A DNA stretch of 64,000 nt from a candidate division FCPU426 bacterium. GTDB lineage: Bacteria; Oederibacteriota; PGYV01; Palsa-1178. The notes under the pieces are model-generated. The model was not told where the DNA came from. It made no database searches and worked only from the letters and a program-made list of their open reading frames with translations. Positions 1 to 64,000 of this stretch are shown here, piece by piece. The DNA is taken from the NCBI GenBank assembly GCA_963840035.1, contig CAWIXE010000001.1, forward strand, positions 544,001 to 608,000. Direction: 5' to 3'. Positions within the stretch are counted from its first letter, which is position 1, and every line of letters begins with the position of its first letter. The translations under genes and the position numbers were made by a program.

Positions 1-1041
1 GAATACGCCGCGAACCTTGAAAAAGCAGTGTCAAAAAAACCGGAACAGCAGACAGCCGCTGAAGAACCGCTGACAAAGGTCCATACCCCGAATATAAAGA
101 CGGTTGAAGAACTTGCCGCGTTCCTTGGAAAGAAACCTGAGGACACCGCCAAGACAATTCTGTACATTGTAAACGGAACCAAGATGGCGGGGGCGGTAAT
201 CAGAGGGGACAGGGAAATCAACGAAGTAAAATTAAAAAACGCGCTGGGCGCGAATGAAATAAGGCTGGCCACACCCGAGGAAATCCTGGAAAAAACAGGC
301 GCGCCGGTAGGCTTTGCCGGGCCCATAGGCTTAAGGGAAAAAGGAATAAGGCTTGCCATAGACGAAACAGCCGCGGTATTAAAAAACACGGTAACAGGCG
401 GGAACGAAACGGACTACCACTATACGGGCGTAAACAAAACAAGGGACTACCAGGAAAACCTGATAGCGGATTTTGCCAAAGCGGGCAAAGGCGACACCTG
501 CGCCAAATGCGGCGGCACCCTGCAGGAACAAAAAGGAATAGAAATGGGCCACGTATTCTTCCTGGGCAACAAATATTCCAAATCCATGAAAGCCACATAC
601 CTGGACGAGACAGGCAAAACCCAGGAAATGGTAATGGGATGCTACGGCATAGGAGTATCAAGGGTCGTGGCCGCGTCCATAGAGCAAAACAACGACGAAA
701 ACGGCATAATCTGGCCCATGGCCATCGCGCCGTATGAAGTGAATGTGATACCGGTAAACGTAAAATACGAGGAAGGCATGAAATACGCCGAAGAAATATA
801 CACGAAGTTAAAGGAAGCCGGCATAGACGTAATAATGGACGACCGGGACATATCGCCCGGGGTTAAGTTCAAGGACTCGGACCTGATAGGCTTCCCGCTG
901 CGCGTGGTCGTGGGGGAGAAGAATTTTAAGGACGGGAAAGTGGAAATGAAGATGAGAAGGGATAAGGATTTTGAGTTGATGGATAAGGCGGATGTGTTTA
1001 ATAAGGTTATGGAGATTGTAAAGAAAGAGAAAGCAATCTAA
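1..1041 (+). CDS. proS: Prolyl-tRNA synthetase, C-terminal part (5' end outside window)
   Basis: Editing insertion domain, GIEMGHVFFLG, MGCYGIGVSR motif 3, GIIWP..IAPY and anticodon-binding domain GVKFKDSDLIG. Confidence 0.97.
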   Translation, partial: EYAANLEKAVSKKPEQQTAAEEPLTKVHTPNIKTVEELAAFLGKKPEDTAKTILYIVNGTKMAGAVIRGDREINEVKLKNALGANEIRLATPEEILEKTGAPVGFAGPIGLREKGIRLAIDETAAVLKNTVTGGNETDYHYTGVNKTRDYQENLIADFAKAGKGDTCAKCGGTLQEQKGIEMGHVFFLGNKYSKSMKATYLDETGKTQEMVMGCYGIGVSRVVAASIEQNNDENGIIWPMAIAPYEVNVIPVNVKYEEGMKYAEEIYTKLKEAGIDVIMDDRDISPGVKFKDSDLIGFPLRVVVGEKNFKDGKVEMKMRRDKDFELMDKADVFNKVMEIVKKEKAI

Positions 1042-1066
1042 TATTTGTTGTTGTCGTTCGTTATGT

Positions 1067-1939
1067 GGGCGATTCGTGAATCGCCCCTACAAGGGCGTCC
1101 TGTTGTTGTTGGTGTTTGGGTAATTCGTGAATTGTCACACAAATATGTTCTGCTGTTGTCATTGTAGGGGCGATTCACGAATCGCCCAAACCAAGGCCTT
1201 AAATCAGCATATGAGGGATGTTGATGACTTACAACCCAAAAATCCACCACAGGCGTTCCATACGAATAAAGGATTATGATTATTCCTCAGGGCATGCCTA
1301 TTACATCACAATCTGCACGCAGGACAGGTTATGCGTTTTAGGAGATGTTAAGGACGGGATAATAGAACTAAACTCAAACGGAAGAACCGTTAAAGACACA
1401 CTTAAAAACCTGCCAAGCCGGTATCCCGGGTCAAGTCTTGAATCCTACGTCATCATGCCAAACCACGTCCATTTTATAATACAGCTGCGTGGGGCGATTC
1501 GTGAATCGCCCCTACAAGGGATGAATGCAAGACGGCAGATGACTTTGCCTAAGACAATAGGATTTTTAAAAATGAATACAGCAAAAGCTATTAACAAAAT
1601 GCGTGGTACTTCTGGCGGGAAAGTCTGGCAGAAGGATTATTTTGAGCATATTATACGGAACGAAAAATCATATGGTGAGATTACGGAGTATATTTATAAC
1701 AATCCGTATTTATGGCATGAGGATGAGTACAATCCTAACAAGCCGGTAAAGCCGTTGGGCGATTCGTGAATCGCCCCTACAGGGGCAGACAAAGCGTGTT
1801 GTGGGTGATTTGTATACCGTTTGGGCGATTCGTGAATCGCCCCTACAAGGGCAGACAAACCGTGTTAGTGGGTGATTTGCATACCGTAGTTTTAGTTGTT
1901 GTATAAATCGAATTTGTAGGGGCGATTCACGAATCGCCC
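1067..1939. repeat. Cluster of GTAG-type REP palindromes (GTAGGGGCGATTCACGAATCGCCC) around and inside the RAYT gene
   Basis: Identical 24-mers at 1067-1090, 1164-1187 (opposite orientation), 1492-1515, 1757-1780, 1823-1846 and 1916-1939 (opposite orientation); degenerate copy at ~1118-1140. Confidence 0.93.
1218..1769 (+). CDS. REP-associated tyrosine transposase (RAYT, IS200/IS605-related Y1 HUH)
   Basis: RRSIR..YDYS, YYITICT, YVIMPNHVH (HUH), WQKDYFEHIIR, YIYNNP; flanked by REPs. Confidence 0.93.
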   Translation: MLMTYNPKIHHRRSIRIKDYDYSSGHAYYITICTQDRLCVLGDVKDGIIELNSNGRTVKDTLKNLPSRYPGSSLESYVIMPNHVHFIIQLRGAIRESPLQGMNARRQMTLPKTIGFLKMNTAKAINKMRGTSGGKVWQKDYFEHIIRNEKSYGEITEYIYNNPYLWHEDEYNPNKPVKPLGDS

Positions 1940-2004
1940 AAGGCGGGTAATTCAGCATAAAACCATGTTTTTAATCGACAATTGACAATCGTCAATCCCC
2001 AATC

Positions 2005-3215
2005 TAAAAAGTGTAAGATGAAATGCACCATCTGAGTAAATAAAAAGTCCCACCAAGCACTTGTGTTATTATGTTGTTTGCGAAGACACCATAAAAAACA
2101 CGAGGTGAATGATGGGACAAGTCAAGATTACCACAAGGGACAGGAAAAACAAGTATTTAAGTTTAAAAGAACGGTACCAGATTGAGGCTCTGCGCGATAA
2201 GAAGTGTACTGGGCGTGAGATAGCCGAACAACTTGGAAGAGACCCAAGCACGATAAATCGTGAGATAAAAAGAGGTTCTGTAATACAGACGGATTGGGAA
2301 CTCAAAGAGAGATTGGTATATAGGGCCGATCATGGACAGCTGGACTATGATGAAAAACAAAAGAACAAAGGACGCCCGTTAAAGATCGGGTTTGACCACG
2401 AACTAAGCAGGCATATAGAACGGAAGATAACGCAGGATAAGTATTCGCCGGCAGCAGTAATAGGCGAAATAATGCGAACCAAGCTGGGGTTTAAGACATA
2501 TCTGTGCATAAAGACAGTTTACAATTATATACATTCCGGTGTGTTTGCAGGTGTTGGAGAAGCAGAACTGGTATATGGAGGAAGGCGTAAAAAGAAGTAT
2601 CGGAAGGTCGGAAAAGTAAATAGAAGCAGGCTTTTCAAGAGCATAGAAGAAAGACCAAAGGCGGCAAACGAAAGAACGGAGTATGGTCACTGGGAGATAG
2701 ATGTTGTTAAGGGTATTAAATGGACAAGAGCATGTCTTCTGACAATCAGCGAACGTATGACAAGACAGGAAATAATAATTAAGATGAACTGTTGCAAGGT
2801 CGAAGAAGTGGACAAGGCGTTGACTGGACTCGAAAGGACTTATGGCGGTTTGTTTGCCAGGATATTCAAGACGATAACCGCAGACAACGGTTCGGAGTTT
2901 CTCGATTGGAGAACCCTTGAAGAGAGTAAATTAAAGCCAGGGACAAAAAGGACCATGCTATATTACGCGCATCCTTTCAGTTCTTTTGAAAGAGGAACCA
3001 ACGAGAATACAAACCGCATAATAAGGCGGTTCGTACCTAAAGGGACGGATATAGGGGAAGTGTCTGTAGAAACGGTAAAAAAGGCCCAAAATTGGATAAA
3101 CAACTATCCCAGAGGGATATTTGGATACAAAACAGCCAACGACATGATAATTCAAAATGCTACAAGAAAAATGTGTGGGATTCAGGGAGTGGTGCATTAA
3201 AACTTGCAACTTACC
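2005..3215 (+). mobile_element. IS30-family insertion sequence
   Basis: Imperfect inverted repeats TGTAAGATGAAATGCACCA (2012-2030) and TGGTGCATTAAAACTTGCA (3190-3208); 15-bp direct repeat CGTCAATCCCCAATC at 1990-2004 and 3216-3230. Confidence 0.88.
2109..3200 (+). CDS. IS30-family DDE transposase
   Basis: N-terminal HTH ([21 protein letters not shown]), [34 protein letters not shown]. Confidence 0.95.
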
Positions 3216-3330
3216 CGTCAATCCCCAATCGTTTTTAGCTATTGACTTAAAAGGGCAATGTGCTATTATGACCGCACAATTTGTAGGATTCGTTCTACAA
3301 GAATTTTTTAATCTAGTGGAGGTTTTAGTT

Positions 3331-3531
3331 ATGCCGAAGGGAAAAGTGAAATGGTTTAATGACAAGAAAGGTTATGGCTTCATCGAACAGGAAGGCGGAA
3401 AAGACGTGTTTGTGCACTACGCAGCAATCCAGGGCGACGGCTTCAAGACCTTAAAAGAAGGCCAGGAAGTTACTTTTGACGTCACAGAAGGCGCAAAGGG
3501 ACCGCAGGCTGCTAACGTAGTATCAGCATAA
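3331..3531 (+). CDS. cspA: Cold-shock protein
   Basis: [18 protein letters not shown]...DVFVHY...[17 protein letters not shown] before ATG 3331. Confidence 0.97.
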
Positions 3532-3547
3532 GCCAACCATATACCAG

Positions 3548-3581
3548 AAAAAAGCCCGGCGGACAACCGCCGGGCTTTTTT
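3548..3581 (+). terminator. Rho-independent (possibly bidirectional) terminator after cspA
   Basis: AAAAAAGCCCGGCGG-acaa-CCGCCGGGCTTTTTT. Confidence 0.85.
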
Positions 3582-3656
3582 ATTTGTAGAGAAGGGGTTT
3601 ACCCCTTCTCCGGCGCGGGTAACTCTGTTGATATGCCGGATTGATACCATACCCGC

Positions 3657-3864
3657 GTATGGCCGCCAGGCGGGGAGTGATTTTTTGAATTAGCTGACGG
3701 TTTCATAGCAGACATAGTTGATAGCATAAATAACTTGAGGTTTTGATATATGGTCTGTTTGTATCCTACCGGACAGCTTGTTTGGTTCACAGTATATTTG
3801 ATGGCAGGCCTCATTTCCCGTAAGCTTCTTCAAAAAAGTCATCTCCCCGCCTGGCGGCCCCTAC
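3657..3864. repeat. MITE/REPIN-like element with ~35-bp terminal inverted repeats
   Basis: GGCCGCCAGGCGGGGAGTGATTTTTTGAA (3661-3689) vs TTCAAAAAAGTCATCTCCCCGCCTGGCGGCC-CCTAC (3829-3864). Confidence 0.6.
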
Positions 3865-4060
3865 ATTTCTGCATGATAAAAGGTAAAAAAAATATGAGGG
3901 CAATGGAGAATCCCCATTTATAAAAAGCAAAAAATACATTTATGTGTTATTCACTTGAATAATCCGTAGAACACCCATATTAAAAATTGACAAAATACCT
4001 GTAAAATGATAAAATTAAGATGGACTAAGTGTCTCTATATTTACATTTTTGGAGGTATAT

Positions 4061-4447
4061 ATGAAAGGAATTTTCATTACAGCGGGTATTGTATTGGCGT
4101 TAGCGGGTTATTTTCTCATCGGTTCTGAAAACGTAAGCCAGATGTTGGAAAAATATTCCGTGGAAAAAATGAAGGGGACAGACCTCGAAGACGCAGCAGC
4201 TTTCAACATCAGGTACATGGATTTTACCGGAAAATACGACAGGTGCCTTGAGCTCATAAGCAAATTCAATGAAAGGTACGAGGAAAAATCAAAATATCTT
4301 CCTGAGTTTATGTTAACACAGGCAAGGATACTGGAACTGCGGCTTAAGACCGCCGCTGCCAGGGACATTTACCAGAAATATGTCGATACTTATCCGGACG
4401 CGGCGAATGTTAATGATATAAAATATAAAATCATGGAACTTAAATAA
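4061..4447 (+). CDS. Membrane-anchored small protein with TPR-like C-terminus
   Basis: N-terminal hydrophobic segment; ARDIYQKYVDTYP resembles CpoB/BamD-type TPR; RBS and TTGACA..TAAAAT promoter upstream. Confidence 0.65.
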   Translation: MKGIFITAGIVLALAGYFLIGSENVSQMLEKYSVEKMKGTDLEDAAAFNIRYMDFTGKYDRCLELISKFNERYEEKSKYLPEFMLTQARILELRLKTAAARDIYQKYVDTYPDAANVNDIKYKIMELK

Positions 4448-4468
4448 GGCTTTTAAGCAGGAGGAAAA

Positions 4469-5647
4469 ATGAAGAAAAATTTCTTATTTCCGGCATTATT
4501 AACCATTTCATTATTTATACCCGCCTTTTTATTTGCCGCGGATGAAGCTGCTGCGGCTGCCGAAGCCGCTGCCATTACCGCGTCTCCTGAAGCCACTGCT
4601 GAAGCAACTGCCGCGGCCACTGTTGAAGCTACGGTTGAACCTACTGCCGTATCAACTGTTGAAACCACAGTTGAACCGACCGCCGAAGCCACTGCTGAAG
4701 CAACTGCCGCACCTACGACAATACCCACTGTAACCGAAAAAGTTGAAGTTGATACATCATATAAAGCAGATGATGAAGGCGTGGTTATACTCTCGCCAGG
4801 GGAAACATCCATGGAAGAACTTGAAAAATATATATTAACAAAAAGAAAACCCGCGCAACAGGAAGAAACCGACAACGGCGACGTGACAATGACATTTGAA
4901 CCCGAGTCAGCCGAAGAGGAAAACGGCGGGATCATACTCATGGAAGATGAGAAAAAAGGAAAGATGGAAAGCACGGGATATGTGATGGTTGAGAGGGGCG
5001 GGTTCATATCAGACAACTTCAAGGAAGACGGAATAGTATATTCGCTTGACGGCAGGGAAATACTCGCGGCCGGCGATAACGTATACATAAAGCTCACCGT
5101 GGGTAAAGGCGTTAAAAAAGGGACTGAATTCATAGTCTATGACGACTCGGAATCGGTTATAAACCCCATGACAGACGAAAATATGGGGAAAAAGATAAAG
5201 ATCGTCGCGGTAGGGAAAGTCAGGGGCAGCGCGGACGCCGATGACAACATATGGAAGGCAAAACTCACAAAGACCTACGAACCTGCCGGAAATAATTTTA
5301 AGATTAAGATCAGGAAAGAACTCAAGGATTATTACAACAAGCTTATCACAAAGATAAAGAAAAAACCGCAGCCGCTGGAAGGGTTCATCATAAGCGTAAA
5401 CGGCGGAACCCAGGGCATCAATAACAAGGACGTTGTTTACATAGACAGGGGACTTAAGGACGGGATCGCCCCCGGGGATATCCTGACCGTGGTAAGGCTC
5501 TCCGAGGACAAGGAAACCGGCGCCATGAAAAAATATAACACCATAGGAAAAGTCATGGTCATAAATACCATGAGGAGTTCCTCGGTAGGCATCATAAGCG
5601 GCCAGACTGATGTAATAAAAGTCGGGGACCTGGTAAAGACCAAATAA
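4469..5647 (+). CDS. Exported protein with Ala/Thr/Glu-rich linker and TsaP/FlgT-C-like beta domains
   Basis: Signal peptide; GDNVYIKL..G, INPMTDENMG, VYIDRGLKDGIAPGD, IKVGDLV motifs. Confidence 0.55.
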   Translation: MKKNFLFPALLTISLFIPAFLFAADEAAAAAEAAAITASPEATAEATAAATVEATVEPTAVSTVETTVEPTAEATAEATAAPTTIPTVTEKVEVDTSYKADDEGVVILSPGETSMEELEKYILTKRKPAQQEETDNGDVTMTFEPESAEEENGGIILMEDEKKGKMESTGYVMVERGGFISDNFKEDGIVYSLDGREILAAGDNVYIKLTVGKGVKKGTEFIVYDDSESVINPMTDENMGKKIKIVAVGKVRGSADADDNIWKAKLTKTYEPAGNNFKIKIRKELKDYYNKLITKIKKKPQPLEGFIISVNGGTQGINNKDVVYIDRGLKDGIAPGDILTVVRLSEDKETGAMKKYNTIGKVMVINTMRSSSVGIISGQTDVIKVGDLVKTK

Positions 5648-5705
5648 AACAACCGCCGGGCCCTTTTCCGGCGGAAACCGCAACCACCATATAGAGAGGT
5701 AAAAA

Positions 5706-7115
5706 ATGAAATTTGGCAGCAAGAAAAGCGTGCTCATTTTGTGCGGAATATTCGTAACACTTCTTGCCGTAAGTTTTACCAGGATAAACAGCAGTTATAT
5801 TTTCCTGGCAGCGGGCCTGGCCGCCTCGCTCATTTCCTTTAACGGAGGGTGGGTTAACGGGGTTTTCATGTCGCTGCTTTTTAATTTTACTTTTTACTCG
5901 CTCCACACCGCTATGGGCGTCCAGAGCATGGTTTTAAATATAGCGGTTTTTTCAGCTCTTTCTGTGCTTGCGGACAGGCTTAAGATAGGAAGCAATGCTC
6001 CGGTTCAGAAGGATTCAAATCCCGAGGAAAAAGCTTTTGTAAACAAAGTAATAAATTCGTTCATGCTTGGCCATGACATGGTACGCGAGATAAAAAAAGG
6101 GATAACAAGGAGCGAACTGCTCGCTCTATTCGCGCGCAATGTATCAAACTTGACAGGCGCCGACCAGGTGCTGGTTTATACCGGTGAAAACGCCCCGGAA
6201 GGAAAGTTAAAGCTCACGCTCTCCGCGGGAAAATACCAGGAGAGGGTCATAGAGCCTGAAGCTGAAATTGAGAGTGTACTCTGTTTGTCGGAGAAAAACC
6301 TTCCCGCAAATGAAGCCGGATTCATAAAGAGCGTCAGCGACGGGTACGCCATCATAATGCCGGTCAATGAAAAGGGAAAAGCCGGGGACATCGCTGTGCT
6401 TTACAAGGGAAATGAGTTCTCATACAGCGACATATACATAGCCGAATTTTTCAGCGCGCAGATATTTGTCATAATGGAAAAGCAGGAACTCCTTAAAAAG
6501 ATGTCGGGAAATTACGAGCGCATCATAGAAGCCCTCGCCCTGGCCATAGATACCAAGGACCACGAGACGCACGGCCACTCGCTGGCCACCATGAAGTACG
6601 CCGTAAAAATCGCGGAAAAAATGAACCTGCCTGATGAGGAAAGGGAAATGATAAAATACGCCTCCCTCCTGCATGACATAGGAAAGATAAACATAAGCAG
6701 CGCCATACTTAACAAGCCCGACAAGCTTACGGCTGAGGAATTTGACATCATAAAAAAGCACCCGGAAGAGGGCGTGCACATTTTGGACAGGATGGACATA
6801 TTCGGGGAGATACTCCCGCTTGTTATGCACCATCACGAGCATTTTGACGGCAAAGGCTACCCAAAGAAGCTAAAGGGGGACAGCATCCCGCTGGGGTCCA
6901 GAATTTGCTCGATTGCGGACGCGTACTCGGTGATGGTGGCGGACCGCCCCTACAGGAAAGCGCGCACAAGGGATGAGGCCATTAATGAGCTGAAACGCTG
7001 CTCCGGGACGCAGTTTGACAGGCAGATAGTGGATGTCTTCCTCGGGATAATAAAGGAAGAAAACACGCAGGAAGCGGCATTACATAATATTACCGGCGCA
7101 GGGCCGGTAAACTGA
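5706..7115 (+). CDS. Membrane-bound HD-GYP cyclic-dinucleotide phosphodiesterase with GAF-like middle region
   Basis: N-terminal TM helices; THGHS, LHDIGK, HHEHFDGKGYP, ADAY, RPYR, GTQFD. Confidence 0.9.
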   Translation: MKFGSKKSVLILCGIFVTLLAVSFTRINSSYIFLAAGLAASLISFNGGWVNGVFMSLLFNFTFYSLHTAMGVQSMVLNIAVFSALSVLADRLKIGSNAPVQKDSNPEEKAFVNKVINSFMLGHDMVREIKKGITRSELLALFARNVSNLTGADQVLVYTGENAPEGKLKLTLSAGKYQERVIEPEAEIESVLCLSEKNLPANEAGFIKSVSDGYAIIMPVNEKGKAGDIAVLYKGNEFSYSDIYIAEFFSAQIFVIMEKQELLKKMSGNYERIIEALALAIDTKDHETHGHSLATMKYAVKIAEKMNLPDEEREMIKYASLLHDIGKINISSAILNKPDKLTAEEFDIIKKHPEEGVHILDRMDIFGEILPLVMHHHEHFDGKGYPKKLKGDSIPLGSRICSIADAYSVMVADRPYRKARTRDEAINELKRCSGTQFDRQIVDVFLGIIKEENTQEAALHNITGAGPVN

Positions 7116-7918
7116 TGGATGAGTTAACCGCGTTTAATAATATTAAGGCGCTGATATTGAAGGAAAAATTCCTAGATGTCACGCAGTACAAGGAAAATTA
7201 CCTGAAACGAAGGCTGGCGGTGCGGATGAGGGCGCTTAACGCCCACACGTACACCGACTACCTCGCGGTGATGGAAAAAAACAAGAACGAACTGAACATA
7301 CTTTTGGATAAGCTGACGATAAACGTAACGCAGTTCTTCAGGGACCCAGAAGTCTTCGTGGAACTTGAGAATGTCATACTGCCGGAACTTTTAGCCGGCG
7401 GAAAGACCGACTTAAGGGTGTGGAGCGCCGGATGTTCCTCAGGCGAGGAGCCTTACTCGATTGCCATTTCCATAGAGGAGACAGCGGAGCGGCTCGGTTT
7501 GAAAAACCTGAGATATGAGATTTATGCCACGGACTTAGACGATGAAATACTGCGCAGGGCCCTTGAAGGCAAGTACGAAGGCAGGACCCTGGACAACATA
7601 GCGGAGTCACGTAAGAGAAAATATTTTGATTTTGACGGAAAAAAATATTCCGTTACGCAGAGGATACGCAAAAACATCCTGTTTTTTAAGCATAACCTGA
7701 TGGAACCGTACAAAAAGGATTTTTTTAACCTGGTTTTCTGCAGGAATGTCATCATTTATTTTACGAGGGAACTGCAAAAAACGGTGTTACAGCACTATTA
7801 TGATTCCATGAAGGAGGGCGCGGTACTGTACCTGGGAAAGACCGAGACCATGCTCATGGAACACAGGAATAATTTTGAATGTATAAATATTAAGGAAAGG
7901 ATATTCAGGAAAATATAA
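7115..7918 (+). CDS. cheR: Chemoreceptor methyltransferase
   Basis: LTINVTQFFRD, WSAGCSSGEEPYS, FCRNVIIYF. Confidence 0.96.
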   Translation: MDELTAFNNIKALILKEKFLDVTQYKENYLKRRLAVRMRALNAHTYTDYLAVMEKNKNELNILLDKLTINVTQFFRDPEVFVELENVILPELLAGGKTDLRVWSAGCSSGEEPYSIAISIEETAERLGLKNLRYEIYATDLDDEILRRALEGKYEGRTLDNIAESRKRKYFDFDGKKYSVTQRIRKNILFFKHNLMEPYKKDFFNLVFCRNVIIYFTRELQKTVLQHYYDSMKEGAVLYLGKTETMLMEHRNNFECINIKERIFRKI

Positions 7919-9084
7919 TGGACACAGTACAGGACCACATAAATCTCGGGCTGGCCTTTGCCATGAGCAAGCGCTATGACCAGGCCATAAAAGAATTTGA
8001 AAAGGCCCTCAGCATAAACGCTGACGACGCAGAGGTACTAAAGCACCTGGCTAACGCCTACGTTTATAAAGGCGAATATGACCAGGCCATAAACTCATAT
8101 GAAAAAGCCCTCAAGATCAATCCCATGAACGCCGAGGTAATAATGAAACTCGGAAAATTATACGCGAACATGGCCAATTTTGACAAGGCTCTGGTGCAGT
8201 ATAAAAAAGGGCTTGAGATCAACTCTACAGACTCAGCCTTAAGGCACGCGCTGGCAGACCTGTACGTGAAGATGGGAAAAAACGCCGAGGCCGAGGCCGA
8301 GTACAGGAAGATGATAGAAAAGGAACCGGCTAATATGGAGCTTATTTTCAAGCTCGGCTATATATTTGAATCCGAGAAAAAATACGCCGAAGCAGCGGTG
8401 GAATACGAGAAAGTCGTAAAGGCAAACCCTAAAAGCCCCGGCATTAATTCCATGCTTGGAAATGTTTACAGGGAATTAAAGCAGTTTGACAAGGCCATAG
8501 AGCATTATGACAAGGCCGTTAAGATAAATCCCAGGGATACCGCTGTGGCTTTTAACCTGGGGGTCCTGTATTTTGAAAGCGGGCAGAACGAAAAGGCCAT
8601 AACGCAGCTGGAGATAGCCAAGAAAAACAAGTTTAAAAATTCGGAAATATTCATAATCCTTGGGGAAGTGTACTCCAGGCTCGGCAGAAAAAAAGAAGCG
8701 CTTGAGGAATATAAAAAGGTAGCCGAGCTCGGGAGCGCGGACGCGGAAACGCATAAAGCCCTCGGGTTCATATACATGGAAGAGGACCAGCTCGACGACG
8801 CCCTCGCCGAATACAAAAAGGCCATGGAAACAAAATCAGACGACCCCGCGATATATGAGAATATGGGGCAGATATACTATAAAAAAATAATGTATAAGGA
8901 AGCGAAGGAATATTTCTCAAAGGCCATAGAGGCCGGCAGGGAAAGCGCGGACATGTTCTACAAGCTGGGGAACATATATATGAAGGAATCCAACCCGGAA
9001 AAGGCCAAGGAAAACTGGAACAAGTCGCTTAAGATATACCCGGAGAACGAGATAATAAAAAAGAATCTGAAACTGCTCGGCTGA
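7918..9084 (+). CDS. Tetratricopeptide-repeat protein
   Basis: About 11 tandem 34-aa TPR units. Confidence 0.9.
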   Translation: MDTVQDHINLGLAFAMSKRYDQAIKEFEKALSINADDAEVLKHLANAYVYKGEYDQAINSYEKALKINPMNAEVIMKLGKLYANMANFDKALVQYKKGLEINSTDSALRHALADLYVKMGKNAEAEAEYRKMIEKEPANMELIFKLGYIFESEKKYAEAAVEYEKVVKANPKSPGINSMLGNVYRELKQFDKAIEHYDKAVKINPRDTAVAFNLGVLYFESGQNEKAITQLEIAKKNKFKNSEIFIILGEVYSRLGRKKEALEEYKKVAELGSADAETHKALGFIYMEEDQLDDALAEYKKAMETKSDDPAIYENMGQIYYKKIMYKEAKEYFSKAIEAGRESADMFYKLGNIYMKESNPEKAKENWNKSLKIYPENEIIKKNLKLLG

Positions 9085-9120
9085 GTTTAAAGTCAGGTTT
9101 TAAATTGCAGGGGGAAATGA

Positions 9121-9720
9121 ATGGAACTTTATAAAAAACAGGACAAGAGTTTGGGCGAACTCCTAATACAGGCGGGATTTATAACAAACGAGCAGCTGAA
9201 AGAATGCCTGCTGGAACAGCACTCGACAGGCGAGCCCCTGGGGAAAATCCTCATATCAAAGCATTATGTCAGGGAAGAGAACATCATAAACGTCTTAAAG
9301 GGTATGCTCGTGGTGGTGGTCGAGGTTAATAATGAAAAATTCGGAATAGAGATCATATACGCCAGGGAAATTATAAAATACAAAAAAATATCCGCCCTTC
9401 CGAACCTGCCGGACTACATCCTGGGCATGATGTCGCTTCGGGAGGATGTCATCCCGGTAGTCAGCCTTAATAAGAAAATTTTCAACAGGGAAGACGCCAT
9501 AACAGAAAACTCAAAGATAATAATTATAGACGGCAAAAAGGACCTGATGGGTGTTTTAGTGGATGAAGTCATAAACGTAAAGAATTACCAGTCGTCGGAT
9601 TTTGCCAATATCACAAAATACACCTTTACCATAGACAGAAAATACATCGCCGGGCTGATAAAGGACGGCGACGGGGTAATAACCCTAATAAAGCCGGAAA
9701 TCCTTTTTGAAGGCAGGTAA
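9121..9720 (+). CDS. CheW-like protein with N-terminal MshEN-like domain
   Basis: LGELLIQAGFITNEQLKECLLEQ..PLGKILI followed by CheW fold (FGIEI..AREII, LPNLPDYILGMMSLREDVIPVV, GVLVDEV). Confidence 0.82.
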   Translation: MELYKKQDKSLGELLIQAGFITNEQLKECLLEQHSTGEPLGKILISKHYVREENIINVLKGMLVVVVEVNNEKFGIEIIYAREIIKYKKISALPNLPDYILGMMSLREDVIPVVSLNKKIFNREDAITENSKIIIIDGKKDLMGVLVDEVINVKNYQSSDFANITKYTFTIDRKYIAGLIKDGDGVITLIKPEILFEGR

Positions 9721-9722
9721 GC

Positions 9723-20126: not shown

Positions 20127-22250
20127 ATGGCCGTTTTCGCTTTAGACATAGGAACCCGCAAGGTAGCCGGCATATTAGGCGAGCTTCGCGGAGAGAGAGT
20201 GCACATCATAGATGCCGTTTTAATGGAGCATGAAAAACGCGCCATGATAGACGGGCAGATACACTCCATAGAGGGCGTCACAGACATTGTGCGCAAAATA
20301 AAGAACGAGCTTGAAATGCGCAACGGCATTATAATTGAAAAGGTCACAACAGCGCTCGCGGGCAGGAGCCTTCATACGGAAAAGACGGATGTTATCATAG
20401 AAAAAAAGGGCGATGTCACGAAGGAAGACCTGGCTTACCTGGAGATGTTAAGCGTAAAGCAGGCAAATGAAAAGCTGACCGGCCAGAAAAAACTTGATTA
20501 TTACTGCGTGGGTTATTCCACGGTTTCATTCTCCGTCGACGGCGAGGTAATGAAGTCCCCGCTGCAGCAGCTGGCAAAAAGGTCGCTTGGCATTTCCACC
20601 ATAGTTACATTCCTTCCCAAACCGGTATTTGACTCCATGGTCACGGTCTTAAACAACTGCGGCCTGGTCATAGACGCGATAACGCTTGAGCCAATAGCGG
20701 CGTTATCAGTCACAATCCCGGAGGACATGAGGCTTTTAAACCTCGCGCTTGTGGACGTGGGCGCGGGAACATCGGACATCGCGATAACTGACAAGGGTAA
20801 AATAACAGCGTATGGCATGATACCAAAAGCAGGGGACGAGATAACTGAAGCGATCTGCCATGAATTCCTGGTGGATTTTAACACGGCGGAAAAAGTAAAG
20901 AGGAAAGCTGAAAGCCCGGAAGAAGCCGGGGCTAAAGACATATTTAATAACCCTGTGATTGTTACCGCGGAAAAATTCCGCGAGGCGGTATTTGCAAAGA
21001 CAGAAGAAGTGGCCAAAGATGTTGCAGACGGAATTTTAATGTTAAACGGAAAACAGCCGCAGGCGGTTGTCATGGTAGGCGGCGGAAGTTCGCTTATGCT
21101 TTTACGCGAGCGCGTGGCCGCGAATTTAAGCCTGCCGGTGGGCAGGGTCGGCGCGAGGACCCCGGAGACCATTACAAACATAGAAAACCTGCCTGACGTG
21201 TTAAAGGGCACTGAAGGAATAACCCCCCTTGGCATACTCGAGACCGCGCTTTTCAAAAGGGGCATAGGATTTGTGGATGTCACTGTAAACGGCGAAAAAG
21301 AATACGTCATAAACCTCGACCAGGAGATAAAAGTCGTGGACGTGCTGGCGTCGCGCGGCATGGAAATGAAGAGGCTTTACGGAAAACCCGGAAACTCGCT
21401 TACCTTTACATTTAACGGAGAGCTTAAGATACTGCGCGGGAGCCACGGCGAACACGCGAAAATATATGTCAACAACGACGAGAGACAGCTTGAAGACAGG
21501 GTATATAAAGGCGACGCCATATTCATAACGTCGGCAAAAGACGGCGCTTCAGCCTCGGCCATAATAAGGGACATCATAGGCGAACACTACGTCACAGTAG
21601 TTGAGATAAACGGCAAGAAACACGAGATAGCGCCGCTGGTCCTGCGCGAAGGCAGGGAAGTCACAATAGACGAGCCTTTAACGGACAGGGCGGATATTAC
21701 AGCGGAGAGGATAGACATGGCCGCGGACGTGCTTGCAAGGGCCGGCTATGAGATAAAGGCGTCGAACGAGCGCGACATCATAATAACAGTCAACGGCGAA
21801 CCGCAGGTTTTAAAGCAGAGGAACTACCAGCTGAAGGTAAACGGCGTAGAAGTCGCGGCCGATTATAAGCTGCGCAACATGGACAGGGTGGAATACAAGG
21901 ACACGCCGGCGTATTACAGGGTAAAAGACGTGCTGAAAACCTCGCGCAAGCACAAGATAAGCGTCATCATAAACGGCAAGCCTTTTGAGATGGAACAGGA
22001 AAATTCCGGAATATTCATGAACGGAAAGAAAGTCTCGGAGGACGAGTTCCTCATTAACGGCGCCTCCATAGACATAAAATCAAACGAAGAAAAAATGATA
22101 CTATCCTCGGTATTTAAGTTCTACCCCATAGACACGCAGAGAATCAAAGGAAGGCTCCTGGAGCTGAAGGTTAACGGCGAAAAAGCCGGCTACACCACCC
22201 AGATAACCGAAGGCGCAAACATAGAAATAAACTTCACAGACGCGGTATAA
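20127..22250 (+). CDS. FtsA/PilM-like actin-fold ATPase with long repetitive C-terminal extension
   Basis: ALDIGTRKV, LEPIAA, LVDVGAGTSD, VMVGGGS; C-terminal repeats of (V/I)NG(E/K).. Confidence 0.8.
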   Translation: MAVFALDIGTRKVAGILGELRGERVHIIDAVLMEHEKRAMIDGQIHSIEGVTDIVRKIKNELEMRNGIIIEKVTTALAGRSLHTEKTDVIIEKKGDVTKEDLAYLEMLSVKQANEKLTGQKKLDYYCVGYSTVSFSVDGEVMKSPLQQLAKRSLGISTIVTFLPKPVFDSMVTVLNNCGLVIDAITLEPIAALSVTIPEDMRLLNLALVDVGAGTSDIAITDKGKITAYGMIPKAGDEITEAICHEFLVDFNTAEKVKRKAESPEEAGAKDIFNNPVIVTAEKFREAVFAKTEEVAKDVADGILMLNGKQPQAVVMVGGGSSLMLLRERVAANLSLPVGRVGARTPETITNIENLPDVLKGTEGITPLGILETALFKRGIGFVDVTVNGEKEYVINLDQEIKVVDVLASRGMEMKRLYGKPGNSLTFTFNGELKILRGSHGEHAKIYVNNDERQLEDRVYKGDAIFITSAKDGASASAIIRDIIGEHYVTVVEINGKKHEIAPLVLREGREVTIDEPLTDRADITAERIDMAADVLARAGYEIKASNERDIIITVNGEPQVLKQRNYQLKVNGVEVAADYKLRNMDRVEYKDTPAYYRVKDVLKTSRKHKISVIINGKPFEMEQENSGIFMNGKKVSEDEFLINGASIDIKSNEEKMILSSVFKFYPIDTQRIKGRLLELKVNGEKAGYTTQITEGANIEINFTDAV

Positions 22251-22331
22251 AAACAGGGAAGCATAAGGGCAAATTCTTGAAATATTCAGTATTTTAAAAC
22301 TCTTAACAAAACAAGTCCATGCGGAGGTTCC

Positions 22332-23018
22332 ATGAAAAAATTACTGATTTTAGTTGTTATGTGTCTGTCATTTCCGGCGTTGTATGCATCCGATGAAACT
22401 GCCGCAGCGCAGACAGTGACCCCGGCCGCAAAGAACGCGGTGATATTTGACGGCGCATCAGGTTCAATAACAATGATAGCAAAAGCAATCAAGGCACCGG
22501 CGACAATAGGCATAACCGGGCTTTCATTCAGGTTCTTAAACTCTAAATGGGAAGGATTTGAGATACCAGTAGGAATATCATTTTCATCCAGTGGGGCAGA
22601 CCAATCAGGCAACAATGATTTTCGCGTTGGAGGAAGTATATATACAGGGTATAAGCTCATAATACCGTCATTTATGAATGAGTATATAAGGATATATTCT
22701 ATACCGGGAATTACAGGAAGTTATCAATTCCAGTACGAACACTATAATAGCACGAGTGACCCGGCTTATACAGAATTAAGCCATAGCTTTGGTTTGACCC
22801 TGTATGCAGGGTTGGAGATTGAAGTGCCGATAGGCAAACTTCTGTCGCTCCCGCCAAATACAATATGTGTTTCAAGCGGTGTTTCAGTTTATGGAGGCGG
22901 GACTGTAACGACAAATTATGTAAACGGAAAATATAAGAAAATAACCGCAAATATGAACTGCAGCACAGGCTCATCAGGAACAAGCCTGACAACACTGTCA
23001 GTAAGGTATTATTTTTAA
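22332..23018 (+). CDS. Exported, probable outer-membrane beta-barrel protein
   Basis: Signal peptide, alternating beta-strand pattern, C-terminal VRYYF. Confidence 0.6.
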   Translation: MKKLLILVVMCLSFPALYASDETAAAQTVTPAAKNAVIFDGASGSITMIAKAIKAPATIGITGLSFRFLNSKWEGFEIPVGISFSSSGADQSGNNDFRVGGSIYTGYKLIIPSFMNEYIRIYSIPGITGSYQFQYEHYNSTSDPAYTELSHSFGLTLYAGLEIEVPIGKLLSLPPNTICVSSGVSVYGGGTVTTNYVNGKYKKITANMNCSTGSSGTSLTTLSVRYYF

Positions 23019-23033
23019 GGACACGAAAATACA

Positions 23034-23195
23034 ATGACGGATAATAAAACAGCAATACAAGAACAGGCAGAAAAACCATTATCCATATTTATTAAAGGGC
23101 TGGTAATTGGGGTTGTCGTACTTATAACAGGCGTAGTCATCTATATAGCCGCGTTTGTTTTGCCTGTCGCGTTAACCCTTTCAGGCTGGGAATAA
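23034..23195 (+). CDS. Small (53 aa) membrane protein, not in ORF track
   Basis: ATG..TAA open frame MTDNKTAIQEQAEKPLSIFIKGLVIGVVVLITGVVIYIAAFVLPVALTLSGWE, AAGGA upstream. Confidence 0.5.
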   Translation: MTDNKTAIQEQAEKPLSIFIKGLVIGVVVLITGVVIYIAAFVLPVALTLSGWE

Positions 23196-23198
23196 ACT

Positions 23199-23267
23199 GT
23201 AGAGAGGCGGCTTGCTGCCTCTCACAGCAGAACGCCGCGTCTGAGAGGGGGCAAGCCCCCTCTCTAC
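23199..23267. repeat. Inverted REP pair
   Basis: GTAGAGAGGCGGCTTGCTGCCTCTC ... GAGAGGGGGCAAGCCCCCTCTCTAC. Confidence 0.7.
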
Positions 23268-23280
23268 AAGATCAAAATAT

Positions 23281-23323
23281 TTGACAAAAACTTCCTTAGA
23301 GTGTATACTTGAAGTGTACACTT
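23281..23323 (+). promoter_or_regulatory. Sigma70 promoter with two palindromic operators for the TA operon
   Basis: TTGACA-17 nt-TATACT; palindromes AGTGTATACT (23300-09, imperfect) and AAGTGTACACTT (23312-23). Confidence 0.75.
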
Positions 23324-23335
23324 AAGGAGGCGGTT

Positions 23336-23584
23336 ATGAAGGCGAACTTTTTGGACTTTAGAAAACACACAAAGAACATCATCAAAGCCCTTGAATTAAA
23401 CGAAACTGTCACAGTTATGTACCGTGGCAAGGAAAAGGGCAAACTATACCCCACCGGCAGCCAAAAAAACACAAAAACATCGGTTAAAGATCATCCTGTG
23501 TTCGGCATGTGGAAGAACAGGCAGGACATGACGGATCCTGTCAAATACGTGCGCAAGATAAGGGAGTCGCGGCATGATTTTTGA
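23336..23584 (+). CDS. Phd/YefM-like antitoxin
   Basis: MKANFLDFRK..IIKALE..ETVTVMYRGK; overlaps the PIN gene. Confidence 0.75.
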   Translation: MKANFLDFRKHTKNIIKALELNETVTVMYRGKEKGKLYPTGSQKNTKTSVKDHPVFGMWKNRQDMTDPVKYVRKIRESRHDF

Positions 23585-23951
23585 TACGGATATTTTGATA
23601 TGGGTAATGCGTGGAAATGAAAAGGCCGCAAAGCTGGTGCAATCGGCGTACAGACGTTTTATTTCAGTGGTTACTTATATGGAACTTATTCAGGGCTGCA
23701 GGGATAAGGGCGAATTACTTAATATTAAATCTTTTTTGGAAGAATTTGATTTTGATATGCTTGCATTAACTGAAAATACAGGTCACAGGGCGTCCATTTA
23801 TATTGAACAATACGCTTTAAAGTCAGGGATGAGGCTGGCAGACGCCTTAATCGCATCAACCGCGGTAGAGCGTGCGTTGCCTTTATCCACGGCAAATGTT
23901 AAAGATTATAAAATGATTACTGATATTGATTTAAAGGCGTTTCATCCTTAA
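23574..23951 (+). CDS. vapC: PIN-domain toxin
   Basis: IFDTDILI, SVVTYMEL..G, ADALIASTA, TANVKDY. Confidence 0.9.
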   Translation: MIFDTDILIWVMRGNEKAAKLVQSAYRRFISVVTYMELIQGCRDKGELLNIKSFLEEFDFDMLALTENTGHRASIYIEQYALKSGMRLADALIASTAVERALPLSTANVKDYKMITDIDLKAFHP

Positions 23952-24475
23952 AAAAACACCTGAGTGACCCTTATTTTTTTATCCTTCGATATTGACGCGC
24001 CTGTTCCAACCAGCGTGTAATCCCCGTTTAAAATATTTTTCCTGTGGCCTTCGCTGTTCATCCAGCCCCTGACAATCCTCCACGCCATCTGGTCGACCGG
24101 CTCTAAATACGGCGATTCAACCCCGTTTTCCTCCATATAAGACTGGTGCTGGGCAATGTTTTCGCCAACGCCTATGCGGGTGGAGTTCTTTTTTTCCAGC
24201 CTGATGTTATATCCGGCTTTTTTTGCACGGTCATTCGGGGACAAACCTTCTGGGGTGACGTGCGAGGTGTAATCCCTTTTTGCCATGTCAGTGGAGTGGG
24301 CTGAGGCGATTTGGGAAAGTTTGGCTGAGGCTTTCAGGGGCTTAAGGCCGTTTTTGACCCGTTCTTTGTTGACGTAAGAGAAGACCTTTTGCTCGAGGGT
24401 GGTCTTATAGTCGGAGGCATGGCAGAGTATTGGCGTTAAGGATAAAACAAAAAGAAACAGTAATAATTTTTTCAT
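23948..24475 (-). CDS. Secreted CAP/SCP-domain protein
   Basis: Signal peptide MKKLLLFLF; VNKER..GLKPL, HSTDMA, GENIA, WMNSEGHRKNIL. Confidence 0.92.
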   Translation of the reverse strand: MKKLLLFLFVLSLTPILCHASDYKTTLEQKVFSYVNKERVKNGLKPLKASAKLSQIASAHSTDMAKRDYTSHVTPEGLSPNDRAKKAGYNIRLEKKNSTRIGVGENIAQHQSYMEENGVESPYLEPVDQMAWRIVRGWMNSEGHRKNILNGDYTLVGTGASISKDKKIRVTQVFF

Positions 24476-24519
24476 ATAATAATTATATATCACGATATGA
24501 TGAAAGTAAAGACGCAGTC

Positions 24520-24735
24520 GTAGAGACGGGGCTCGTCCCCGTCTAAGTGCAGGGGTTTGCAATCAAGGCAGTAGACGCCCACGAGGGGCGTCTCTACGAG
24601 TTCTAAAACCAACACGCGGGCCGCCACATAGCCATGTCCCGCAAAGCGGGAGGCGGCCCCTACAGGGAATGTCTGTTTTATTTGCCCCTGTAGGGGCGAC
24701 CTCCCGCTTTGCGGGACATGGCCATGTGGTCGCCC
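24520..24735. repeat. GTAG-REP cluster, including two REPs with an identical 21-nt loop insertion
   Basis: GTAGAGACGGGGCTCGTCCCCGTCT; GACGCCCACGAGGGGCGTCTCTAC; REPs at 24618-24663 and 24690-24735. Confidence 0.75.
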
Positions 24736-24851
24736 GACAGGCAAGTAATTATTTATTGACTAATCATTTGTTTGTGTTTATATTATCTGCTACAAGGTAG
24801 GGTTTGCAATTGGGAATTGCAAATTACAAATACAAACATATAGGGGGCTAT

Positions 24852-25958
24852 ATGGATTCACGTACTGCTTTAATTGCTTTGAACATGGTGCCGGGGATTG
24901 GTTCTGTAAAACTCAACAGGCTAATCGGCGCTTTCGGGTCGCCTGAGGACGTATTTAAGGCATGCGCGGAAGATTTGGCGCGCGTGGAAGGCATCGGCAC
25001 TGAGATAATAAGGCACATCATTAATTTTCCGGATATTTTCAACATAGATAAGGAACTAAAGGAATGCGAAGAGAAATCCATAAAGATCATAACCATATAC
25101 GACGACGCCTACCCAGTTCTTTTAAAAAAGATATTTGACCCGCCGCCCGTGCTTTATACCGCAGGCGCTTTTGAGAGATGGCCGGACCATTCCATGAACT
25201 TAGGCATTGTCGGCACCAGGATGGCTTCAGATTATGGCGAGCGCGCTTTAAAAAAAATCATAGAAGAGATACGCGCCTCAAAACTGCGCTTTAACACTGT
25301 CTCGGGCATGGCGCGGGGAATAGACGTTATCGCGCACATGGAGTCATTAAAGTGCGGCATTTATACGGCGGCTGTCCTGGGGTTCGGGCTTAACAAGCTT
25401 TATCCCTTTGACAAACATTACATTGCAGGGCATATAATAAAGAACGGCTGCCTTGTGTCGGAGTTCCCGCTGAACATGCTTCCTTTAAAGCAGAACTTCC
25501 CCCGCAGGAACAGGGTCATATCGGGCTTGTCCGACGCGGTGCTTGTCGTGGAGGCGGGCGAAAGGAGCGGCGCTCTTATTACTTCGGACTACGCGCTTGA
25601 GCAGGGCAGGGACGTTTTTGCGGTGCCGGGGTCCATATTCGCGGACAAATGCATGGGCACGAACTGGCTGATAAAGCAGGGGGCAAAACCCGTCACATCC
25701 TTTTTTGACATTGCCGAGGAGTATGAACTGCTGGGAAAGCCGGGACACAAGCAGATGGAACTGAAGCTGACCCTGCCGGATATGAACGAAAATGAGAGGA
25801 AAATATACGATATTTTGACTTTTGAAAAAAAACATATTGACAATATAGCAATTGAAAGTAATATAGAGGTTATTAAATTGGGCGCCACACTCACCATAAT
25901 GGAGATGAAAGGCGCGGTCAAGCAGTTAAGCGGCAAGAACTTCATAAAAGCCGTATAA
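24852..25958 (+). CDS. dprA: DNA-processing protein DprA
   Basis: IVGTR, VSGMARGID, FPRRNRVISGLS, SGALIT..ALEQGRDVFAVPG. Confidence 0.96.
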   Translation: MDSRTALIALNMVPGIGSVKLNRLIGAFGSPEDVFKACAEDLARVEGIGTEIIRHIINFPDIFNIDKELKECEEKSIKIITIYDDAYPVLLKKIFDPPPVLYTAGAFERWPDHSMNLGIVGTRMASDYGERALKKIIEEIRASKLRFNTVSGMARGIDVIAHMESLKCGIYTAAVLGFGLNKLYPFDKHYIAGHIIKNGCLVSEFPLNMLPLKQNFPRRNRVISGLSDAVLVVEAGERSGALITSDYALEQGRDVFAVPGSIFADKCMGTNWLIKQGAKPVTSFFDIAEEYELLGKPGHKQMELKLTLPDMNENERKIYDILTFEKKHIDNIAIESNIEVIKLGATLTIMEMKGAVKQLSGKNFIKAV

Positions 25959-25976
25959 ACCAAAGCGGAGAGACAA

Positions 25977-28469
25977 GTGGAAGAAAACAAACCTGAAGAA
26001 AAAAAGCCTGAGACGATATCCACGGAAACATCAACGCCCGCGGACGAGCAAGAGCAGACACCAGGGGATGTAACCACTGAAGCAGGGACGCCGGAAACCG
26101 AGACAGGCGCGGCGCCCAAGAAAAAAGCAAAGGCAAAGGCGAAGAAAGCCAAAACAAAAAAACCAAAGGGCGGGAAGATAATCCTCGTTGAGTCGCCCAC
26201 CAAGGTCCACACCATACAAAAATACGTCAAAGGAAAATACCATGTCATGGCCACCAAGGGCCACGTCAAGGACCTTCCAAAATCAAAGCTCGGCATTGAC
26301 ATAGAGCATAACTTCGAACCGTACTACATAGTTTTAAAGGACAAGAGGAAGATACTCTCCGAGATAAAAAAGGAAGTCAAGAAAGTCGACGAGGTATACC
26401 TGGCTACCGACCCTGACCGCGAGGGAGAAGCCATATGCTGGCACGTAGCCGAAGAAGTCAAGAAATTAGGCGGGGATAAGAAGATATTCAGGGTCATGTT
26501 CAATGAAATCACAAAGACTGCCGTATTAAAAGCGCTGGAAAACCCGCGCGAGATAAACATGAACCTGGTTAACGCCCAGCAGGCAAGAAGGGTTTTGGAC
26601 AGGCTCGTGGGATACAAGATAAGCCCGCTGTTATGGAAAGCCATCAGGAAAGGCCTCTCAGCCGGACGCGTCCAGTCGGTCGCGCTAAAGCTCATAGTTG
26701 AAAGGCAGGCGGAGATAGACAAATTCAACCCTGTGGAATACTGGTCCATACGCGCCATACTGGAAAACAGCGGCAAGATGGCCATTGACTCTAAATTAAC
26801 CGAGAAAAACGGCGAAAAGATAGACTTAAAAAATGAGGCGGACAGCGGCGCCATAGTGGAAGAGTTAAAGAACGCGGAATATATAATAAGCGAAGTGGTA
26901 AAAAAGGAACGGCGCAGGAAAGCGCTCCCTCCTTTCATCACTTCAACCCTCCAGCAGGACTCGGCGCGCAAGTACCATTTCACGGCGCAAAAGACCATGA
27001 TGATAGCCCAGCAGTTATACGAGGGCGTGACTATCGCGGGAGAGGGCCAGGTCGGTTTGATAACATACATGAGGACCGACTCGCTGCGTGTATCCGAAGA
27101 AGCGCAGAAAGAAGCAGTGGCGTACATAGAATCCAGCCTCGGAAAAGAATTCCTTCCAGAGACCCCCAACGTTTACAAATCAAGAAAGTCGGCGCAGGAC
27201 GCGCATGAAGCCATAAGGCCTTCTTCAGTGGCGCGCCACCCCAACGACATAAAAGAAAACCTCGACAACGACCAGTTCAAGGTTTACTCGTTAATATGGA
27301 AAAGGTTCGTCGCCTCGCAGATGTCGCCGGCAGTGTTTGACGATACGCGCGTAAAGATAGCGGCCGGGCCATACACATTCCAGGCAAACGGCTCCATACA
27401 GAAATTTGAAGGCTTCTTAAAGGTATATGAAGTCATAACAGACGCTGAGAAACCCGCTGAGAACAGCAATGGCGCCGGCAATGACGAGGACAAACCCGAA
27501 GACAGGCGCCTGCCGGAAGTAACGCAGGGGGAAAAGCTTGACTTAAAGGAACTCCTGCCCGAACAGCACTTTACACAGCCGCCTCCGGCATTCTCGGACG
27601 CCACGCTCGTTAAAGCGCTTGAAGAAAAGGACATCGGAAGGCCGTCCACATACGCGCCGATTATAACGACGCTGGTCGCGCGCAAGTATATTACAAGGGA
27701 CAGGGGAAAGTTCGAGCCCACAGAACTGGGCACGCTTGTTTCCGACATACTGCTTAAACATTTTTCCACCATTATAAATGAAGAGTTCACTGCCAAAATG
27801 GAAACAGACCTGGACAAGGTCGAGGAAGGTTCCATAGAATGGCACGACCTCATGAGGACTTTTTACACGACCTTTGATGTGCTTTTAAAGGCGGCAGAGC
27901 CTTTCATGCTGGACATGCGCAAGGATATCGAAGGCGACACCGGCGAGATATGCGAAAAGTGCGGGGGAAAGATGATCATAAAGTGGGGCAGGCACGGCAA
28001 GTTCATGTCCTGCGAAAAATACCCCGAGTGCAAAAACGCAAAGCCGCTCGGCGAGGACGGCAAGAAAAAGGAAGAGGTGCAGCTAAACGAGAACTGCCCG
28101 ACATGCGGCGCGCCGCTTATCATAAAGCACGGGCCATACGGAGAGTTCATAGCGTGCTCAAAGTACCCGGAGTGCAAATACACCAAGCAGATAGTAAAAA
28201 AGGTCGGCGTCAACTGCCCGGACTGCGGCGGGGACATCATAGAGAGGACCTTCAAGCGCTTCAGGAAATTCTACGGCTGCTCGAACTACCCCACATGCAA
28301 ATTCATGGTATGGGACAAGCCGCTGGCGGAAAAGTGCCCGAAGTGCGGGGCTGACTACCTCCTCGAAAAATGGAAAAAGACAGGGTCCATAGTATACTGC
28401 AAAAAATGCGACTACAAAGCTGACAAGGTTCAGGCGGAGGAAACACCTCCTACCCCGAAAAATGAGTAA
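25977..28469 (+). CDS. topA: DNA topoisomerase I
   Basis: VESPTK, ATDPDREGE, SAGRVQS, ITYMRTDS, C-terminal Zn ribbons. Confidence 0.97.
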   Translation: MEENKPEEKKPETISTETSTPADEQEQTPGDVTTEAGTPETETGAAPKKKAKAKAKKAKTKKPKGGKIILVESPTKVHTIQKYVKGKYHVMATKGHVKDLPKSKLGIDIEHNFEPYYIVLKDKRKILSEIKKEVKKVDEVYLATDPDREGEAICWHVAEEVKKLGGDKKIFRVMFNEITKTAVLKALENPREINMNLVNAQQARRVLDRLVGYKISPLLWKAIRKGLSAGRVQSVALKLIVERQAEIDKFNPVEYWSIRAILENSGKMAIDSKLTEKNGEKIDLKNEADSGAIVEELKNAEYIISEVVKKERRRKALPPFITSTLQQDSARKYHFTAQKTMMIAQQLYEGVTIAGEGQVGLITYMRTDSLRVSEEAQKEAVAYIESSLGKEFLPETPNVYKSRKSAQDAHEAIRPSSVARHPNDIKENLDNDQFKVYSLIWKRFVASQMSPAVFDDTRVKIAAGPYTFQANGSIQKFEGFLKVYEVITDAEKPAENSNGAGNDEDKPEDRRLPEVTQGEKLDLKELLPEQHFTQPPPAFSDATLVKALEEKDIGRPSTYAPIITTLVARKYITRDRGKFEPTELGTLVSDILLKHFSTIINEEFTAKMETDLDKVEEGSIEWHDLMRTFYTTFDVLLKAAEPFMLDMRKDIEGDTGEICEKCGGKMIIKWGRHGKFMSCEKYPECKNAKPLGEDGKKKEEVQLNENCPTCGAPLIIKHGPYGEFIACSKYPECKYTKQIVKKVGVNCPDCGGDIIERTFKRFRKFYGCSNYPTCKFMVWDKPLAEKCPKCGADYLLEKWKKTGSIVYCKKCDYKADKVQAEETPPTPKNE

Positions 28470-29343
28470 CGCGGAAGAAAACCTCGCGTCTTATACGAAA
28501 TACCTGTCACATGAAAAAAACTATTCCATACACACCGTGGACAACTACTCCCGCGACATACGCCAGTTCCTGGAATTCACCGGCGGCGAAATAAACGTCA
28601 ACGAGGCAAAGCTCAGGGGTTTCCTTGAGTTTTTAGGCAAAAAAAAATACGACAAGACTTCGGTGGTCCGCAAGATAGTGGCGGTGAGGAACTTCTACAA
28701 ATACCTGGCCAGGCATAAAATAATCACAAAGAACCCTTTCCTGTACATACTCACCCCAAAAGACGACAAGAAGCTTCCCACATATTTAACCGAGGCCGAG
28801 GCAGCGGCCCTGCTGGACACCATGGACACTTCGGATTTTTTTAAGCTGCGCGACAGGGTCATGCTGGAACTTTTATATTCTACAGGAATCCGCGTGCACG
28901 AGATTACCACGCTGGATACGGGAGATGTGGATTTTGTAAATGAGGAAGTAAAAGTGCTGGGCAAGGGCGGCAAGGAGCGTATTGTCCCGTGCGGAGGCAA
29001 AGCAATAACGCTGCTGCGCGATTACATGAAAAAACTTAAAAGTTACGGGGCAGCAGACATATTATTCATCAACCAGCGCAACGGCAGGCTGACCCCGCGC
29101 TCGATTGAAATGATGATAAAGCAGGCAGCGATAAAAGCCGGCATAGACAAGAAAGTAACGCCGCATACCCTGCGCCATTCATTTGCCACCCACATGCTCG
29201 ACCACGGCGCTGACCTGCGCTCCGTGCAGGAACTGCTCGGCCACGCGAACCTGTCCACCACCCAAATATACACCCACCTTTCCATCGGAAAGCTGAAGAA
29301 AGAATATGATAAGGCGCATCCGAGGGCAAAAAAACCAATTTAG
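28462..29343 (+). CDS. xerC: XerC/D-family tyrosine recombinase
   Basis: RD..MLELLYSTGIR, GKGGKER, PHTLRHSFATH, LLGH..LSTTQIYTH; dprA-topA-xer synteny. Confidence 0.88.
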   Translation: MSNAEENLASYTKYLSHEKNYSIHTVDNYSRDIRQFLEFTGGEINVNEAKLRGFLEFLGKKKYDKTSVVRKIVAVRNFYKYLARHKIITKNPFLYILTPKDDKKLPTYLTEAEAAALLDTMDTSDFFKLRDRVMLELLYSTGIRVHEITTLDTGDVDFVNEEVKVLGKGGKERIVPCGGKAITLLRDYMKKLKSYGAADILFINQRNGRLTPRSIEMMIKQAAIKAGIDKKVTPHTLRHSFATHMLDHGADLRSVQELLGHANLSTTQIYTHLSIGKLKKEYDKAHPRAKKPI

Positions 29344-29592
29344 AACTTTCAATTTTAAATTTTCAATTAATGGCTAAAACAGGTGGTTTTACCGTTTTTT
29401 ATAATTGAAAATTGAAAATTTGGAATAGAAAATTAGTCCTGTTTTATCTATTTGAAAACCCCTCTTTTATATAGTATAATAAGGAAAGGCGGGAACATCA
29501 TAATTAACCCTTTTATTACAGGGGTTTATTATACGCACACCGGGAATTACATGAGAAAACCGTTAATATGACGGTTTGGAAACGGGAATTTA

Positions 29593-32500
29593 TTGTCTTT
29601 TAAAGCATTATCAGTAAAGGCATTTAAAAGAGCTGGTTTGATATTTGCCATGATTTTTATTATGGCTATATTTACTAATGCGGCAACAATAATATTACCT
29701 GCTACCGGTCTAATGTCCGGGGAAACCACGGATCCGAACTGGCAAAACCCCGCCGGCATAAGCGCGCCGGATTATCAATACGCTTCAGCCACAGCCAAGG
29801 ACCAGAAGCTTTATACAGCTTTTAACCAGATGCCATTGAACGGCGTGATAATTAACTCCATAACACTGCACGTCATGCACGTAACCGAGGGGACAATAAC
29901 CCCCGGGGATACAATGCAATTAAATTATTCTTTTGATAACGGCTCCAGCTGGCATTCTGCAACAACACTTCTGTCAAACATCATGGAAAATTCCGCTGTC
30001 GGCATTGACATATCTGAATTTGACCCGTGTGATGAAACCAGGGTTAATTCATTCGGGCTTGACATATCGCCTGTCAGCGATACTTTTGACCGTTTTATGA
30101 TTGATTATACATATCTGCTTGTCGATTACACCGTGCCTTCGCAGACAGTCACTTTTACCCCGAGTTTTACAGCCACCCATACAGACACTCCGTCGGCTAC
30201 GGAAACAACAACCGAAACCGCGACACAGACAGCTACGGAAACAGCGACACAGACAGCAACGGAAACGGAGACCTGCACAATAACACAAACCATTACGAAA
30301 ACACAGACAGAAACAGCGACGCAGACAATCACTCAGACCGCGACTGTTACTTATACATCCACGCCTGAGGTGCAGGCATACATTGAGCCGAAATCCGCGG
30401 TCATGGGGGATACGGTAATATATACATACCGCGTGATTGCGCGGGGCAACGGGGCCATAAATAGCCTGCTTATCACGGCGCCGGGAGTTGCCATGACAGG
30501 CGTAGTGAGCTCAAGGGGAGGGGCCATATCCTATCCGGGAGTAAACGTACAGGTTACATACGGCACCGCATGGAACACATTAAGCGACCCGAATTTTGAC
30601 GTGATAACATTTACAGGAGTAATAACAACTGCAGGCACAAAGACATTTACCGGCCTTATAAACGGCGGATTTTTATCCACGGTTCCGTCAGGGTATACAA
30701 ACCAGGTCAGCGTGTCATCCCCAACATTTACAGTAACCTGTACTGTAACACCCACAGACACGCAGACTATAACCGCCACAGATACGCAGACTTTGACGCA
30801 GACACAGACGCAAACTATAACGCAGACGGCAACAGAGACCGCGACTCAAAGCGTCACTCAGACAAAAACACAGACAGCGACACAGACCGCAACAGAAACC
30901 GTGACGCAGACAGATACGAAAACCGCGACGCAGACACTTACGCAGACCATAACGCAGACAGACACGCCGACCATGACGCAAACAGCCACGCCCAGCGTGA
31001 CGGTGACGTATACATCCACTCCGGAGGCGCAGGCATATATACAGCCTGAAACGGCAATAATGGGGGATACGGTAACATATACATACCGGGTAATTGCGCG
31101 GGGCAACGGGGCCATAAACAGCCTGCTCATCATGGCTCCGGATGTCACAATGGCCGGCGCAGTGAGCGCGAACGGCGGCGTCATAACACAGCCCGGCGGG
31201 AACATACAGGTAAATTACGGGACCGCGTGGAATTCATCAAGCGACCCGAATTTTGACGTGATAACATTTACGGGGGTAATAACAGTAACAGGCGCAAAGA
31301 CATTTACAGGGCTGATAAACGGCGGGTATTCATGCACGGTACCGGCCGGGTATACAAATCAGGTAAGTGTGGCGTCGCCGACATTTACTGCAACAAGGAC
31401 GGCAACGCAGACTGTAACACAGACAATAACACAAACCCCTACGCAGACATGCACACAAACAATTACACAGACCGCGACTCAGACCAACACTCAGACCGCG
31501 ACACAAACCGCGACACAGACGATAACGGAGACTGCGACGCAGACCATAACAGCCACAGTAACACAAACCGCGACGCAGACCGGGACACAGACCATAACGG
31601 AAACCGCGACGCAGACCATAACAAGTACAGCAACACAGTCAGCCACGCAGACTGTAACGAAGACTGCAACCGGAACCGTGACACAGACAGCAACGCAGAC
31701 AATATCACAGACAGCCACGCAGTCCATAACGGAAACCATCACCCAGACCGCGACGCAGACTGTTACGGGAACAGTGACGCAGACAATCACGCAGACAGCG
31801 ACGCAAACTGCCTCTCCCACATGCACACCGACATCATACCTTTCAGTTTCCATAGGCCCGGCAAATCCGGCGTCAGCAAATTACATGTTTGACGAGGCAA
31901 ACGCCGTCTCCATGCAGATAAGGCTTTCGGCAAATAACGGGAATGTTGGGGTTGGAAGAATAGCATTTGTATCATCAGGGTCGCTCGTGGATTATACTGA
32001 GATAACAACTGCAAGGCTTTATATTGACAGCGGTACTACGCCGGGAGTGCTGGACGGGTCCGACGTACAGGTGGGAGATAATGAGCCGTTTGTCATGTTC
32101 GTTGTCGGGGATGGCAGGGTGGTTTTTGAAAAATCACCGCTTCTTTTCGGGGTAAGCCCGGGCACGCCAGTGGACCTTATACTTGTGGTAAGCCTGAATT
32201 CAATCGGCGGAAAAAACTTCAGGGACGCGACTACGGCCGCGGACATAAACGCTTTTGACCAGGCTTTCCTGCCGGTGGTTGTATCCGGTTCGGCAACAGG
32301 CAATTTCCATAATGTCATAGCACCGACCATGACAGTAACCCAGACATTTACGCCGAGCGCCACACAGACTGTGACGCAGACGGCTACGCAGACCATAACG
32401 GAGATATTTACAAAGTCAGTAACACAAACGGTGACGCCGACAGGAACGTCAACAATAACTCAGACTATTACCGAGACCGTAACGCAGACAGCCACTCAGA

Positions 32501-35169
32501 CAATAACGCAGACCGCCACTCAGACGGCCACCGAAACAGTGACTCAGACAGCAACGCAGTCAGCAACACAGAGCGTAACTGAGACGGTTACGCAAACAGC
32601 GACGCAGACAGCCACTCAGACAATAACGCAGACAGTCACACAGACAGTAACCGGGACAATAACACAGACTGTAACGCAGACAATAACGCGGACAGTGACG
32701 CAGACTGTGACACAGACTGTAACTGAAACAGCGACGCAGACAGCGACGCAAACCGCAACGCAGACCATAACGCAAACCGCGACTCAGACGGCAACACAGT
32801 CAGTGACCCAGACAATAACACAGACAATGACGCAGACAGCAACACAGTCAGTAACTGAAACAATTACACAGACTGCTACACAGACCGCCACACAGACTGT
32901 CACCCGGACCGCGACCGAAACCGTGACACAGACGGTGACCAAGACCGTGACTGAAACTGTCACACAGACAGTAACACAGACTGCCACGCCGACTGTCACT
33001 CAGACCGCGACCCAGACCGTGACGCCTACGACCGTATCCACGCCGGCGGCATACGCTTACATACAGCCTGAAATTGCGGTCAGCGGCGACAGGACAGTGT
33101 ATTCATATAAGGTAATATCGTACGGCAACGGAATGATAGACAGCCTGTTAATCGACGTGCCGCCGGGAGTGACGCTTAATAACACCCCTTCCACATCAAT
33201 GCCGGGCACGACAGTGTCAACCCCGTCGGGAGACATACTTGTTAATTACTCCACCCCGTGGAATGTTTTCTCAGGACAGGATTTTGACATCATAACATTT
33301 GACGCCACATCATCTTCAGGGGATAAATATTACGGGAGCACTTTAAACGGGCTTGTTGACGCGCGCGGCCTGACGCTTGGCGGACGCACGCAGATAGTGG
33401 CCATATCCACCCCGACATTTACCATAACAGCCACCGCAACCCCGACTTTTACCGCGACGCAGACCATAACACAGACTGTTACACAGACGGCCACTCAAAC
33501 AGCCTCGCAGACAATCACTCAGACCATAACGCAAACCGCGACGCAAACCGCCACACAGACAATAACACAGACAGCCACGCAGACCGGGACGCAGACGGCA
33601 ACGCAGACCGGCACACAGACAATAACGCAGACGGCCACGCAGACGATAACGCAGACCGCCACACAGACAATTACACGGACTATAACGCAGACAGCGACAC
33701 AGACAGCAACGCAGACAGGGACACAGACACAGACGCAGACTGTGACACAGACCGCGACTCAGACCGGGACGCCTACATATACGGTAACAGCCACTTCAAC
33801 GCCGACATTTACAGTCACGGTGACTTCAACATTTACATATACCGTGACGCAGACCGGGACGCCGACATCTACGGCCACGCAGACAGCCACACCAACCGGC
33901 ACGTTTACAATGACGGTGACGCCTACCTTTACAGAAACAAAAACGGCAACACCCACAAACACCGCGACCCCGTCAAATACGCCCACATTTACCGTCACTA
34001 TGACTTTCACTCAGACGGCTACACCGACAATGACCGCTACCACAACTGCCACTCCGACAAATACTCCGGTATTCAGGATGATGGCGCTGGCGCCGGGAGA
34101 GACTCCGCTTGCGTCAGCACCGGGGTATACGGGCACGCCGCTTACGCAGGAAGCGGGAAAACTTGTGACCATCACTGTCAGGGCTTATGACGATGTGTTA
34201 TTTAATCAGATAAATGTTTCAAACCTTATAACCATATCCTCATCGCAGAACGCCTGGACCGTACTGGATCAGGATAAAAATATGGCGGCAGGTGAGGCGC
34301 AGTTTTATGTAAGGTTCTTAAGGCCGGGTATTTATACCATTACAGCAAGGGACTTAAACGGCGAGTTTGCGGACGCTCCGACAAACTTAATACCGGTAAT
34401 AGTTACAGGCTTCGGCAATAACGCGCTTGTATCAAGGCTCATTTATAATGTTCAGACAGCCGTTAAAGGCGAAAAGAACGCGAGGGTGATGGATTTCACA
34501 GTCACAAACCCGAACTCCGGAGGGGCCCCGTACAGGCTAACAGGAGTTACCCTTACGGTATCCACGGCAGTTAATTCCGCCATAGAGCGCATAGTCATCA
34601 GGGACGGGACAAACACACAGATAAACCAGGTACCATGGGGCGCGGTAAAGCAGGTTTTTGTGCCTGTTAACATTTTAATAGACCCGCTGGCAAGCCAGAC
34701 CATATCCATAAACCTTGACATTTTAAACAGCGCGCCGGACGGGGCTTTCAGCGTTTCAATCGTGTCAGCCGCCAATGTGCTTGTGGAAAAGCTCGACGAC
34801 ACGAGGCAGTTTGTGGAAAGCTCGACAGGCACATTCCCGTACACAACCACGTCAATAAACGTCACGTCAGGCGACCTGACATCAAGCTTCTATAACTACC
34901 CCAATCCGTTCAAAGCCGGCTCGGAGCAGACCCTGATACAGTACTTCCTGGATAAGGACTCAAAAGTATCGCTTAAGATATATGACTTAACCAGCAGAAA
35001 AGTAAAAACCATAACAGAGTCGCAGCAGCAGACAGGCGGCATGATGTACAGGTTAAGCTGGGACGGAAGAAACGACGAGAACAAGCTGGTCTTAAACGGG
35101 GTATATTACGCGGTGATTAAAATAGACGGCGGCAAGCAGTACCATACGAAGATAATAGTGGTAAAATAA
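29593..35169 (+). CDS. Giant secreted Thr-rich (TQTx)n surface protein with repeated Ig-like modules and FlgD-Ig/YPNP C-terminal domain
   Basis: Signal peptide; long TQTATQTI arrays; three related ~115-aa modules; NYPNPF..LKIYDL..WDGRND..GVYY C-terminus. Confidence 0.8.
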
Positions 35170-35630
35170 TGGCGAAAAAAAACACGAACACGGCGGTCAT
35201 CAAAAACAGGAAAGCGTATTACGACTATGAAATACTAGAAAAATACGAGGCGGGAATAGTCCTGCAGGGCACGGAAGTAAAATCCATCCGTGAAGGCAGG
35301 GTGGACATAAAAGACGCCTTTGCCAGGATGTTCCGCGACGAACTATGGCTGATGAACTGCCACATAAACCCCTACACCCACGGAAACATAAACAACCACG
35401 ACCCGTTAAGGGACAGGAAGCTTTTAATGCACAGGAGCGAGATAATAAAACTCGTTGGAAAAATACAGAAAAAAGGGTTCAATTTAATAGCTCTCTCCAT
35501 GTATTTTAAGGACGGCAAGGTAAAGGTGGAGCTCGGGCTCGGAGTGGGGAAGAAGGCTTATGATAAGAGGGAGTCGATAAAGAAAAAGGACATACAGAGG
35601 GAAGAAGGAAGGCATGATATAAGGATGTAG
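35169..35630 (+). CDS. smpB: SsrA-binding protein
   Basis: NRKAYYDY, EAGIVLQGTEVKSIR, RKLLMH, GKKAYDKRE. Confidence 0.97.
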   Translation: MAKKNTNTAVIKNRKAYYDYEILEKYEAGIVLQGTEVKSIREGRVDIKDAFARMFRDELWLMNCHINPYTHGNINNHDPLRDRKLLMHRSEIIKLVGKIQKKGFNLIALSMYFKDGKVKVELGLGVGKKAYDKRESIKKKDIQREEGRHDIRM

Positions 35631-35679
35631 GGAAAGGCTGTAAAACAAATACCGCAAAAATATTATTTTTTTAATCGTG

Positions 35680-36183
35680 TTAATGTTTCTCTAATGATTC
35701 AAAATTTTGTTGTAAAAGCATATAAATACTGATTACGGTAAAAAATAAACCAATAGCGGCATCTGAAACATATATGTTTGAAAAACTAAAATGCTGAACG
35801 TTTCGCAATATTTCAACAGAGTTCTCAATTAATTTCGGTAAATAATCCACTAGACACACCAATACAAATGATTTAATAATTAAAATGGTAGTTTTTTTAT
35901 CAAAATTTTTGGCCTTTATATTTATAATTTTTTTATCGTTGTTTATAATTATATTTGATAATGTTTTAGAACCCGCAAACAAAAGCAAAACGACGATTAA
36001 GTTTAGGCATGAATAAAACAATGTTAAAAATATTGCAAGGTTTTTTTGATAATCTGTTTCAAATTTATAAACCGACCCAACAGAATATAGGGCAATCCCT
36101 AAAGATTGTAAAAAAAACAAAATGAAAACAAATGATAAAAACTTCAGCATGTATTCCATGATTTTTTTGGTTGTTATAATCAT
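35680..36183 (-). CDS. AT-rich multi-TM membrane protein
   Basis: About 4 hydrophobic helices; resembles the neighbouring gene. Confidence 0.65.
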   Translation of the reverse strand: MIITTKKIMEYMLKFLSFVFILFFLQSLGIALYSVGSVYKFETDYQKNLAIFLTLFYSCLNLIVVLLLFAGSKTLSNIIINNDKKIINIKAKNFDKKTTILIIKSFVLVCLVDYLPKLIENSVEILRNVQHFSFSNIYVSDAAIGLFFTVISIYMLLQQNFESLEKH

Positions 36184-36728
36184 TTTGATTGATTGTTCTT
36201 AGGATAGATATAATTTACTATCTTCGTTGCATAGTAAATAAAGCATAAACCAAGTATCACCATAAATATAGCCGCAACGATTTTTGATGTGCCATAAGAT
36301 AAAAATTTTATGCCTTCGGTCGACACCCCATAATCTTTGTTATAAGTAAAATATGTCAAAGATTGGGAAAACTTGTTCACATAGTTCAATAGTACAGTCC
36401 AGCCTGTTGTGACTATTATGAGCTCAAATACAGAGCTTGCGTTCTTGCCATCTTTAAAAAATGTGATCTTCATGTCGGTTTTCATTGTTTCATTGGTTAT
36501 ATATTCTGTTTTTCTCAATAAAAAATAGGAAATTATAAAATATGCAATAGGCACCAATGCCAGCAAAACAACTCTGATAGCATCGCTTGAATCAAGAATA
36601 TAATGATTATCAAGAGGTTTTTTTGCAATGATGGATAAAACACCCACCGGCAGCGTTGTACACCCTAAAATTATTGAATATATACCTAACACCTTTAAAA
36701 TTAGCTTATAAATTTCCTTTTTTGTCAT
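36180..36728 (-). CDS. AT-rich multi-TM membrane protein
   Basis: About 4 hydrophobic helices; RBS-like GGGTGGGG upstream. Confidence 0.7.
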   Translation of the reverse strand: MTKKEIYKLILKVLGIYSIILGCTTLPVGVLSIIAKKPLDNHYILDSSDAIRVVLLALVPIAYFIISYFLLRKTEYITNETMKTDMKITFFKDGKNASSVFELIIVTTGWTVLLNYVNKFSQSLTYFTYNKDYGVSTEGIKFLSYGTSKIVAAIFMVILGLCFIYYATKIVNYIYPKNNQSK

Positions 36729-36865
36729 TTATCCCCACCCCTTTTACTTACTGAATATAGGTATATTTTATCACCTTAAATCTTTATTTTCAAGAAATGA
36801 GTTGAATTATACTGTTTTAGCAAGTATATTATATATGCTTTCTGATCTATTACCCTTTACCATAT

Positions 36866-37203
36866 GGGGGCGACCGGATTCGACAGGTCTCGCGTAGATG
36901 TAAGGAGCATGCCAGTGCCCATGTCACTGTATAAACGTGGAACACGTAACTGCAAACGATTACGCTTTAGCAGCATAAGCTGCACCTCTTCTACTTCTTT
37001 TGCCTGCGGGATATAGAAGGGGACCAACAGCAGGCCGCTCAGTTAAGCGTTCTCCTTGCTTAGCTGCTAAGACTAAGGGAGAGTAGCGCCGGGTGATTGT
37101 GTCCGGTCAAGCAAACGGCGCGAAACCAAATACCGGAACAAGCATGTAGCCGCCTTTATCGAAACAGGTCTGGACGTGGGTTCAAGTCCCACCGCCTCCA
37201 CCA
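36866..37203 (+). ncRNA. ssrA: tmRNA; tag peptide ANDYALAA* (36952-36978)
   Basis: 5' GGGGGCGACCGGATTCGAC, tag GCA AAC GAT TAC GCT TTA GCA GCA TAA, 3' GTGGGTTCAAGTCCCACCGCCTCCACCA; close to smpB. Confidence 0.96.
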
Positions 37204-38694
37204 ATTATTGTTTTTCATTTTATAGAGAAATGAAAAATGATTTTTTACCGAAAAAGAAAGAGTTTTATTGGTAATCAAAGAGTTCAATAGTAGGATTTTC
37301 AAAAAATCACCCTGTTGAGCGAAAGTAAGAGTTTTATATCGATAAATAAAGAGATTCACGAGTTCAATAGTAAAAAGTGCTTTGTCGAGAGAACGACCCG
37401 AAAAACCCTTCCTCGCGTCAACCAACTGGGCCTCAACGTTCCTTATGAGGCCCATATACTCGGCGTTCTTTTCTTTCCAGAACGCCTCGTCAATCCTGCG
37501 GTCCGCCCGGTCGTCGTAAAGAGTGGAAACCCGACCAGTCAAAATTTTCTTTTCATTTTCCAACCGCGATATTGTCTGAGCGGAAATCTCATTGTCATTA
37601 CTGGCAGCGTTGGTCAGATGCTGCTTGATTGACTTTATGGCCTCGGCTGGCAAGTGTAACGGCGCAATTTGAGTGTGGAACAGTTTAGACATTTCCTCTG
37701 GTGAGATATAACAGTTCTTATGCTTACCCCTACCAAGAGTGCAATGATATCTTTCATACTTTCCCTTCTTATAAAACGTTCCAATAACCGAACACCCACA
37801 GAGCCCACATTTCAAAATACCGTTGAATGGAAACTTTACACAGCGTTCTTTTTGTTTGCGCGGGAAAACACCATAAGAGTCCTGTGCTTTTTGCCACAGG
37901 TCTCTTGAAACCAGAGGTTTGTGCGCGCCTTTATAGAACCCACCGTTCCAATTAAACTCGCCATAATAAAACGGGTCGCGTAATAACTTTGCCATTCTGG
38001 ACCTAACAACTCTCATGTTCCCTGGAAACTTAGTACCCAACTTGCGAGACCTCAAACCCTTTTGGTAGAGTATCTCTACTATCTCGTCTATGGTTTTATA
38101 CTTGGCCTTTAACTCAAAAGCCATTTTAACAAGCGGTCCACGGACAGGGTCGATATCAAGGACCTTTGTGACAGAGTTGTTAAGATAACCCAGCGGTGCT
38201 ATAGCCGGGAACTGGCCTTTCTCTACCGTAGAGTCCATACCTTTGCGGATACGTTTGGAAAGGTCGGCCGAATATTTTTCAGCCATTAAGACCTCTATCC
38301 CGAACATAAAAAATTCATCACTATCGGAATACTTATGTAGTTTCTTGTTAGTTCGGGCGAAATGAACCGTAACGCCGTCGTGTCGTATCAGTTTGCGAAC
38401 TCTGATTTTATCATCCTCATTTCTGGTCATTCTATCCGGGACATCAAAGACAAGGTGTTTGATTTTATTTTTTGCAACGTAGTCCAACATCTCTACAAAG
38501 TTCTTACGAACCCGGTCGCCGTCGTCCTTGCTGTCGTTTTTCCAAGCCGATTCAGGCCCGCGCCACAACTTTACTATTTCCAAACCGTTCAAATCCGCGT
38601 AATGCCTACCTGTTTTTTCTTGTGAGTCCATGCTTGTGTTGTCCTGTTGTTCCTCTGAAGAAACCCGGACATATAAAACCGCCAATTCTTTCAT
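37156..38694 (-). CDS. Large serine recombinase (integrase)
   Basis: LYVRVSSEEQ catalytic motif, DRMTR, APLGY recombinase domain, CGLCG..YHC Zn ribbon, coiled coil. Confidence 0.93.
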   Translation of the reverse strand: MKELAVLYVRVSSEEQQDNTSMDSQEKTGRHYADLNGLEIVKLWRGPESAWKNDSKDDGDRVRKNFVEMLDYVAKNKIKHLVFDVPDRMTRNEDDKIRVRKLIRHDGVTVHFARTNKKLHKYSDSDEFFMFGIEVLMAEKYSADLSKRIRKGMDSTVEKGQFPAIAPLGYLNNSVTKVLDIDPVRGPLVKMAFELKAKYKTIDEIVEILYQKGLRSRKLGTKFPGNMRVVRSRMAKLLRDPFYYGEFNWNGGFYKGAHKPLVSRDLWQKAQDSYGVFPRKQKERCVKFPFNGILKCGLCGCSVIGTFYKKGKYERYHCTLGRGKHKNCYISPEEMSKLFHTQIAPLHLPAEAIKSIKQHLTNAASNDNEISAQTISRLENEKKILTGRVSTLYDDRADRRIDEAFWKEKNAEYMGLIRNVEAQLVDARKGFSGRSLDKALFTIELVNLFIYRYKTLTFAQQGDFLKILLLNSLITNKTLSFSVKNHFSFLYKMKNNNWWRRWDLNPRPDLFR

Positions 38695-38850
38695 GACACA
38701 CCACCGTAAAAAGATTTGTTGTGGACTCTAACGCGTGAGTGATTTTAAGTCAAGAAATACCAATTTAGACCAAATTAATTAGTTTTTGTCTATTTTTGTT
38801 TTTGCGTAAATAATTGTTGACAAGCGGTATTTCCATGATATATTTGCGCT

Positions 38851-39068
38851 GGCAGAAAGAAATTAAGTCGCGCTTTGTTTGTGGGGTTCGCAAGCCCACA
38901 GTATGGGCGACACCCAGCCACGCGGGATATGCGCTCCGGGCTGATTAACTCATGAAGTCAGTAGACGGATTCACGAGTTTAAATCAGTGCAAGGAGCAGC
39001 GCAAATGCCCAGAAATCCGAACATCAATAACCCCTGCGTTATAGGTCTGTCCGTAATTACTGTTTGCC
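38851..39068 (+). ncRNA. Candidate structured RNA (~218 nt) of unknown class
   Basis: TTGACA (38817)..TATATT promoter; 5' GGCAGAAAGAAATTA pairs with 3' TAATTACTGTTTGCC; several nested internal stems. Confidence 0.5.
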
Positions 39069-39222
39069 TGCTCACTCATCTTATGTTCTGCAACGTGAAA
39101 CCAATCTTAAAATATTTTTAATTTAAGGTCATAAATCTGCTTATGTTTTTATATTTACAGAAGAGATAGGAACGGAAAGGACAGGAGTTCGAAGGCATGT
39201 CGTGCCGAAAAAGGAGTAGTAA

Positions 39223-40611
39223 ATGGTCAATCAAAACAACGCAAATGACAAGAATCAGAGGCCTGGTGGGACACCATTAAGTCCGATACACGGACAATGC
39301 TCCATCCCAAACGACAACCATGCCTCTGATATTTTTTTATCCCCTAAACAATACTATCGAGTATCAGTTGAAATTGCTCAATGGGCACATTCCGCTAATA
39401 TTAAATCTGCCAACCATAAAGGACAACACAAGTACGGAATCGCCGATTCTCTGGTTTACTCTGTGTTATTTGAAAGGTTTTGTTTCTATTTTAGTCAAGA
39501 CCAGTTAAAAGATGGTTGGTTCTACCAAAGTATCAGACAATTATCCAAAGCCACAGGTTTGTCTTTAAAACGAGTGCATATAGCATTGCGGTTACTTTCG
39601 AGGCATCAAGGTAATTGTATTGAGGTTAGAAAAGGCAATGCAAGTGTTGGAGAAGCAAATTGGTATAAAATTGTCAACGCCGAACTTGAACCAAGATATA
39701 CAAAAACGATAGGTTCAAAATGCAAAAATATGAATTATAAAAAAACATGCAATTACTGCTCGTATTTTATTGAATGTCAAAAAAAGAAACTTTTGATATA
39801 TATTCCCGGGAATAAAATCTTTGCACCCATAAGAAACAAATACATAACTATCCCCCCACGCATTGTAAAGACCCTTGGTATTAATGCTGCAGCGATTTAT
39901 GGAGTATTAAAAGGACAGCAAATAACAAACTTAAAGAAAAGCAAACATGATGCCCAAAAATCCATTTCTAAATTGTCCAATTTGCTTATGTTAAAACCCG
40001 ACACGGTAATAAGCAACCTAAAGAAACTTGAAAGTAAAGGACTTATAGTTATCAGCAGAAAAATGCGTGGTAATTGTAATACTTACAAAACAAACCCAAT
40101 AAACAAAGTTATACCTGTTTCCAAATCCAACGACGCCACCCCTATTCAGCCACAGCCCTGTTCCAATATGGATACAGGTTTAGTACATGGGACTACCCCC
40201 ATTCAGCCACGGGGTAGTCCCATTCAGAAACATATAATAAATAAAACAAGTAAATATACAGACAGTAAGACATTAAATACACATATAGAAATAGTTAAAT
40301 GCGGCCAAGAAGAAATGGCCGCATGTGAAGATATATTTCTTTTTGAAGAACAAAACCAAAAACCCTCAATATGTGAAGTGTCTTGTTTTGATAAGTGTAA
40401 CTCTAATGAAGGAAGTGTTTTTGGAAATGGGTTTGGTGGTTATGGATGGACCATTGCGAAGTTACGTAGCGAAGGCATGGCGGATGCCGATATCAAGTCA
40501 TTGGTTGCGGAACAACAGCAGCAGTTACAATTCGGGATAGTGCATGACTTGGTGCGTATTTTTTCTATGTCTTACGCATGTCCCAGAGAGGAGGTGGAAA
40601 ACGACAAGTAA
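39223..40611 (+). CDS. Replication-initiator-like protein with two winged-HTH regions and a Cys cluster
   Basis: GWFYQSIRQLSKATGLS..V..AL..L and SISKLSNLLMLKPDTVISNLKKLESKGLI; CxxxxxxxxCxxC between them; AAGGAG RBS. Confidence 0.6.
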   Translation: MVNQNNANDKNQRPGGTPLSPIHGQCSIPNDNHASDIFLSPKQYYRVSVEIAQWAHSANIKSANHKGQHKYGIADSLVYSVLFERFCFYFSQDQLKDGWFYQSIRQLSKATGLSLKRVHIALRLLSRHQGNCIEVRKGNASVGEANWYKIVNAELEPRYTKTIGSKCKNMNYKKTCNYCSYFIECQKKKLLIYIPGNKIFAPIRNKYITIPPRIVKTLGINAAAIYGVLKGQQITNLKKSKHDAQKSISKLSNLLMLKPDTVISNLKKLESKGLIVISRKMRGNCNTYKTNPINKVIPVSKSNDATPIQPQPCSNMDTGLVHGTTPIQPRGSPIQKHIINKTSKYTDSKTLNTHIEIVKCGQEEMAACEDIFLFEEQNQKPSICEVSCFDKCNSNEGSVFGNGFGGYGWTIAKLRSEGMADADIKSLVAEQQQQLQFGIVHDLVRIFSMSYACPREEVENDK

Positions 40612-40654
40612 AAGAAATGTACTTTGATTAACTCTACGGAGAAAGGAGTCAGTT

Positions 40655-40849
40655 ATGCGCAATAGAACGGAATGGAAAGACCCGGATGAGGTTATGTTCG
40701 GGGAGTACATAGACCCGGACGAACGTAAGTTCGAGGTCTGGCACGGCCCAGAGGAAGCCGCGGTGGCCCACTGGATTAAAACGATAGAAGAACGCAGGAA
40801 AACACCCGGATACCAGAATCTACAAGGAGGAAAAAAATGGGAAGAGTAA
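40655..40849 (+). CDS. Small hypothetical protein
   Basis: AAGGAG RBS; overlaps the next gene's start. Confidence 0.55.
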   Translation: MRNRTEWKDPDEVMFGEYIDPDERKFEVWHGPEEAAVAHWIKTIEERRKTPGYQNLQGGKKWEE

Positions 40850-41382
40850 AACAATGGGTAATAGAAATGCAAGAGTGTGGATACATAGGTGAAAAACTTA
40901 CTGTTCCAGGATACGAGGGAAAGAAAACAAAATTCAGGAGGCCAACAATGGTTGACTTTAAAGAAGAGGTTTTTGATTTAAGCATGAAGCAGATAGAAGA
41001 TGGCGATTTCAACAAAAAAGTCGAGGCAACTGCGACACTAAGCAGAGACGACCATCGGTATTGGAAAGAAGTACTTTATCAAAACGCAAGGACCGGGTAC
41101 TACTACCTTGTAGTAGAAGGCGGATGCATATCACCTTGGGGACAGATGATAGAAAACCCTTCCAATATAGTTTATTGGACCAGCATGGGCAAATTGTACA
41201 TTGAAGGAAAAAAAGGCGAGGAAAAAGTATACGCGCCATGCCAGAGGATATACACTCTCGTTGGCCAAGAGGAAGAAGCCCTTTGGATTAAAAAAGTAGA
41301 AACAGAAGAAAAAATGGGTATATGTAAAATCGAGAGATTTACCCAAGAAAAAAAGATTGAGTCCATTCCATACGTTGGGTAG
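40837..41382 (+). CDS. Hypothetical protein (paralog of 41437-41895)
   Basis: AGGAGG RBS; YWKEVLYQNARTGYYYLVVEGGCISPW motif. Confidence 0.7.
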   Translation: MGRVKQWVIEMQECGYIGEKLTVPGYEGKKTKFRRPTMVDFKEEVFDLSMKQIEDGDFNKKVEATATLSRDDHRYWKEVLYQNARTGYYYLVVEGGCISPWGQMIENPSNIVYWTSMGKLYIEGKKGEEKVYAPCQRIYTLVGQEEEALWIKKVETEEKMGICKIERFTQEKKIESIPYVG

Positions 41383-41436
41383 TAAATGCTTTAATCAAGA
41401 CAGGTTGAGAGCAAACACTCTTGCCTATACTAAAAC

Positions 41437-41895
41437 ATGAGGAGAAAAATAATGTTTGATTATGGAAACGAAATGTTCAACTTAACGGCAAGTGACTTAA
41501 GGAAAAGACCGTTCCTTAAGGTATGTGGATTCAAGGCAACTATTAAGCGCAACGAAGAAGAATACTGGGAAGAAACTCTTTATTGGAATGAATCCACAAA
41601 GAAACACTACATTGTGGGCTCAGGTGGTTATAATTCACCATGGATGGAAGTGGCTGATACTCCAACAAAAATTCTATATTGGAACAAGCATGGTAGATTA
41701 CACATTGATAGAACAATGTTGGTTGAGTACGGATGGTGCCCAGGCAGGCGGATATATCAAGTTACAACAGATGAAATGAAGCAGTGGCGTCAGGAAAACG
41801 TAAAAAAGATAGGTGATGGAACATGTAGGATTAGCGTTGTAAGGAGAACGAAGTCCAGCAGACCAGTCAAAACTAAAACTAAAAGTAAAAAGTAA
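41437..41895 (+). CDS. Hypothetical protein (paralog of 40837-41382)
   Basis: YWEETLYWNESTKKHYIVGSGGYNSPW motif. Confidence 0.7.
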   Translation: MRRKIMFDYGNEMFNLTASDLRKRPFLKVCGFKATIKRNEEEYWEETLYWNESTKKHYIVGSGGYNSPWMEVADTPTKILYWNKHGRLHIDRTMLVEYGWCPGRRIYQVTTDEMKQWRQENVKKIGDGTCRISVVRRTKSSRPVKTKTKSKK

Positions 41896-41946
41896 TTTAG
41901 TTGTGCTGACGATTAAGTGCGGAGGGATATATTCCCCAATAATCAC

Positions 41947-42132
41947 TTAATGAACTTTTGGTGACTTGCTAATGCGCGGCGAAGGGTCTGACACAATGAC
42001 TTGTGAGTGGTTCTGGTAACGGCGTAGACCGTCTGGTTGTACATATTCCTCTATCCAATACTGTTTCTTGTAGCCGGGCATTTCGAGAGTAACGACGCAG
42101 CCCTTGAAAGCATTAGGTTTATTTTTATCCAT
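41947..42132 (-). CDS. Small hypothetical protein
   Basis: AAGGAG RBS on the minus strand. Confidence 0.5.
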   Translation of the reverse strand: MDKNKPNAFKGCVVTLEMPGYKKQYWIEEYVQPDGLRRYQNHSQVIVSDPSPRISKSPKVH

Positions 42133-42298
42133 TTTTTAACTCCTTGAATTTTGTCGGTCTTTACTGATACCGCAATAGACCGTTTGCGTCAATATCTTTC
42201 CCTTTCCTGCCCACGTACGACCCCGTTGTTACGAGCGGAATCGGGCCTATTTTGAGCCATGTCGCAGAGCCCCCTGACCTTACCCACCCCTGATTAAA

Positions 42299-42862
42299 TC
42301 AAGGTGACGTAGTGGTCGTATTGGCCTTTTCTATTTTGAAATGCCTAAGGCCAACATTGTGGAACACTCTTATCCCATGGTCTTTGAGTTCGTTTACGAA
42401 ACCACCTGGAAAGCGAAGATCCTTAGCAAGGAAAACAAGGTCTTTTACCTGCTCTCTCTTTATGGCGTCCAATTCTACGAGGTCGCTGACACTTTTCGCG
42501 GCCTCAAAGTTTTCAGCCGTAAAGGTCTTTAATGAGACAAGAGAAAGGCGGTTGTTCCTTGCGAACTTGTTGATTATCATACGTGTCTTTAGTGCCTCGC
42601 AATTCGATGCAGACCTGCTTGAAAGGACTATTATCCCTACGGCGTTGTGTGTCATTTTCAAATCGTTCAAGAACTGGACTACGCTCAGCATGTTGGCAGG
42701 CGACGGATTGAATTGCCGTGTGAACCATGCGTTCACGGTATGCGTGCTTACCCCCAGCAACATGGACATCTCTGCGTTTGTGAGTTTGAGTTCCCGGCGT
42801 ATTTTATTCAACTCCAACAACATAGGACTGGCTATCTGATAATCTATATCTTCTGTTTCCAT
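42299..42862 (-). CDS. XRE-type HTH protein with a degenerate resolvase-like C-terminal domain
   Basis: IRRELKLTNAEMSMLLGVSTHTVNAW...P; then AVGIIVLSS..E..K..INKFARNNRLSLV. Confidence 0.65.
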   Translation of the reverse strand: METEDIDYQIASPMLLELNKIRRELKLTNAEMSMLLGVSTHTVNAWFTRQFNPSPANMLSVVQFLNDLKMTHNAVGIIVLSSRSASNCEALKTRMIINKFARNNRLSLVSLKTFTAENFEAAKSVSDLVELDAIKREQVKDLVFLAKDLRFPGGFVNELKDHGIRVFHNVGLRHFKIEKANTTTTSP

Positions 42863-43057
42863 TTTCCCCTCCGCGATTCGTGTGTGTTTGGGCTTGGGAT
42901 TTTGGTCATGCCCACCAACACCTTGAAATATCAACCGATACTACTTAATGTTAGTAAATACCTTTTTATAGCCAAGTTTGAACCCGTTTTGTATGGATAA
43001 AATACAATAAAGGTGCTAAAATTACTCAATCAATATTTCTAAAATATAGGTGGTGTT

Positions 43058-44167
43058 ATGAGTAAGAAAGCAGGTTTAGCAAAGCATAAGTTCCTTTTGG
43101 GGGAGTTATTCTGTGGTCCTGGTGGTTTGGCTTTAGGTGCTATCAGTTCCGTCATTAAAAATAAGACCTCAAACTTAACAATTGGTCATTCATGGGCAAA
43201 TGATTACGATGAAGATACATGTAAAACCTATGCACATAATATATGCCCAAAAAGTCCTGAAACAGTTATATGTGAGGACGTTAGAAAACTAAATATTGAA
43301 AAACTTCCTGAAATTGACGCGTTTGCATATGGATTCCCTTGTAATGATTTTAGTATTGTAGGAAAACAAAAAGGTTTTGATGGAGAATTTGGACCATTAT
43401 ATACATATGGTGTCAAAATCATTAATAAATTTAGGCCAAAATTCTTTATTGCAGAAAATGTTGGCGGATTAAGAAACGCAAATGAAGGCAAGGCCTTTAA
43501 AAAGATATTACACGATTTACGTAGTTCGGGAAATGGTTATGAGTTGACGACTAACCTATACAAATCAGAAGAATATGGAGTCCCTCAGACAAGACATAGG
43601 ATAATAATAGTTGGAATAGATAAGAAATATGGCATGAGATTTGAAGTTCCAGCACCTACTACAAAAGGTGACCCTATTACAACAAGGGAAGCATTTGAAA
43701 ATCCAATAATACAAAAAGATGCGCCAAATAATGATTTTACAAAAGTGTCTGATGTAGTAATCGAACGGTTAAAACTAATAAAGCCCGGTCAAAATGTCTG
43801 GAATGCCGATTTACCTCAGCATTTGAAATTGAATGTAAAAGGTGCAAAATTAAGTCAAATTTATAAACGACTTGACCCAAATAAGCCATCCTATACGCTT
43901 ACTGGCAGTGGCGGAGGTGGCACGCATGGATATCATTATGAACACCCAAGGCCATTAACTAATCGTGAAAGAGCAAGAATTCAAACCTTTCCTGACTGGT
44001 TTACTTTTATTGGTTCAAGAGAGAGTGTAAGAAAGCAAATTGGTATGGCTGTACCTGTGAAACTATCAAATATCATTTTTACATCTGTTTTGAAAATGTT
44101 TGCACATATCGATTATCCAAGTACGAAACCAAGTGTTGAAGAAGAAACGCAAGAGGTCGTATTTTAA
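43058..44167 (+). CDS. C5-cytosine DNA methyltransferase
   Basis: ELFCGPGG (I), GFPCNDFS (IV), AENV (VI), PQTRHR (VIII), RERARIQTFPD (IX), QIGMAVP (X). Confidence 0.96.
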   Translation: MSKKAGLAKHKFLLGELFCGPGGLALGAISSVIKNKTSNLTIGHSWANDYDEDTCKTYAHNICPKSPETVICEDVRKLNIEKLPEIDAFAYGFPCNDFSIVGKQKGFDGEFGPLYTYGVKIINKFRPKFFIAENVGGLRNANEGKAFKKILHDLRSSGNGYELTTNLYKSEEYGVPQTRHRIIIVGIDKKYGMRFEVPAPTTKGDPITTREAFENPIIQKDAPNNDFTKVSDVVIERLKLIKPGQNVWNADLPQHLKLNVKGAKLSQIYKRLDPNKPSYTLTGSGGGGTHGYHYEHPRPLTNRERARIQTFPDWFTFIGSRESVRKQIGMAVPVKLSNIIFTSVLKMFAHIDYPSTKPSVEEETQEVVF

Positions 44168-44185
44168 TAATAAAAGGGGTAAAAA

Positions 44186-45154
44186 ATGACTGCAGAAGAA
44201 GTTCTACTCAAAATTTCGGAATTTATCCATACAAGCCCCGAGGAAAGCGCAAAAATATTTGAAAAAGCAGTAGCGAGCAAAGAGATTACCGATGACAAAG
44301 ATACCGGTCTGATAGATGACTGGTTTAATAACAGATTTAAATCCAACATTGTATTTATAGACCAAGAAGGTTATGCAAAAATGTGCATTGATGCGCTTAA
44401 AATTGTTGGAACTATTGCGGCCACTGATTATGGAAGTAGCAGACAACGAGACCTCGGCCAATTGTGGGCAGATATGACTCGTGGATATTTAGGTGAACTT
44501 GCTTTTACAAAATTGTTGAAGGAAAGATGGGATATAGATTCCACATTAGACCACAGTGCAGGGGCATTGGACGATTTTATAAACTTAGACATCCACAAAA
44601 TCAAAAAGCCAAACGAACTTGAACGCCCTCCAAAGTTGAACATTGGAATAAAAACAACAAAATGGAATGGCATATGGCTTGATATCCCAGGAGACCAATT
44701 TAATCATTCAGATATCCATATATTTATAAAAGTTGGTACTGGTAGAGACCATTTATTTGCTTACTTTAGAGAAATAAGTGTATTTAAAGATAAAATTTTG
44801 AAAAAAGGAACTGATAGTGGCATCTTGAACCAGTCAGAAGCGGATGATTTGTATGATAAACTTCCAAAATTTCATTCCATCCCCGCATACATTTGTGGCT
44901 TTGTTGAAAGAGATAAAAAATATAAAAAACTATCATATGGTGGGTCGAAAGGTAGAAAAAATTATAAAATTGACGAATGGCATGGTCCAATGGAACCGTC
45001 TGACTTACCAATTATAAAAGAAAAAGAAGAAGTTTACGGTAAAGTTTCCTTTGAAGGTATCGGTGAATTTTCAAATAGCAAACGATACTTATTTAATGCT
45101 GGTAATTTATTATGGAAAAAAGAAGATTGGGACAAAGTTATAGAAAGGATTTAA
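44186..45154 (+). CDS. Putative type II restriction endonuclease
   Basis: Directly downstream of the MTase; GYLGELAF..D..IGIKTTK PD-(D/E)XK-like pattern. Confidence 0.7.
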   Translation: MTAEEVLLKISEFIHTSPEESAKIFEKAVASKEITDDKDTGLIDDWFNNRFKSNIVFIDQEGYAKMCIDALKIVGTIAATDYGSSRQRDLGQLWADMTRGYLGELAFTKLLKERWDIDSTLDHSAGALDDFINLDIHKIKKPNELERPPKLNIGIKTTKWNGIWLDIPGDQFNHSDIHIFIKVGTGRDHLFAYFREISVFKDKILKKGTDSGILNQSEADDLYDKLPKFHSIPAYICGFVERDKKYKKLSYGGSKGRKNYKIDEWHGPMEPSDLPIIKEKEEVYGKVSFEGIGEFSNSKRYLFNAGNLLWKKEDWDKVIERI

Positions 45155-45258
45155 AATTAGGCAACATTATCCTAGCCGTCAATTATCATAACTGCTAACC
45201 CATTGAAATAGGTTGACATTTTACCTCTGGAAATTCAACGAAAGAGGAGGTAAAATAT

Positions 45259-46833
45259 ATGTGGTTCATGAAGAAAAAGAAAGAAAAGGGAAAGAGAAAA
45301 TACACAAAAAGCGACTCCGCCGGTAAAATCTACTCAAAAGAAGAAAAACTAAAACTGCTAAAAGAATTTGAACAGATAGGTGCGCCTATTACTATGTTCT
45401 GTAAGTGGTATGGAATGGGCGTCGGTACTTTTAAAAGCTGGCAAGAAAGGTACAAAACAGGCGGTGAAGAGGGGCTGGAAGATAACCGCGGCGGCAAAGT
45501 AGCGCAGGAAGTACCGGAAGCGGTAAAAGCGGAAATAGTCAAATTAAAGCTGGAAAATCCCGGAATTGGAGTTAAGAAAATCGGGGATTATTTGATGCGC
45601 AATAAGTTCGTAAAAGTATGCCGCGACGGTATTGAAAAAGTCCTCCGAACCGACCCTCAGACAGCAACAATGGTACAGGAAAAAAGCCTGCGGCATGGAA
45701 ATAGTCAAAAGGAACCGCAGCGTTTTGAAAGAAGCAAACCCGGCGACATGTACCAGATGGATATAATGACATTTATGCTGCAGGGGCTGTACCGGATATA
45801 TGTAATAGCATGTCTGGATGATTATTCGCGGTTTGTCGTCAGTATAGGGGTATTTCGGAACCAAACCAGCGACAGGGTCCTGGATGTGCTAAAAAACGCG
45901 ATAGAAAAGTACGGCATGCCAAAAGAAGTGCTTACTGATAACGGCAGGCAGTTTGCCAGTTGGAGGGGGAAAAGCACATTTCAAAAATTCCTTACAAGAA
46001 GCGGAATAAGCCATTTGAGAAGCCGGCCGTATCATCCCCAAACCTGCGGAAAAGTTGAATCGCTCTGGCGGAATATGTACCAGGAATTACTAAGTAAAGA
46101 GCCGATATCCAGCTTTGAAGACGCGCAGGAAAAGATAGGAAAATGGGTGGAATGGTATAACTTCAAAAGGCCGCATCAGGGGATTGATGGGTTACTGCCT
46201 GCTGACAGGTTTTTCAGCGTTGAAAAGTCGGTGCGTGAAGTTATGGAAAAAGGGGCAGGAATGGTAAAAGACGCGCTAATTGTTGACCCGAGAAAATTAA
46301 AAGAGCCTATGTATTTAATCGGAAAAATAGGCGGAAAAGAAATACGGGTAATAGCAAAAGAAGGAAGTGTTATGGTTGAGGGGTTAGATGCAGTGGAGGA
46401 AAAAAAGGAAAATAAAGAAAATAAGGGGGTAATTGAAAATGGAACAGGAGAAAATTCAGCAGGAAATGATGGAACAGAAATCCACGAAGTACTACAGGGA
46501 AATCCCATACGAGGTGAAGTTTCAGGCAGTACTGAAAGTAATGGCAAAGGAAAAGAAGGTGAAACAGGTCTGCGAGGAGATGGATATATCGAGGGAGACG
46601 TTCCGGGAGTGGAAGAAAATAGCGCTGGAAGGGATAGCCAGGGCGTTCCTGAAGACGGAGAAGAGAGGCAGGAAGCCGAAGAACTACGTGAAGGAAGAGG
46701 ATCTGAGGGAAACAGTGACAAAGGCGCAGGAAGAACAGCGGAAGCTGGAGGAAAAGATCCGGATACTGGAGGAAGAAAAGAAAAAGGCGACACAGGAACT
46801 GCAGATAGCCAGGAAAGCAACGAGCTTCTTTGA
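45259..46833 (+). CDS. IS481-like DDE transposase
   Basis: HTH; RFERSKPGDMYQMD, LDDYSR, VLTDNGRQF, RPYHPQTCGKVE, YNFKRPHQGI..PADRF. Confidence 0.9.
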   Translation: MWFMKKKKEKGKRKYTKSDSAGKIYSKEEKLKLLKEFEQIGAPITMFCKWYGMGVGTFKSWQERYKTGGEEGLEDNRGGKVAQEVPEAVKAEIVKLKLENPGIGVKKIGDYLMRNKFVKVCRDGIEKVLRTDPQTATMVQEKSLRHGNSQKEPQRFERSKPGDMYQMDIMTFMLQGLYRIYVIACLDDYSRFVVSIGVFRNQTSDRVLDVLKNAIEKYGMPKEVLTDNGRQFASWRGKSTFQKFLTRSGISHLRSRPYHPQTCGKVESLWRNMYQELLSKEPISSFEDAQEKIGKWVEWYNFKRPHQGIDGLLPADRFFSVEKSVREVMEKGAGMVKDALIVDPRKLKEPMYLIGKIGGKEIRVIAKEGSVMVEGLDAVEEKKENKENKGVIENGTGENSAGNDGTEIHEVLQGNPIRGEVSGSTESNGKGKEGETGLRGDGYIEGDVPGVEENSAGRDSQGVPEDGEERQEAEELREGRGSEGNSDKGAGRTAEAGGKDPDTGGRKEKGDTGTADSQESNELL

Positions 46834-46939
46834 AAAAAACGATGAAGACGGCGCAAAAAAAAACGCCAATATGCGGAAAGTGTTAAAAGAAATATACTCA
46901 GAAGTGCCGAAGAAACCGTACAAAACGGAGGAAGTATAA
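46433..46939 (+). CDS. IS3-like OrfA (HTH + coiled coil)
   Basis: YEVKFQAVLKV..KKVKQVCEEMDISRETFREWKK, followed by a coiled coil. Confidence 0.8.
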   Translation: MKMEQEKIQQEMMEQKSTKYYREIPYEVKFQAVLKVMAKEKKVKQVCEEMDISRETFREWKKIALEGIARAFLKTEKRGRKPKNYVKEEDLRETVTKAQEEQRKLEEKIRILEEEKKKATQELQIARKATSFFEKNDEDGAKKNANMRKVLKEIYSEVPKKPYKTEEV

Positions 46940-47904
46940 AGGCGTATTTTGATTCAATCGGGGTTCCAAGGGAGTATTATTATGCGTGGAAAAAGAAAGA
47001 TACCCTGGAACCCCAAAAGACAGGGCCGAAACATGCGCCGTGGGCCTTGTCTGGTGAAACAATACTCCGGGTGCTGGAATTAAAACGGAGGTTTTCGGAA
47101 ATATCAACTAATTATGTTTTGGCAATAAAAGCGGGTATATCGCCAAGCAGCGTTGCAAAAATAGTTTATGAGTATTTTGGGCCCAGGAAAAAGCAAAAAG
47201 CGGGAAAGAAAGAGTACAAGTCAGTTGAATGGCTAAAAAAGCATGTCAGCTGGGCGCTAGATACGATTAAAATACGCTGCGAAGAAGGGTATGTGTATGT
47301 TCAGCTGGTATTTGAGGAGTACTCAAGGTGTGTGCTTGGTTGGATTATGAGTTATTCAAATACCGGTGAAAAGGCGAAAATCCTGCTTGAACGCGTGATG
47401 AACGAGCAGGGAATAAAACCGCTTGTGGTTAAAACTGACAGGGGTTCTGAGTTTCAGAACGAAGTATTAATAAGTTATTTGAAAGAAAAAGAGATTCTCA
47501 CGATGCCCAGCCCCGGGCATTATCCGCTTTTCAACGGGAAACTGGAGCGCGAAAATCAGATATTTGAGAAATATCTGAAAACTGAAAAAGGAGGGTTAAA
47601 TTACGAAAAAGTATACGCCAAATTTGAAAGAGCGATTTATGAGATTAATCACGAAATGCCGCGGCGTATATTTGACGGCAAAACAAGCGCTGAAGTTTTC
47701 AAAAACGGAGAAATATACAAAAACGAAGAAAAGCATGAGCTAATTAAAAAAGCTGAAAATGCGATTGCGGAAATTGAAAAACAGAAAATACCGGGACTGG
47801 ATAAACTTGACGTTGTGAGGAAGGCCGTGGTAAAATCAGTTGTAGATATGGGGTTGTGTTTGATCAAATCCGGAGAACAAAATGTCAACCAATTTGCGGG
47901 GTAA
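46855..47904 (+). CDS. IS3-like OrfB DDE transposase, probably reached by -1 frameshift at A9 (46855-46863)
   Basis: Frame open from 46846 to 47904; WALDTI, KTDRGSEF, NGKLEREN; lies in the -1 frame relative to OrfA. Confidence 0.8.
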   Translation, partial: KKKRQYAESVKRNILRSAEETVQNGGSIKAYFDSIGVPREYYYAWKKKDTLEPQKTGPKHAPWALSGETILRVLELKRRFSEISTNYVLAIKAGISPSSVAKIVYEYFGPRKKQKAGKKEYKSVEWLKKHVSWALDTIKIRCEEGYVYVQLVFEEYSRCVLGWIMSYSNTGEKAKILLERVMNEQGIKPLVVKTDRGSEFQNEVLISYLKEKEILTMPSPGHYPLFNGKLERENQIFEKYLKTEKGGLNYEKVYAKFERAIYEINHEMPRRIFDGKTSAEVFKNGEIYKNEEKHELIKKAENAIAEIEKQKIPGLDKLDVVRKAVVKSVVDMGLCLIKSGEQNVNQFAG

Positions 47905-47907
47905 AAA

Positions 47908-48447
47908 GTGACAATAATTGACAGGCAGGACAATCATGAAGACCCTGAGTTTATCGCAGCGTGTAAGAAGAGCGATGCTGAAAAGGAACTGAGAGAAGCC
48001 AACTTAAGACGCGATTTTGGGGCAAAAGTTCTCAGTGAGCAAGGCAAAGATAAGACAATTGTGTTGGATAAGGTTGGTATGATATTCCTTGCGAGGTCTG
48101 GTAAGGCACTATATACGACCTCTTGCGAGATAGAGGTAGATGGCGGATACACGGCCGAGATAGGGTTTAGAGAGGACACATACCCGGAACTGTTGCGGAT
48201 ATTGAAACAAAGGTTACCTGAGCATTACAGGACAAAGATAACTGACAAACTTGAAAAGGAGTACACAAAGCCCATATACATACCCTGGTTCACAGCGTTT
48301 GACTTTCGAATCGAAGCAGTGTTAGGTTCGCCATTACACCATCAGGATGGCAGAGAGTTTATCCCTTTCTATGCCACTAAGGTTGAGGAAATTAGAGTGG
48401 AATACAGTAAACGTAAGAAGAGGCAGTCAAAAAAACCACAAGTTTAG
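47908..48447 (+). CDS. Hypothetical protein, 5' end lies inside the IS right end (likely truncated)
   Basis: Predicted GTG start falls within the terminal IR. Confidence 0.5.
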   Translation: MTIIDRQDNHEDPEFIAACKKSDAEKELREANLRRDFGAKVLSEQGKDKTIVLDKVGMIFLARSGKALYTTSCEIEVDGGYTAEIGFREDTYPELLRILKQRLPEHYRTKITDKLEKEYTKPIYIPWFTAFDFRIEAVLGSPLHHQDGREFIPFYATKVEEIRVEYSKRKKRQSKKPQV

Positions 48448-48531
48448 TCGGTAAGGGCCTTTACTGGTTTTAATACTTGCCTTTGCAATTAAAGGTGCTA
48501 AAATGGGTTAAATTAATCAGGGAGGTTTATA

Positions 48532-48753
48532 ATGTCCGCACAAAAACTATCAGAAGAATTAAAAAACTTGATGTTAGAAAAAGAAGTGAAAGCAAAAATG
48601 TTAGAAGTTGAAAAAATAGGACTTAAACCTACTGGCGAAGATTTTGAAAAGTATTGCCAAGTAAGAAGAGTCAAAGAAAATACCTCAAGGGCTATAATCC
48701 TACAAATTATGCTTGACTATTGCGACGACCTACTCAGAGAACACAAAAAATAG
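48532..48753 (+). CDS. Small hypothetical protein
   Basis: GGAGG RBS and promoter-like sequence upstream. Confidence 0.6.
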   Translation: MSAQKLSEELKNLMLEKEVKAKMLEVEKIGLKPTGEDFEKYCQVRRVKENTSRAIILQIMLDYCDDLLREHKK

Positions 48754-48776
48754 TTTTGAATTATAAAGGGTGAACA

Positions 48777-49352
48777 ATGACACGAGTATCAATAATTTAT
48801 TCAAATGGTTCTGCAAAAATAGAAATGCCCGACAAGGAAAATGTAGAGATGACTTTTCCAAGTGGGGCATCTACACATTTTCATTTTAAAGATTTTGTTC
48901 GGAATTGTAGTTTCGCTATTGCTCATACAAGCGATGAATGGAGTTTTTTGTATGATAAAAATAGTTACTGGCAATCGCCGCTAAATGTACGAGGGACAGA
49001 TGAATTAATGGCTGTAGTTAGTTTATTTCATTTTTGTCATGAAATCTTTGGAAACAATAAAACAAAAACAACTGATTTTTTAAGCAATGTCTTTGTTGAT
49101 TCATTACCTGCTGGTAACTACTTGATAGTTCCCGGAGTAGAATTACAGAACGAACTAAAAGAATTCCCTATTTTTGTAAATAAAGGAAGAGTATACAAGT
49201 GTGAGATTGAAATGGACGGGTCTGCAAAAATTGAGTTTTATTTTAGGCCCTACAACACACCTATGTTAAGTATGAGTCAAATCAATGAAAAGGAAAGAGA
49301 TTTGAACGACAAGTTAAAAAGTGAATATCGTAGGATACTCGGCAATGTTTAG
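48777..49352 (+). CDS. Hypothetical protein
   Basis: 191-aa AT-rich ORF in an operon-like arrangement. Confidence 0.6.
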   Translation: MTRVSIIYSNGSAKIEMPDKENVEMTFPSGASTHFHFKDFVRNCSFAIAHTSDEWSFLYDKNSYWQSPLNVRGTDELMAVVSLFHFCHEIFGNNKTKTTDFLSNVFVDSLPAGNYLIVPGVELQNELKEFPIFVNKGRVYKCEIEMDGSAKIEFYFRPYNTPMLSMSQINEKERDLNDKLKSEYRRILGNV

Positions 49353-49782
49353 AGCATATATTGCCACCCTAATTGCAAACCTTGTTGACGCATATTACAT
49401 TTATGTTATTTCCTATCTTATAGGGATGATTCCATTTGTGTGGGTCAGTATACCAAAAATTCGAAAGAACCACTGGATTGCCGTTAAGGACAACAAGGTC
49501 TACGATAACGGGGATATTAAGAAAGACAACATGTACCTAAATGGAATAATTGAGGAACTTATACCACTTGGTAATCTAACATTCGCAATTGCCTTTTTAG
49601 CAGATAAGGAGTTAAGTCCTATTGCAAGAGAATTAGCGATTATATTTTTTGTAATTTGTTTTATTGCATTTACAATTTCAAACATTAAAAATATTAAAGA
49701 TACGAAGTTTGTATATCATGTACATACGTTTTTGATGTTTTTAGGTGCAGCGATTGTATTCTATTTTTACTTTATAAAATAA
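49345..49782 (+). CDS. Hypothetical membrane protein
   Basis: 3-4 hydrophobic segments; overlaps the previous stop codon. Confidence 0.6.
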   Translation: MFRAYIATLIANLVDAYYIYVISYLIGMIPFVWVSIPKIRKNHWIAVKDNKVYDNGDIKKDNMYLNGIIEELIPLGNLTFAIAFLADKELSPIARELAIIFFVICFIAFTISNIKNIKDTKFVYHVHTFLMFLGAAIVFYFYFIK

Positions 49783-49943
49783 CCAGTTATTTCTAAGGTA
49801 ATTATTTACAAGTTATATCAGTTCGGTTCTCTGGCGCCGACAAACTGCGCAACCGTTCGTAGGTGGAATCGAAATCATCGGTGGTAAACCAATTTTGAAG
49901 TGAGGCAAAACTCGGACACTCAAAATATCCCACCGCCTCCACC

Positions 49944-49980
49944 AAACAAAAACATCCGCGAAAGCGGATTTTTTTGTTTG
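49944..49980 (+). terminator. Rho-independent terminator (original tmRNA terminator displaced by the island)
   Basis: AAACAAAAACATCCGC-gaaa-GCGGATTTTTTTGTTT directly after attR. Confidence 0.75.
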
Positions 49981-50089
49981 GTGGAAAAACAGGTAAAAAG
50001 CAAATCCAAATTTGTATCAGAAGCAAACTTGCCCGTGGCACATACATGTGATATACTGGTTTATCGGTAACCTAATACCAGGAGGAACT

Positions 50090-51103
50090 ATGAATATCCG
50101 GGACATCGCGAAGCTTGCGGGCGTGACTCATACTACTGTTTCAAAGATACTTAATAACAAAGGCAGCATATCAGAGGAAACAAAAAAGAAGGTCCTTGCC
50201 ATAATAAAAAAGAATAATTTTTACCCAAGCGAGGCGGCGCGGCGGACTTCTCTGGGGCGCGGGGGGGAGATTGCTTTTGTCAGCTCCAAGTACGCTTCTC
50301 CTTTTATTTCCTCAGTGCTGGAGGGTGTGGAGAACAGTTCTTATGGCGCGGGCAAGTATGAAAGAATGCTTTCAACATACTCAACCCGCGGCTCAGGCGA
50401 TATAAAGGACGAGATATTCATGAAAATAGCTACGGGGCATCTTGCCGATGCCGTGATAGTGCTGGCGCTTAAGCCAAATGAAGACGCCATGAAGGAATTT
50501 AAGAAATCCGGCATACCCGTGATACTACTTGAAAGCAGGATGAAAGGCGCGGACTCGATCACTGTCGATAATGTATCCGGCGCTTATGACGCCGTGTCAT
50601 ACCTGGCAAAATCAGGCAGAAAGAATATAGCCATAATCCGCGGCGAAACCGGCAATGAAGAGGTAGGGCCTGTGCCTCTTGACAGGGAAAAAGGCTATAA
50701 AAAGGCATTGCTGGACGCAGGGCTTAAAGCTGACAAAGACCTGCTGGAAGAGGTAATAGAGTATACATTTGAGGAAGGCAGGGCAGCGCTTGATAATTTG
50801 CTAAGCCGGAACAAAAAATTGGACTCGATATTCTGCGCCGCAGGCGACATGTGCGCGCTCGGCGTAATGCAAAGGGCTCAGGAACTTAAGATACAAATAC
50901 CGCGTGATATTTCCATAATAGGTTTTGATGACATACCGGCGGCTGCTTTGGTAAAACCCGGGCTTGCCACTGTCAGACAGCCCGTAAGTGAGATGGGAAA
51001 AAAGGCCTTTACAATGGCTGTTGATTACGCCGAAAGCAGGCTTTTGGAACCTATAAATGTGGTTATTAAGCCCAAATTAATAATAAGGCCATCCGCCGGA
51101 TAG
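50090..51103 (+). CDS. LacI-family transcriptional regulator
   Basis: MNIRDIAKLAGVTHTTVSKILNN; IIGFDD..ATVRQP; GGAGG RBS. Confidence 0.95.
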   Translation: MNIRDIAKLAGVTHTTVSKILNNKGSISEETKKKVLAIIKKNNFYPSEAARRTSLGRGGEIAFVSSKYASPFISSVLEGVENSSYGAGKYERMLSTYSTRGSGDIKDEIFMKIATGHLADAVIVLALKPNEDAMKEFKKSGIPVILLESRMKGADSITVDNVSGAYDAVSYLAKSGRKNIAIIRGETGNEEVGPVPLDREKGYKKALLDAGLKADKDLLEEVIEYTFEEGRAALDNLLSRNKKLDSIFCAAGDMCALGVMQRAQELKIQIPRDISIIGFDDIPAAALVKPGLATVRQPVSEMGKKAFTMAVDYAESRLLEPINVVIKPKLIIRPSAG

Positions 51104-51130
51104 CAGCGAATAACAATTTGCGAAACACAC

Positions 51131-51178
51131 TTGACTTTTCGCGAAAATATTGTATATTTAGGTTACCGGTAACCTAAA
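51131..51178 (+). promoter_or_regulatory. Promoter with LacI-type operator
   Basis: TTGACT..TATATT; perfect 22-bp palindrome TTTAGGTTACCGGTAACCTAAA (51157-51178); related GGTTTATCGGTAACC at 50058-50072 upstream of the lacI-family gene. Confidence 0.8.
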
Positions 51179-51197
51179 CCTTAAAGCGGAGGGTGAT

Positions 51198-51380
51198 ATG
51201 GATAAGTCAAAAGCATTATTGGATGAGATTTATTTAAAAGCCTCAGAGTCGTCAAATATATATGAACTCATCATGAACCTGATGAAAGAGACATCCTTAA
51301 AACTGCGGGCGGCCGGCATCAATGACATGTATTTATCTTCCGGGGTTGTAAGTAAACCCGGGGAGAGCGGGCAATTATGA
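51198..51380 (+). CDS. Small hypothetical protein
   Basis: GGAGG RBS; stop overlaps the next start (ATGA). Confidence 0.5.
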
Positions 51381-54300
51381 ATATTTTAAAGGCTGTCAGT
51401 GGCGGGGCGTCGTCAGTCCGTAACAAAATCATAATTGCGGCATTCTTTTTTATCGCATTAACCTCTTCCTTATATTCCGCGCCGTGCTGGAACCTTGTTT
51501 GGGCTGATGAATTTGACAAGGGATACATAGATACAAATAACTGGAATTTTAATACCGGCTGCTCCGGGTGGGGAAACAGTGAGTGGGAAAACTACACAAA
51601 TTCCGCAACCAACTCTTATATTGAAAACGGAAATCTTGTTTTAAACGCCGTCAATACCGGAGGCGGCAATTGCGGTTACACGTCCGCGCGTTTAACCACC
51701 CAGGGAAAAGTGCACTTCACCTACGGCAGGATTGAAGCCAGGATTAAGTGCCCGTACGGCCAGGGGATATGGCCCGCGTTCTGGATGCTGGGGGAAAATA
51801 TAAGTTCAGTAAACTGGCCCGCCTGCGGAGAACTTGATATTATGGAAATGGTGGGCGGCGGTTCAGGCAAGGACAATGTGACGGTAGGCACCGCGCACTG
51901 GGACAACGGAGGTCACGCTTCTTACGGGCTCACAGCTTCGGTAGGCTGGCCCGCCAAACTTTCCGATGATTACCACATATACGCCATTGAGTGGGATGCC
52001 ACGCAGATAAGGTGGTATTTTGACACCAATAATTACGTTACGCTTAACACAAACGGCGCTTCCATGGAGGAATTTGTAGGAAAGGATTACTTCATATTAT
52101 TAAACCTGGCAGTTGGCGGGCAGTGGCCGGGTTATCCTGACGGCTCAACCGTGTTCCCGCAAAAAATGTATGTTGACTACGTGCGCTGGTACCAGGACGG
52201 CGCGTGCGGCCCGACCAATACGCCAACGCCTACTCCGACGCTTGTAGTTACCAATATCCCGGGCAATGTCCAGTTTGAAAATTATATGAACAGCGGCGAA
52301 GGAGTATCTTACCATGATACTACAGCTGGAAATACTCCCGGACAATACAGGAGCGACGGCGTGGACATTGAGGCCTGCTCTGAAGCGGGCGGCGGTTATG
52401 ATGTGGGTTATACCGCAGCCGGAGAGTGGCTCAATTACAGGATAAATGTTCTTCAGGCAGGGACTTATAATATAGGAGTCCACGCGGCGTCACTCGGCGC
52501 GGGCGGGACATTTCATCTGGAACTCGACGGAGCAAATATTTCCGGACAGCTGACTGTCCCCGACACTGGCGGATGGCAGACGTGGCAGACGCTTACAGTC
52601 AATAATATCAGTATTAGTTCTGCCGGCCTTAAAACTTTGAAGCTCGTAATGGACTCAAACGGCGCCACAGGGAGTATCGGGAATTTTAATTACGTATCCT
52701 TTACCGCCGGTATTAATGCAACACCCACATTTACACCCGCAGCGTCAAACACACCGCCTCCGGGCAGCGACGCGCTCATACCCTTAAACGCCGGCAAGAC
52801 CATGACCTGCCAGTTCATTAACAACACAGGCAATTATTCCGACAGCCAGATATATGTGATTGTAATAGGCTTAAACGCTGCCATGAAATACTGCCGGCTG
52901 GACACCGCGGGAAACATGATTCCGTGCGTCTCCGGGGATAATGCCGCCCCATATTTTATCCCTCTCTCGTCCATAAACGGTCTGCAGTTTCCCGATACCA
53001 TGATATCAGTAAGGCTTTATGTGTCGCTTGGCGCGCCGCTTAACATACCTTTTAATACTGACGGCGGAGGCAATGTGGGCATCGCGTATCCGAGCATAGA
53101 TAACCCCTCTGACCCGTCCTATAACTCGGTTTTTGATTTTGTGGAATTTAACCTGCAAAATAATATTATATTCCTCAATTCGTCGCAGGTGGATATGTTC
53201 GGCGTGCCTACGCAGTTAAGGCTATATGATAACGGGACTCCCACGTATACGCTTAACGGGCAGATGGGGATACCGTACAGTTTGGCCCAGATTGCTTCGG
53301 ACTGGGCAGCGCAGGTACCGGCAGAATTCCAGCACCTGTACGCCAACGGCAGGATTGTGTCGCCCACGCATGGGCAGTTTGCGGCAGGAAGGGCATACGC
53401 GAATTATTTTGACGCATATATAAACAGCATCTGGAGCCAGTACGCGTCAAGCGACCTGGTGCTGACCATAGGCGCGAGCGTTTTTACAGGCCGCGTAGGA
53501 GGGGATACCAGGATTGCGTTCACAACTCCCGGAGACCCGGTAACTTATTACGTCGAGAAACCAAATACGCAGGATGTTTTTATGGGAGCCGGGACGCTGG
53601 CAAAGGGCAACGGCGTGGAAAAACAACTGGAGGCGCAGATATGCGCGGCATTTAACAGGCATGTAATGCAGAATATTTCCCTCGCGAATACGCCTTCCGC
53701 TTTTTACCAGGCTTCGCCCGCGAACTGGTACGCGAAATTTTGGCACGACCATTCGCTTTTTAACATGGCATATGGTTTCTGCTACGACGATGTCAGCAAC
53801 CAGTCAACTACACTGGTCTCCACAAATCCCCGCGGTATGGTGGTCGTAATAGGAGCCAACAACCAGGTCCCTGCCACATACACAATGACAAGAACGCCTG
53901 TTAATACCGCAACAAAAACATTTACAGTTACCTTTACGGCGACGAGGATAAACACAAGCACTTCAACGGCGACGTCCACAGCGACCGGCACAACCACGGT
54001 GCCTGCCGCGACCTTTACCGCGACTCCGGCAAATACGGGAACATTAACATCTACCCATACCGCGACTATTACCCTGACTCCGGCAAATACAGGAACATTA
54101 ACAGCGACCCGCACGGCTACAGTTGATGTTTCTCCGACTGTGACTTCGTCAAACACAGTCATTTTAACAGCAACCAGCACTGCTACAGTAAGCGCGGCTA
54201 CATCAACCGCTACAGCCACAAACACCGTGACAGTTATATATACAAAGACTCAGACGGCTGTAAATACGCCAACGTGTACTCCCACAAAAACAAATACTGC

Positions 54301-54745
54301 CGCGTTTACTTCAACCAGGACAAGCACTCCTGCTTCCACGCGGACTTTTACCGCCACAAGAACATCAACAACAACACCTGTAAACACTCCTACCACGACG
54401 GTAACAAAAACACAGGATGGAAAACTCGGGATACAGGACACCGTTGCGTATCCAAATCCAATCAGTAAAATGGACAATACAGGGATTAATGTCAGCTTTA
54501 AACTTTCGGCAATTGCCACAAAGTTAAAGTTCAGGCAGTTTACCACCGGCTACAGGTTAATACGGGAAGTATCGTTTACAGCCGGCGAGGTAAATGGGGG
54601 CCTGGACTCAGGGATTAATGTTATCACCGTACCCGCAAAATACTTAAAGGGATTATCCGCCGGCACCTATTATTATGTGCTGTCAGCTGAGGATGGCCGG
54701 GGGAATAAAACTTCTTCAGGGCTTAAAATTGTCATCGTATTATGA
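51377..54745 (+). CDS. Secreted multimodular beta-1,3-glucanase: GH16 + CBM6 + GH64-like + Thr-rich linker + YPNP C-terminal domain
   Basis: [21 protein letters not shown] (GH16); [15 protein letters not shown] (CBM6); [22 protein letters not shown] (GH64). Confidence 0.88.
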
Positions 54746-54794
54746 CAAAATGGTTTAAAGAAATCATTTTAAGCTGAGTGAGCAGGTATAATTT

Positions 54795-54835
54795 AAAAAC
54801 AAAAACATCCGCTTTTGCGGATGTTTTTGTTTTTG
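54795..54835 (+). terminator. Rho-independent terminator
   Basis: AAAAACAAAAACATCCGC-tttt-GCGGATGTTTTTGTTTTT. Confidence 0.75.
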
Positions 54836-54972
54836 TGGCCGGAATAATCATTAAACCATTTACATATTTAGGTTAATGTTATATTGGCCAATCTTTTTAG
54901 ATATAAATATTGACAAAAAATATGCCGGGGAGTAACATTAATTATCAGTTTTTTTGTCCCGGGAGGGCTCAA

Positions 54973-56256
54973 TTGAAAAAAATATACGCAATCCTTATAT
55001 TAATCCTGGTTTTTCAGCCGGTTATGCTTTTATATTCCATCCCGTGTGTTACTGAAGGGTGTTTTGGTTCAGGCAGTGTATTTAAGGCTTGCGGGGATTA
55101 CTGGGAGGATAATTATGCCGGGGTGCATTATCATTGTCATTGCGTATGCGGGCCCTGTGACAGCGTCAAAAATCCATGTGTCGCTGTGGTATCCGGCGGG
55201 GCGGGCGGGGGTTCGGCTTCTGCGCAGGTAAATTTAAACAGCGATGTAAATGGTTCAGCGTATTTTTCACGCAATGACCTTTTTGCCATTGAAGACTGGG
55301 CAAATGACAACGATACAAAATGGAAATCTTTCATGGACAGGTCCCTTGAGAGAGGTTACGGGAACCTTTCCTCCTTTATTAACGGCGACGGAAGCGGAAT
55401 GCCTTTCAATGATTTTGTCTATCAAACCACAATGAAATACCTTAATAACAATTACTTTAACGGAGGCAGCGGCGACCCAAGGCTGCTTCGGGACGATTCA
55501 ACTATACCTAACGCCTCTTTTTACGCCGGGTATGGGAAAAAGACAGGCGGAAAAGGCGCGGACGACGGCCCGCCACCTCCGGCTCCAAAAATTCCTGACG
55601 GTATTTCCTGGGTCGACAGCGGCGGTGTTTATATAGGAAACGGCAAGACGCCAAAACTGCTCCGCGGAGGGGATGAGGATGTCACGTTTGAGGAGCGCGA
55701 AAGGGCGCGCTTAAATACCGTAATAGACGAGAGGAAGCTTGTTAAGATGGACAATGAGGCCTTTGATTACGCGGCAGGGCAGGCTGAGCAGGCGGGTACG
55801 GAATCGGATAAAAATAACGGCATGATGCGCAAAGTTTTGAATTTCTTCTTTGAAAAGGCGCAGGACAAAGTGGAATCTGATTCTATTGACGAGATAAAGG
55901 AACTTATAACAGGCGGGGATGAGGCTAAAAAAGAGCGTCTCGGCACGGCCCTTGACGTTATTGACGGTACAAAAGAACTGAAGAAATTGTACGACATGCG
56001 CGGAGACCAGCAGGCGCTGACTGAAGAGACATCAAAGAACATGGAAAAGCTCATGGCAGGCCAGTTAAAGGGGATGCAAAAAGAGGTATCGGACAAGGGA
56101 AGGGACCTGTATAAGAAATTCATGGAAAACAAATTAAACTCGGTAATAAACGAGGTAAAAAACGGAAGCAACGCCATCATAAAGACATTTACAGGCAAGC
56201 CATTAAACGCTGACGAACAGGACATCATAAACAGGGCGACGGGGAGGAATGAATAA
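54973..56256 (+). CDS. Exported hypothetical protein with Cys-rich N-terminus and helical C-terminus
   Basis: GGGAGG RBS before TTG; signal peptide; HCHCVCGPC cluster. Confidence 0.65.
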   Translation: MKKIYAILILILVFQPVMLLYSIPCVTEGCFGSGSVFKACGDYWEDNYAGVHYHCHCVCGPCDSVKNPCVAVVSGGAGGGSASAQVNLNSDVNGSAYFSRNDLFAIEDWANDNDTKWKSFMDRSLERGYGNLSSFINGDGSGMPFNDFVYQTTMKYLNNNYFNGGSGDPRLLRDDSTIPNASFYAGYGKKTGGKGADDGPPPPAPKIPDGISWVDSGGVYIGNGKTPKLLRGGDEDVTFEERERARLNTVIDERKLVKMDNEAFDYAAGQAEQAGTESDKNNGMMRKVLNFFFEKAQDKVESDSIDEIKELITGGDEAKKERLGTALDVIDGTKELKKLYDMRGDQQALTEETSKNMEKLMAGQLKGMQKEVSDKGRDLYKKFMENKLNSVINEVKNGSNAIIKTFTGKPLNADEQDIINRATGRNE

Positions 56257-56257
56257 C

Positions 56258-57161
56258 ATGAAAAAAATAATTCTGGCATTCCTTATAACCGTTTGCGCCG
56301 CGGCTGCCGCCGCAGGCAGTTACCTTGACAAAACATTTGTCCTGCTGCCGGCAGACAGCGGGCTGAAATTCAGCTGGATCATGGCGCCCGGCACAGTAAA
56401 TGCGGAAGGGTCAGGCATAATATTCAGGATGGGAAAAAGCGGCAACGCCTGGTTCGGACGCGACGGAAAGTATCTGATGAGTTTAAAGGACGGATTTGTA
56501 ATCGAATTAAAGGGCGGATATGATGATTTTACGGTCAATGGCGAGGGCAAACCTCTTATAATGGCAAAGGGTTATCTGGGGTTGATACCTCCGGTAAAGG
56601 ACCCGCAGGGCACCGGCAGGCTTTTCCTTCCAGCCGCTCGCAAAACTTCCGGCTGACAACTGCAAGTTTTATCCGGCTGCAAATGGCGGAGTTTACATAA
56701 CAGGCGGCAATGCCGTTTTTGTGGCGGGAGGGGAAAGCGGCGTAATAAATATAGAAGGAAAGGGAAAAGCGTTATCATACAGGAAGGTATTTTCCTCGGA
56801 AAAGTCCGTTTCATCGGCTGCGGGTGACGGGAAAACAACTTTCATCGCGACGGACAGGCTTGTAATACGCGTAAAGCCGGGCTCGGAAAAGGCTGAAGGT
56901 TTTTTCATGCATCCGAAGGAAAAAATTACAGGGCTGGCATATGACGCGTCAGCCGGGGTTTTTTACTGCACTGAAAAAGGGGTCGGTTTCGCGTCAAAGG
57001 ACGGCAGCCTGGAATTCCTGAAAGTCTCCAAACCTTCCATTGCCGCGTCAGCAGGAAAACTATACGTTTATCTGCCTGATGAAAACGGCATCCTGGAAAT
57101 AGCAAGCATTAATAATTTTAAAGGGCTTATAAAAACCGGCGGGGTAAAAAATAAAAAATGA
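56258..57161 (+). pseudogene. Exported beta-propeller-like protein split by a frameshift near 56600-56630
   Basis: Frame of ORF 56721-57161 is open upstream (FQPLAKLPADNCKFYP..) and overlaps the tail of ORF 56249-56656. Confidence 0.6.
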
Positions 57162-58711
57162 GAGATAAAATAAAAAGCTTGTTAAGCCTGTCAATACTGG
57201 CGCTGGCCTGTTTGTTTCCGCTGCAGGTTGCCGCGGCTTCTGAAAGCGGGCCGTTTAACCCTGATACATATGTCAGCTCAGCCATAAAATACCGCAGCCC
57301 TGATGCGGGAAAGCCTTTCTTTGCCGCGGATGCCTTAAACGCGGCCAGGGGATACCTGGTGCTTGGATATCTTCCGGAGGCGGTCGACAGGTATAAAGCC
57401 CTGTATAACGGCGGTTCCAGGGACGGGGTTATAACCGAATACGCGTACGCGCTGGCTTTAAGCGGTTATAACGAGCCTGCCATGTTATACCTTGACAGCG
57501 CGCATTTAAGCGACCCTTCAGGCGCTGAGCCATATTATTACGCCGGGAATATATTTGCTTTTGCAGGATACGGCGATATAGCAAAAAATTTCATGAAGAT
57601 AGCGCAGGGGGATAAGGATGAATTTTCCGGGCTTGCGTCAAAACCGGCTGCATTAAGAAAAAACATCGGCGTTATTTCATACGCTGACCTGGATAATGAT
57701 TTTAAGAAAGAACTGGGATACGCCGAAAAAACCGGCGTTGTCGTGCTCAATGTTTTTCCGGGGCCGGAAATGTTCAGAAGCCCCCTGGAAACACGGGATA
57801 TAATAATGAAGATAGGCGACAGCGGTGTAAAGGACATGAAGGCTTTTCAGGAAATGGTAAACAATAAACCGGCAGGAAGCGGCTTAAACCTGACAATATG
57901 GCGCGGCGGCGAGAAAAGGAACATATCAGTAAAGGTGCGTTCAGTCGATGACCTGCCGGGGCTTCCGGCTTTAAAAGGAAGAAAACTTGAGCCATCTGAT
58001 AAAGCCAAGGCAAAGCTCGTAAAGGCCGTAACCCTGCTTGCCGATAAAAAATATTTTACATCCATACTCATATACAGGGAACTGGTCGATGAATATCCGG
58101 ACTGGGAAATACCATACCTGGGGTATACGCTTGCGCTTGAGAAAGCCGGCGCGTTTGCCTGCGCGAAAAAAGCGTCGGAGCAGGCCGCTGCCGCTGCCGC
58201 GGATGATAAGGAAGCAAGGACACAGTTTAAAAACAAGTCAAAAGAGCTTGGAGAATTGCCTGCCAACAAACAGAGCAGCTGGAGGCAGGAGCAATCCAGG
58301 GAAACATTGCGGGATAATCCAAAAGTTTTTTACCTGGGTTTTGGCGGAGGGCAGCTGTACTTTGGCGGTAACACTGACTTAAGGCTGATGCTTAACGGAA
58401 GGATAGGGCTGCTCCTTGATACGGGCATAGATTTATCAGCCAGCCTCGGCATAGACACTTCAAGCGGCATAGACCTCGGGATTACGGCCGTGCAGCGATT
58501 TAAATACGGAAAAGATTTCGGTTTAAACGCGGGCGGTACTGTGGCGTTTAACACAGGCAGGGGAGAACTTGCGGTGGGTGTTTTAGGCGGGGGCTCATGG
58601 TACATGGACAGCAGCAACAGCCTGGACCTGATGATCAATATGCGCGCGTACCTTGGCGGAAACAGCACGCCAGGCGCGGTTATTTACATCGGCACGACAA
58701 GGTTCTTATAA
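57158..58711 (+). CDS. Exported TPR + PDZ + C-terminal beta-barrel-like protein
   Basis: Signal peptide; TPR helices; GVVVLNVFPG..DIIMKIG..LTIWRGGE PDZ; C-terminal YIGTTRFL. Confidence 0.7.
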   Translation: MRDKIKSLLSLSILALACLFPLQVAAASESGPFNPDTYVSSAIKYRSPDAGKPFFAADALNAARGYLVLGYLPEAVDRYKALYNGGSRDGVITEYAYALALSGYNEPAMLYLDSAHLSDPSGAEPYYYAGNIFAFAGYGDIAKNFMKIAQGDKDEFSGLASKPAALRKNIGVISYADLDNDFKKELGYAEKTGVVVLNVFPGPEMFRSPLETRDIIMKIGDSGVKDMKAFQEMVNNKPAGSGLNLTIWRGGEKRNISVKVRSVDDLPGLPALKGRKLEPSDKAKAKLVKAVTLLADKKYFTSILIYRELVDEYPDWEIPYLGYTLALEKAGAFACAKKASEQAAAAAADDKEARTQFKNKSKELGELPANKQSSWRQEQSRETLRDNPKVFYLGFGGGQLYFGGNTDLRLMLNGRIGLLLDTGIDLSASLGIDTSSGIDLGITAVQRFKYGKDFGLNAGGTVAFNTGRGELAVGVLGGGSWYMDSSNSLDLMINMRAYLGGNSTPGAVIYIGTTRFL

Positions 58712-60849
58712 TGAAAAAAAACATCAGCTTAAGCGCTGTGTTATTGCTGCTGACGCTCTTTGCCTCCGCCGCAACAGGAGCGGAAGACATACGGATAAGC
58801 GCTGAAAAATTCAAAAAAACATCTTTTTACACCAACCAGAAGATATTTGAGGACGCATTTATATCAGCTCAGGGAAACCTCGTGCTCACAGCCTCCGCGG
58901 GATTTTTAGCCCTTAAGCAGGGGGTTAAAGAAACCATTTCAAAGGACGCCATATACGCGTGGAAGCAGGCGTCAAAAATATCAGGACGGGCTGTTTTCGT
59001 GGAGATAAGGGAAGGCGATAAATGCACCACACTGTGGAAATCAGAGGGAAATAATTCCGCTGTCATGGTTGAACAGTGGGGCCCGGGAATTGTCCCGGAT
59101 AGCGGAAGGCGTATTTTCATGTCAGGGGCGGTCACCGCGAATACGGCGCAGGAAGGCGCGGTCATAAGCGGAACCATAGGGACTTATTTTTTCAAGGACA
59201 TCCTTGACACGGCGCTGAACCTGTCGGTATCAGGCAGCAGCGCGAGCGTCGGCTTAAGCGCAAAAGCGCATTACCTCATAACACCGTTGTGGGATTTAAA
59301 CGGGGGCATTCAGTTAAGCTTAACCGGCAACGGGGATAACAGCGCGTTTGAAATGGCAGCGCTTATCGGCGCGAGCAACTTTTTATCATACAGGAGCAGC
59401 CTTGATTTCAGCGCGAGCATAGGAAATACCGGCGCTTTCATGATAGGTTCAGGTGTGACATATTATTTTGACGGCAGGCCGGAAATGGGGACACAACCAG
59501 CCCCGATAAAAAAAGAGGATGTAAAAAGAGCGGCCACTCCTTTGTTTACCGCCACTGAAATCCCGGCGAGGGAAGAAGAACCGGCTCCCACAGACACACC
59601 CCGTCCGGAATCTACGCCGTGGCCGACATCAACGCGTGTGCCGGAAGCAACCGCGACCAATGAACCGACACAGGAAATAATACCCACAGTAGGGGCGTCA
59701 AATGAAAAAGAAACAGAGGCAACGCCCGCTGAAATAAAAGCGCAGCCTGAAGAAACCCCGGCCGCGCGTGAAACACAGGAACGTGTAGAAAACACCGGGG
59801 CTGACGTCCAGGAACGCCCGGCTGATCAAAAGGAAGGAACTACCGCGGGATTTTTTATGGAATCCGATATACTGAACCTGGCAACATCCATTCCTGACAG
59901 GTGGGTGAACATTAATTTAACGTTCGGTTTCGGTACTGACAGCATATTTGGCATGAGCATAACGCCGGGCTACATGACGCTGGAAAAAGGCGGGCCTGTC
60001 ACATATGACCTGCTCAGCGTAAATGTTGCCCTGGATTTTTACCCGCTGGGAAGGTCGCCTTCGGGGATTTATCTCGGGCCTGTCGTGGGTTTCAGGCATT
60101 ATATTGACGCAGTGCATGAACCGCTGGATGTCACAAATACGGAAGACAAAGTCCTTTACGGCGGGCAGGCGGGAGTAAGGGTGCTGGCAGCTGGTTTTGT
60201 AATGGATGCGGCAGCCGTTTACATGATGAATGAAAGCGCAAAAGCAGGATGGCCGTCTGAAATGGTCAATGACCTGAAATTCCGGGCCGGGATAGGAATT
60301 ATGTTTTACGCCGGGGATGAAAACGGGCAGGAATCTGATGAAGATATCAAGGAAGGCACCACAGAAGGGACCTTTTTTGAGGTAGACGGAATGAGCGCTT
60401 ACAGGATGATGAAGAATGACGATTTTGAAGGCGATGTCAGGTTCGGTTTCGGCGACGACGGCATCCTTGGAATGAACTTCACGCTTGGCGGGAAATACAT
60501 AGAACAGTTCGGATTCCAGAAATATTCGGCAATGGCCAGGTTGGCGCTGGACCTATACCCATTTGACAGGTCGCCGTCCGGATTATACTTCGGTGCGCTG
60601 GCCGGGGCAGGTTACCGTGTGGACAGGCAGGATTTTGGCATGGGTTATGTAATTGACAATTATCCTGTTTTGGCGGCAGGCGGTGAGGCCGGTTTAAGGA
60701 TACTCATGAACATGCTTGTGCTGGACATAGCCATCGAATATGATATTTACACATACCCTCTAAAGGCAAGGGCAATGGAGATCCAGGAAGAATTTATAAT
60801 GCGCGCGGGGGTAGGGTTGATGTTTTATGATTTTAAAAAAGTAAAATAA
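58711..60849 (+). CDS. Exported protein with several beta-barrel-like domains and a Pro/Thr/Glu linker
   Basis: Signal peptide; duplicated LD(F/L)YP..RSPSG(I/L)Y.G and RAG(I/V)G.MFY modules. Confidence 0.7.
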   Translation: MKKNISLSAVLLLLTLFASAATGAEDIRISAEKFKKTSFYTNQKIFEDAFISAQGNLVLTASAGFLALKQGVKETISKDAIYAWKQASKISGRAVFVEIREGDKCTTLWKSEGNNSAVMVEQWGPGIVPDSGRRIFMSGAVTANTAQEGAVISGTIGTYFFKDILDTALNLSVSGSSASVGLSAKAHYLITPLWDLNGGIQLSLTGNGDNSAFEMAALIGASNFLSYRSSLDFSASIGNTGAFMIGSGVTYYFDGRPEMGTQPAPIKKEDVKRAATPLFTATEIPAREEEPAPTDTPRPESTPWPTSTRVPEATATNEPTQEIIPTVGASNEKETEATPAEIKAQPEETPAARETQERVENTGADVQERPADQKEGTTAGFFMESDILNLATSIPDRWVNINLTFGFGTDSIFGMSITPGYMTLEKGGPVTYDLLSVNVALDFYPLGRSPSGIYLGPVVGFRHYIDAVHEPLDVTNTEDKVLYGGQAGVRVLAAGFVMDAAAVYMMNESAKAGWPSEMVNDLKFRAGIGIMFYAGDENGQESDEDIKEGTTEGTFFEVDGMSAYRMMKNDDFEGDVRFGFGDDGILGMNFTLGGKYIEQFGFQKYSAMARLALDLYPFDRSPSGLYFGALAGAGYRVDRQDFGMGYVIDNYPVLAAGGEAGLRILMNMLVLDIAIEYDIYTYPLKARAMEIQEEFIMRAGVGLMFYDFKKVK

Positions 60850-60957
60850 TTATTGGCATTTCCGGATGAATTGAATTACAGCACAAATATGATATAATGT
60901 GTTTGAAGAACTGACATGAATTGTTTTAAGGGGGGATTTAAATTAACAATTTTAGTT

Positions 60958-61071
60958 TGTCATTGCGAGGAGGCGTTTTGTTTCTTGCCGACGAAGCAAT
61001 CCTGCTGTTTTATAATATTGAAACGAGATTGCTTCGTCGCCATAAAGCAAATACGGCTTCTCGCAATGACA
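60958..61071. repeat. Palindromic intergenic repeat element (GTCATTGCGAG...CTCGCAATGAC type)
   Basis: TGTCATTGCGAG/CTCGCAATGACA ends and CGACGAAGCAATC/GATTGCTTCGTCG inner inverted repeat. Confidence 0.75.
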
Positions 61072-61142
61072 TACTGTAAACATGAACATAACTGTCGAAT
61101 ATATAGGCAGTTACAGACGTAAGCGTTTTAAGGGGGAATTAA

Positions 61143-62180
61143 ATGTTACAGGGTTTTTCCGACCGTTTTAAGGACGTGACGATACTCCTTGTGGAAGACG
61201 ACCACGGGGTATCTGAGCTTATGAACACGCTGATAAAAGAAGAAATCGGCAGCGGAGTGCGCATAACCAAGGCGGCGACGCTGGATGCGGCCCTGGCTGA
61301 GAACTGCAAAACAAGGCACAGCATAGTGCTTTTGGACCTGAACCTTCCCGACAGCAGGGGCATAGAAACCCTGCAATCATTCCGTAAAAAATTCGCGGAT
61401 ACCCCGGTTATCATATTGACAGCGCTTGCAGACCCGGACTTCGCGCTGTCAATAGCCAATGAAGGCGCTCAGGATTACCTCATAAAGGGGGATACGGAAC
61501 CTTCGGTAATTGTCAGGTCAATATATTATGCCATTGAAAGGAACAGGATGTACCTGGACCTTAAAAAAAGCAGGGAAGAGCTTCAGCAAAGTTACACAAA
61601 ACTAAAGACCATATCGGACGGCTTCATACAGGCCATAGAAAAGATAGTGGAAACCCGCGACCCGTATACTGCCGGACACCAGAGAAGGGTGGGAGATATC
61701 GCGAAAGCCATCGCGATGAAGCTGAATATGACGACGGATAAGGTGACGGGAGTATATATGGCGGCAGTGATACATGATGTCGGTAAAATATACGTGCCTG
61801 CGGAGATACTTTCAAAACCCGGTAAAATGTCGGATATTGAAATGAGCATCATCAGGACCCACCCGCAGGTCGGCCACGACATATTAAAGACCATAGAATT
61901 TCCCTGGGAGATAGACAAGATAGTGTATCAGCATCATGAACGCGAGGACGGGAGCGGCTATCCGCAGGGATTAAAGTCAGGCCAGATAATGGAGGAAGCT
62001 GCCATTATTTCAATTGCGGATGTGGTGGAGGCCATGGCCTCATCCAGGCCTTACAGGCCGGCGCTGGGGATTGACAAGGCGTTAGAGGAGATAGAAAATA
62101 ATAAGGGCAGGTTATACAGGACAGCGCCGGCGGACGCGTGCCTTGAGATGTTCCGCGATAAATCATTCCACATTTCCTGA
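61143..62180 (+). CDS. Response regulator with HD-GYP output domain
   Basis: LLVEDD, LLDLNLPD, QDYLIKG; TAGHQRRV, HDVGK, HHEREDGSGYP, RPYR. Confidence 0.93.
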   Translation: MLQGFSDRFKDVTILLVEDDHGVSELMNTLIKEEIGSGVRITKAATLDAALAENCKTRHSIVLLDLNLPDSRGIETLQSFRKKFADTPVIILTALADPDFALSIANEGAQDYLIKGDTEPSVIVRSIYYAIERNRMYLDLKKSREELQQSYTKLKTISDGFIQAIEKIVETRDPYTAGHQRRVGDIAKAIAMKLNMTTDKVTGVYMAAVIHDVGKIYVPAEILSKPGKMSDIEMSIIRTHPQVGHDILKTIEFPWEIDKIVYQHHEREDGSGYPQGLKSGQIMEEAAIISIADVVEAMASSRPYRPALGIDKALEEIENNKGRLYRTAPADACLEMFRDKSFHIS

Positions 62181-62607
62181 GATAGTATTACATAAATTAC
62201 ATGATTTATAACCATTGACATTTACAGCGGTTATTTTATAATTATTTTATTACAAAAGGGTGTATACGTGATCTAAAATTACGGTACACGAATCATAGGA
62301 TTTGAGCGGTTTAAAGCAATCAGCCCGACTTACAAATGTGTCGCCGCCTCACTCCTCTAGATATACCCCCTTATATCATTTGCCACGGATATGTGGCTCA
62401 CGCCTAGTAAAGGCGGCGACACTTTTGTGGGCCGGAATAAAACGAATTTTCAATTTTCGAATTTCAATTTTGAATTGAATTCAAAAACATCATCGCTACA
62501 TCGTCAATTGACAATTGGCAATCGTCAATCCTTCGTTATCCCTTGACGGGCGTGCGTTTTCTGTTATACTAAAAAAAGTAAAAAATCAAAACAACAAAGG
62601 ACCTTAT

Positions 62608-63702
62608 ATGGATCTTAAAACAGTATTATATGACGAACACGTCAGGTTAAACGCGCTCATGGCGCCTTTTGCCGGATGGAACATGCCCATACATTACGGC
62701 TCCATAATCGAAGAAACCAAACACACCCGCACGGCCTGCTCTGTTTTTGACATATGCCACATGGGGGAATTCATCGTCAATGAAGACCCGGCCAAATCAA
62801 CCCTTGATGAGGCCATAACAAACCCTGTCATAAAGATGAAAAACCTCTCGTGCAAGTACGGTTTTTTGCTTAACGCCAACGGCACGGCAATCGACGACCT
62901 CATAGTATACCGGATAAAAGACGATAAGTGGATGATAGTGGTAAATGCCTCGAACATAGCGCGCGACGCCAAGGAAATAAGCGGGAACATCGCAAAAGAA
63001 GCGGCATTTGAAGACATCTCAGATAAGACGGTAAAGCTCGACGTGCAGGGCCCAAAATCATACGAAGTCATGAAGTCACTGGTAGGCGATTCCATAGGAA
63101 AACTGAAATATTTCGGGTTTGATACCTTTGACCTTCTCGGGGGTAAATACATAATCAGCAGGACCGGTTATACCGGGGAACTGGGTTATGAAGTTTATAT
63201 TGATAATTCAAAAGGCGTGGAACTCTGGAAAATGCTTTTGAAAAACCCGCTTGTCAAACCCGCGGGTCTGGGAGCGCGCGACATATTAAGGCTCGAAGCG
63301 GGCCTGCCGCTTTACGGGGATGAACTGACGGAAAGCTATACGCCCATAGAAGCGGGCATGGAAAGGTTCCTGGATTTTTCCAAGGATTTCACAGGAAAAG
63401 AAGCGCTTGAAAAGCAGAAAAGGGACGGCGTTAAAAGGATCCTTGCAGGCATTACTGTCGACGGCCGCAGGACGCCCAGGCATACCAATAAAATATTCAT
63501 AGCCGAGAACGAAGTCGGTGTTGTGACAAGCGGAGTGTTCTCGCCGTTTGTAAACAAAGGCATCGGTTTCGCGTACATAGATAAGGAATTTGCGGCCGAA
63601 GGCAGGGATATAGTCATAAAGCTGGACAAAGGCGAGGTTAAAGGCGTTGTAACACCGCCGCCGTTTGTGAAAAATACTTCTATAAGAACGCTGACGGCGT
63701 AA
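62608..63702 (+). CDS. gcvT: Glycine cleavage system aminomethyltransferase
   Basis: FAGWNMP, FDICHMGE, SRTGYTGELGYE, GLGARDILRLEAG. Confidence 0.96.
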   Translation: MDLKTVLYDEHVRLNALMAPFAGWNMPIHYGSIIEETKHTRTACSVFDICHMGEFIVNEDPAKSTLDEAITNPVIKMKNLSCKYGFLLNANGTAIDDLIVYRIKDDKWMIVVNASNIARDAKEISGNIAKEAAFEDISDKTVKLDVQGPKSYEVMKSLVGDSIGKLKYFGFDTFDLLGGKYIISRTGYTGELGYEVYIDNSKGVELWKMLLKNPLVKPAGLGARDILRLEAGLPLYGDELTESYTPIEAGMERFLDFSKDFTGKEALEKQKRDGVKRILAGITVDGRRTPRHTNKIFIAENEVGVVTSGVFSPFVNKGIGFAYIDKEFAAEGRDIVIKLDKGEVKGVVTPPPFVKNTSIRTLTA

Positions 63703-63842
63703 AATAATAATTACTAATTACTAATAAATGTGCGCGGTTGCGCTTTCTATTATAATATTGCAAGGGCAAAGCCCGCGGCAATAGACCATAATTAGTCATT
63801 AATCATCGGCATTTAAAACACAATATTTCAAGGAGGGCTAAG

Positions 63843-64000
63843 ATGAACATACCGGAAAAGTACTTTTTCACAAAGGAACACGAGTGGGTAAAAATAGAAG
63901 GCAATAAGGCGAAGGTCGGCATATCCGACTACGCGCAGCATAAGCTGGGGGACATAACTTTTGTTGACCTTCCCGCAGCGGGAAAGACGGTAAAACAGCT
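63843..64000 (+). CDS. gcvH: Glycine cleavage H protein (partial, runs off the window)
   Basis: [17 protein letters not shown]...[20 protein letters not shown]. Confidence 0.93.

Follow-up and report, generated by a model that had tools for sequence, protein, structure and literature searches.

A gene at positions 9121-9720 on the forward strand of the window (the 64,000-nucleotide stretch of a candidate division FCPU426 genome analyzed here) encodes a 199-residue protein that joins an MshEN_N-type module to a CheW domain, as indicated by the open reading frame call, profile searches, a predicted model and structure overlay. We propose, at a probability of roughly 0.4, that this fusion is the second CheW of the only che cluster in the genome, and that within the array it binds c-di-GMP in a remodeled pocket, changing the drive that receptors exert on CheA. 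Direct gating of the CheA kinase by c-di-GMP via the fusion is put forward with the same caution, and direct control of receptor-kinase coupling, as suggested in an earlier note on this DNA, is one of several outputs that fit.

Architecture and spread of the fusion

The coding sequence is preceded by a Shine-Dalgarno-like GGGGG at 9110-9114, 6 nt 5' of the ATG; this, the motifs and domains of the gene, and the che cluster with its upstream neighbors all lie on the forward strand. Two 24-residue motifs, motif I at residues 10-33 (9148-9219) and motif II at residues 39-62 (9235-9306), are split by a five-residue spacer (residues 34-38). The NCBIfam model NF053729, describing an MshE-related c-di-GMP motif, matches residues 11-60 with 61.5 bits (cut-off 38), and matches 51/51 members of the fusion homologue alignment A1 at E<=0.001. 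Pfam CheW (PF01584) covers residues 64-196 (9310-9708) with 92.3 bits (cut-off 23.5). The profile check proposed in the earlier note was therefore positive for these two models and negative for Pfam MshEN/T2SSE_N, to which the protein had no match at E<=0.1, a result that we read as absence of the C-terminal subdomain. Profiles and model both indicate that the C-terminal alpha/beta subdomain of a full MshEN/T2SSE_N domain is missing, and that CheW begins right behind helix 4.

A search of solved structures related the N-terminal part to GSPII-B of Thermus thermophilus PilF and to Vibrio cholerae MshE, and the remainder to CheW. The AlphaFold2 model built from the 51-sequence alignment (mean pLDDT 85.9) contains helices at residues 11-17, 23-36, 40-46 and 52-60, followed directly by a strand at 62-69 that is the first CheW strand, and refolding residues 1-63 from the single sequence gave the same helix boundaries. 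Residues 8-60 of the model superpose on residues 7-59 of MshE (5HTL) at 0.9 Å (Z 9.5, 53 residues, 38% identity), so that residue numbers in the fusion equal those of MshE plus one, and residues 60-199 overlay the CheW structure 2QDL with Z 20. The tandem-motif pattern matches 2 of the genome's 14,961 open reading frames and none in 20 shuffles of all of them. These results bear out the view that the N-terminal ~60 residues form a tandem MshEN pattern fused directly to CheW; the junction has no linker, and its length is identical in 85/85 homologues. Two further details of the same reading also stood, namely that the leading Arg of each motif is replaced (Ser10 and Pro39) and that the second repeat is degenerate. 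Motif I keeps Leu11, Gly12, Leu26, Leu30 and Gln33, and motif II keeps Leu40, Gly41, Ile55 and Leu59, while its final Gln has become Met62, after an invariant Gly61, and its turn Gly has become His48. The latter change is peculiar to this copy, with Gly present in most homologues.

In the CheW half, Glu83, Gly102 and Arg107, the equivalents of E. coli Glu38, Gly57 and Arg62, are found in 84, 85 and 85 of the 85 homologues, respectively. The CheW Glu38-Arg62 salt bridge has been described as aligning the receptor and kinase sites (PMC3828127). Because these three residues are nearly invariant, the fusion likely joins the receptor-kinase array through its CheW domain. Gly63, described as absolutely conserved in F1 and F7 CheW (PMC3828127), is Glu108 here; the position holds Gly in 10/85 homologues, being replaced in most of those from the same order, and in 96/115 mostly distant homologues among the matches listed. 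The domain shares with CheW of E. coli, Thermotoga and Thermoanaerobacter (2HO9, 2CH4, 2QDL) the fold (Z 15-20), the Glu38-Arg62 pair, Gly57 and a place in a che operon, but differs from them in its extra 60-residue N-terminal module, in the replacement of Gly63 and in coexisting with a plain CheW.

Within the phylum, a full-length fusion was found in 40 of the 61 related genomes searched, whose homologues are labeled Goldbacteria/FCPU426. Carriers comprised 22 of 24 genomes of the order (this one included) and 18 of the 37 from other parts of the phylum; G042 was counted although its match ends at position 165, and because related genomes are not independent, these counts are descriptions and not statistics. 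CheA is present in 39 of the 40 fusion genomes, and five genomes have CheA without the fusion. A word-seeded search gave 53 matches, 51 of them full-length, the other 50 being 50-73% identical to this copy; the few named full-length homologues are labeled Goldbacteria or Goldiibacteriota, with one from Spirochaetia. A profile of distant members returned 212 matches, and among the 120 listed, 115 new ones cover the module. In the ESM Atlas the two nearest clusters were from Goldiibacteriota and FCPU426, followed by plain CheW. When a profile was searched against 1.84 billion representatives, the best 150 of 37,444 matches were nearly all multi-CheW proteins, four being this fusion (one a fragment), so that independent fusions in other phyla are neither shown nor excluded by that search.

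The putative ligand pocket and a possible mechanism

c-di-GMP binding by MshE depends on a pair of Leu triads, the backbone amides of two Gly, a pair of Gln and two Arg that make stacking contacts (PMC5013675). Nine of the 12 ligand-contact positions are kept together in 84/85 aligned homologues of the fusion. Gly12 and Gly41 correspond to MshE Gly11 and Gly40, and the triads Leu11/Ile55/Leu59 and Leu26/Leu30/Leu40 to L10/L54/L58 and L25/L29/L39. Gly12, Leu30 and Gly41 are invariant in the 85 homologues and Gln33 is present in 84; Gly12, Gly41 and Gln33 each recur in 114/115 further homologues among the matches listed. Both Gly and Gln33 are thus nearly invariant despite an overall identity of ~30%, and the known role of a Gln at the latter position is contact with the ligand backbone (PMC5013675). 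Across 36 non-redundant sequences (<70% identity), the 12 contacts had a mean entropy of 0.53 bits, as against 1.63 for the remainder of the module and 1.97 for CheW. Conservation is also higher in the module than in the CheW half when this copy is set against 19 distant homologues (49% vs 27% identity). In MshE, Gly and Leu changes caused a 10- to 72-fold loss or abolished binding, and the costliest of the substituted positions (G11L, not detectable; G40I, 72-fold; L10A, 36-fold; L39A, 38-fold; PMC5013675 Supp. Table 1) are among those kept in the fusion homologues. The predicted fold also resembles that of binders. In both fusion models helix 1 begins at residue 11 and lacks the additional turn by which PilF GSPII-A is blocked (PMC12002112), and the AlphaFold2 model lies closer to 5HTL and to PilF-B (0.8-1.5 Å, 46-48% identity) than to the non-binding module of Xanthomonas citri PilB (1.7 Å, 14% identity).

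Three contacts of MshE have been lost throughout the family. Arg or Lys occurs at position 10 in 0/85 homologues, the residue being nearly always Ser or Thr, and at position 39 in 4/85, where Pro predominates; Gln occurs at position 62 in 0/85, the residue there always being hydrophobic. The fusion therefore has neither the Arg (or Lys/Leu) at each motif start nor the terminal Gln of both motifs that characterize MshEN domains, whereas this genome's three PilB-like MshEN modules retain the terminal Gln. A relaxed pattern permits Pro at a motif start but not Ser, and in MshE a change of Arg9 costs at most 5-fold and Q61A 11.8-fold (PMC5013675). Lys or Leu can take the place of the leading Arg, and one of the motifs in PilF GSPII-C, which does bind, opens with Pro (PMC11731258). 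A Ser at the motif start removed the residual binding of a weakened PilF GSPII-A construct, and the full GSPII-A domain remained non-binding with its consensus restored; even a perfect motif can be blocked by its structural surroundings alone (PMC12002112). If nothing compensates, multiplying the published penalties gives an estimated affinity of ~5-30 µM, roughly at or above the cellular c-di-GMP range of 0.05-10 µM (PMC5013675). In the homologues, position 13 is mostly Glu, beside Ser/Thr10. We take Ser10 and Glu13 to resemble a helix capping box, which could occupy the amides needed by the guanine.

The pocket is flanked by invariants specific to this family: Gln7 and Lys/Arg9 (the N-terminal Gln7-x-Lys/Arg9 at 9139-9147), Lys/Arg42 and Gly61. 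Gln7 occurs in 85/85 homologues and in 113/115 further ones among the matches listed, and Lys/Arg9 in 85/85. The presence of such invariants beside a preserved pocket core suggests that the pocket was remodeled rather than decayed. Judged from the sequences, the module would on balance be expected to bind c-di-GMP, probably with an affinity in the low-micromolar range. Sensing of c-di-GMP by the fusion appears plausible in that it keeps the residues without which MshE no longer binds, and GGDEF proteins occur in 61/61 genomes searched.

In the mechanism that we propose, the fusion would enter the array through its CheW domain, alongside the plain CheW. The two Leu triads, the two Gly amides and Gln33 would carry most of a low-micromolar binding, and the invariant Gln7, Lys/Arg9 and Lys/Arg42 may substitute for the Arg and Gln contacts that have been lost. 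Helix 4 holds Ile55 and Leu59 of the second guanine site and continues via Gly61 into the first CheW strand, so that a bound ligand would fix the interdomain angle. Ligand-dependent fixing of the domains is favored by the constant spacing between helix 4 and the strand in all 85 homologues, together with the placement of Ile55 and Leu59 on that helix. A fixed angle would in turn alter baseplate packing and CheA activation, and the system would be retuned, most likely damped, at high c-di-GMP. The fusion would respond to the general c-di-GMP pool and not to one dedicated phosphodiesterase, and the output would probably not be an ordinary flagellar filament. A broader and more doubtful version holds that c-di-GMP has been wired into the baseplate across the phylum by a dedicated coupling protein, whose re-engineered MshEN pocket would use an N-terminal Gln and Lys in place of the canonical Arg/Gln contacts. 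Ligand bound where helix 4 meets strand 1 would then switch the coupling of receptors to the kinase, in a PII- and TPR-containing system driving pili or a flagellin-less basal body instead of swimming.

Gene neighborhood and alternative explanations

The gene preceding the fusion always encodes a TPR protein, and the surrounding che cluster includes a plain CheW as well. According to profiles and locus comparison, the cluster in the window is accompanied upstream by a small membrane-anchored TPR-like protein that travels with it (4049-4447), an exported protein with weak FlgT_C similarity below cut-off, found upstream in most loci (4469-5647), and a predicted membrane-anchored HD-GYP phosphodiesterase with intact motifs (5706-7115). 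CheR (7115-7918) and TPR protein 1 (388 aa; 7918-9084) precede the fusion, and TPR protein 2 (734 aa; 9723-11927) and a PII-family protein (11947-12285) follow it. Then come CheY (recognized by sequence inspection), CheC and CheD (12413-13888); an MCP, the plain CheW (15168-15662), a second CheY and CheB (13902-17073); CheA, the only one in the genome, and a second CheC (17225-19958); and a 707-aa FtsA/PilM-like actin-fold protein closing the cluster (20127-22250). This last protein has a long C-terminal extension and is last in the cluster in most loci. The PII-family protein has C-terminal nucleotide-binding segments that look canonical and a divergent T-loop that, in this copy, lacks what we take to be the uridylylated Tyr; through this protein the chemosensory system could be informed of energy or nitrogen status.

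We compared 28 loci with their flanks, namely this one and 27 of the 39 other fusion loci. The PII gene is present in 27/28, and the typical continuation after it is cheY-cheC-cheD-(mcp)-cheW-cheY-cheB-(cheA-cheC-ftsA-like). The genome as a whole contains a single CheA, two CheW-domain proteins that stand alone, five MCP-domain matches and four NF053729 matches, the latter being the fusion and three PilB-like ATPases. In G028, G034, G045, G054 and G058 (loci L046-L049 and L067) the cluster ends at cheB, with cheA and MCP genes elsewhere; persistence of the fusion without a kinase was rejected on the presence of CheA elsewhere in these five genomes. In G013 the cluster is broken immediately after the fusion. 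Profile matches of the cluster's CheC, CheD and CheA fall below equivalog cut-offs. The F1-type chemosensory class of Firmicutes, Thermotogae and archaea, a candidate class for this system, would combine CheC and CheD with 44-heptad receptors and with best CheA, CheC and CheD matches to Thermotogae or archaeal models.

The best surviving alternative, possible but in our view rather unlikely, is that a module derived from PilB-type proteins binds no c-di-GMP at all and acts as a ligand-blind tether, docking a partner such as the flanking TPR proteins, the pilus ATPase or a polar landmark, and positioning or nucleating arrays in the manner of Vibrio ParP. Such a role would fit the family-wide loss of both Arg and one Gln and the fixed capping-type Ser, as well as the adjacency of the TPR proteins, TPR protein 1 directly upstream of the fusion in 28/28 loci and TPR protein 2 directly downstream in 23/28. 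There is precedent for MshEN-fold modules that do not bind c-di-GMP, in PilF GSPII-A (PMC12002112) and X. citri PilB ND0 (PMC8389850), and ParP itself combines an array-integrating domain with an N-terminal docking domain (PMC5706961). However, known non-binders lose the Gly and Gln positions, as in XpsE with G11V, G40L and Q61V (PMC5013675), whereas Gly12, Gly41 and Gln33 are nearly invariant here.

We regard as improbable a second alternative, in which the module binds the ligand and thereby recruits or releases a TPR scaffold, CheR or the pilus motor, so that the location of the array is switched and not the activation of CheA. The conservation of the pocket serves this explanation as well as it does kinase gating, and the order CheR-TPR1-fusion is kept in the 26/26 loci with coverage. 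In addition, 10/14 loci from elsewhere in the phylum have a gene for a PilT-TPR ATPase three genes ahead of cheR, and four fusion carriers that are 96-100% complete (G028, G045, G050 and G054) have no FliG or flagellin but do have PilT, MCPs and CheA. However, the PilT-TPR gene is unlinked to the cluster in 11/11 same-order loci (here at C1:1131612) and persists in genomes without a che cluster, in G030 directly followed by dprA-topA, so that its adjacency may be ancestral gene order and the pilus link is circumstantial. The eight genomes examined for PilT-TPR without the cluster were chosen for having the gene, and show only that this arrangement is possible; even so, a tight link between PilT-TPR and the cluster was weakened by them as a candidate. 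The protein itself, in which a PilT ATPase is extended at its C-terminus by a long TPR region (~760 aa; C1:1131612-1133876 of this genome, G000; L070), is widespread in the phylum.

It is very improbable that the remodeled pocket prefers another nucleotide (pGpG, 3'3'-cGAMP or a half-site guanine nucleotide), since both guanine-selecting Gly and both Leu triads are kept, GGDEF proteins are present in every genome searched and no precedent was found in the literature searched, although the substitutions are fixed and asymmetric (Gln33 kept, Gln62 lost, Gln7 new) and MshEN binds cGAMP weakly (PMC5013675).

As regards the source of the signal in the kinase-gating model, the earlier note had cast the HD-GYP protein three genes upstream of the fusion as its local eraser. 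The gene is indeed there with its motifs intact, and its one-base overlap with cheR suggests that the two are probably co-expressed here. The dedicated role was not supported: an HD-GYP gene occupies this place in 8/11 same-order loci and in 0/14 loci elsewhere in the phylum that have upstream coverage, and the genome contains nine HD-GYP-motif open reading frames along with 12 GGDEF proteins. A family-wide eraser was rejected on these locus counts, which make the gene a later, dispensable insertion. That some carriers might be devoid of c-di-GMP synthesis, which would refute binding, was likewise rejected on the universal presence of GGDEF proteins. Five genomes (G024, G034, G052, G054 and G058) carry a GGDEF gene ~9-12 kb ahead of the fusion, and in G058 cheB is followed at a short distance by an HD-GYP gene.

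Possible output, related systems and other features of the window

In this genome (3 contigs, 98% completeness) we recognized flgK and genes for the hook-basal body, export, motor and switch, for the most part by eye and against the cluster of a relative; a genome search gave no match to flagellin, FlgL, FliD or FliS. The N-terminal segment of this genome's FliM resembles what we take to be a CheY-binding peptide. Strongly scoring FliG was found in 43/61 genomes and Flagellin_N in 9/61, seven of them fusion carriers. Because most fusion carriers have no flagellin, the output is probably not ordinary swimming, and the carriers with CheA, MCPs and PilT but without any FliG show the cluster to be independent of a filament; pili or another output would be more likely, the FliM segment notwithstanding.

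The apparently filament-less flagellar system (C2:~1038000-1071000 and C2:396167-404577; L068), comprising basal body, hook, export gate, MotAB and switch together with FlgK, FlgM-like and sigma-28 genes, may be more surprising than the fusion. It is also present in genomes without CheA, including the single-contig G027. A second FliG occurs in G003, G005, G007, G018 and G042, and in G003 a further cluster, complete and with flagellin, is inserted separately at a site where none is present here. An flgH-like gene (C2:398782-399392) seems to be split into two frames, by either a true break or an assembly error.

CheV is an accessory array protein that carries a C-terminal receiver domain, not an MshEN module, and MapZ acts on CheR1. 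The fusion has the same 24-residue tandem motifs, five-residue spacer and four-helix fold (0.8-1.5 Å) as MshE (5HTL) and PilF GSPII-B/-C (8PDK), and it keeps their two Gly, their first Gln and the two hydrophobic triads. Unlike those proteins, it has no C-terminal subdomain or ATPase, is joined to CheW, carries Ser, Pro and Met as the equivalents of Arg9, Arg38 and Gln61, and has a new invariant Gln7 and Gly61. MshEN_N modules on core chemotaxis proteins are known from the MshEN_N-CheA of Aeromonas veronii (EKB11881) and the (MshEN_N)2-CheX of Geobacter (PMC5013675 Supp. Tables 4, 6). In those cases the module belongs either to the kinase, ahead of P3, or to a phosphatase, whereas here it precedes the first strand of a stand-alone coupling protein. 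Although its motif is degenerate, with four changes, the A. veronii MshEN_N-CheA fragment has an affinity of 2.6 µM for c-di-GMP (PMC5013675), and because MshEN_N inside CheA has already been shown to bind, the idea of c-di-GMP input at this level is less new than was implied in the earlier note. Supp. Table 4 of that 2016 paper lists MshEN_N in CheA and on CheX and not on CheW, its main text does not mention CheW, and its supplement does so once, inside a CheA architecture (PMC5013675). Vibrio ParP is likewise an accessory array-integrating protein whose added domain serves as an anchor or second input, but its added part binds ParC and contains no nucleotide-binding MshEN module (PMC5706961). 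Elsewhere c-di-GMP reaches chemotaxis through the PilZ proteins MapZ (PMC6370697), Cbp1 (PMC6454048) and PlzC (PMC12799141), in which the PilZ domain is on an adaptor or receptor, compared with an MshEN module on the coupling protein here. Our literature search (MshEN with CheW or chemotaxis, and Goldbacteria motility), with subscription journals and bioRxiv supplements outside its reach, found no paper on MshEN-CheW.

If both binding and the effect on CheA hold true, a second messenger would act on the coupling protein itself, a case that we did not find in the literature searched; the known inputs found there act on receptors, adaptors, CheX or CheA. The MshEN recognition code would then extend to Ser/Pro motif starts without the second Gln, which would affect binder and non-binder calls for thousands of degenerate MshEN domains. 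Should it fail to bind, the fusion would be a novel accessory protein of the array, comparable to ParP. Because the protein is small (199 residues) and soluble, and its partners are all encoded in one operon, the question is directly testable.

Elsewhere in the window, reading by eye suggests an integrated element beside smpB at ~36900-49800, with a serine recombinase at 37156-38694 on the reverse strand, a cytosine methyltransferase and a neighboring possible restriction enzyme at 43058-45154, and transposase-like genes at 45259-47904. Large Thr-rich secreted proteins, likewise recognized by eye, are encoded at 29593-35169 and 51377-54745, one of them with a glycoside-hydrolase-like N-terminus.

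Follow-up and report, generated by a model that had tools for sequence, protein, structure and literature searches.

A tmRNA-site island and its integrase-to-Rep gap

The window, as we call the whole 64,000-nucleotide stretch of a candidate division FCPU426 contig analyzed here, contains a 12.7-kb island bounded by two copies of an 18-bp repeat. The first copy (attL, 37187 to 37204, + strand) lies at the 3′ end of the tmRNA gene (36866 to 37203), and the second (attR, 49928 to 49945, + strand) marks the far end of the island. A large serine integrase of 512 aa (37156 to 38694, − strand) has the Pfam Resolvase, Recombinase, and Zn ribbon domains and matches PHROG 95. Its frame passes through attL, the final 9 residues being read from antisense tmRNA (37156 to 37204); on the excised circle, the integrase tail would differ and be longer. 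The predicted integrase promoter (TTGACT-17-TAGAGT, 38725 to 38753, − strand) has the same TTGACT-17 layout in the elements of genomes G095 and G094 described below. Beyond a gap of 528 bp lies a Rep-like winged-helix replication initiator of 462 aa (39223 to 40611, + strand; Pfam HTH_36), which matches four phage replication-initiator families (PHROG 428, 186, 678, and 270).

Further cargo of the island comprises an Xre gene, a C5 methyltransferase with a neighbor of no known family, and IS481-like transposases. Since no phage structural gene was detected among the island ORFs scanned, the island reads as a satellite-like or reduced element. The C5 DNA methyltransferase and the 322-aa protein that follows it, which has no family match, occupy 43058 to 45154; the latter is probably the restriction partner of the former, and the G095 island has a methyltransferase-like pair in the same zone. 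The IS481-like insertion (45166 to 47934) has 36-bp imperfect terminal inverted repeats, two transposase-like ORFs, and an overlapping 168-aa ORF. Two tandem paralogous genes 3′ of Rep (40837 to 41382 and 41437 to 41895; 33% identity over 134 aa) gave no significant Pfam, PHROG, or NCBIfam match. Very long Thr-rich repeat proteins (29593 to 35169 and 51377 to 54745) flank the island on both sides.

In the integrase-to-Rep gap, an earlier note had placed a single promoter-driven RNA domain of 218 nt (38851 to 39068), proposed to be an unrecognized RNA or a leader controlling replication or excision. The promoter was found as described there: TTGACA-16-TATATT with an extended −10 TG (38817 to 38844, + strand) scores 11/12, the top value among 17 consensus matches in 36000 to 42000, and the +1 position is inferred at G38851. 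In both the window and the G095 island, the space between the integrase and this promoter is free of genes, and apart from a short ORF no gene lies between the promoter and the window Rep. Nor was an intrinsic terminator-like site found on the + strand from 38851 to Rep. With a near-consensus promoter facing Rep and neither a gene nor an intrinsic terminator between them, the integrated island would thus need a brake.

The segment, which is single-copy in the genome, is GC-rich as noted earlier (50% versus 32% and 35% in the flanks), and all of the helices listed for it are present in its minimum free energy (MFE) fold (−72 kcal/mol). This fold is better than that of most shuffled controls (z −3.0; 2 of 200 shuffles as good), but the reverse strand folds equally well (z −3.0). 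Because of this equality, and because 4 of the 22 windows tiled over the island reach a z of −2 or lower on the + strand, folding by itself is modest evidence, and the support is carried by comparison with a homolog.

A leader conserved in two islands

Among the 99 genomes of the phylum, blastn revealed one true relative, located on contig C61 of G095 (78% over 145 nt, E 3e-23). By blastn and model R1, 2 of the 99 genomes carry the RNA, as do 2 of the 24 in the order. The G095 copy lies between a tmRNA-site serine integrase, 62% identical to that of the window, and a Rep-type gene that also matches phage replication-initiator families, while the two Rep proteins are weakly related (25% over 61 aa). 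G095 keeps the leader promoter, the 5′ hairpin (H1), and the long arm (H3), the latter two with compensatory changes. Its promoter has identical hexamers, TG, and 16-nt spacing, and likewise scores 11/12, although the spacer sequence differs.

The degree of conservation is high. In the core, 114 of 150 columns (76%) are identical between the window and G095, close to the 79.5% of the tmRNA; at four-fold sites of the adjacent integrase, 35 of 111 (32%) are identical, neutral positions of the two islands being saturated with changes. Comparison of both loci by blastn matches the tmRNA, the integrase, and the RNA only, leaving the flanks and the Rep genes unmatched. The RNA sequence thus appears to be either under strong selection or recently exchanged on its own, the latter being made less likely by the unalignable flanks.

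Three hairpins were compared on the + strand. H1 (38867 to 38911), with an internal loop, has two compensatory pairs and one G-U change, and its apical loop is not conserved. H2 (38915 to 38943), a hairpin predicted to form early and having a CAGCC/GGCTG outer stem, retains 10 of 10 pairs in both copies, with one compensatory change, a single G-C/A-U swap. H3 (38941 to 38987) has an invariant CTGATT/AATCAG base, a middle stem that covaries (two compensatory changes and one G-U), and an invariant tip consisting of GTC/GAC, a 4-nt loop, and a GGA bulge. The leader alone folds with a z of −3.2 in the window and −2.8 in G095. When the MFE fold of the window only was projected onto G095, 4 of 44 core pairs were changed on both sides yet still paired (P = 0.005, permutation), while overall pair retention from the same single homolog was not significant (33 of 44, P = 0.11), in part owing to slippage of the alignment near the Shine-Dalgarno (SD) sequence. 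A model derived from, and fitted to, both sequences has 39 pairs, of which 5 carry compensatory and 3 one-sided changes. With just two copies, covariation is thin. Two elements of the earlier fold, the 5′/3′ helix closing the domain and ACGCGGG/CCTGCGT, exist in the window MFE and are not kept in G095. As judged from the sequence comparison, the segment is a real, selected, and uncatalogued structured leader, which two islands are known to carry.

Could the conserved dyads act as DNA, in the form of an origin, a single-strand hairpin, or a Rep-binding array? The equally good fold of the reverse strand in the window would agree with such a role, as would the mixed strand-diagnostic changes (about four G-U on the + strand and two would-be G-U on the − strand). 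The dyads, however, follow a conserved promoter immediately and with constant spacing, iteron-like repeats sit inside the Rep genes instead, and the G095 copy folds better on the + strand (z −2.8 versus −2.0), all of which make a DNA function improbable.

Searches for catalogued families and further relatives were negative within their scope. With Rfam 15, the tmRNA alone reaches the gathering score in the window, and at E ≤ 10 the three matches in 38600 to 39300 are chance matches that do not overlap 38851 to 39068, in agreement with the earlier view of the RNA as unrecognized. A likeness to the IS605 omegaRNA or HEARO was considered and dropped together with bridge-type guides, as there was no Rfam match and the 13 island ORFs scanned included no TnpB, IscB, or IS110. 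The patterns tried revealed no further homologs in collections of GTDB, viral, phage, or plasmid sequences. The scan of 185,579 GTDB genomes returned 31 matches, one of them real, namely, the contig of G095. When viral contigs were scanned with six patterns, the numbers of matches were 0, 2, at least 120, 9, 2, and 10, with no RNA among the loci tested (80 loci in the case of the scan with at least 120); one partial match of 25 nt and 9 bit was the search pattern itself. Searches of phages and plasmids by blastn yielded chance matches only, and a metagenome scan by integrase yielded three loci, none with the RNA. In three DNA sequencing runs, no reads covered 38888 to 39235, a result that speaks neither for nor against the RNA. 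No relatives of the window Rep were found, while the G095 Rep has 42 related proteins, for which no genomic context was available. In the literature searched, which did not extend to the supplements of RNA-motif surveys, we found no description of the element or of such an RNA motif.

Both copies adjoin related tmRNA-targeting integrases, which would be expected if the RNA guided or decoyed the serine integrase through mimicry of the tmRNA T-arm, a resemblance pointed out in the earlier note. The T-arm-like loop, however, is not conserved in G095: it is the most changed part of H1 even though both islands use the same tmRNA site, and the likeness is therefore attributable to chance. None of the att-region 7-mers shared with the RNA recurs in both elements, and the RNA is transcribed away from the integrase. 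Moreover, G094, whose integrase is closer (66% identical) and uses the same tmRNA site, has no RNA in the 1.2 to 1.6 kb upstream of the gene; the same element on two metagenome contigs (L056 and L057) likewise has the closer, intact integrase and no RNA upstream. The G094-type element looks decayed, so that the absence of the RNA there argues merely moderately against a tie to the integrase. Just upstream of the intact integrase in G094 (locus L022, contig C101, 490 to 1040), we observed a Rep-like middle fragment that bears four iteron-like repeats, together with a direct duplication of ~55 bp. A 12-mer common to the RNA and the integrase gene was discarded, as it occurs in the window alone. 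We thus consider an integrase guide or decoy very unlikely, and a link to excision or att recognition, the other half of the function suggested earlier, is not supported by the sequences. The half concerning replication is consistent with the conserved promoter, the fold, the position before Rep, and the lack of an Rfam family.

A putative ribosome site, a short ORF, and predicted alternative folds

Contrary to the earlier impression that the segment has no ORF, AAGGAG followed by 8 nt and ATG (38991 to 39007, + strand) opens a 38-aa ORF (39005 to 39121, + strand), which takes up the final 64 nt of the domain proposed earlier. G095 has AGGAG, 7 nt, and ATG, and AGGAG-N7/8-ATG CCC AG is kept in both copies despite length changes in the spacers on both sides. 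A comparable SD-ATG site occurs by chance in 1.9% of shuffled 218-mers, and the anti-SD matching AGGAG is present at the host 16S tail. In place of a single 218-nt domain, the conserved leader thus probably extends from +1 to about +155 and runs into the short ORF, the last third of the proposed RNA being coding. H2 also contains an 8-codon ORF whose start and stop positions coincide in the two copies; it was discarded because its SD spacing is unusable.

The window ORF is predicted to encode a polar N terminus followed by one hydrophobic helix. Among shuffled open frames, 0.17% attain its best 19-residue hydropathy (2.27), as do 1.1% of 6651 genomic ORFs of 30 to 45 aa, and the peptide is modeled as a single helix (residues 10 to 37, pLDDT 80). 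The peptide has no family match in Pfam, PHROG, NCBIfam, or Atlas. In G095, the ORF encodes 20 aa and is polar (best hydropathy −0.55), a length difference of 2 nt causing the two frames to diverge beyond codon 10; identities by codon position (15, 13, and 9 to 11 of 20) are suggestive at most. The G095 integrase (locus L051 on C61, 6854 to 8386) contains one internal TAA stop at about codon 266, possibly reflecting a pseudogene or an assembly error, and for this reason decay or an assembly error is possible for the G095 ORF as well. Between the leader and Rep in the same locus, a 50-codon ORF with a strong SD (6220 to 6372) lies antisense and has no counterpart in the window. From the stop of the short ORF to Rep there are about 100 nt in the window (39121 to the ATG at 39223) and about 290 nt in G095, distances that imply no translational coupling.

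The hydrophobic peptide brings to mind a type I toxin mRNA, the leader being its 5′ untranslated region: the 38-aa membrane-type peptide would kill cells that lose the island and would be held off by a putative antisense RNA, the G095 copy having decayed. The hydropathy, in the top 1.1% of genomic ORFs, and the one-helix model fit such a peptide; sequestration of the SD by an upstream anti-SD, predicted in both copies, is a hallmark listed in the cited part of the T1TAdb description (PMC8594479), and the internal stop in the integrase would be in line with decay of the G095 island. On the other hand, the 20-aa G095 ORF is not hydrophobic, the window peptide belongs to no family in the four collections named above, no terminator follows the window ORF, and no conserved minus-strand promoter was found within or behind the leader when the window and G095 were compared. 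In each island, a near-repeat of that island's H1 loop region is located at the integrase promoter (38716 to 38730 in the window; about 6750 to 6770 in L051), through which a divergent transcript could pair with H1. This complementarity is not significant (P = 0.06 and 0.09), and a pair taken across the two elements scores equally. In G095, the ORF region can form a strong duplex with the divergent strand, which was set aside for want of a window counterpart. We regard a type I toxin as possible but unlikely.

Our preferred reading concerns the accessibility of the ribosome site itself. The anti-SD sequence CTCC (38934 to 38937, + strand; CTCT in G095) is enclosed by H2, and in both copies its CTC pairs with the GAG of the SD in a predicted long rod; H2 and the rod are predicted to be mutually exclusive. 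The invariant run GGGCTGATT accordingly has alternative partners, either CAGCC upstream (H2) or AATCAG downstream (rod). Simulated folding of the growing transcript gave, for both copies, an H2 probability of at least 0.9 at the majority of lengths up to nt 135 and of at most 0.02 at nt 145 to 185, with the rod present from nt 145. The cost of opening the start region is 14 to 16 kcal/mol in the window, compared with a mean of 7.3 and a 95th percentile of 12.5 kcal/mol for genome starts (150 sampled of 1129), while the 10 kcal/mol of G095 is within the ordinary range. Forcing H2 lowered this cost from 15.7 to 9.8 kcal/mol (window) and from 10.1 to 5.8 kcal/mol (G095) in the shortest transcripts, but the gain was nearly gone in two of the four longer ones (14.4 to 13.3 and 10.3 to 9.6), and forcing H2 itself costs 4 to 7 kcal/mol. 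An OFF state, in which the SD is buried in the rod, is thus reasonably predicted by the models, while the ON state is a hypothetical candidate.

A possible course of events is as follows. H2 would form first, up to about nt 135, and hold the anti-SD; once AATCAG and the SD have emerged, the RNA would refold into the rod and bury the ribosome site. Whatever holds H2 (a protein, an antisense RNA, or a helper-phage signal) would free the SD and turn the leader ON. With no ribosomes on the short ORF, the host Rho factor could end the transcript within the 100 to 290 nt before Rep, in a manner similar to P4 kil, and the OFF state would silence the downstream replication genes while the island is integrated. 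The host encodes Rho, and a C-rich, G-poor stretch is strong in G095 (C − G up to 14 per 60 nt) but weak in the window (up to 8, a value that 10% of genome windows reach). Weak promoter matches (9/12) closer to Rep are present in G095. Taken together, we tentatively favor the view, with confidence that falls somewhat short of even, that the region is a conserved 5′ leader of ~155 nt acting in cis, gating the short ORF and, through polarity, also the Rep operon.

Much of the same evidence could also describe a stand-alone or processed non-coding RNA of about 150 to 200 nt with a protein ligand or a function in trans, the SD-like motif being kept for structural purposes. The conservation at the level of tmRNA includes unpaired stretches, as is typical of tertiary folds and protein sites, the RNA has a conserved promoter of its own, and neither the peptide nor much of the Rep protein (25% over 61 aa) is shared. 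Yet its 3′ end is not defined by any terminator and the closing helix is not conserved; no protein family that could serve as a partner is common to both islands, integrase and Rep-type genes excepted, and the two copies have no trans target in common. Moreover, invariance is to be expected of bases that serve two alternative helices, and part of the conservation is explained in this way. A free-standing RNA is, in our estimation, as unlikely as the toxin.

It is tempting to extend the cis-acting leader one step further. The invariant tip of H3 might sense a helper-phage or host factor cotranscriptionally and trap the early hairpin, thereby releasing the membrane peptide and Rep; the repressor-free, satellite-like islands would then control their replication through an RNA switch of a new class, with no sequence relationship to CI, C4, or IsrK. 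This extension is speculative, and we consider it slightly less likely than the toxin or the free-standing RNA.

Relation to known systems

The leader can be compared with several systems in which RNA structure governs replication or toxin genes. Plasmid rep leaders under antisense control include R1 CopA/tap, ColIb-P9 Inc/repY, and the pT181 attenuator. As in these plasmids, a structured leader and a short ORF precede a replication initiator here; unlike them, the island has no overlap between leader peptide and rep start, no intrinsic attenuator, and no conserved promoter for a counter-transcript. Type I toxin mRNAs, as presented in the cited parts of the reports on the timP switch (PMC13000454) and the T1TAdb criteria (PMC8594479), share with the leader the sequestration by an anti-SD and the alternative long-range pairings, as well as, in the window only, a small hydrophobic peptide. 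In contrast to type I toxins, the peptide is not conserved and has no family, no antitoxin or terminator was identified, and Rep follows in the same direction.

With respect to the layout of the integrase at the tmRNA attL, the island resembles the Dehalococcoides ssrA islands, in which, according to the cited passages (PMC3146451), the DsiB serine integrase on the reverse strand adjoins attL in the tmRNA with its 3′ end crossing att. The likeness is one of layout: the Dehalococcoides islands reportedly have no replication genes and a six-gene integration module (PMC3146451, in the part cited), while Rep and the leader follow the integrase here.

In satellite P4, a constitutive transcript is described as ending early through RNA pairing, read-through yielding Kil (PMC10111431, in the part cited). 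Like the P4 CI/seqA/kil leader, as portrayed in the passages cited (PMC10111431 and PMC4825925), the region places a constitutive-type promoter, a structured leader, and a small ORF in front of replication genes. By analogy, too, this is a small integrated element without structural genes for which RNA-level shut-off may be supposed. The differences are considerable. The CI/C4 model (RF01695) has no match at E ≤ 10, whether in the region or in the genome as a whole (150 of 487 candidates scored). Unlike in P4 CI and P1 C4, the middle module of the leader shows no significant complementarity to H1, the start, the ORF, or downstream sequence (P 0.10 to 0.96 in all eight tests), only G-U-rich helices of 5 to 8 bp being common to both copies. 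No Bro/Ash-family ORF or alpA was found in the island, which has a serine integrase and a lambda-O-like Rep in place of the tyrosine integrase and primase of P4.

The closest functional likeness, on the predicted folds, is to isrK-orf45 of Gifsy-1. Its first ~180 nt fold in two ways, one of which hides the ribosome site of a short ORF, and the nucleotides of this ORF are better conserved than its peptide, as far as the cited sections describe it (PMC4825925); alternative leader folds are predicted in both copies here. Here again, membership does not follow. The isrK model (RF01394) has 20 sub-threshold matches in the genome (150 of 1184 candidates scored), none at the locus, and the leader lacks an intrinsic terminator that would release a short isoform. 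Instead of the ~30-nt complementarity of the isrK 5′ end to its ORF, H1 shows none of significance to the start, the ORF, or downstream sequence (P 0.07 to 0.79 in all six tests), and the ORF stop does not overlap the next start (39121 versus 39223; about 290 nt apart in G095). Lacking a model match, a significant internal antisense duplex in any of the 14 tests, a terminator, and coupling, the leader thus belongs to neither the P4 nor the isrK family.

The functional class, a structured leader that gates a short ORF, is already known, while the sequence is uncatalogued. RNA-only control of replication genes was previously known from enterobacterial P4-type satellites and prophages. If the proposed reading is true, such control reaches the serine-integrase islands of an uncultured phylum by means of an RNA unrelated in sequence and fold, and the leader of 160 nt is small enough to be tested directly in a reporter fusion.

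Follow-up and report, generated by a model that had tools for sequence, protein, structure and literature searches.

The insertion sequence (IS) described here is a real, active-looking member of a widespread family of two-transposase elements, whose insertions are free of target duplications and linked to deletions of host DNA; the mechanism is what we infer from these properties. The element lies in a contiguous stretch of 64,000 nucleotides, referred to as the window. DDE insertion sequences are understood to use one transposase, which acts symmetrically on the two ends and produces a short target duplication. Two intact paralogues that are kept across many phyla, together with the absence of a duplication, imply a different transpososome. 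Our reading, held tentatively and at somewhat less than an even chance, is that there is one transposase per end, that each end joins a separate site, and that the insertion replaces the host DNA between these sites. Equally tentative is the idea that this is an undescribed class of transposon, in which each insertion replaces hundreds to thousands of host bases.

Three overlapping plus-strand open reading frames (ORFs), A, B and C, are enclosed by imperfect inverted repeats, and nothing else lies between the ends (Table 1). Three copies of the 2,765-bp element are present in the genome. They are 100% identical and their identity breaks off exactly at 45168 and 47932; thus, the element moves as one unit. 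A fourth A-B-C locus in the same genome is divergent (57% and 30% identity). The left and right ends match at 40/55 positions with one gap, a score that was reached by 0/2000 shuffles. These results bear out an initial annotation of the window, which had delimited the element by ~55-bp imperfect repeats and had suggested a search for other copies: both genes and the same ends recur in the three identical copies, and relatives are found elsewhere. The same annotation had found no internal repeats, and none were detected here. The scan of the two other identical copies with an end profile returned the two terminal ends alone, a repeat scan of the element gave no internal pair similar to these ends, and in complete related elements the profile matches just 5' of A and just 3' of C, with no match between. 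The left end starts with TAT, not with TGT. Among related elements, TGT is found at 24/25 left ends and 39/39 right ends, each end having been set at the nearest TGT/ACA. The left end of the window copy is TAT, yet the element has multiplied, and the left ends of loci L154 and L044 are likewise TAT. In 25 left and 39 right non-redundant ends, drawn from unevenly sampled clades, the outer box consistently differs (ACCAG on the left versus a GCTA-like box on the right), and the inner box is common to both ends. An inward-facing TTGACA hexamer is located in the inner box of both ends (45215-45220 and 47881-47886). A 664-bp MITE-like derivative (L181:1474-2137) contains both ends and a fragment of C, also without a target duplication.

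Table 1. Features of the element and of its flanks, in positions of the window.
Feature	Position	Strand	Description
Whole element	45168..47932	+	Delimited by left and right ends
Left end	45168..45222	+	Starts TAT; outer box and inner GGTTGACA box
Transposase A, 524 aa	45259..46833	+	HTH-HTH-rve(DDE)-helix-beta hairpin, then Gly/Glu-rich tail
Low-complexity tail of A overprinted on B	46399..46830	+	Open longer than synonymous B-frame shuffles predict
ORF B	46433..46939	+	HTH with coiled-coil-like segment; offset by +1 from the A frame
Transposase C, open frame 352 aa	46846..47904	+	HTH-HTH-rve(DDE)-helical hairpin
A9 run at B-to-C frame change	46855..46863	+	-1 here; putative slippage site
Right end	47879..47932	-	Starts TGT
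Right flank of window copy	47933..48447	+	Host gene without its first ~65 codons, compared to a 257-aa open frame in genome G006
5mC methylase	43058-44167		Restriction-modification pair left of the element
Endonuclease	44186-45154		Restriction-modification pair, directly left of the element

Both ORFs for which D-D-E triads had been reported (YQMD/TDNG/GKVE in A and WALD/TDRG/GKLE in C) match the Pfam rve model above its cut-off of 32.6 bits, with 73 bits for A and 42.1 bits for C. The triad of A, D168 (45760), D227 (45937) and E267 (46057), is invariant in 83/83 sequences. That of C, D139 (47260), D198 (47437) and E234 (47545), is kept in 71/71, 71/71 and 70/71 sequences, respectively, at a mean identity across the family of 30% (versus 51% for A). 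In 14/15 pairs, the dN/dS ratios are in the range of 0.01-0.23 (A) and 0.10-0.36 (C), the remaining pair being saturated; thus, both genes are under purifying selection. With triads this close to invariant and purifying selection on both genes, neither DDE domain is decaying across the family, and conservation implies that both A and C would be catalytically active. C is broken in three copies (L061, L108 and L177), as expected of decaying copies or of long-read errors. The second ORF had been taken for an integrase core preceded by a separate HTH protein; it turned out to be more than that. In a profile comparison, A and C align over 285 columns with 99.4% probability and 18% identity, and the alignment spans both HTH domains, so that C is a whole HTH-HTH-DDE transposase paralogous to A. 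Structure models of A (pLDDT 80) and C (pLDDT 91) both have an HTH-HTH-RNase H-like fold and resemble retroviral integrases, IstA and TnsB, the latter two being the best structural matches of A.

ORF B overlaps A by 401 nt, in agreement with the ~400 nt noted before, and B may alternatively start at the ATG at 46439, which a G-rich stretch precedes. In 51/72 loci, there is not a single HTH gene but two or three paralogues. The tail of A stays open across B for a median of 170 codons versus 46 codons in synonymous shuffles, and the difference is significant at p<0.05 in 33/52 cases, kin included. Loci L072, L104 and L107 have three tandem HTH paralogues that are overprinted by a 350-codon tail of A. 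In L080, L086, L101, L102 and L103, the A frame is open through the slippage run, a condition that is not conserved in sister elements; one added A in those five loci would fuse A to C in a two-DDE polypeptide.

A run of A residues is found at the B-C junction in 70/71 elements (A8/A9 in 67, A7 in 1, and G6A6 in 2). The frame of C relative to B is -1 in 42, +1 in 26, and the same in 2 (n=70). Each frame class runs through whole clades, and homopolymer errors may explain single cases. A study of IS1447 is said to have found +1 slippage. According to a review of IS frameshifting, no IS with +1 ribosomal frameshifting has been identified, whereas a +1 shift by transcriptional realignment is used by several, and runs of 9 A are sites of slippage (PMC5009743). 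Given that account and the mixture of +1 and -1 shifts at the A8-A9 run, C is likely to be reached from B by transcriptional slippage on the run of A rather than by a -1 ribosomal shift.

When the genome collection was searched with an alignment of 44 A proteins, at least 574 relatives were detected; the 80 best matches among them were examined. According to record titles, these 80 belong to Elusimicrobia, Desulfobacterota lineages, Verrucomicrobia, Planctomycetota, Nitrospirota, Fibrobacterota, Lentisphaerae and a few Proteobacteria, and nearly all come from metagenome bins. C is downstream of A in 68/80 loci; 7 contigs end within 550 nt, and in 2 loci C has begun where the contig breaks off. 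Where 1,000 nt or more follow A, C is present in 70/73 loci, the three without it being L030, L044 and L057. It should be noted that these counts overstate the sample size, because copies from one genome and from close kin are not independent. In the reciprocal, C-anchored search, 11/401 genomes of one phylum matched. Of these 11, the 10 other than the centre genome yielded 10 C matches, each preceded by A and B; the centre genome itself contributed two more matches, both of them fragments of C. In metagenomes, A is upstream in 3/3 of the C loci with enough upstream sequence (5 loci in total). A full-length C without A was never met in the loci examined. The family matched in 3/99 genomes of the window's own phylum, and other genomes hold 5 and 8 full copies of related elements. 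The plasmid collection yielded no close relative, all matches being below 60% identity, and the best IS481-annotated plasmid matches are ~25-31% identical. The A and C trees agree (patristic r=0.97 for 63 elements, 7 near-identical or broken loci having been left out): 22/30 well-supported A splits recur in the C tree, and the 3 conflicts are all shallow.

These data bear on the possibility that the element is a chance composite, in which an IS3-like element is nested in, or fused to, an IS481-like element, or that the second DDE gene is a dispensable passenger. The B-C pair does have the OrfA/OrfB layout of IS3, and C is broken or missing in six loci (L061, L108, L177, L030, L044 and L057). 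Conversely, internal ends are lacking, the same arrangement occurs in many phyla with congruent A and C trees, the C triad is near-invariant under purifying selection, and full-length C does not occur without A in the loci examined. We consider a composite very improbable, and nesting or a passenger DDE gene is largely excluded. The initial annotation had argued against nesting, and had named independent occurrence of the two genes as evidence that would count against a single element; A is found without C in just 3/73 loci, and neither ends nor duplications that would delimit a second IS were seen inside the element. On sequence comparison, the architecture is established as that of one two-transposase IS family across many phyla, not of nested ISs. 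The family is apparently undescribed: nothing matching was found in the literature, compared at the level of titles and abstract openings.

Several loci depart from the common arrangement. L030 (positions 1-1465) contains A alone, without the tail, B or C, followed by the right end; it is a single match in an incomplete genome and represents either a deletion derivative or a one-transposase form. L016 (2389-5472) and L017 (2634-5420) are divergent single-copy A-B-C loci with intact triads, in which C has similar-looking C-terminal extensions. The end profile detected no right end in these two loci, and they are possibly immobilised, domesticated, or carrying different ends. L021 contains two copies (2029-3419 and 4606-5996) of another, separate element of OrfA/OrfB type; its DDE ORF resembles A more closely than C does.

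Target duplications of 4-40 bp were found in 0/44 distinct insertions with both ends, 100% identical recent copies included. Flank matches of 2 bp and 3 bp in these 44 insertions (2 and 1, respectively) are at chance level (3.2 and 0.9 expected). No exact long duplication of up to 499 bp was found in 38 insertions. When mismatches in 4-40 bp, or ends shifted by up to 2 bp, were allowed, the 44 insertions produced one 8-bp match with one mismatch, at a shifted end only. As a control, we used an IS30-family element (window 2001-3215) with 10 copies in the same genome, 10/10 of which have unusually long duplications of ~14 bp. Therefore, general scrambling of the genome is not the cause of the missing duplications. 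Swapping of flanks between copies was also considered; it gave one 6-bp left/right match, in genome G101, which joins unrelated reading frames and was rejected. There were no other cross-copy matches in five multi-copy genomes or among the three own copies.

The bases outside the ends are biased. Counting outward, A is preferred at the fifth position from either end, and T at the first position from the left end. T adjoins the left end in 31/58 and the right end in 18/62 cases (p=0.009), so that the target bias differs modestly between the two ends. The A/T bias would fit a 5-bp staggered target and thus an ordinary insertion, the short duplication of which was soon erased by very frequent adjacent deletions or by IS6-like intramolecular replicative transposition; A and C could then serve the two pathways. 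An overview of the IS6 family describes how intramolecular replicative transposition deletes DNA beside an IS (PMC7986276), and the match in G101 is in line with this reading. However, none of the 44 copies keeps a duplication, even among recent copies that are 100% identical, and that sole cross-copy match joins unrelated frames. We regard erasure of an original duplication as unlikely.

Deletions could be measured at two sites, on contig C2 and at L075, by comparison with relatives and not with true empty alleles. In the C2 copy, 1,600 N-terminal codons of a giant gene are joined to a 34-codon end, which is 8,950 and ~8,300 nt further on in two relatives (8.3-9.0 kb missing); the right-hand 34-aa piece is a tail type common in this genome. 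The missing middle of the giant gene was not found in the genome. At L075, the two flanks correspond to parts of a 1,968-aa frame that lie ~3.6 kb from each other in G530. The ~65 codons missing from the gene to the right of the window copy are not found elsewhere in the genome. The flanks of L099 are collinear in G116, where there is ~4.4 kb more DNA, and the parts near the junctions do not align. The empty-site comparisons for L074, L073, L083, L123, L056 and L099 did not span both junctions. Blunt insertion without loss was rejected as a candidate, as in ~7 insertions a Pfam domain is cut at one junction with no continuation across the element; the scan included 46 abutting frames of at least 70 aa and 3 frames from the own genome. 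The segment to the left of the element (window 37156-45154) encodes a type II restriction-modification pair along with a large serine recombinase and a small HTH protein, and it looks like an island that the element has cut on its right side. The second own copy (L019) abuts a 198-bp 5' gene fragment (G000:C1:344063-344260) in an Rhs-like cassette array. The fragment shares 89% identity with an intact copy that is located at a distance of 150 kb and that we take, by motif, to be a UvrD/PcrA-like helicase gene.

Under the mechanism that we propose, A and C, as paralogous DDE transposases of one IS, would act one per end, C being made as a B-C fusion through slippage on the run of A. A would be assigned to the left end and B-C to the right end, and a single event would require both enzymes. 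Each end would join its own site in the target, and the DNA between these sites would be lost instead of duplicated. The deletion would arise in the insertion step itself; at each junction, the second target strand may be cut either by the end-bound complex or during flap processing by the host. The lack of a target duplication would probably reflect this loss of host DNA between two ends that are each inserted by one enzyme. Two conserved triads, the co-divergence of A and C, the asymmetry of the ends, the lack of duplication, and deleted flanks where these are testable are consistent with one transposase per end. The left outer box varies with the HTH region of A (partial r 0.37-0.38), and the right end varies with C. 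Kinship confounds these partial correlations, and so does linkage, because the right inner box is part of the 3' end of the C gene, whose stop codon is inside the right end. The reverse is seen within the large clade, where the left outer box compared to the catalytic core favours C. The inner box on both ends also fits one protein that binds both, which counts against one transposase per end, as do A alone with a right end in L030 and the absence of C from L044 and L057.

Some of the same observations would fit a division of labour by chemical step, in which, at both termini, one enzyme cleaves the 3' ends and transfers them, and the other cuts the second strand, of donor or target. In Tn7, TnsB and TnsA split the cutting work. 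Such a division would generate the same duplication-free, deletion-linked product. It would agree with conserved and co-diverging triads, with an inner box common to both ends, with the far stronger conservation of A compared to C, and with the existence of an A-only element that has a right end. However, C has two HTH domains of its own and another via B, like an end-binding transposase, and the left/right asymmetry is conserved in both the outer box and the adjacent target base. Division by chemical step is therefore somewhat unlikely in our assessment.

If one transposase indeed serves each end, the element would be a natural insertion-plus-deletion machine. The family offers a clean genetic separation of two ends or of two chemical steps. 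It is also a cause of gene loss on the kilobase scale in uncultured bacteria, and it may be of use as a tool to replace DNA segments. Annotation pipelines split such elements into unrelated "IS481" and "IS3" fragments.

An IS481 element normally has a single DDE transposase. A matches the IS481 model (NCBIfam NF033577) over its full length with 218.7 bits (220.1 for a relative), just short of the cut-off of 224, and the HTH-HTH-rve build of A and the TGT…ACA-type ends are also IS481-like, whereas C scores 49-78 bits, far below the cut-off. Unlike IS481, the family has a second DDE transposase (70/73 loci), 1-3 HTH genes, and a length of 2.6-3.1 kb. Members of IS481 have target duplications of 2-15 bp, mostly 6 bp, according to the family descriptions in PMC10045372; in contrast, 0/44 insertions have one of at least 4 bp here.

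The label "IS3-like frameshifted OrfAB" in the initial annotation holds for the layout, in which a frame change links an HTH/coiled-coil ORF to a DDE ORF, and C shares with IS3 the spacing of 35 residues between the second D and E. It does not hold for family membership: with the IS3 model (NF033516; cut-off 160), C scores 61 bits and the natural in-frame B-C of L069 86 bits. C fits the IS481 model better than the IS3 model and is far below both cut-offs. The shift is +1 or -1 among relatives, and B-C is only half of the element, with no left end of its own and with B starting inside A. IS3 elements use a copy-out circle intermediate with abutted ends; two low-coverage DNA contig sets contained scattered pieces of our element and no abutted-end joints. 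The target duplications of 3-5 bp given for IS3 members in the same descriptions (PMC10045372) are also lacking here.

As in Tn7, with TnsA and TnsB, two nucleases are dedicated to one element, and the best structural matches of A point to TnsB and to IstA of IS21. TnsA, however, is a restriction-enzyme-like nuclease and not a DDE enzyme. Tn7-like elements and IS21 have an AAA+ ATPase helper, and their target is duplicated. In our element there is no AAA+ ATPase or targeting gene between the ends, just A, B and C. Copies of IS6 elements (IS26) can also stand at deletion junctions, through intramolecular transposition. IS26-type elements are described as having one transposase, a length of ~0.8 kb and generally 8-bp duplications (PMC7986276), unlike the two transposases and 2,765 bp found here. 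Finally, the account of Tetrahymena Tpb1 and Tpb6 in PMC5238731 portrays two paralogues with predicted intact catalysis, both of which are needed and which are speculated to form a heterodimer; those proteins are domesticated eukaryotic piggyBac excisases, whereas A and C belong to a mobile bacterial element.
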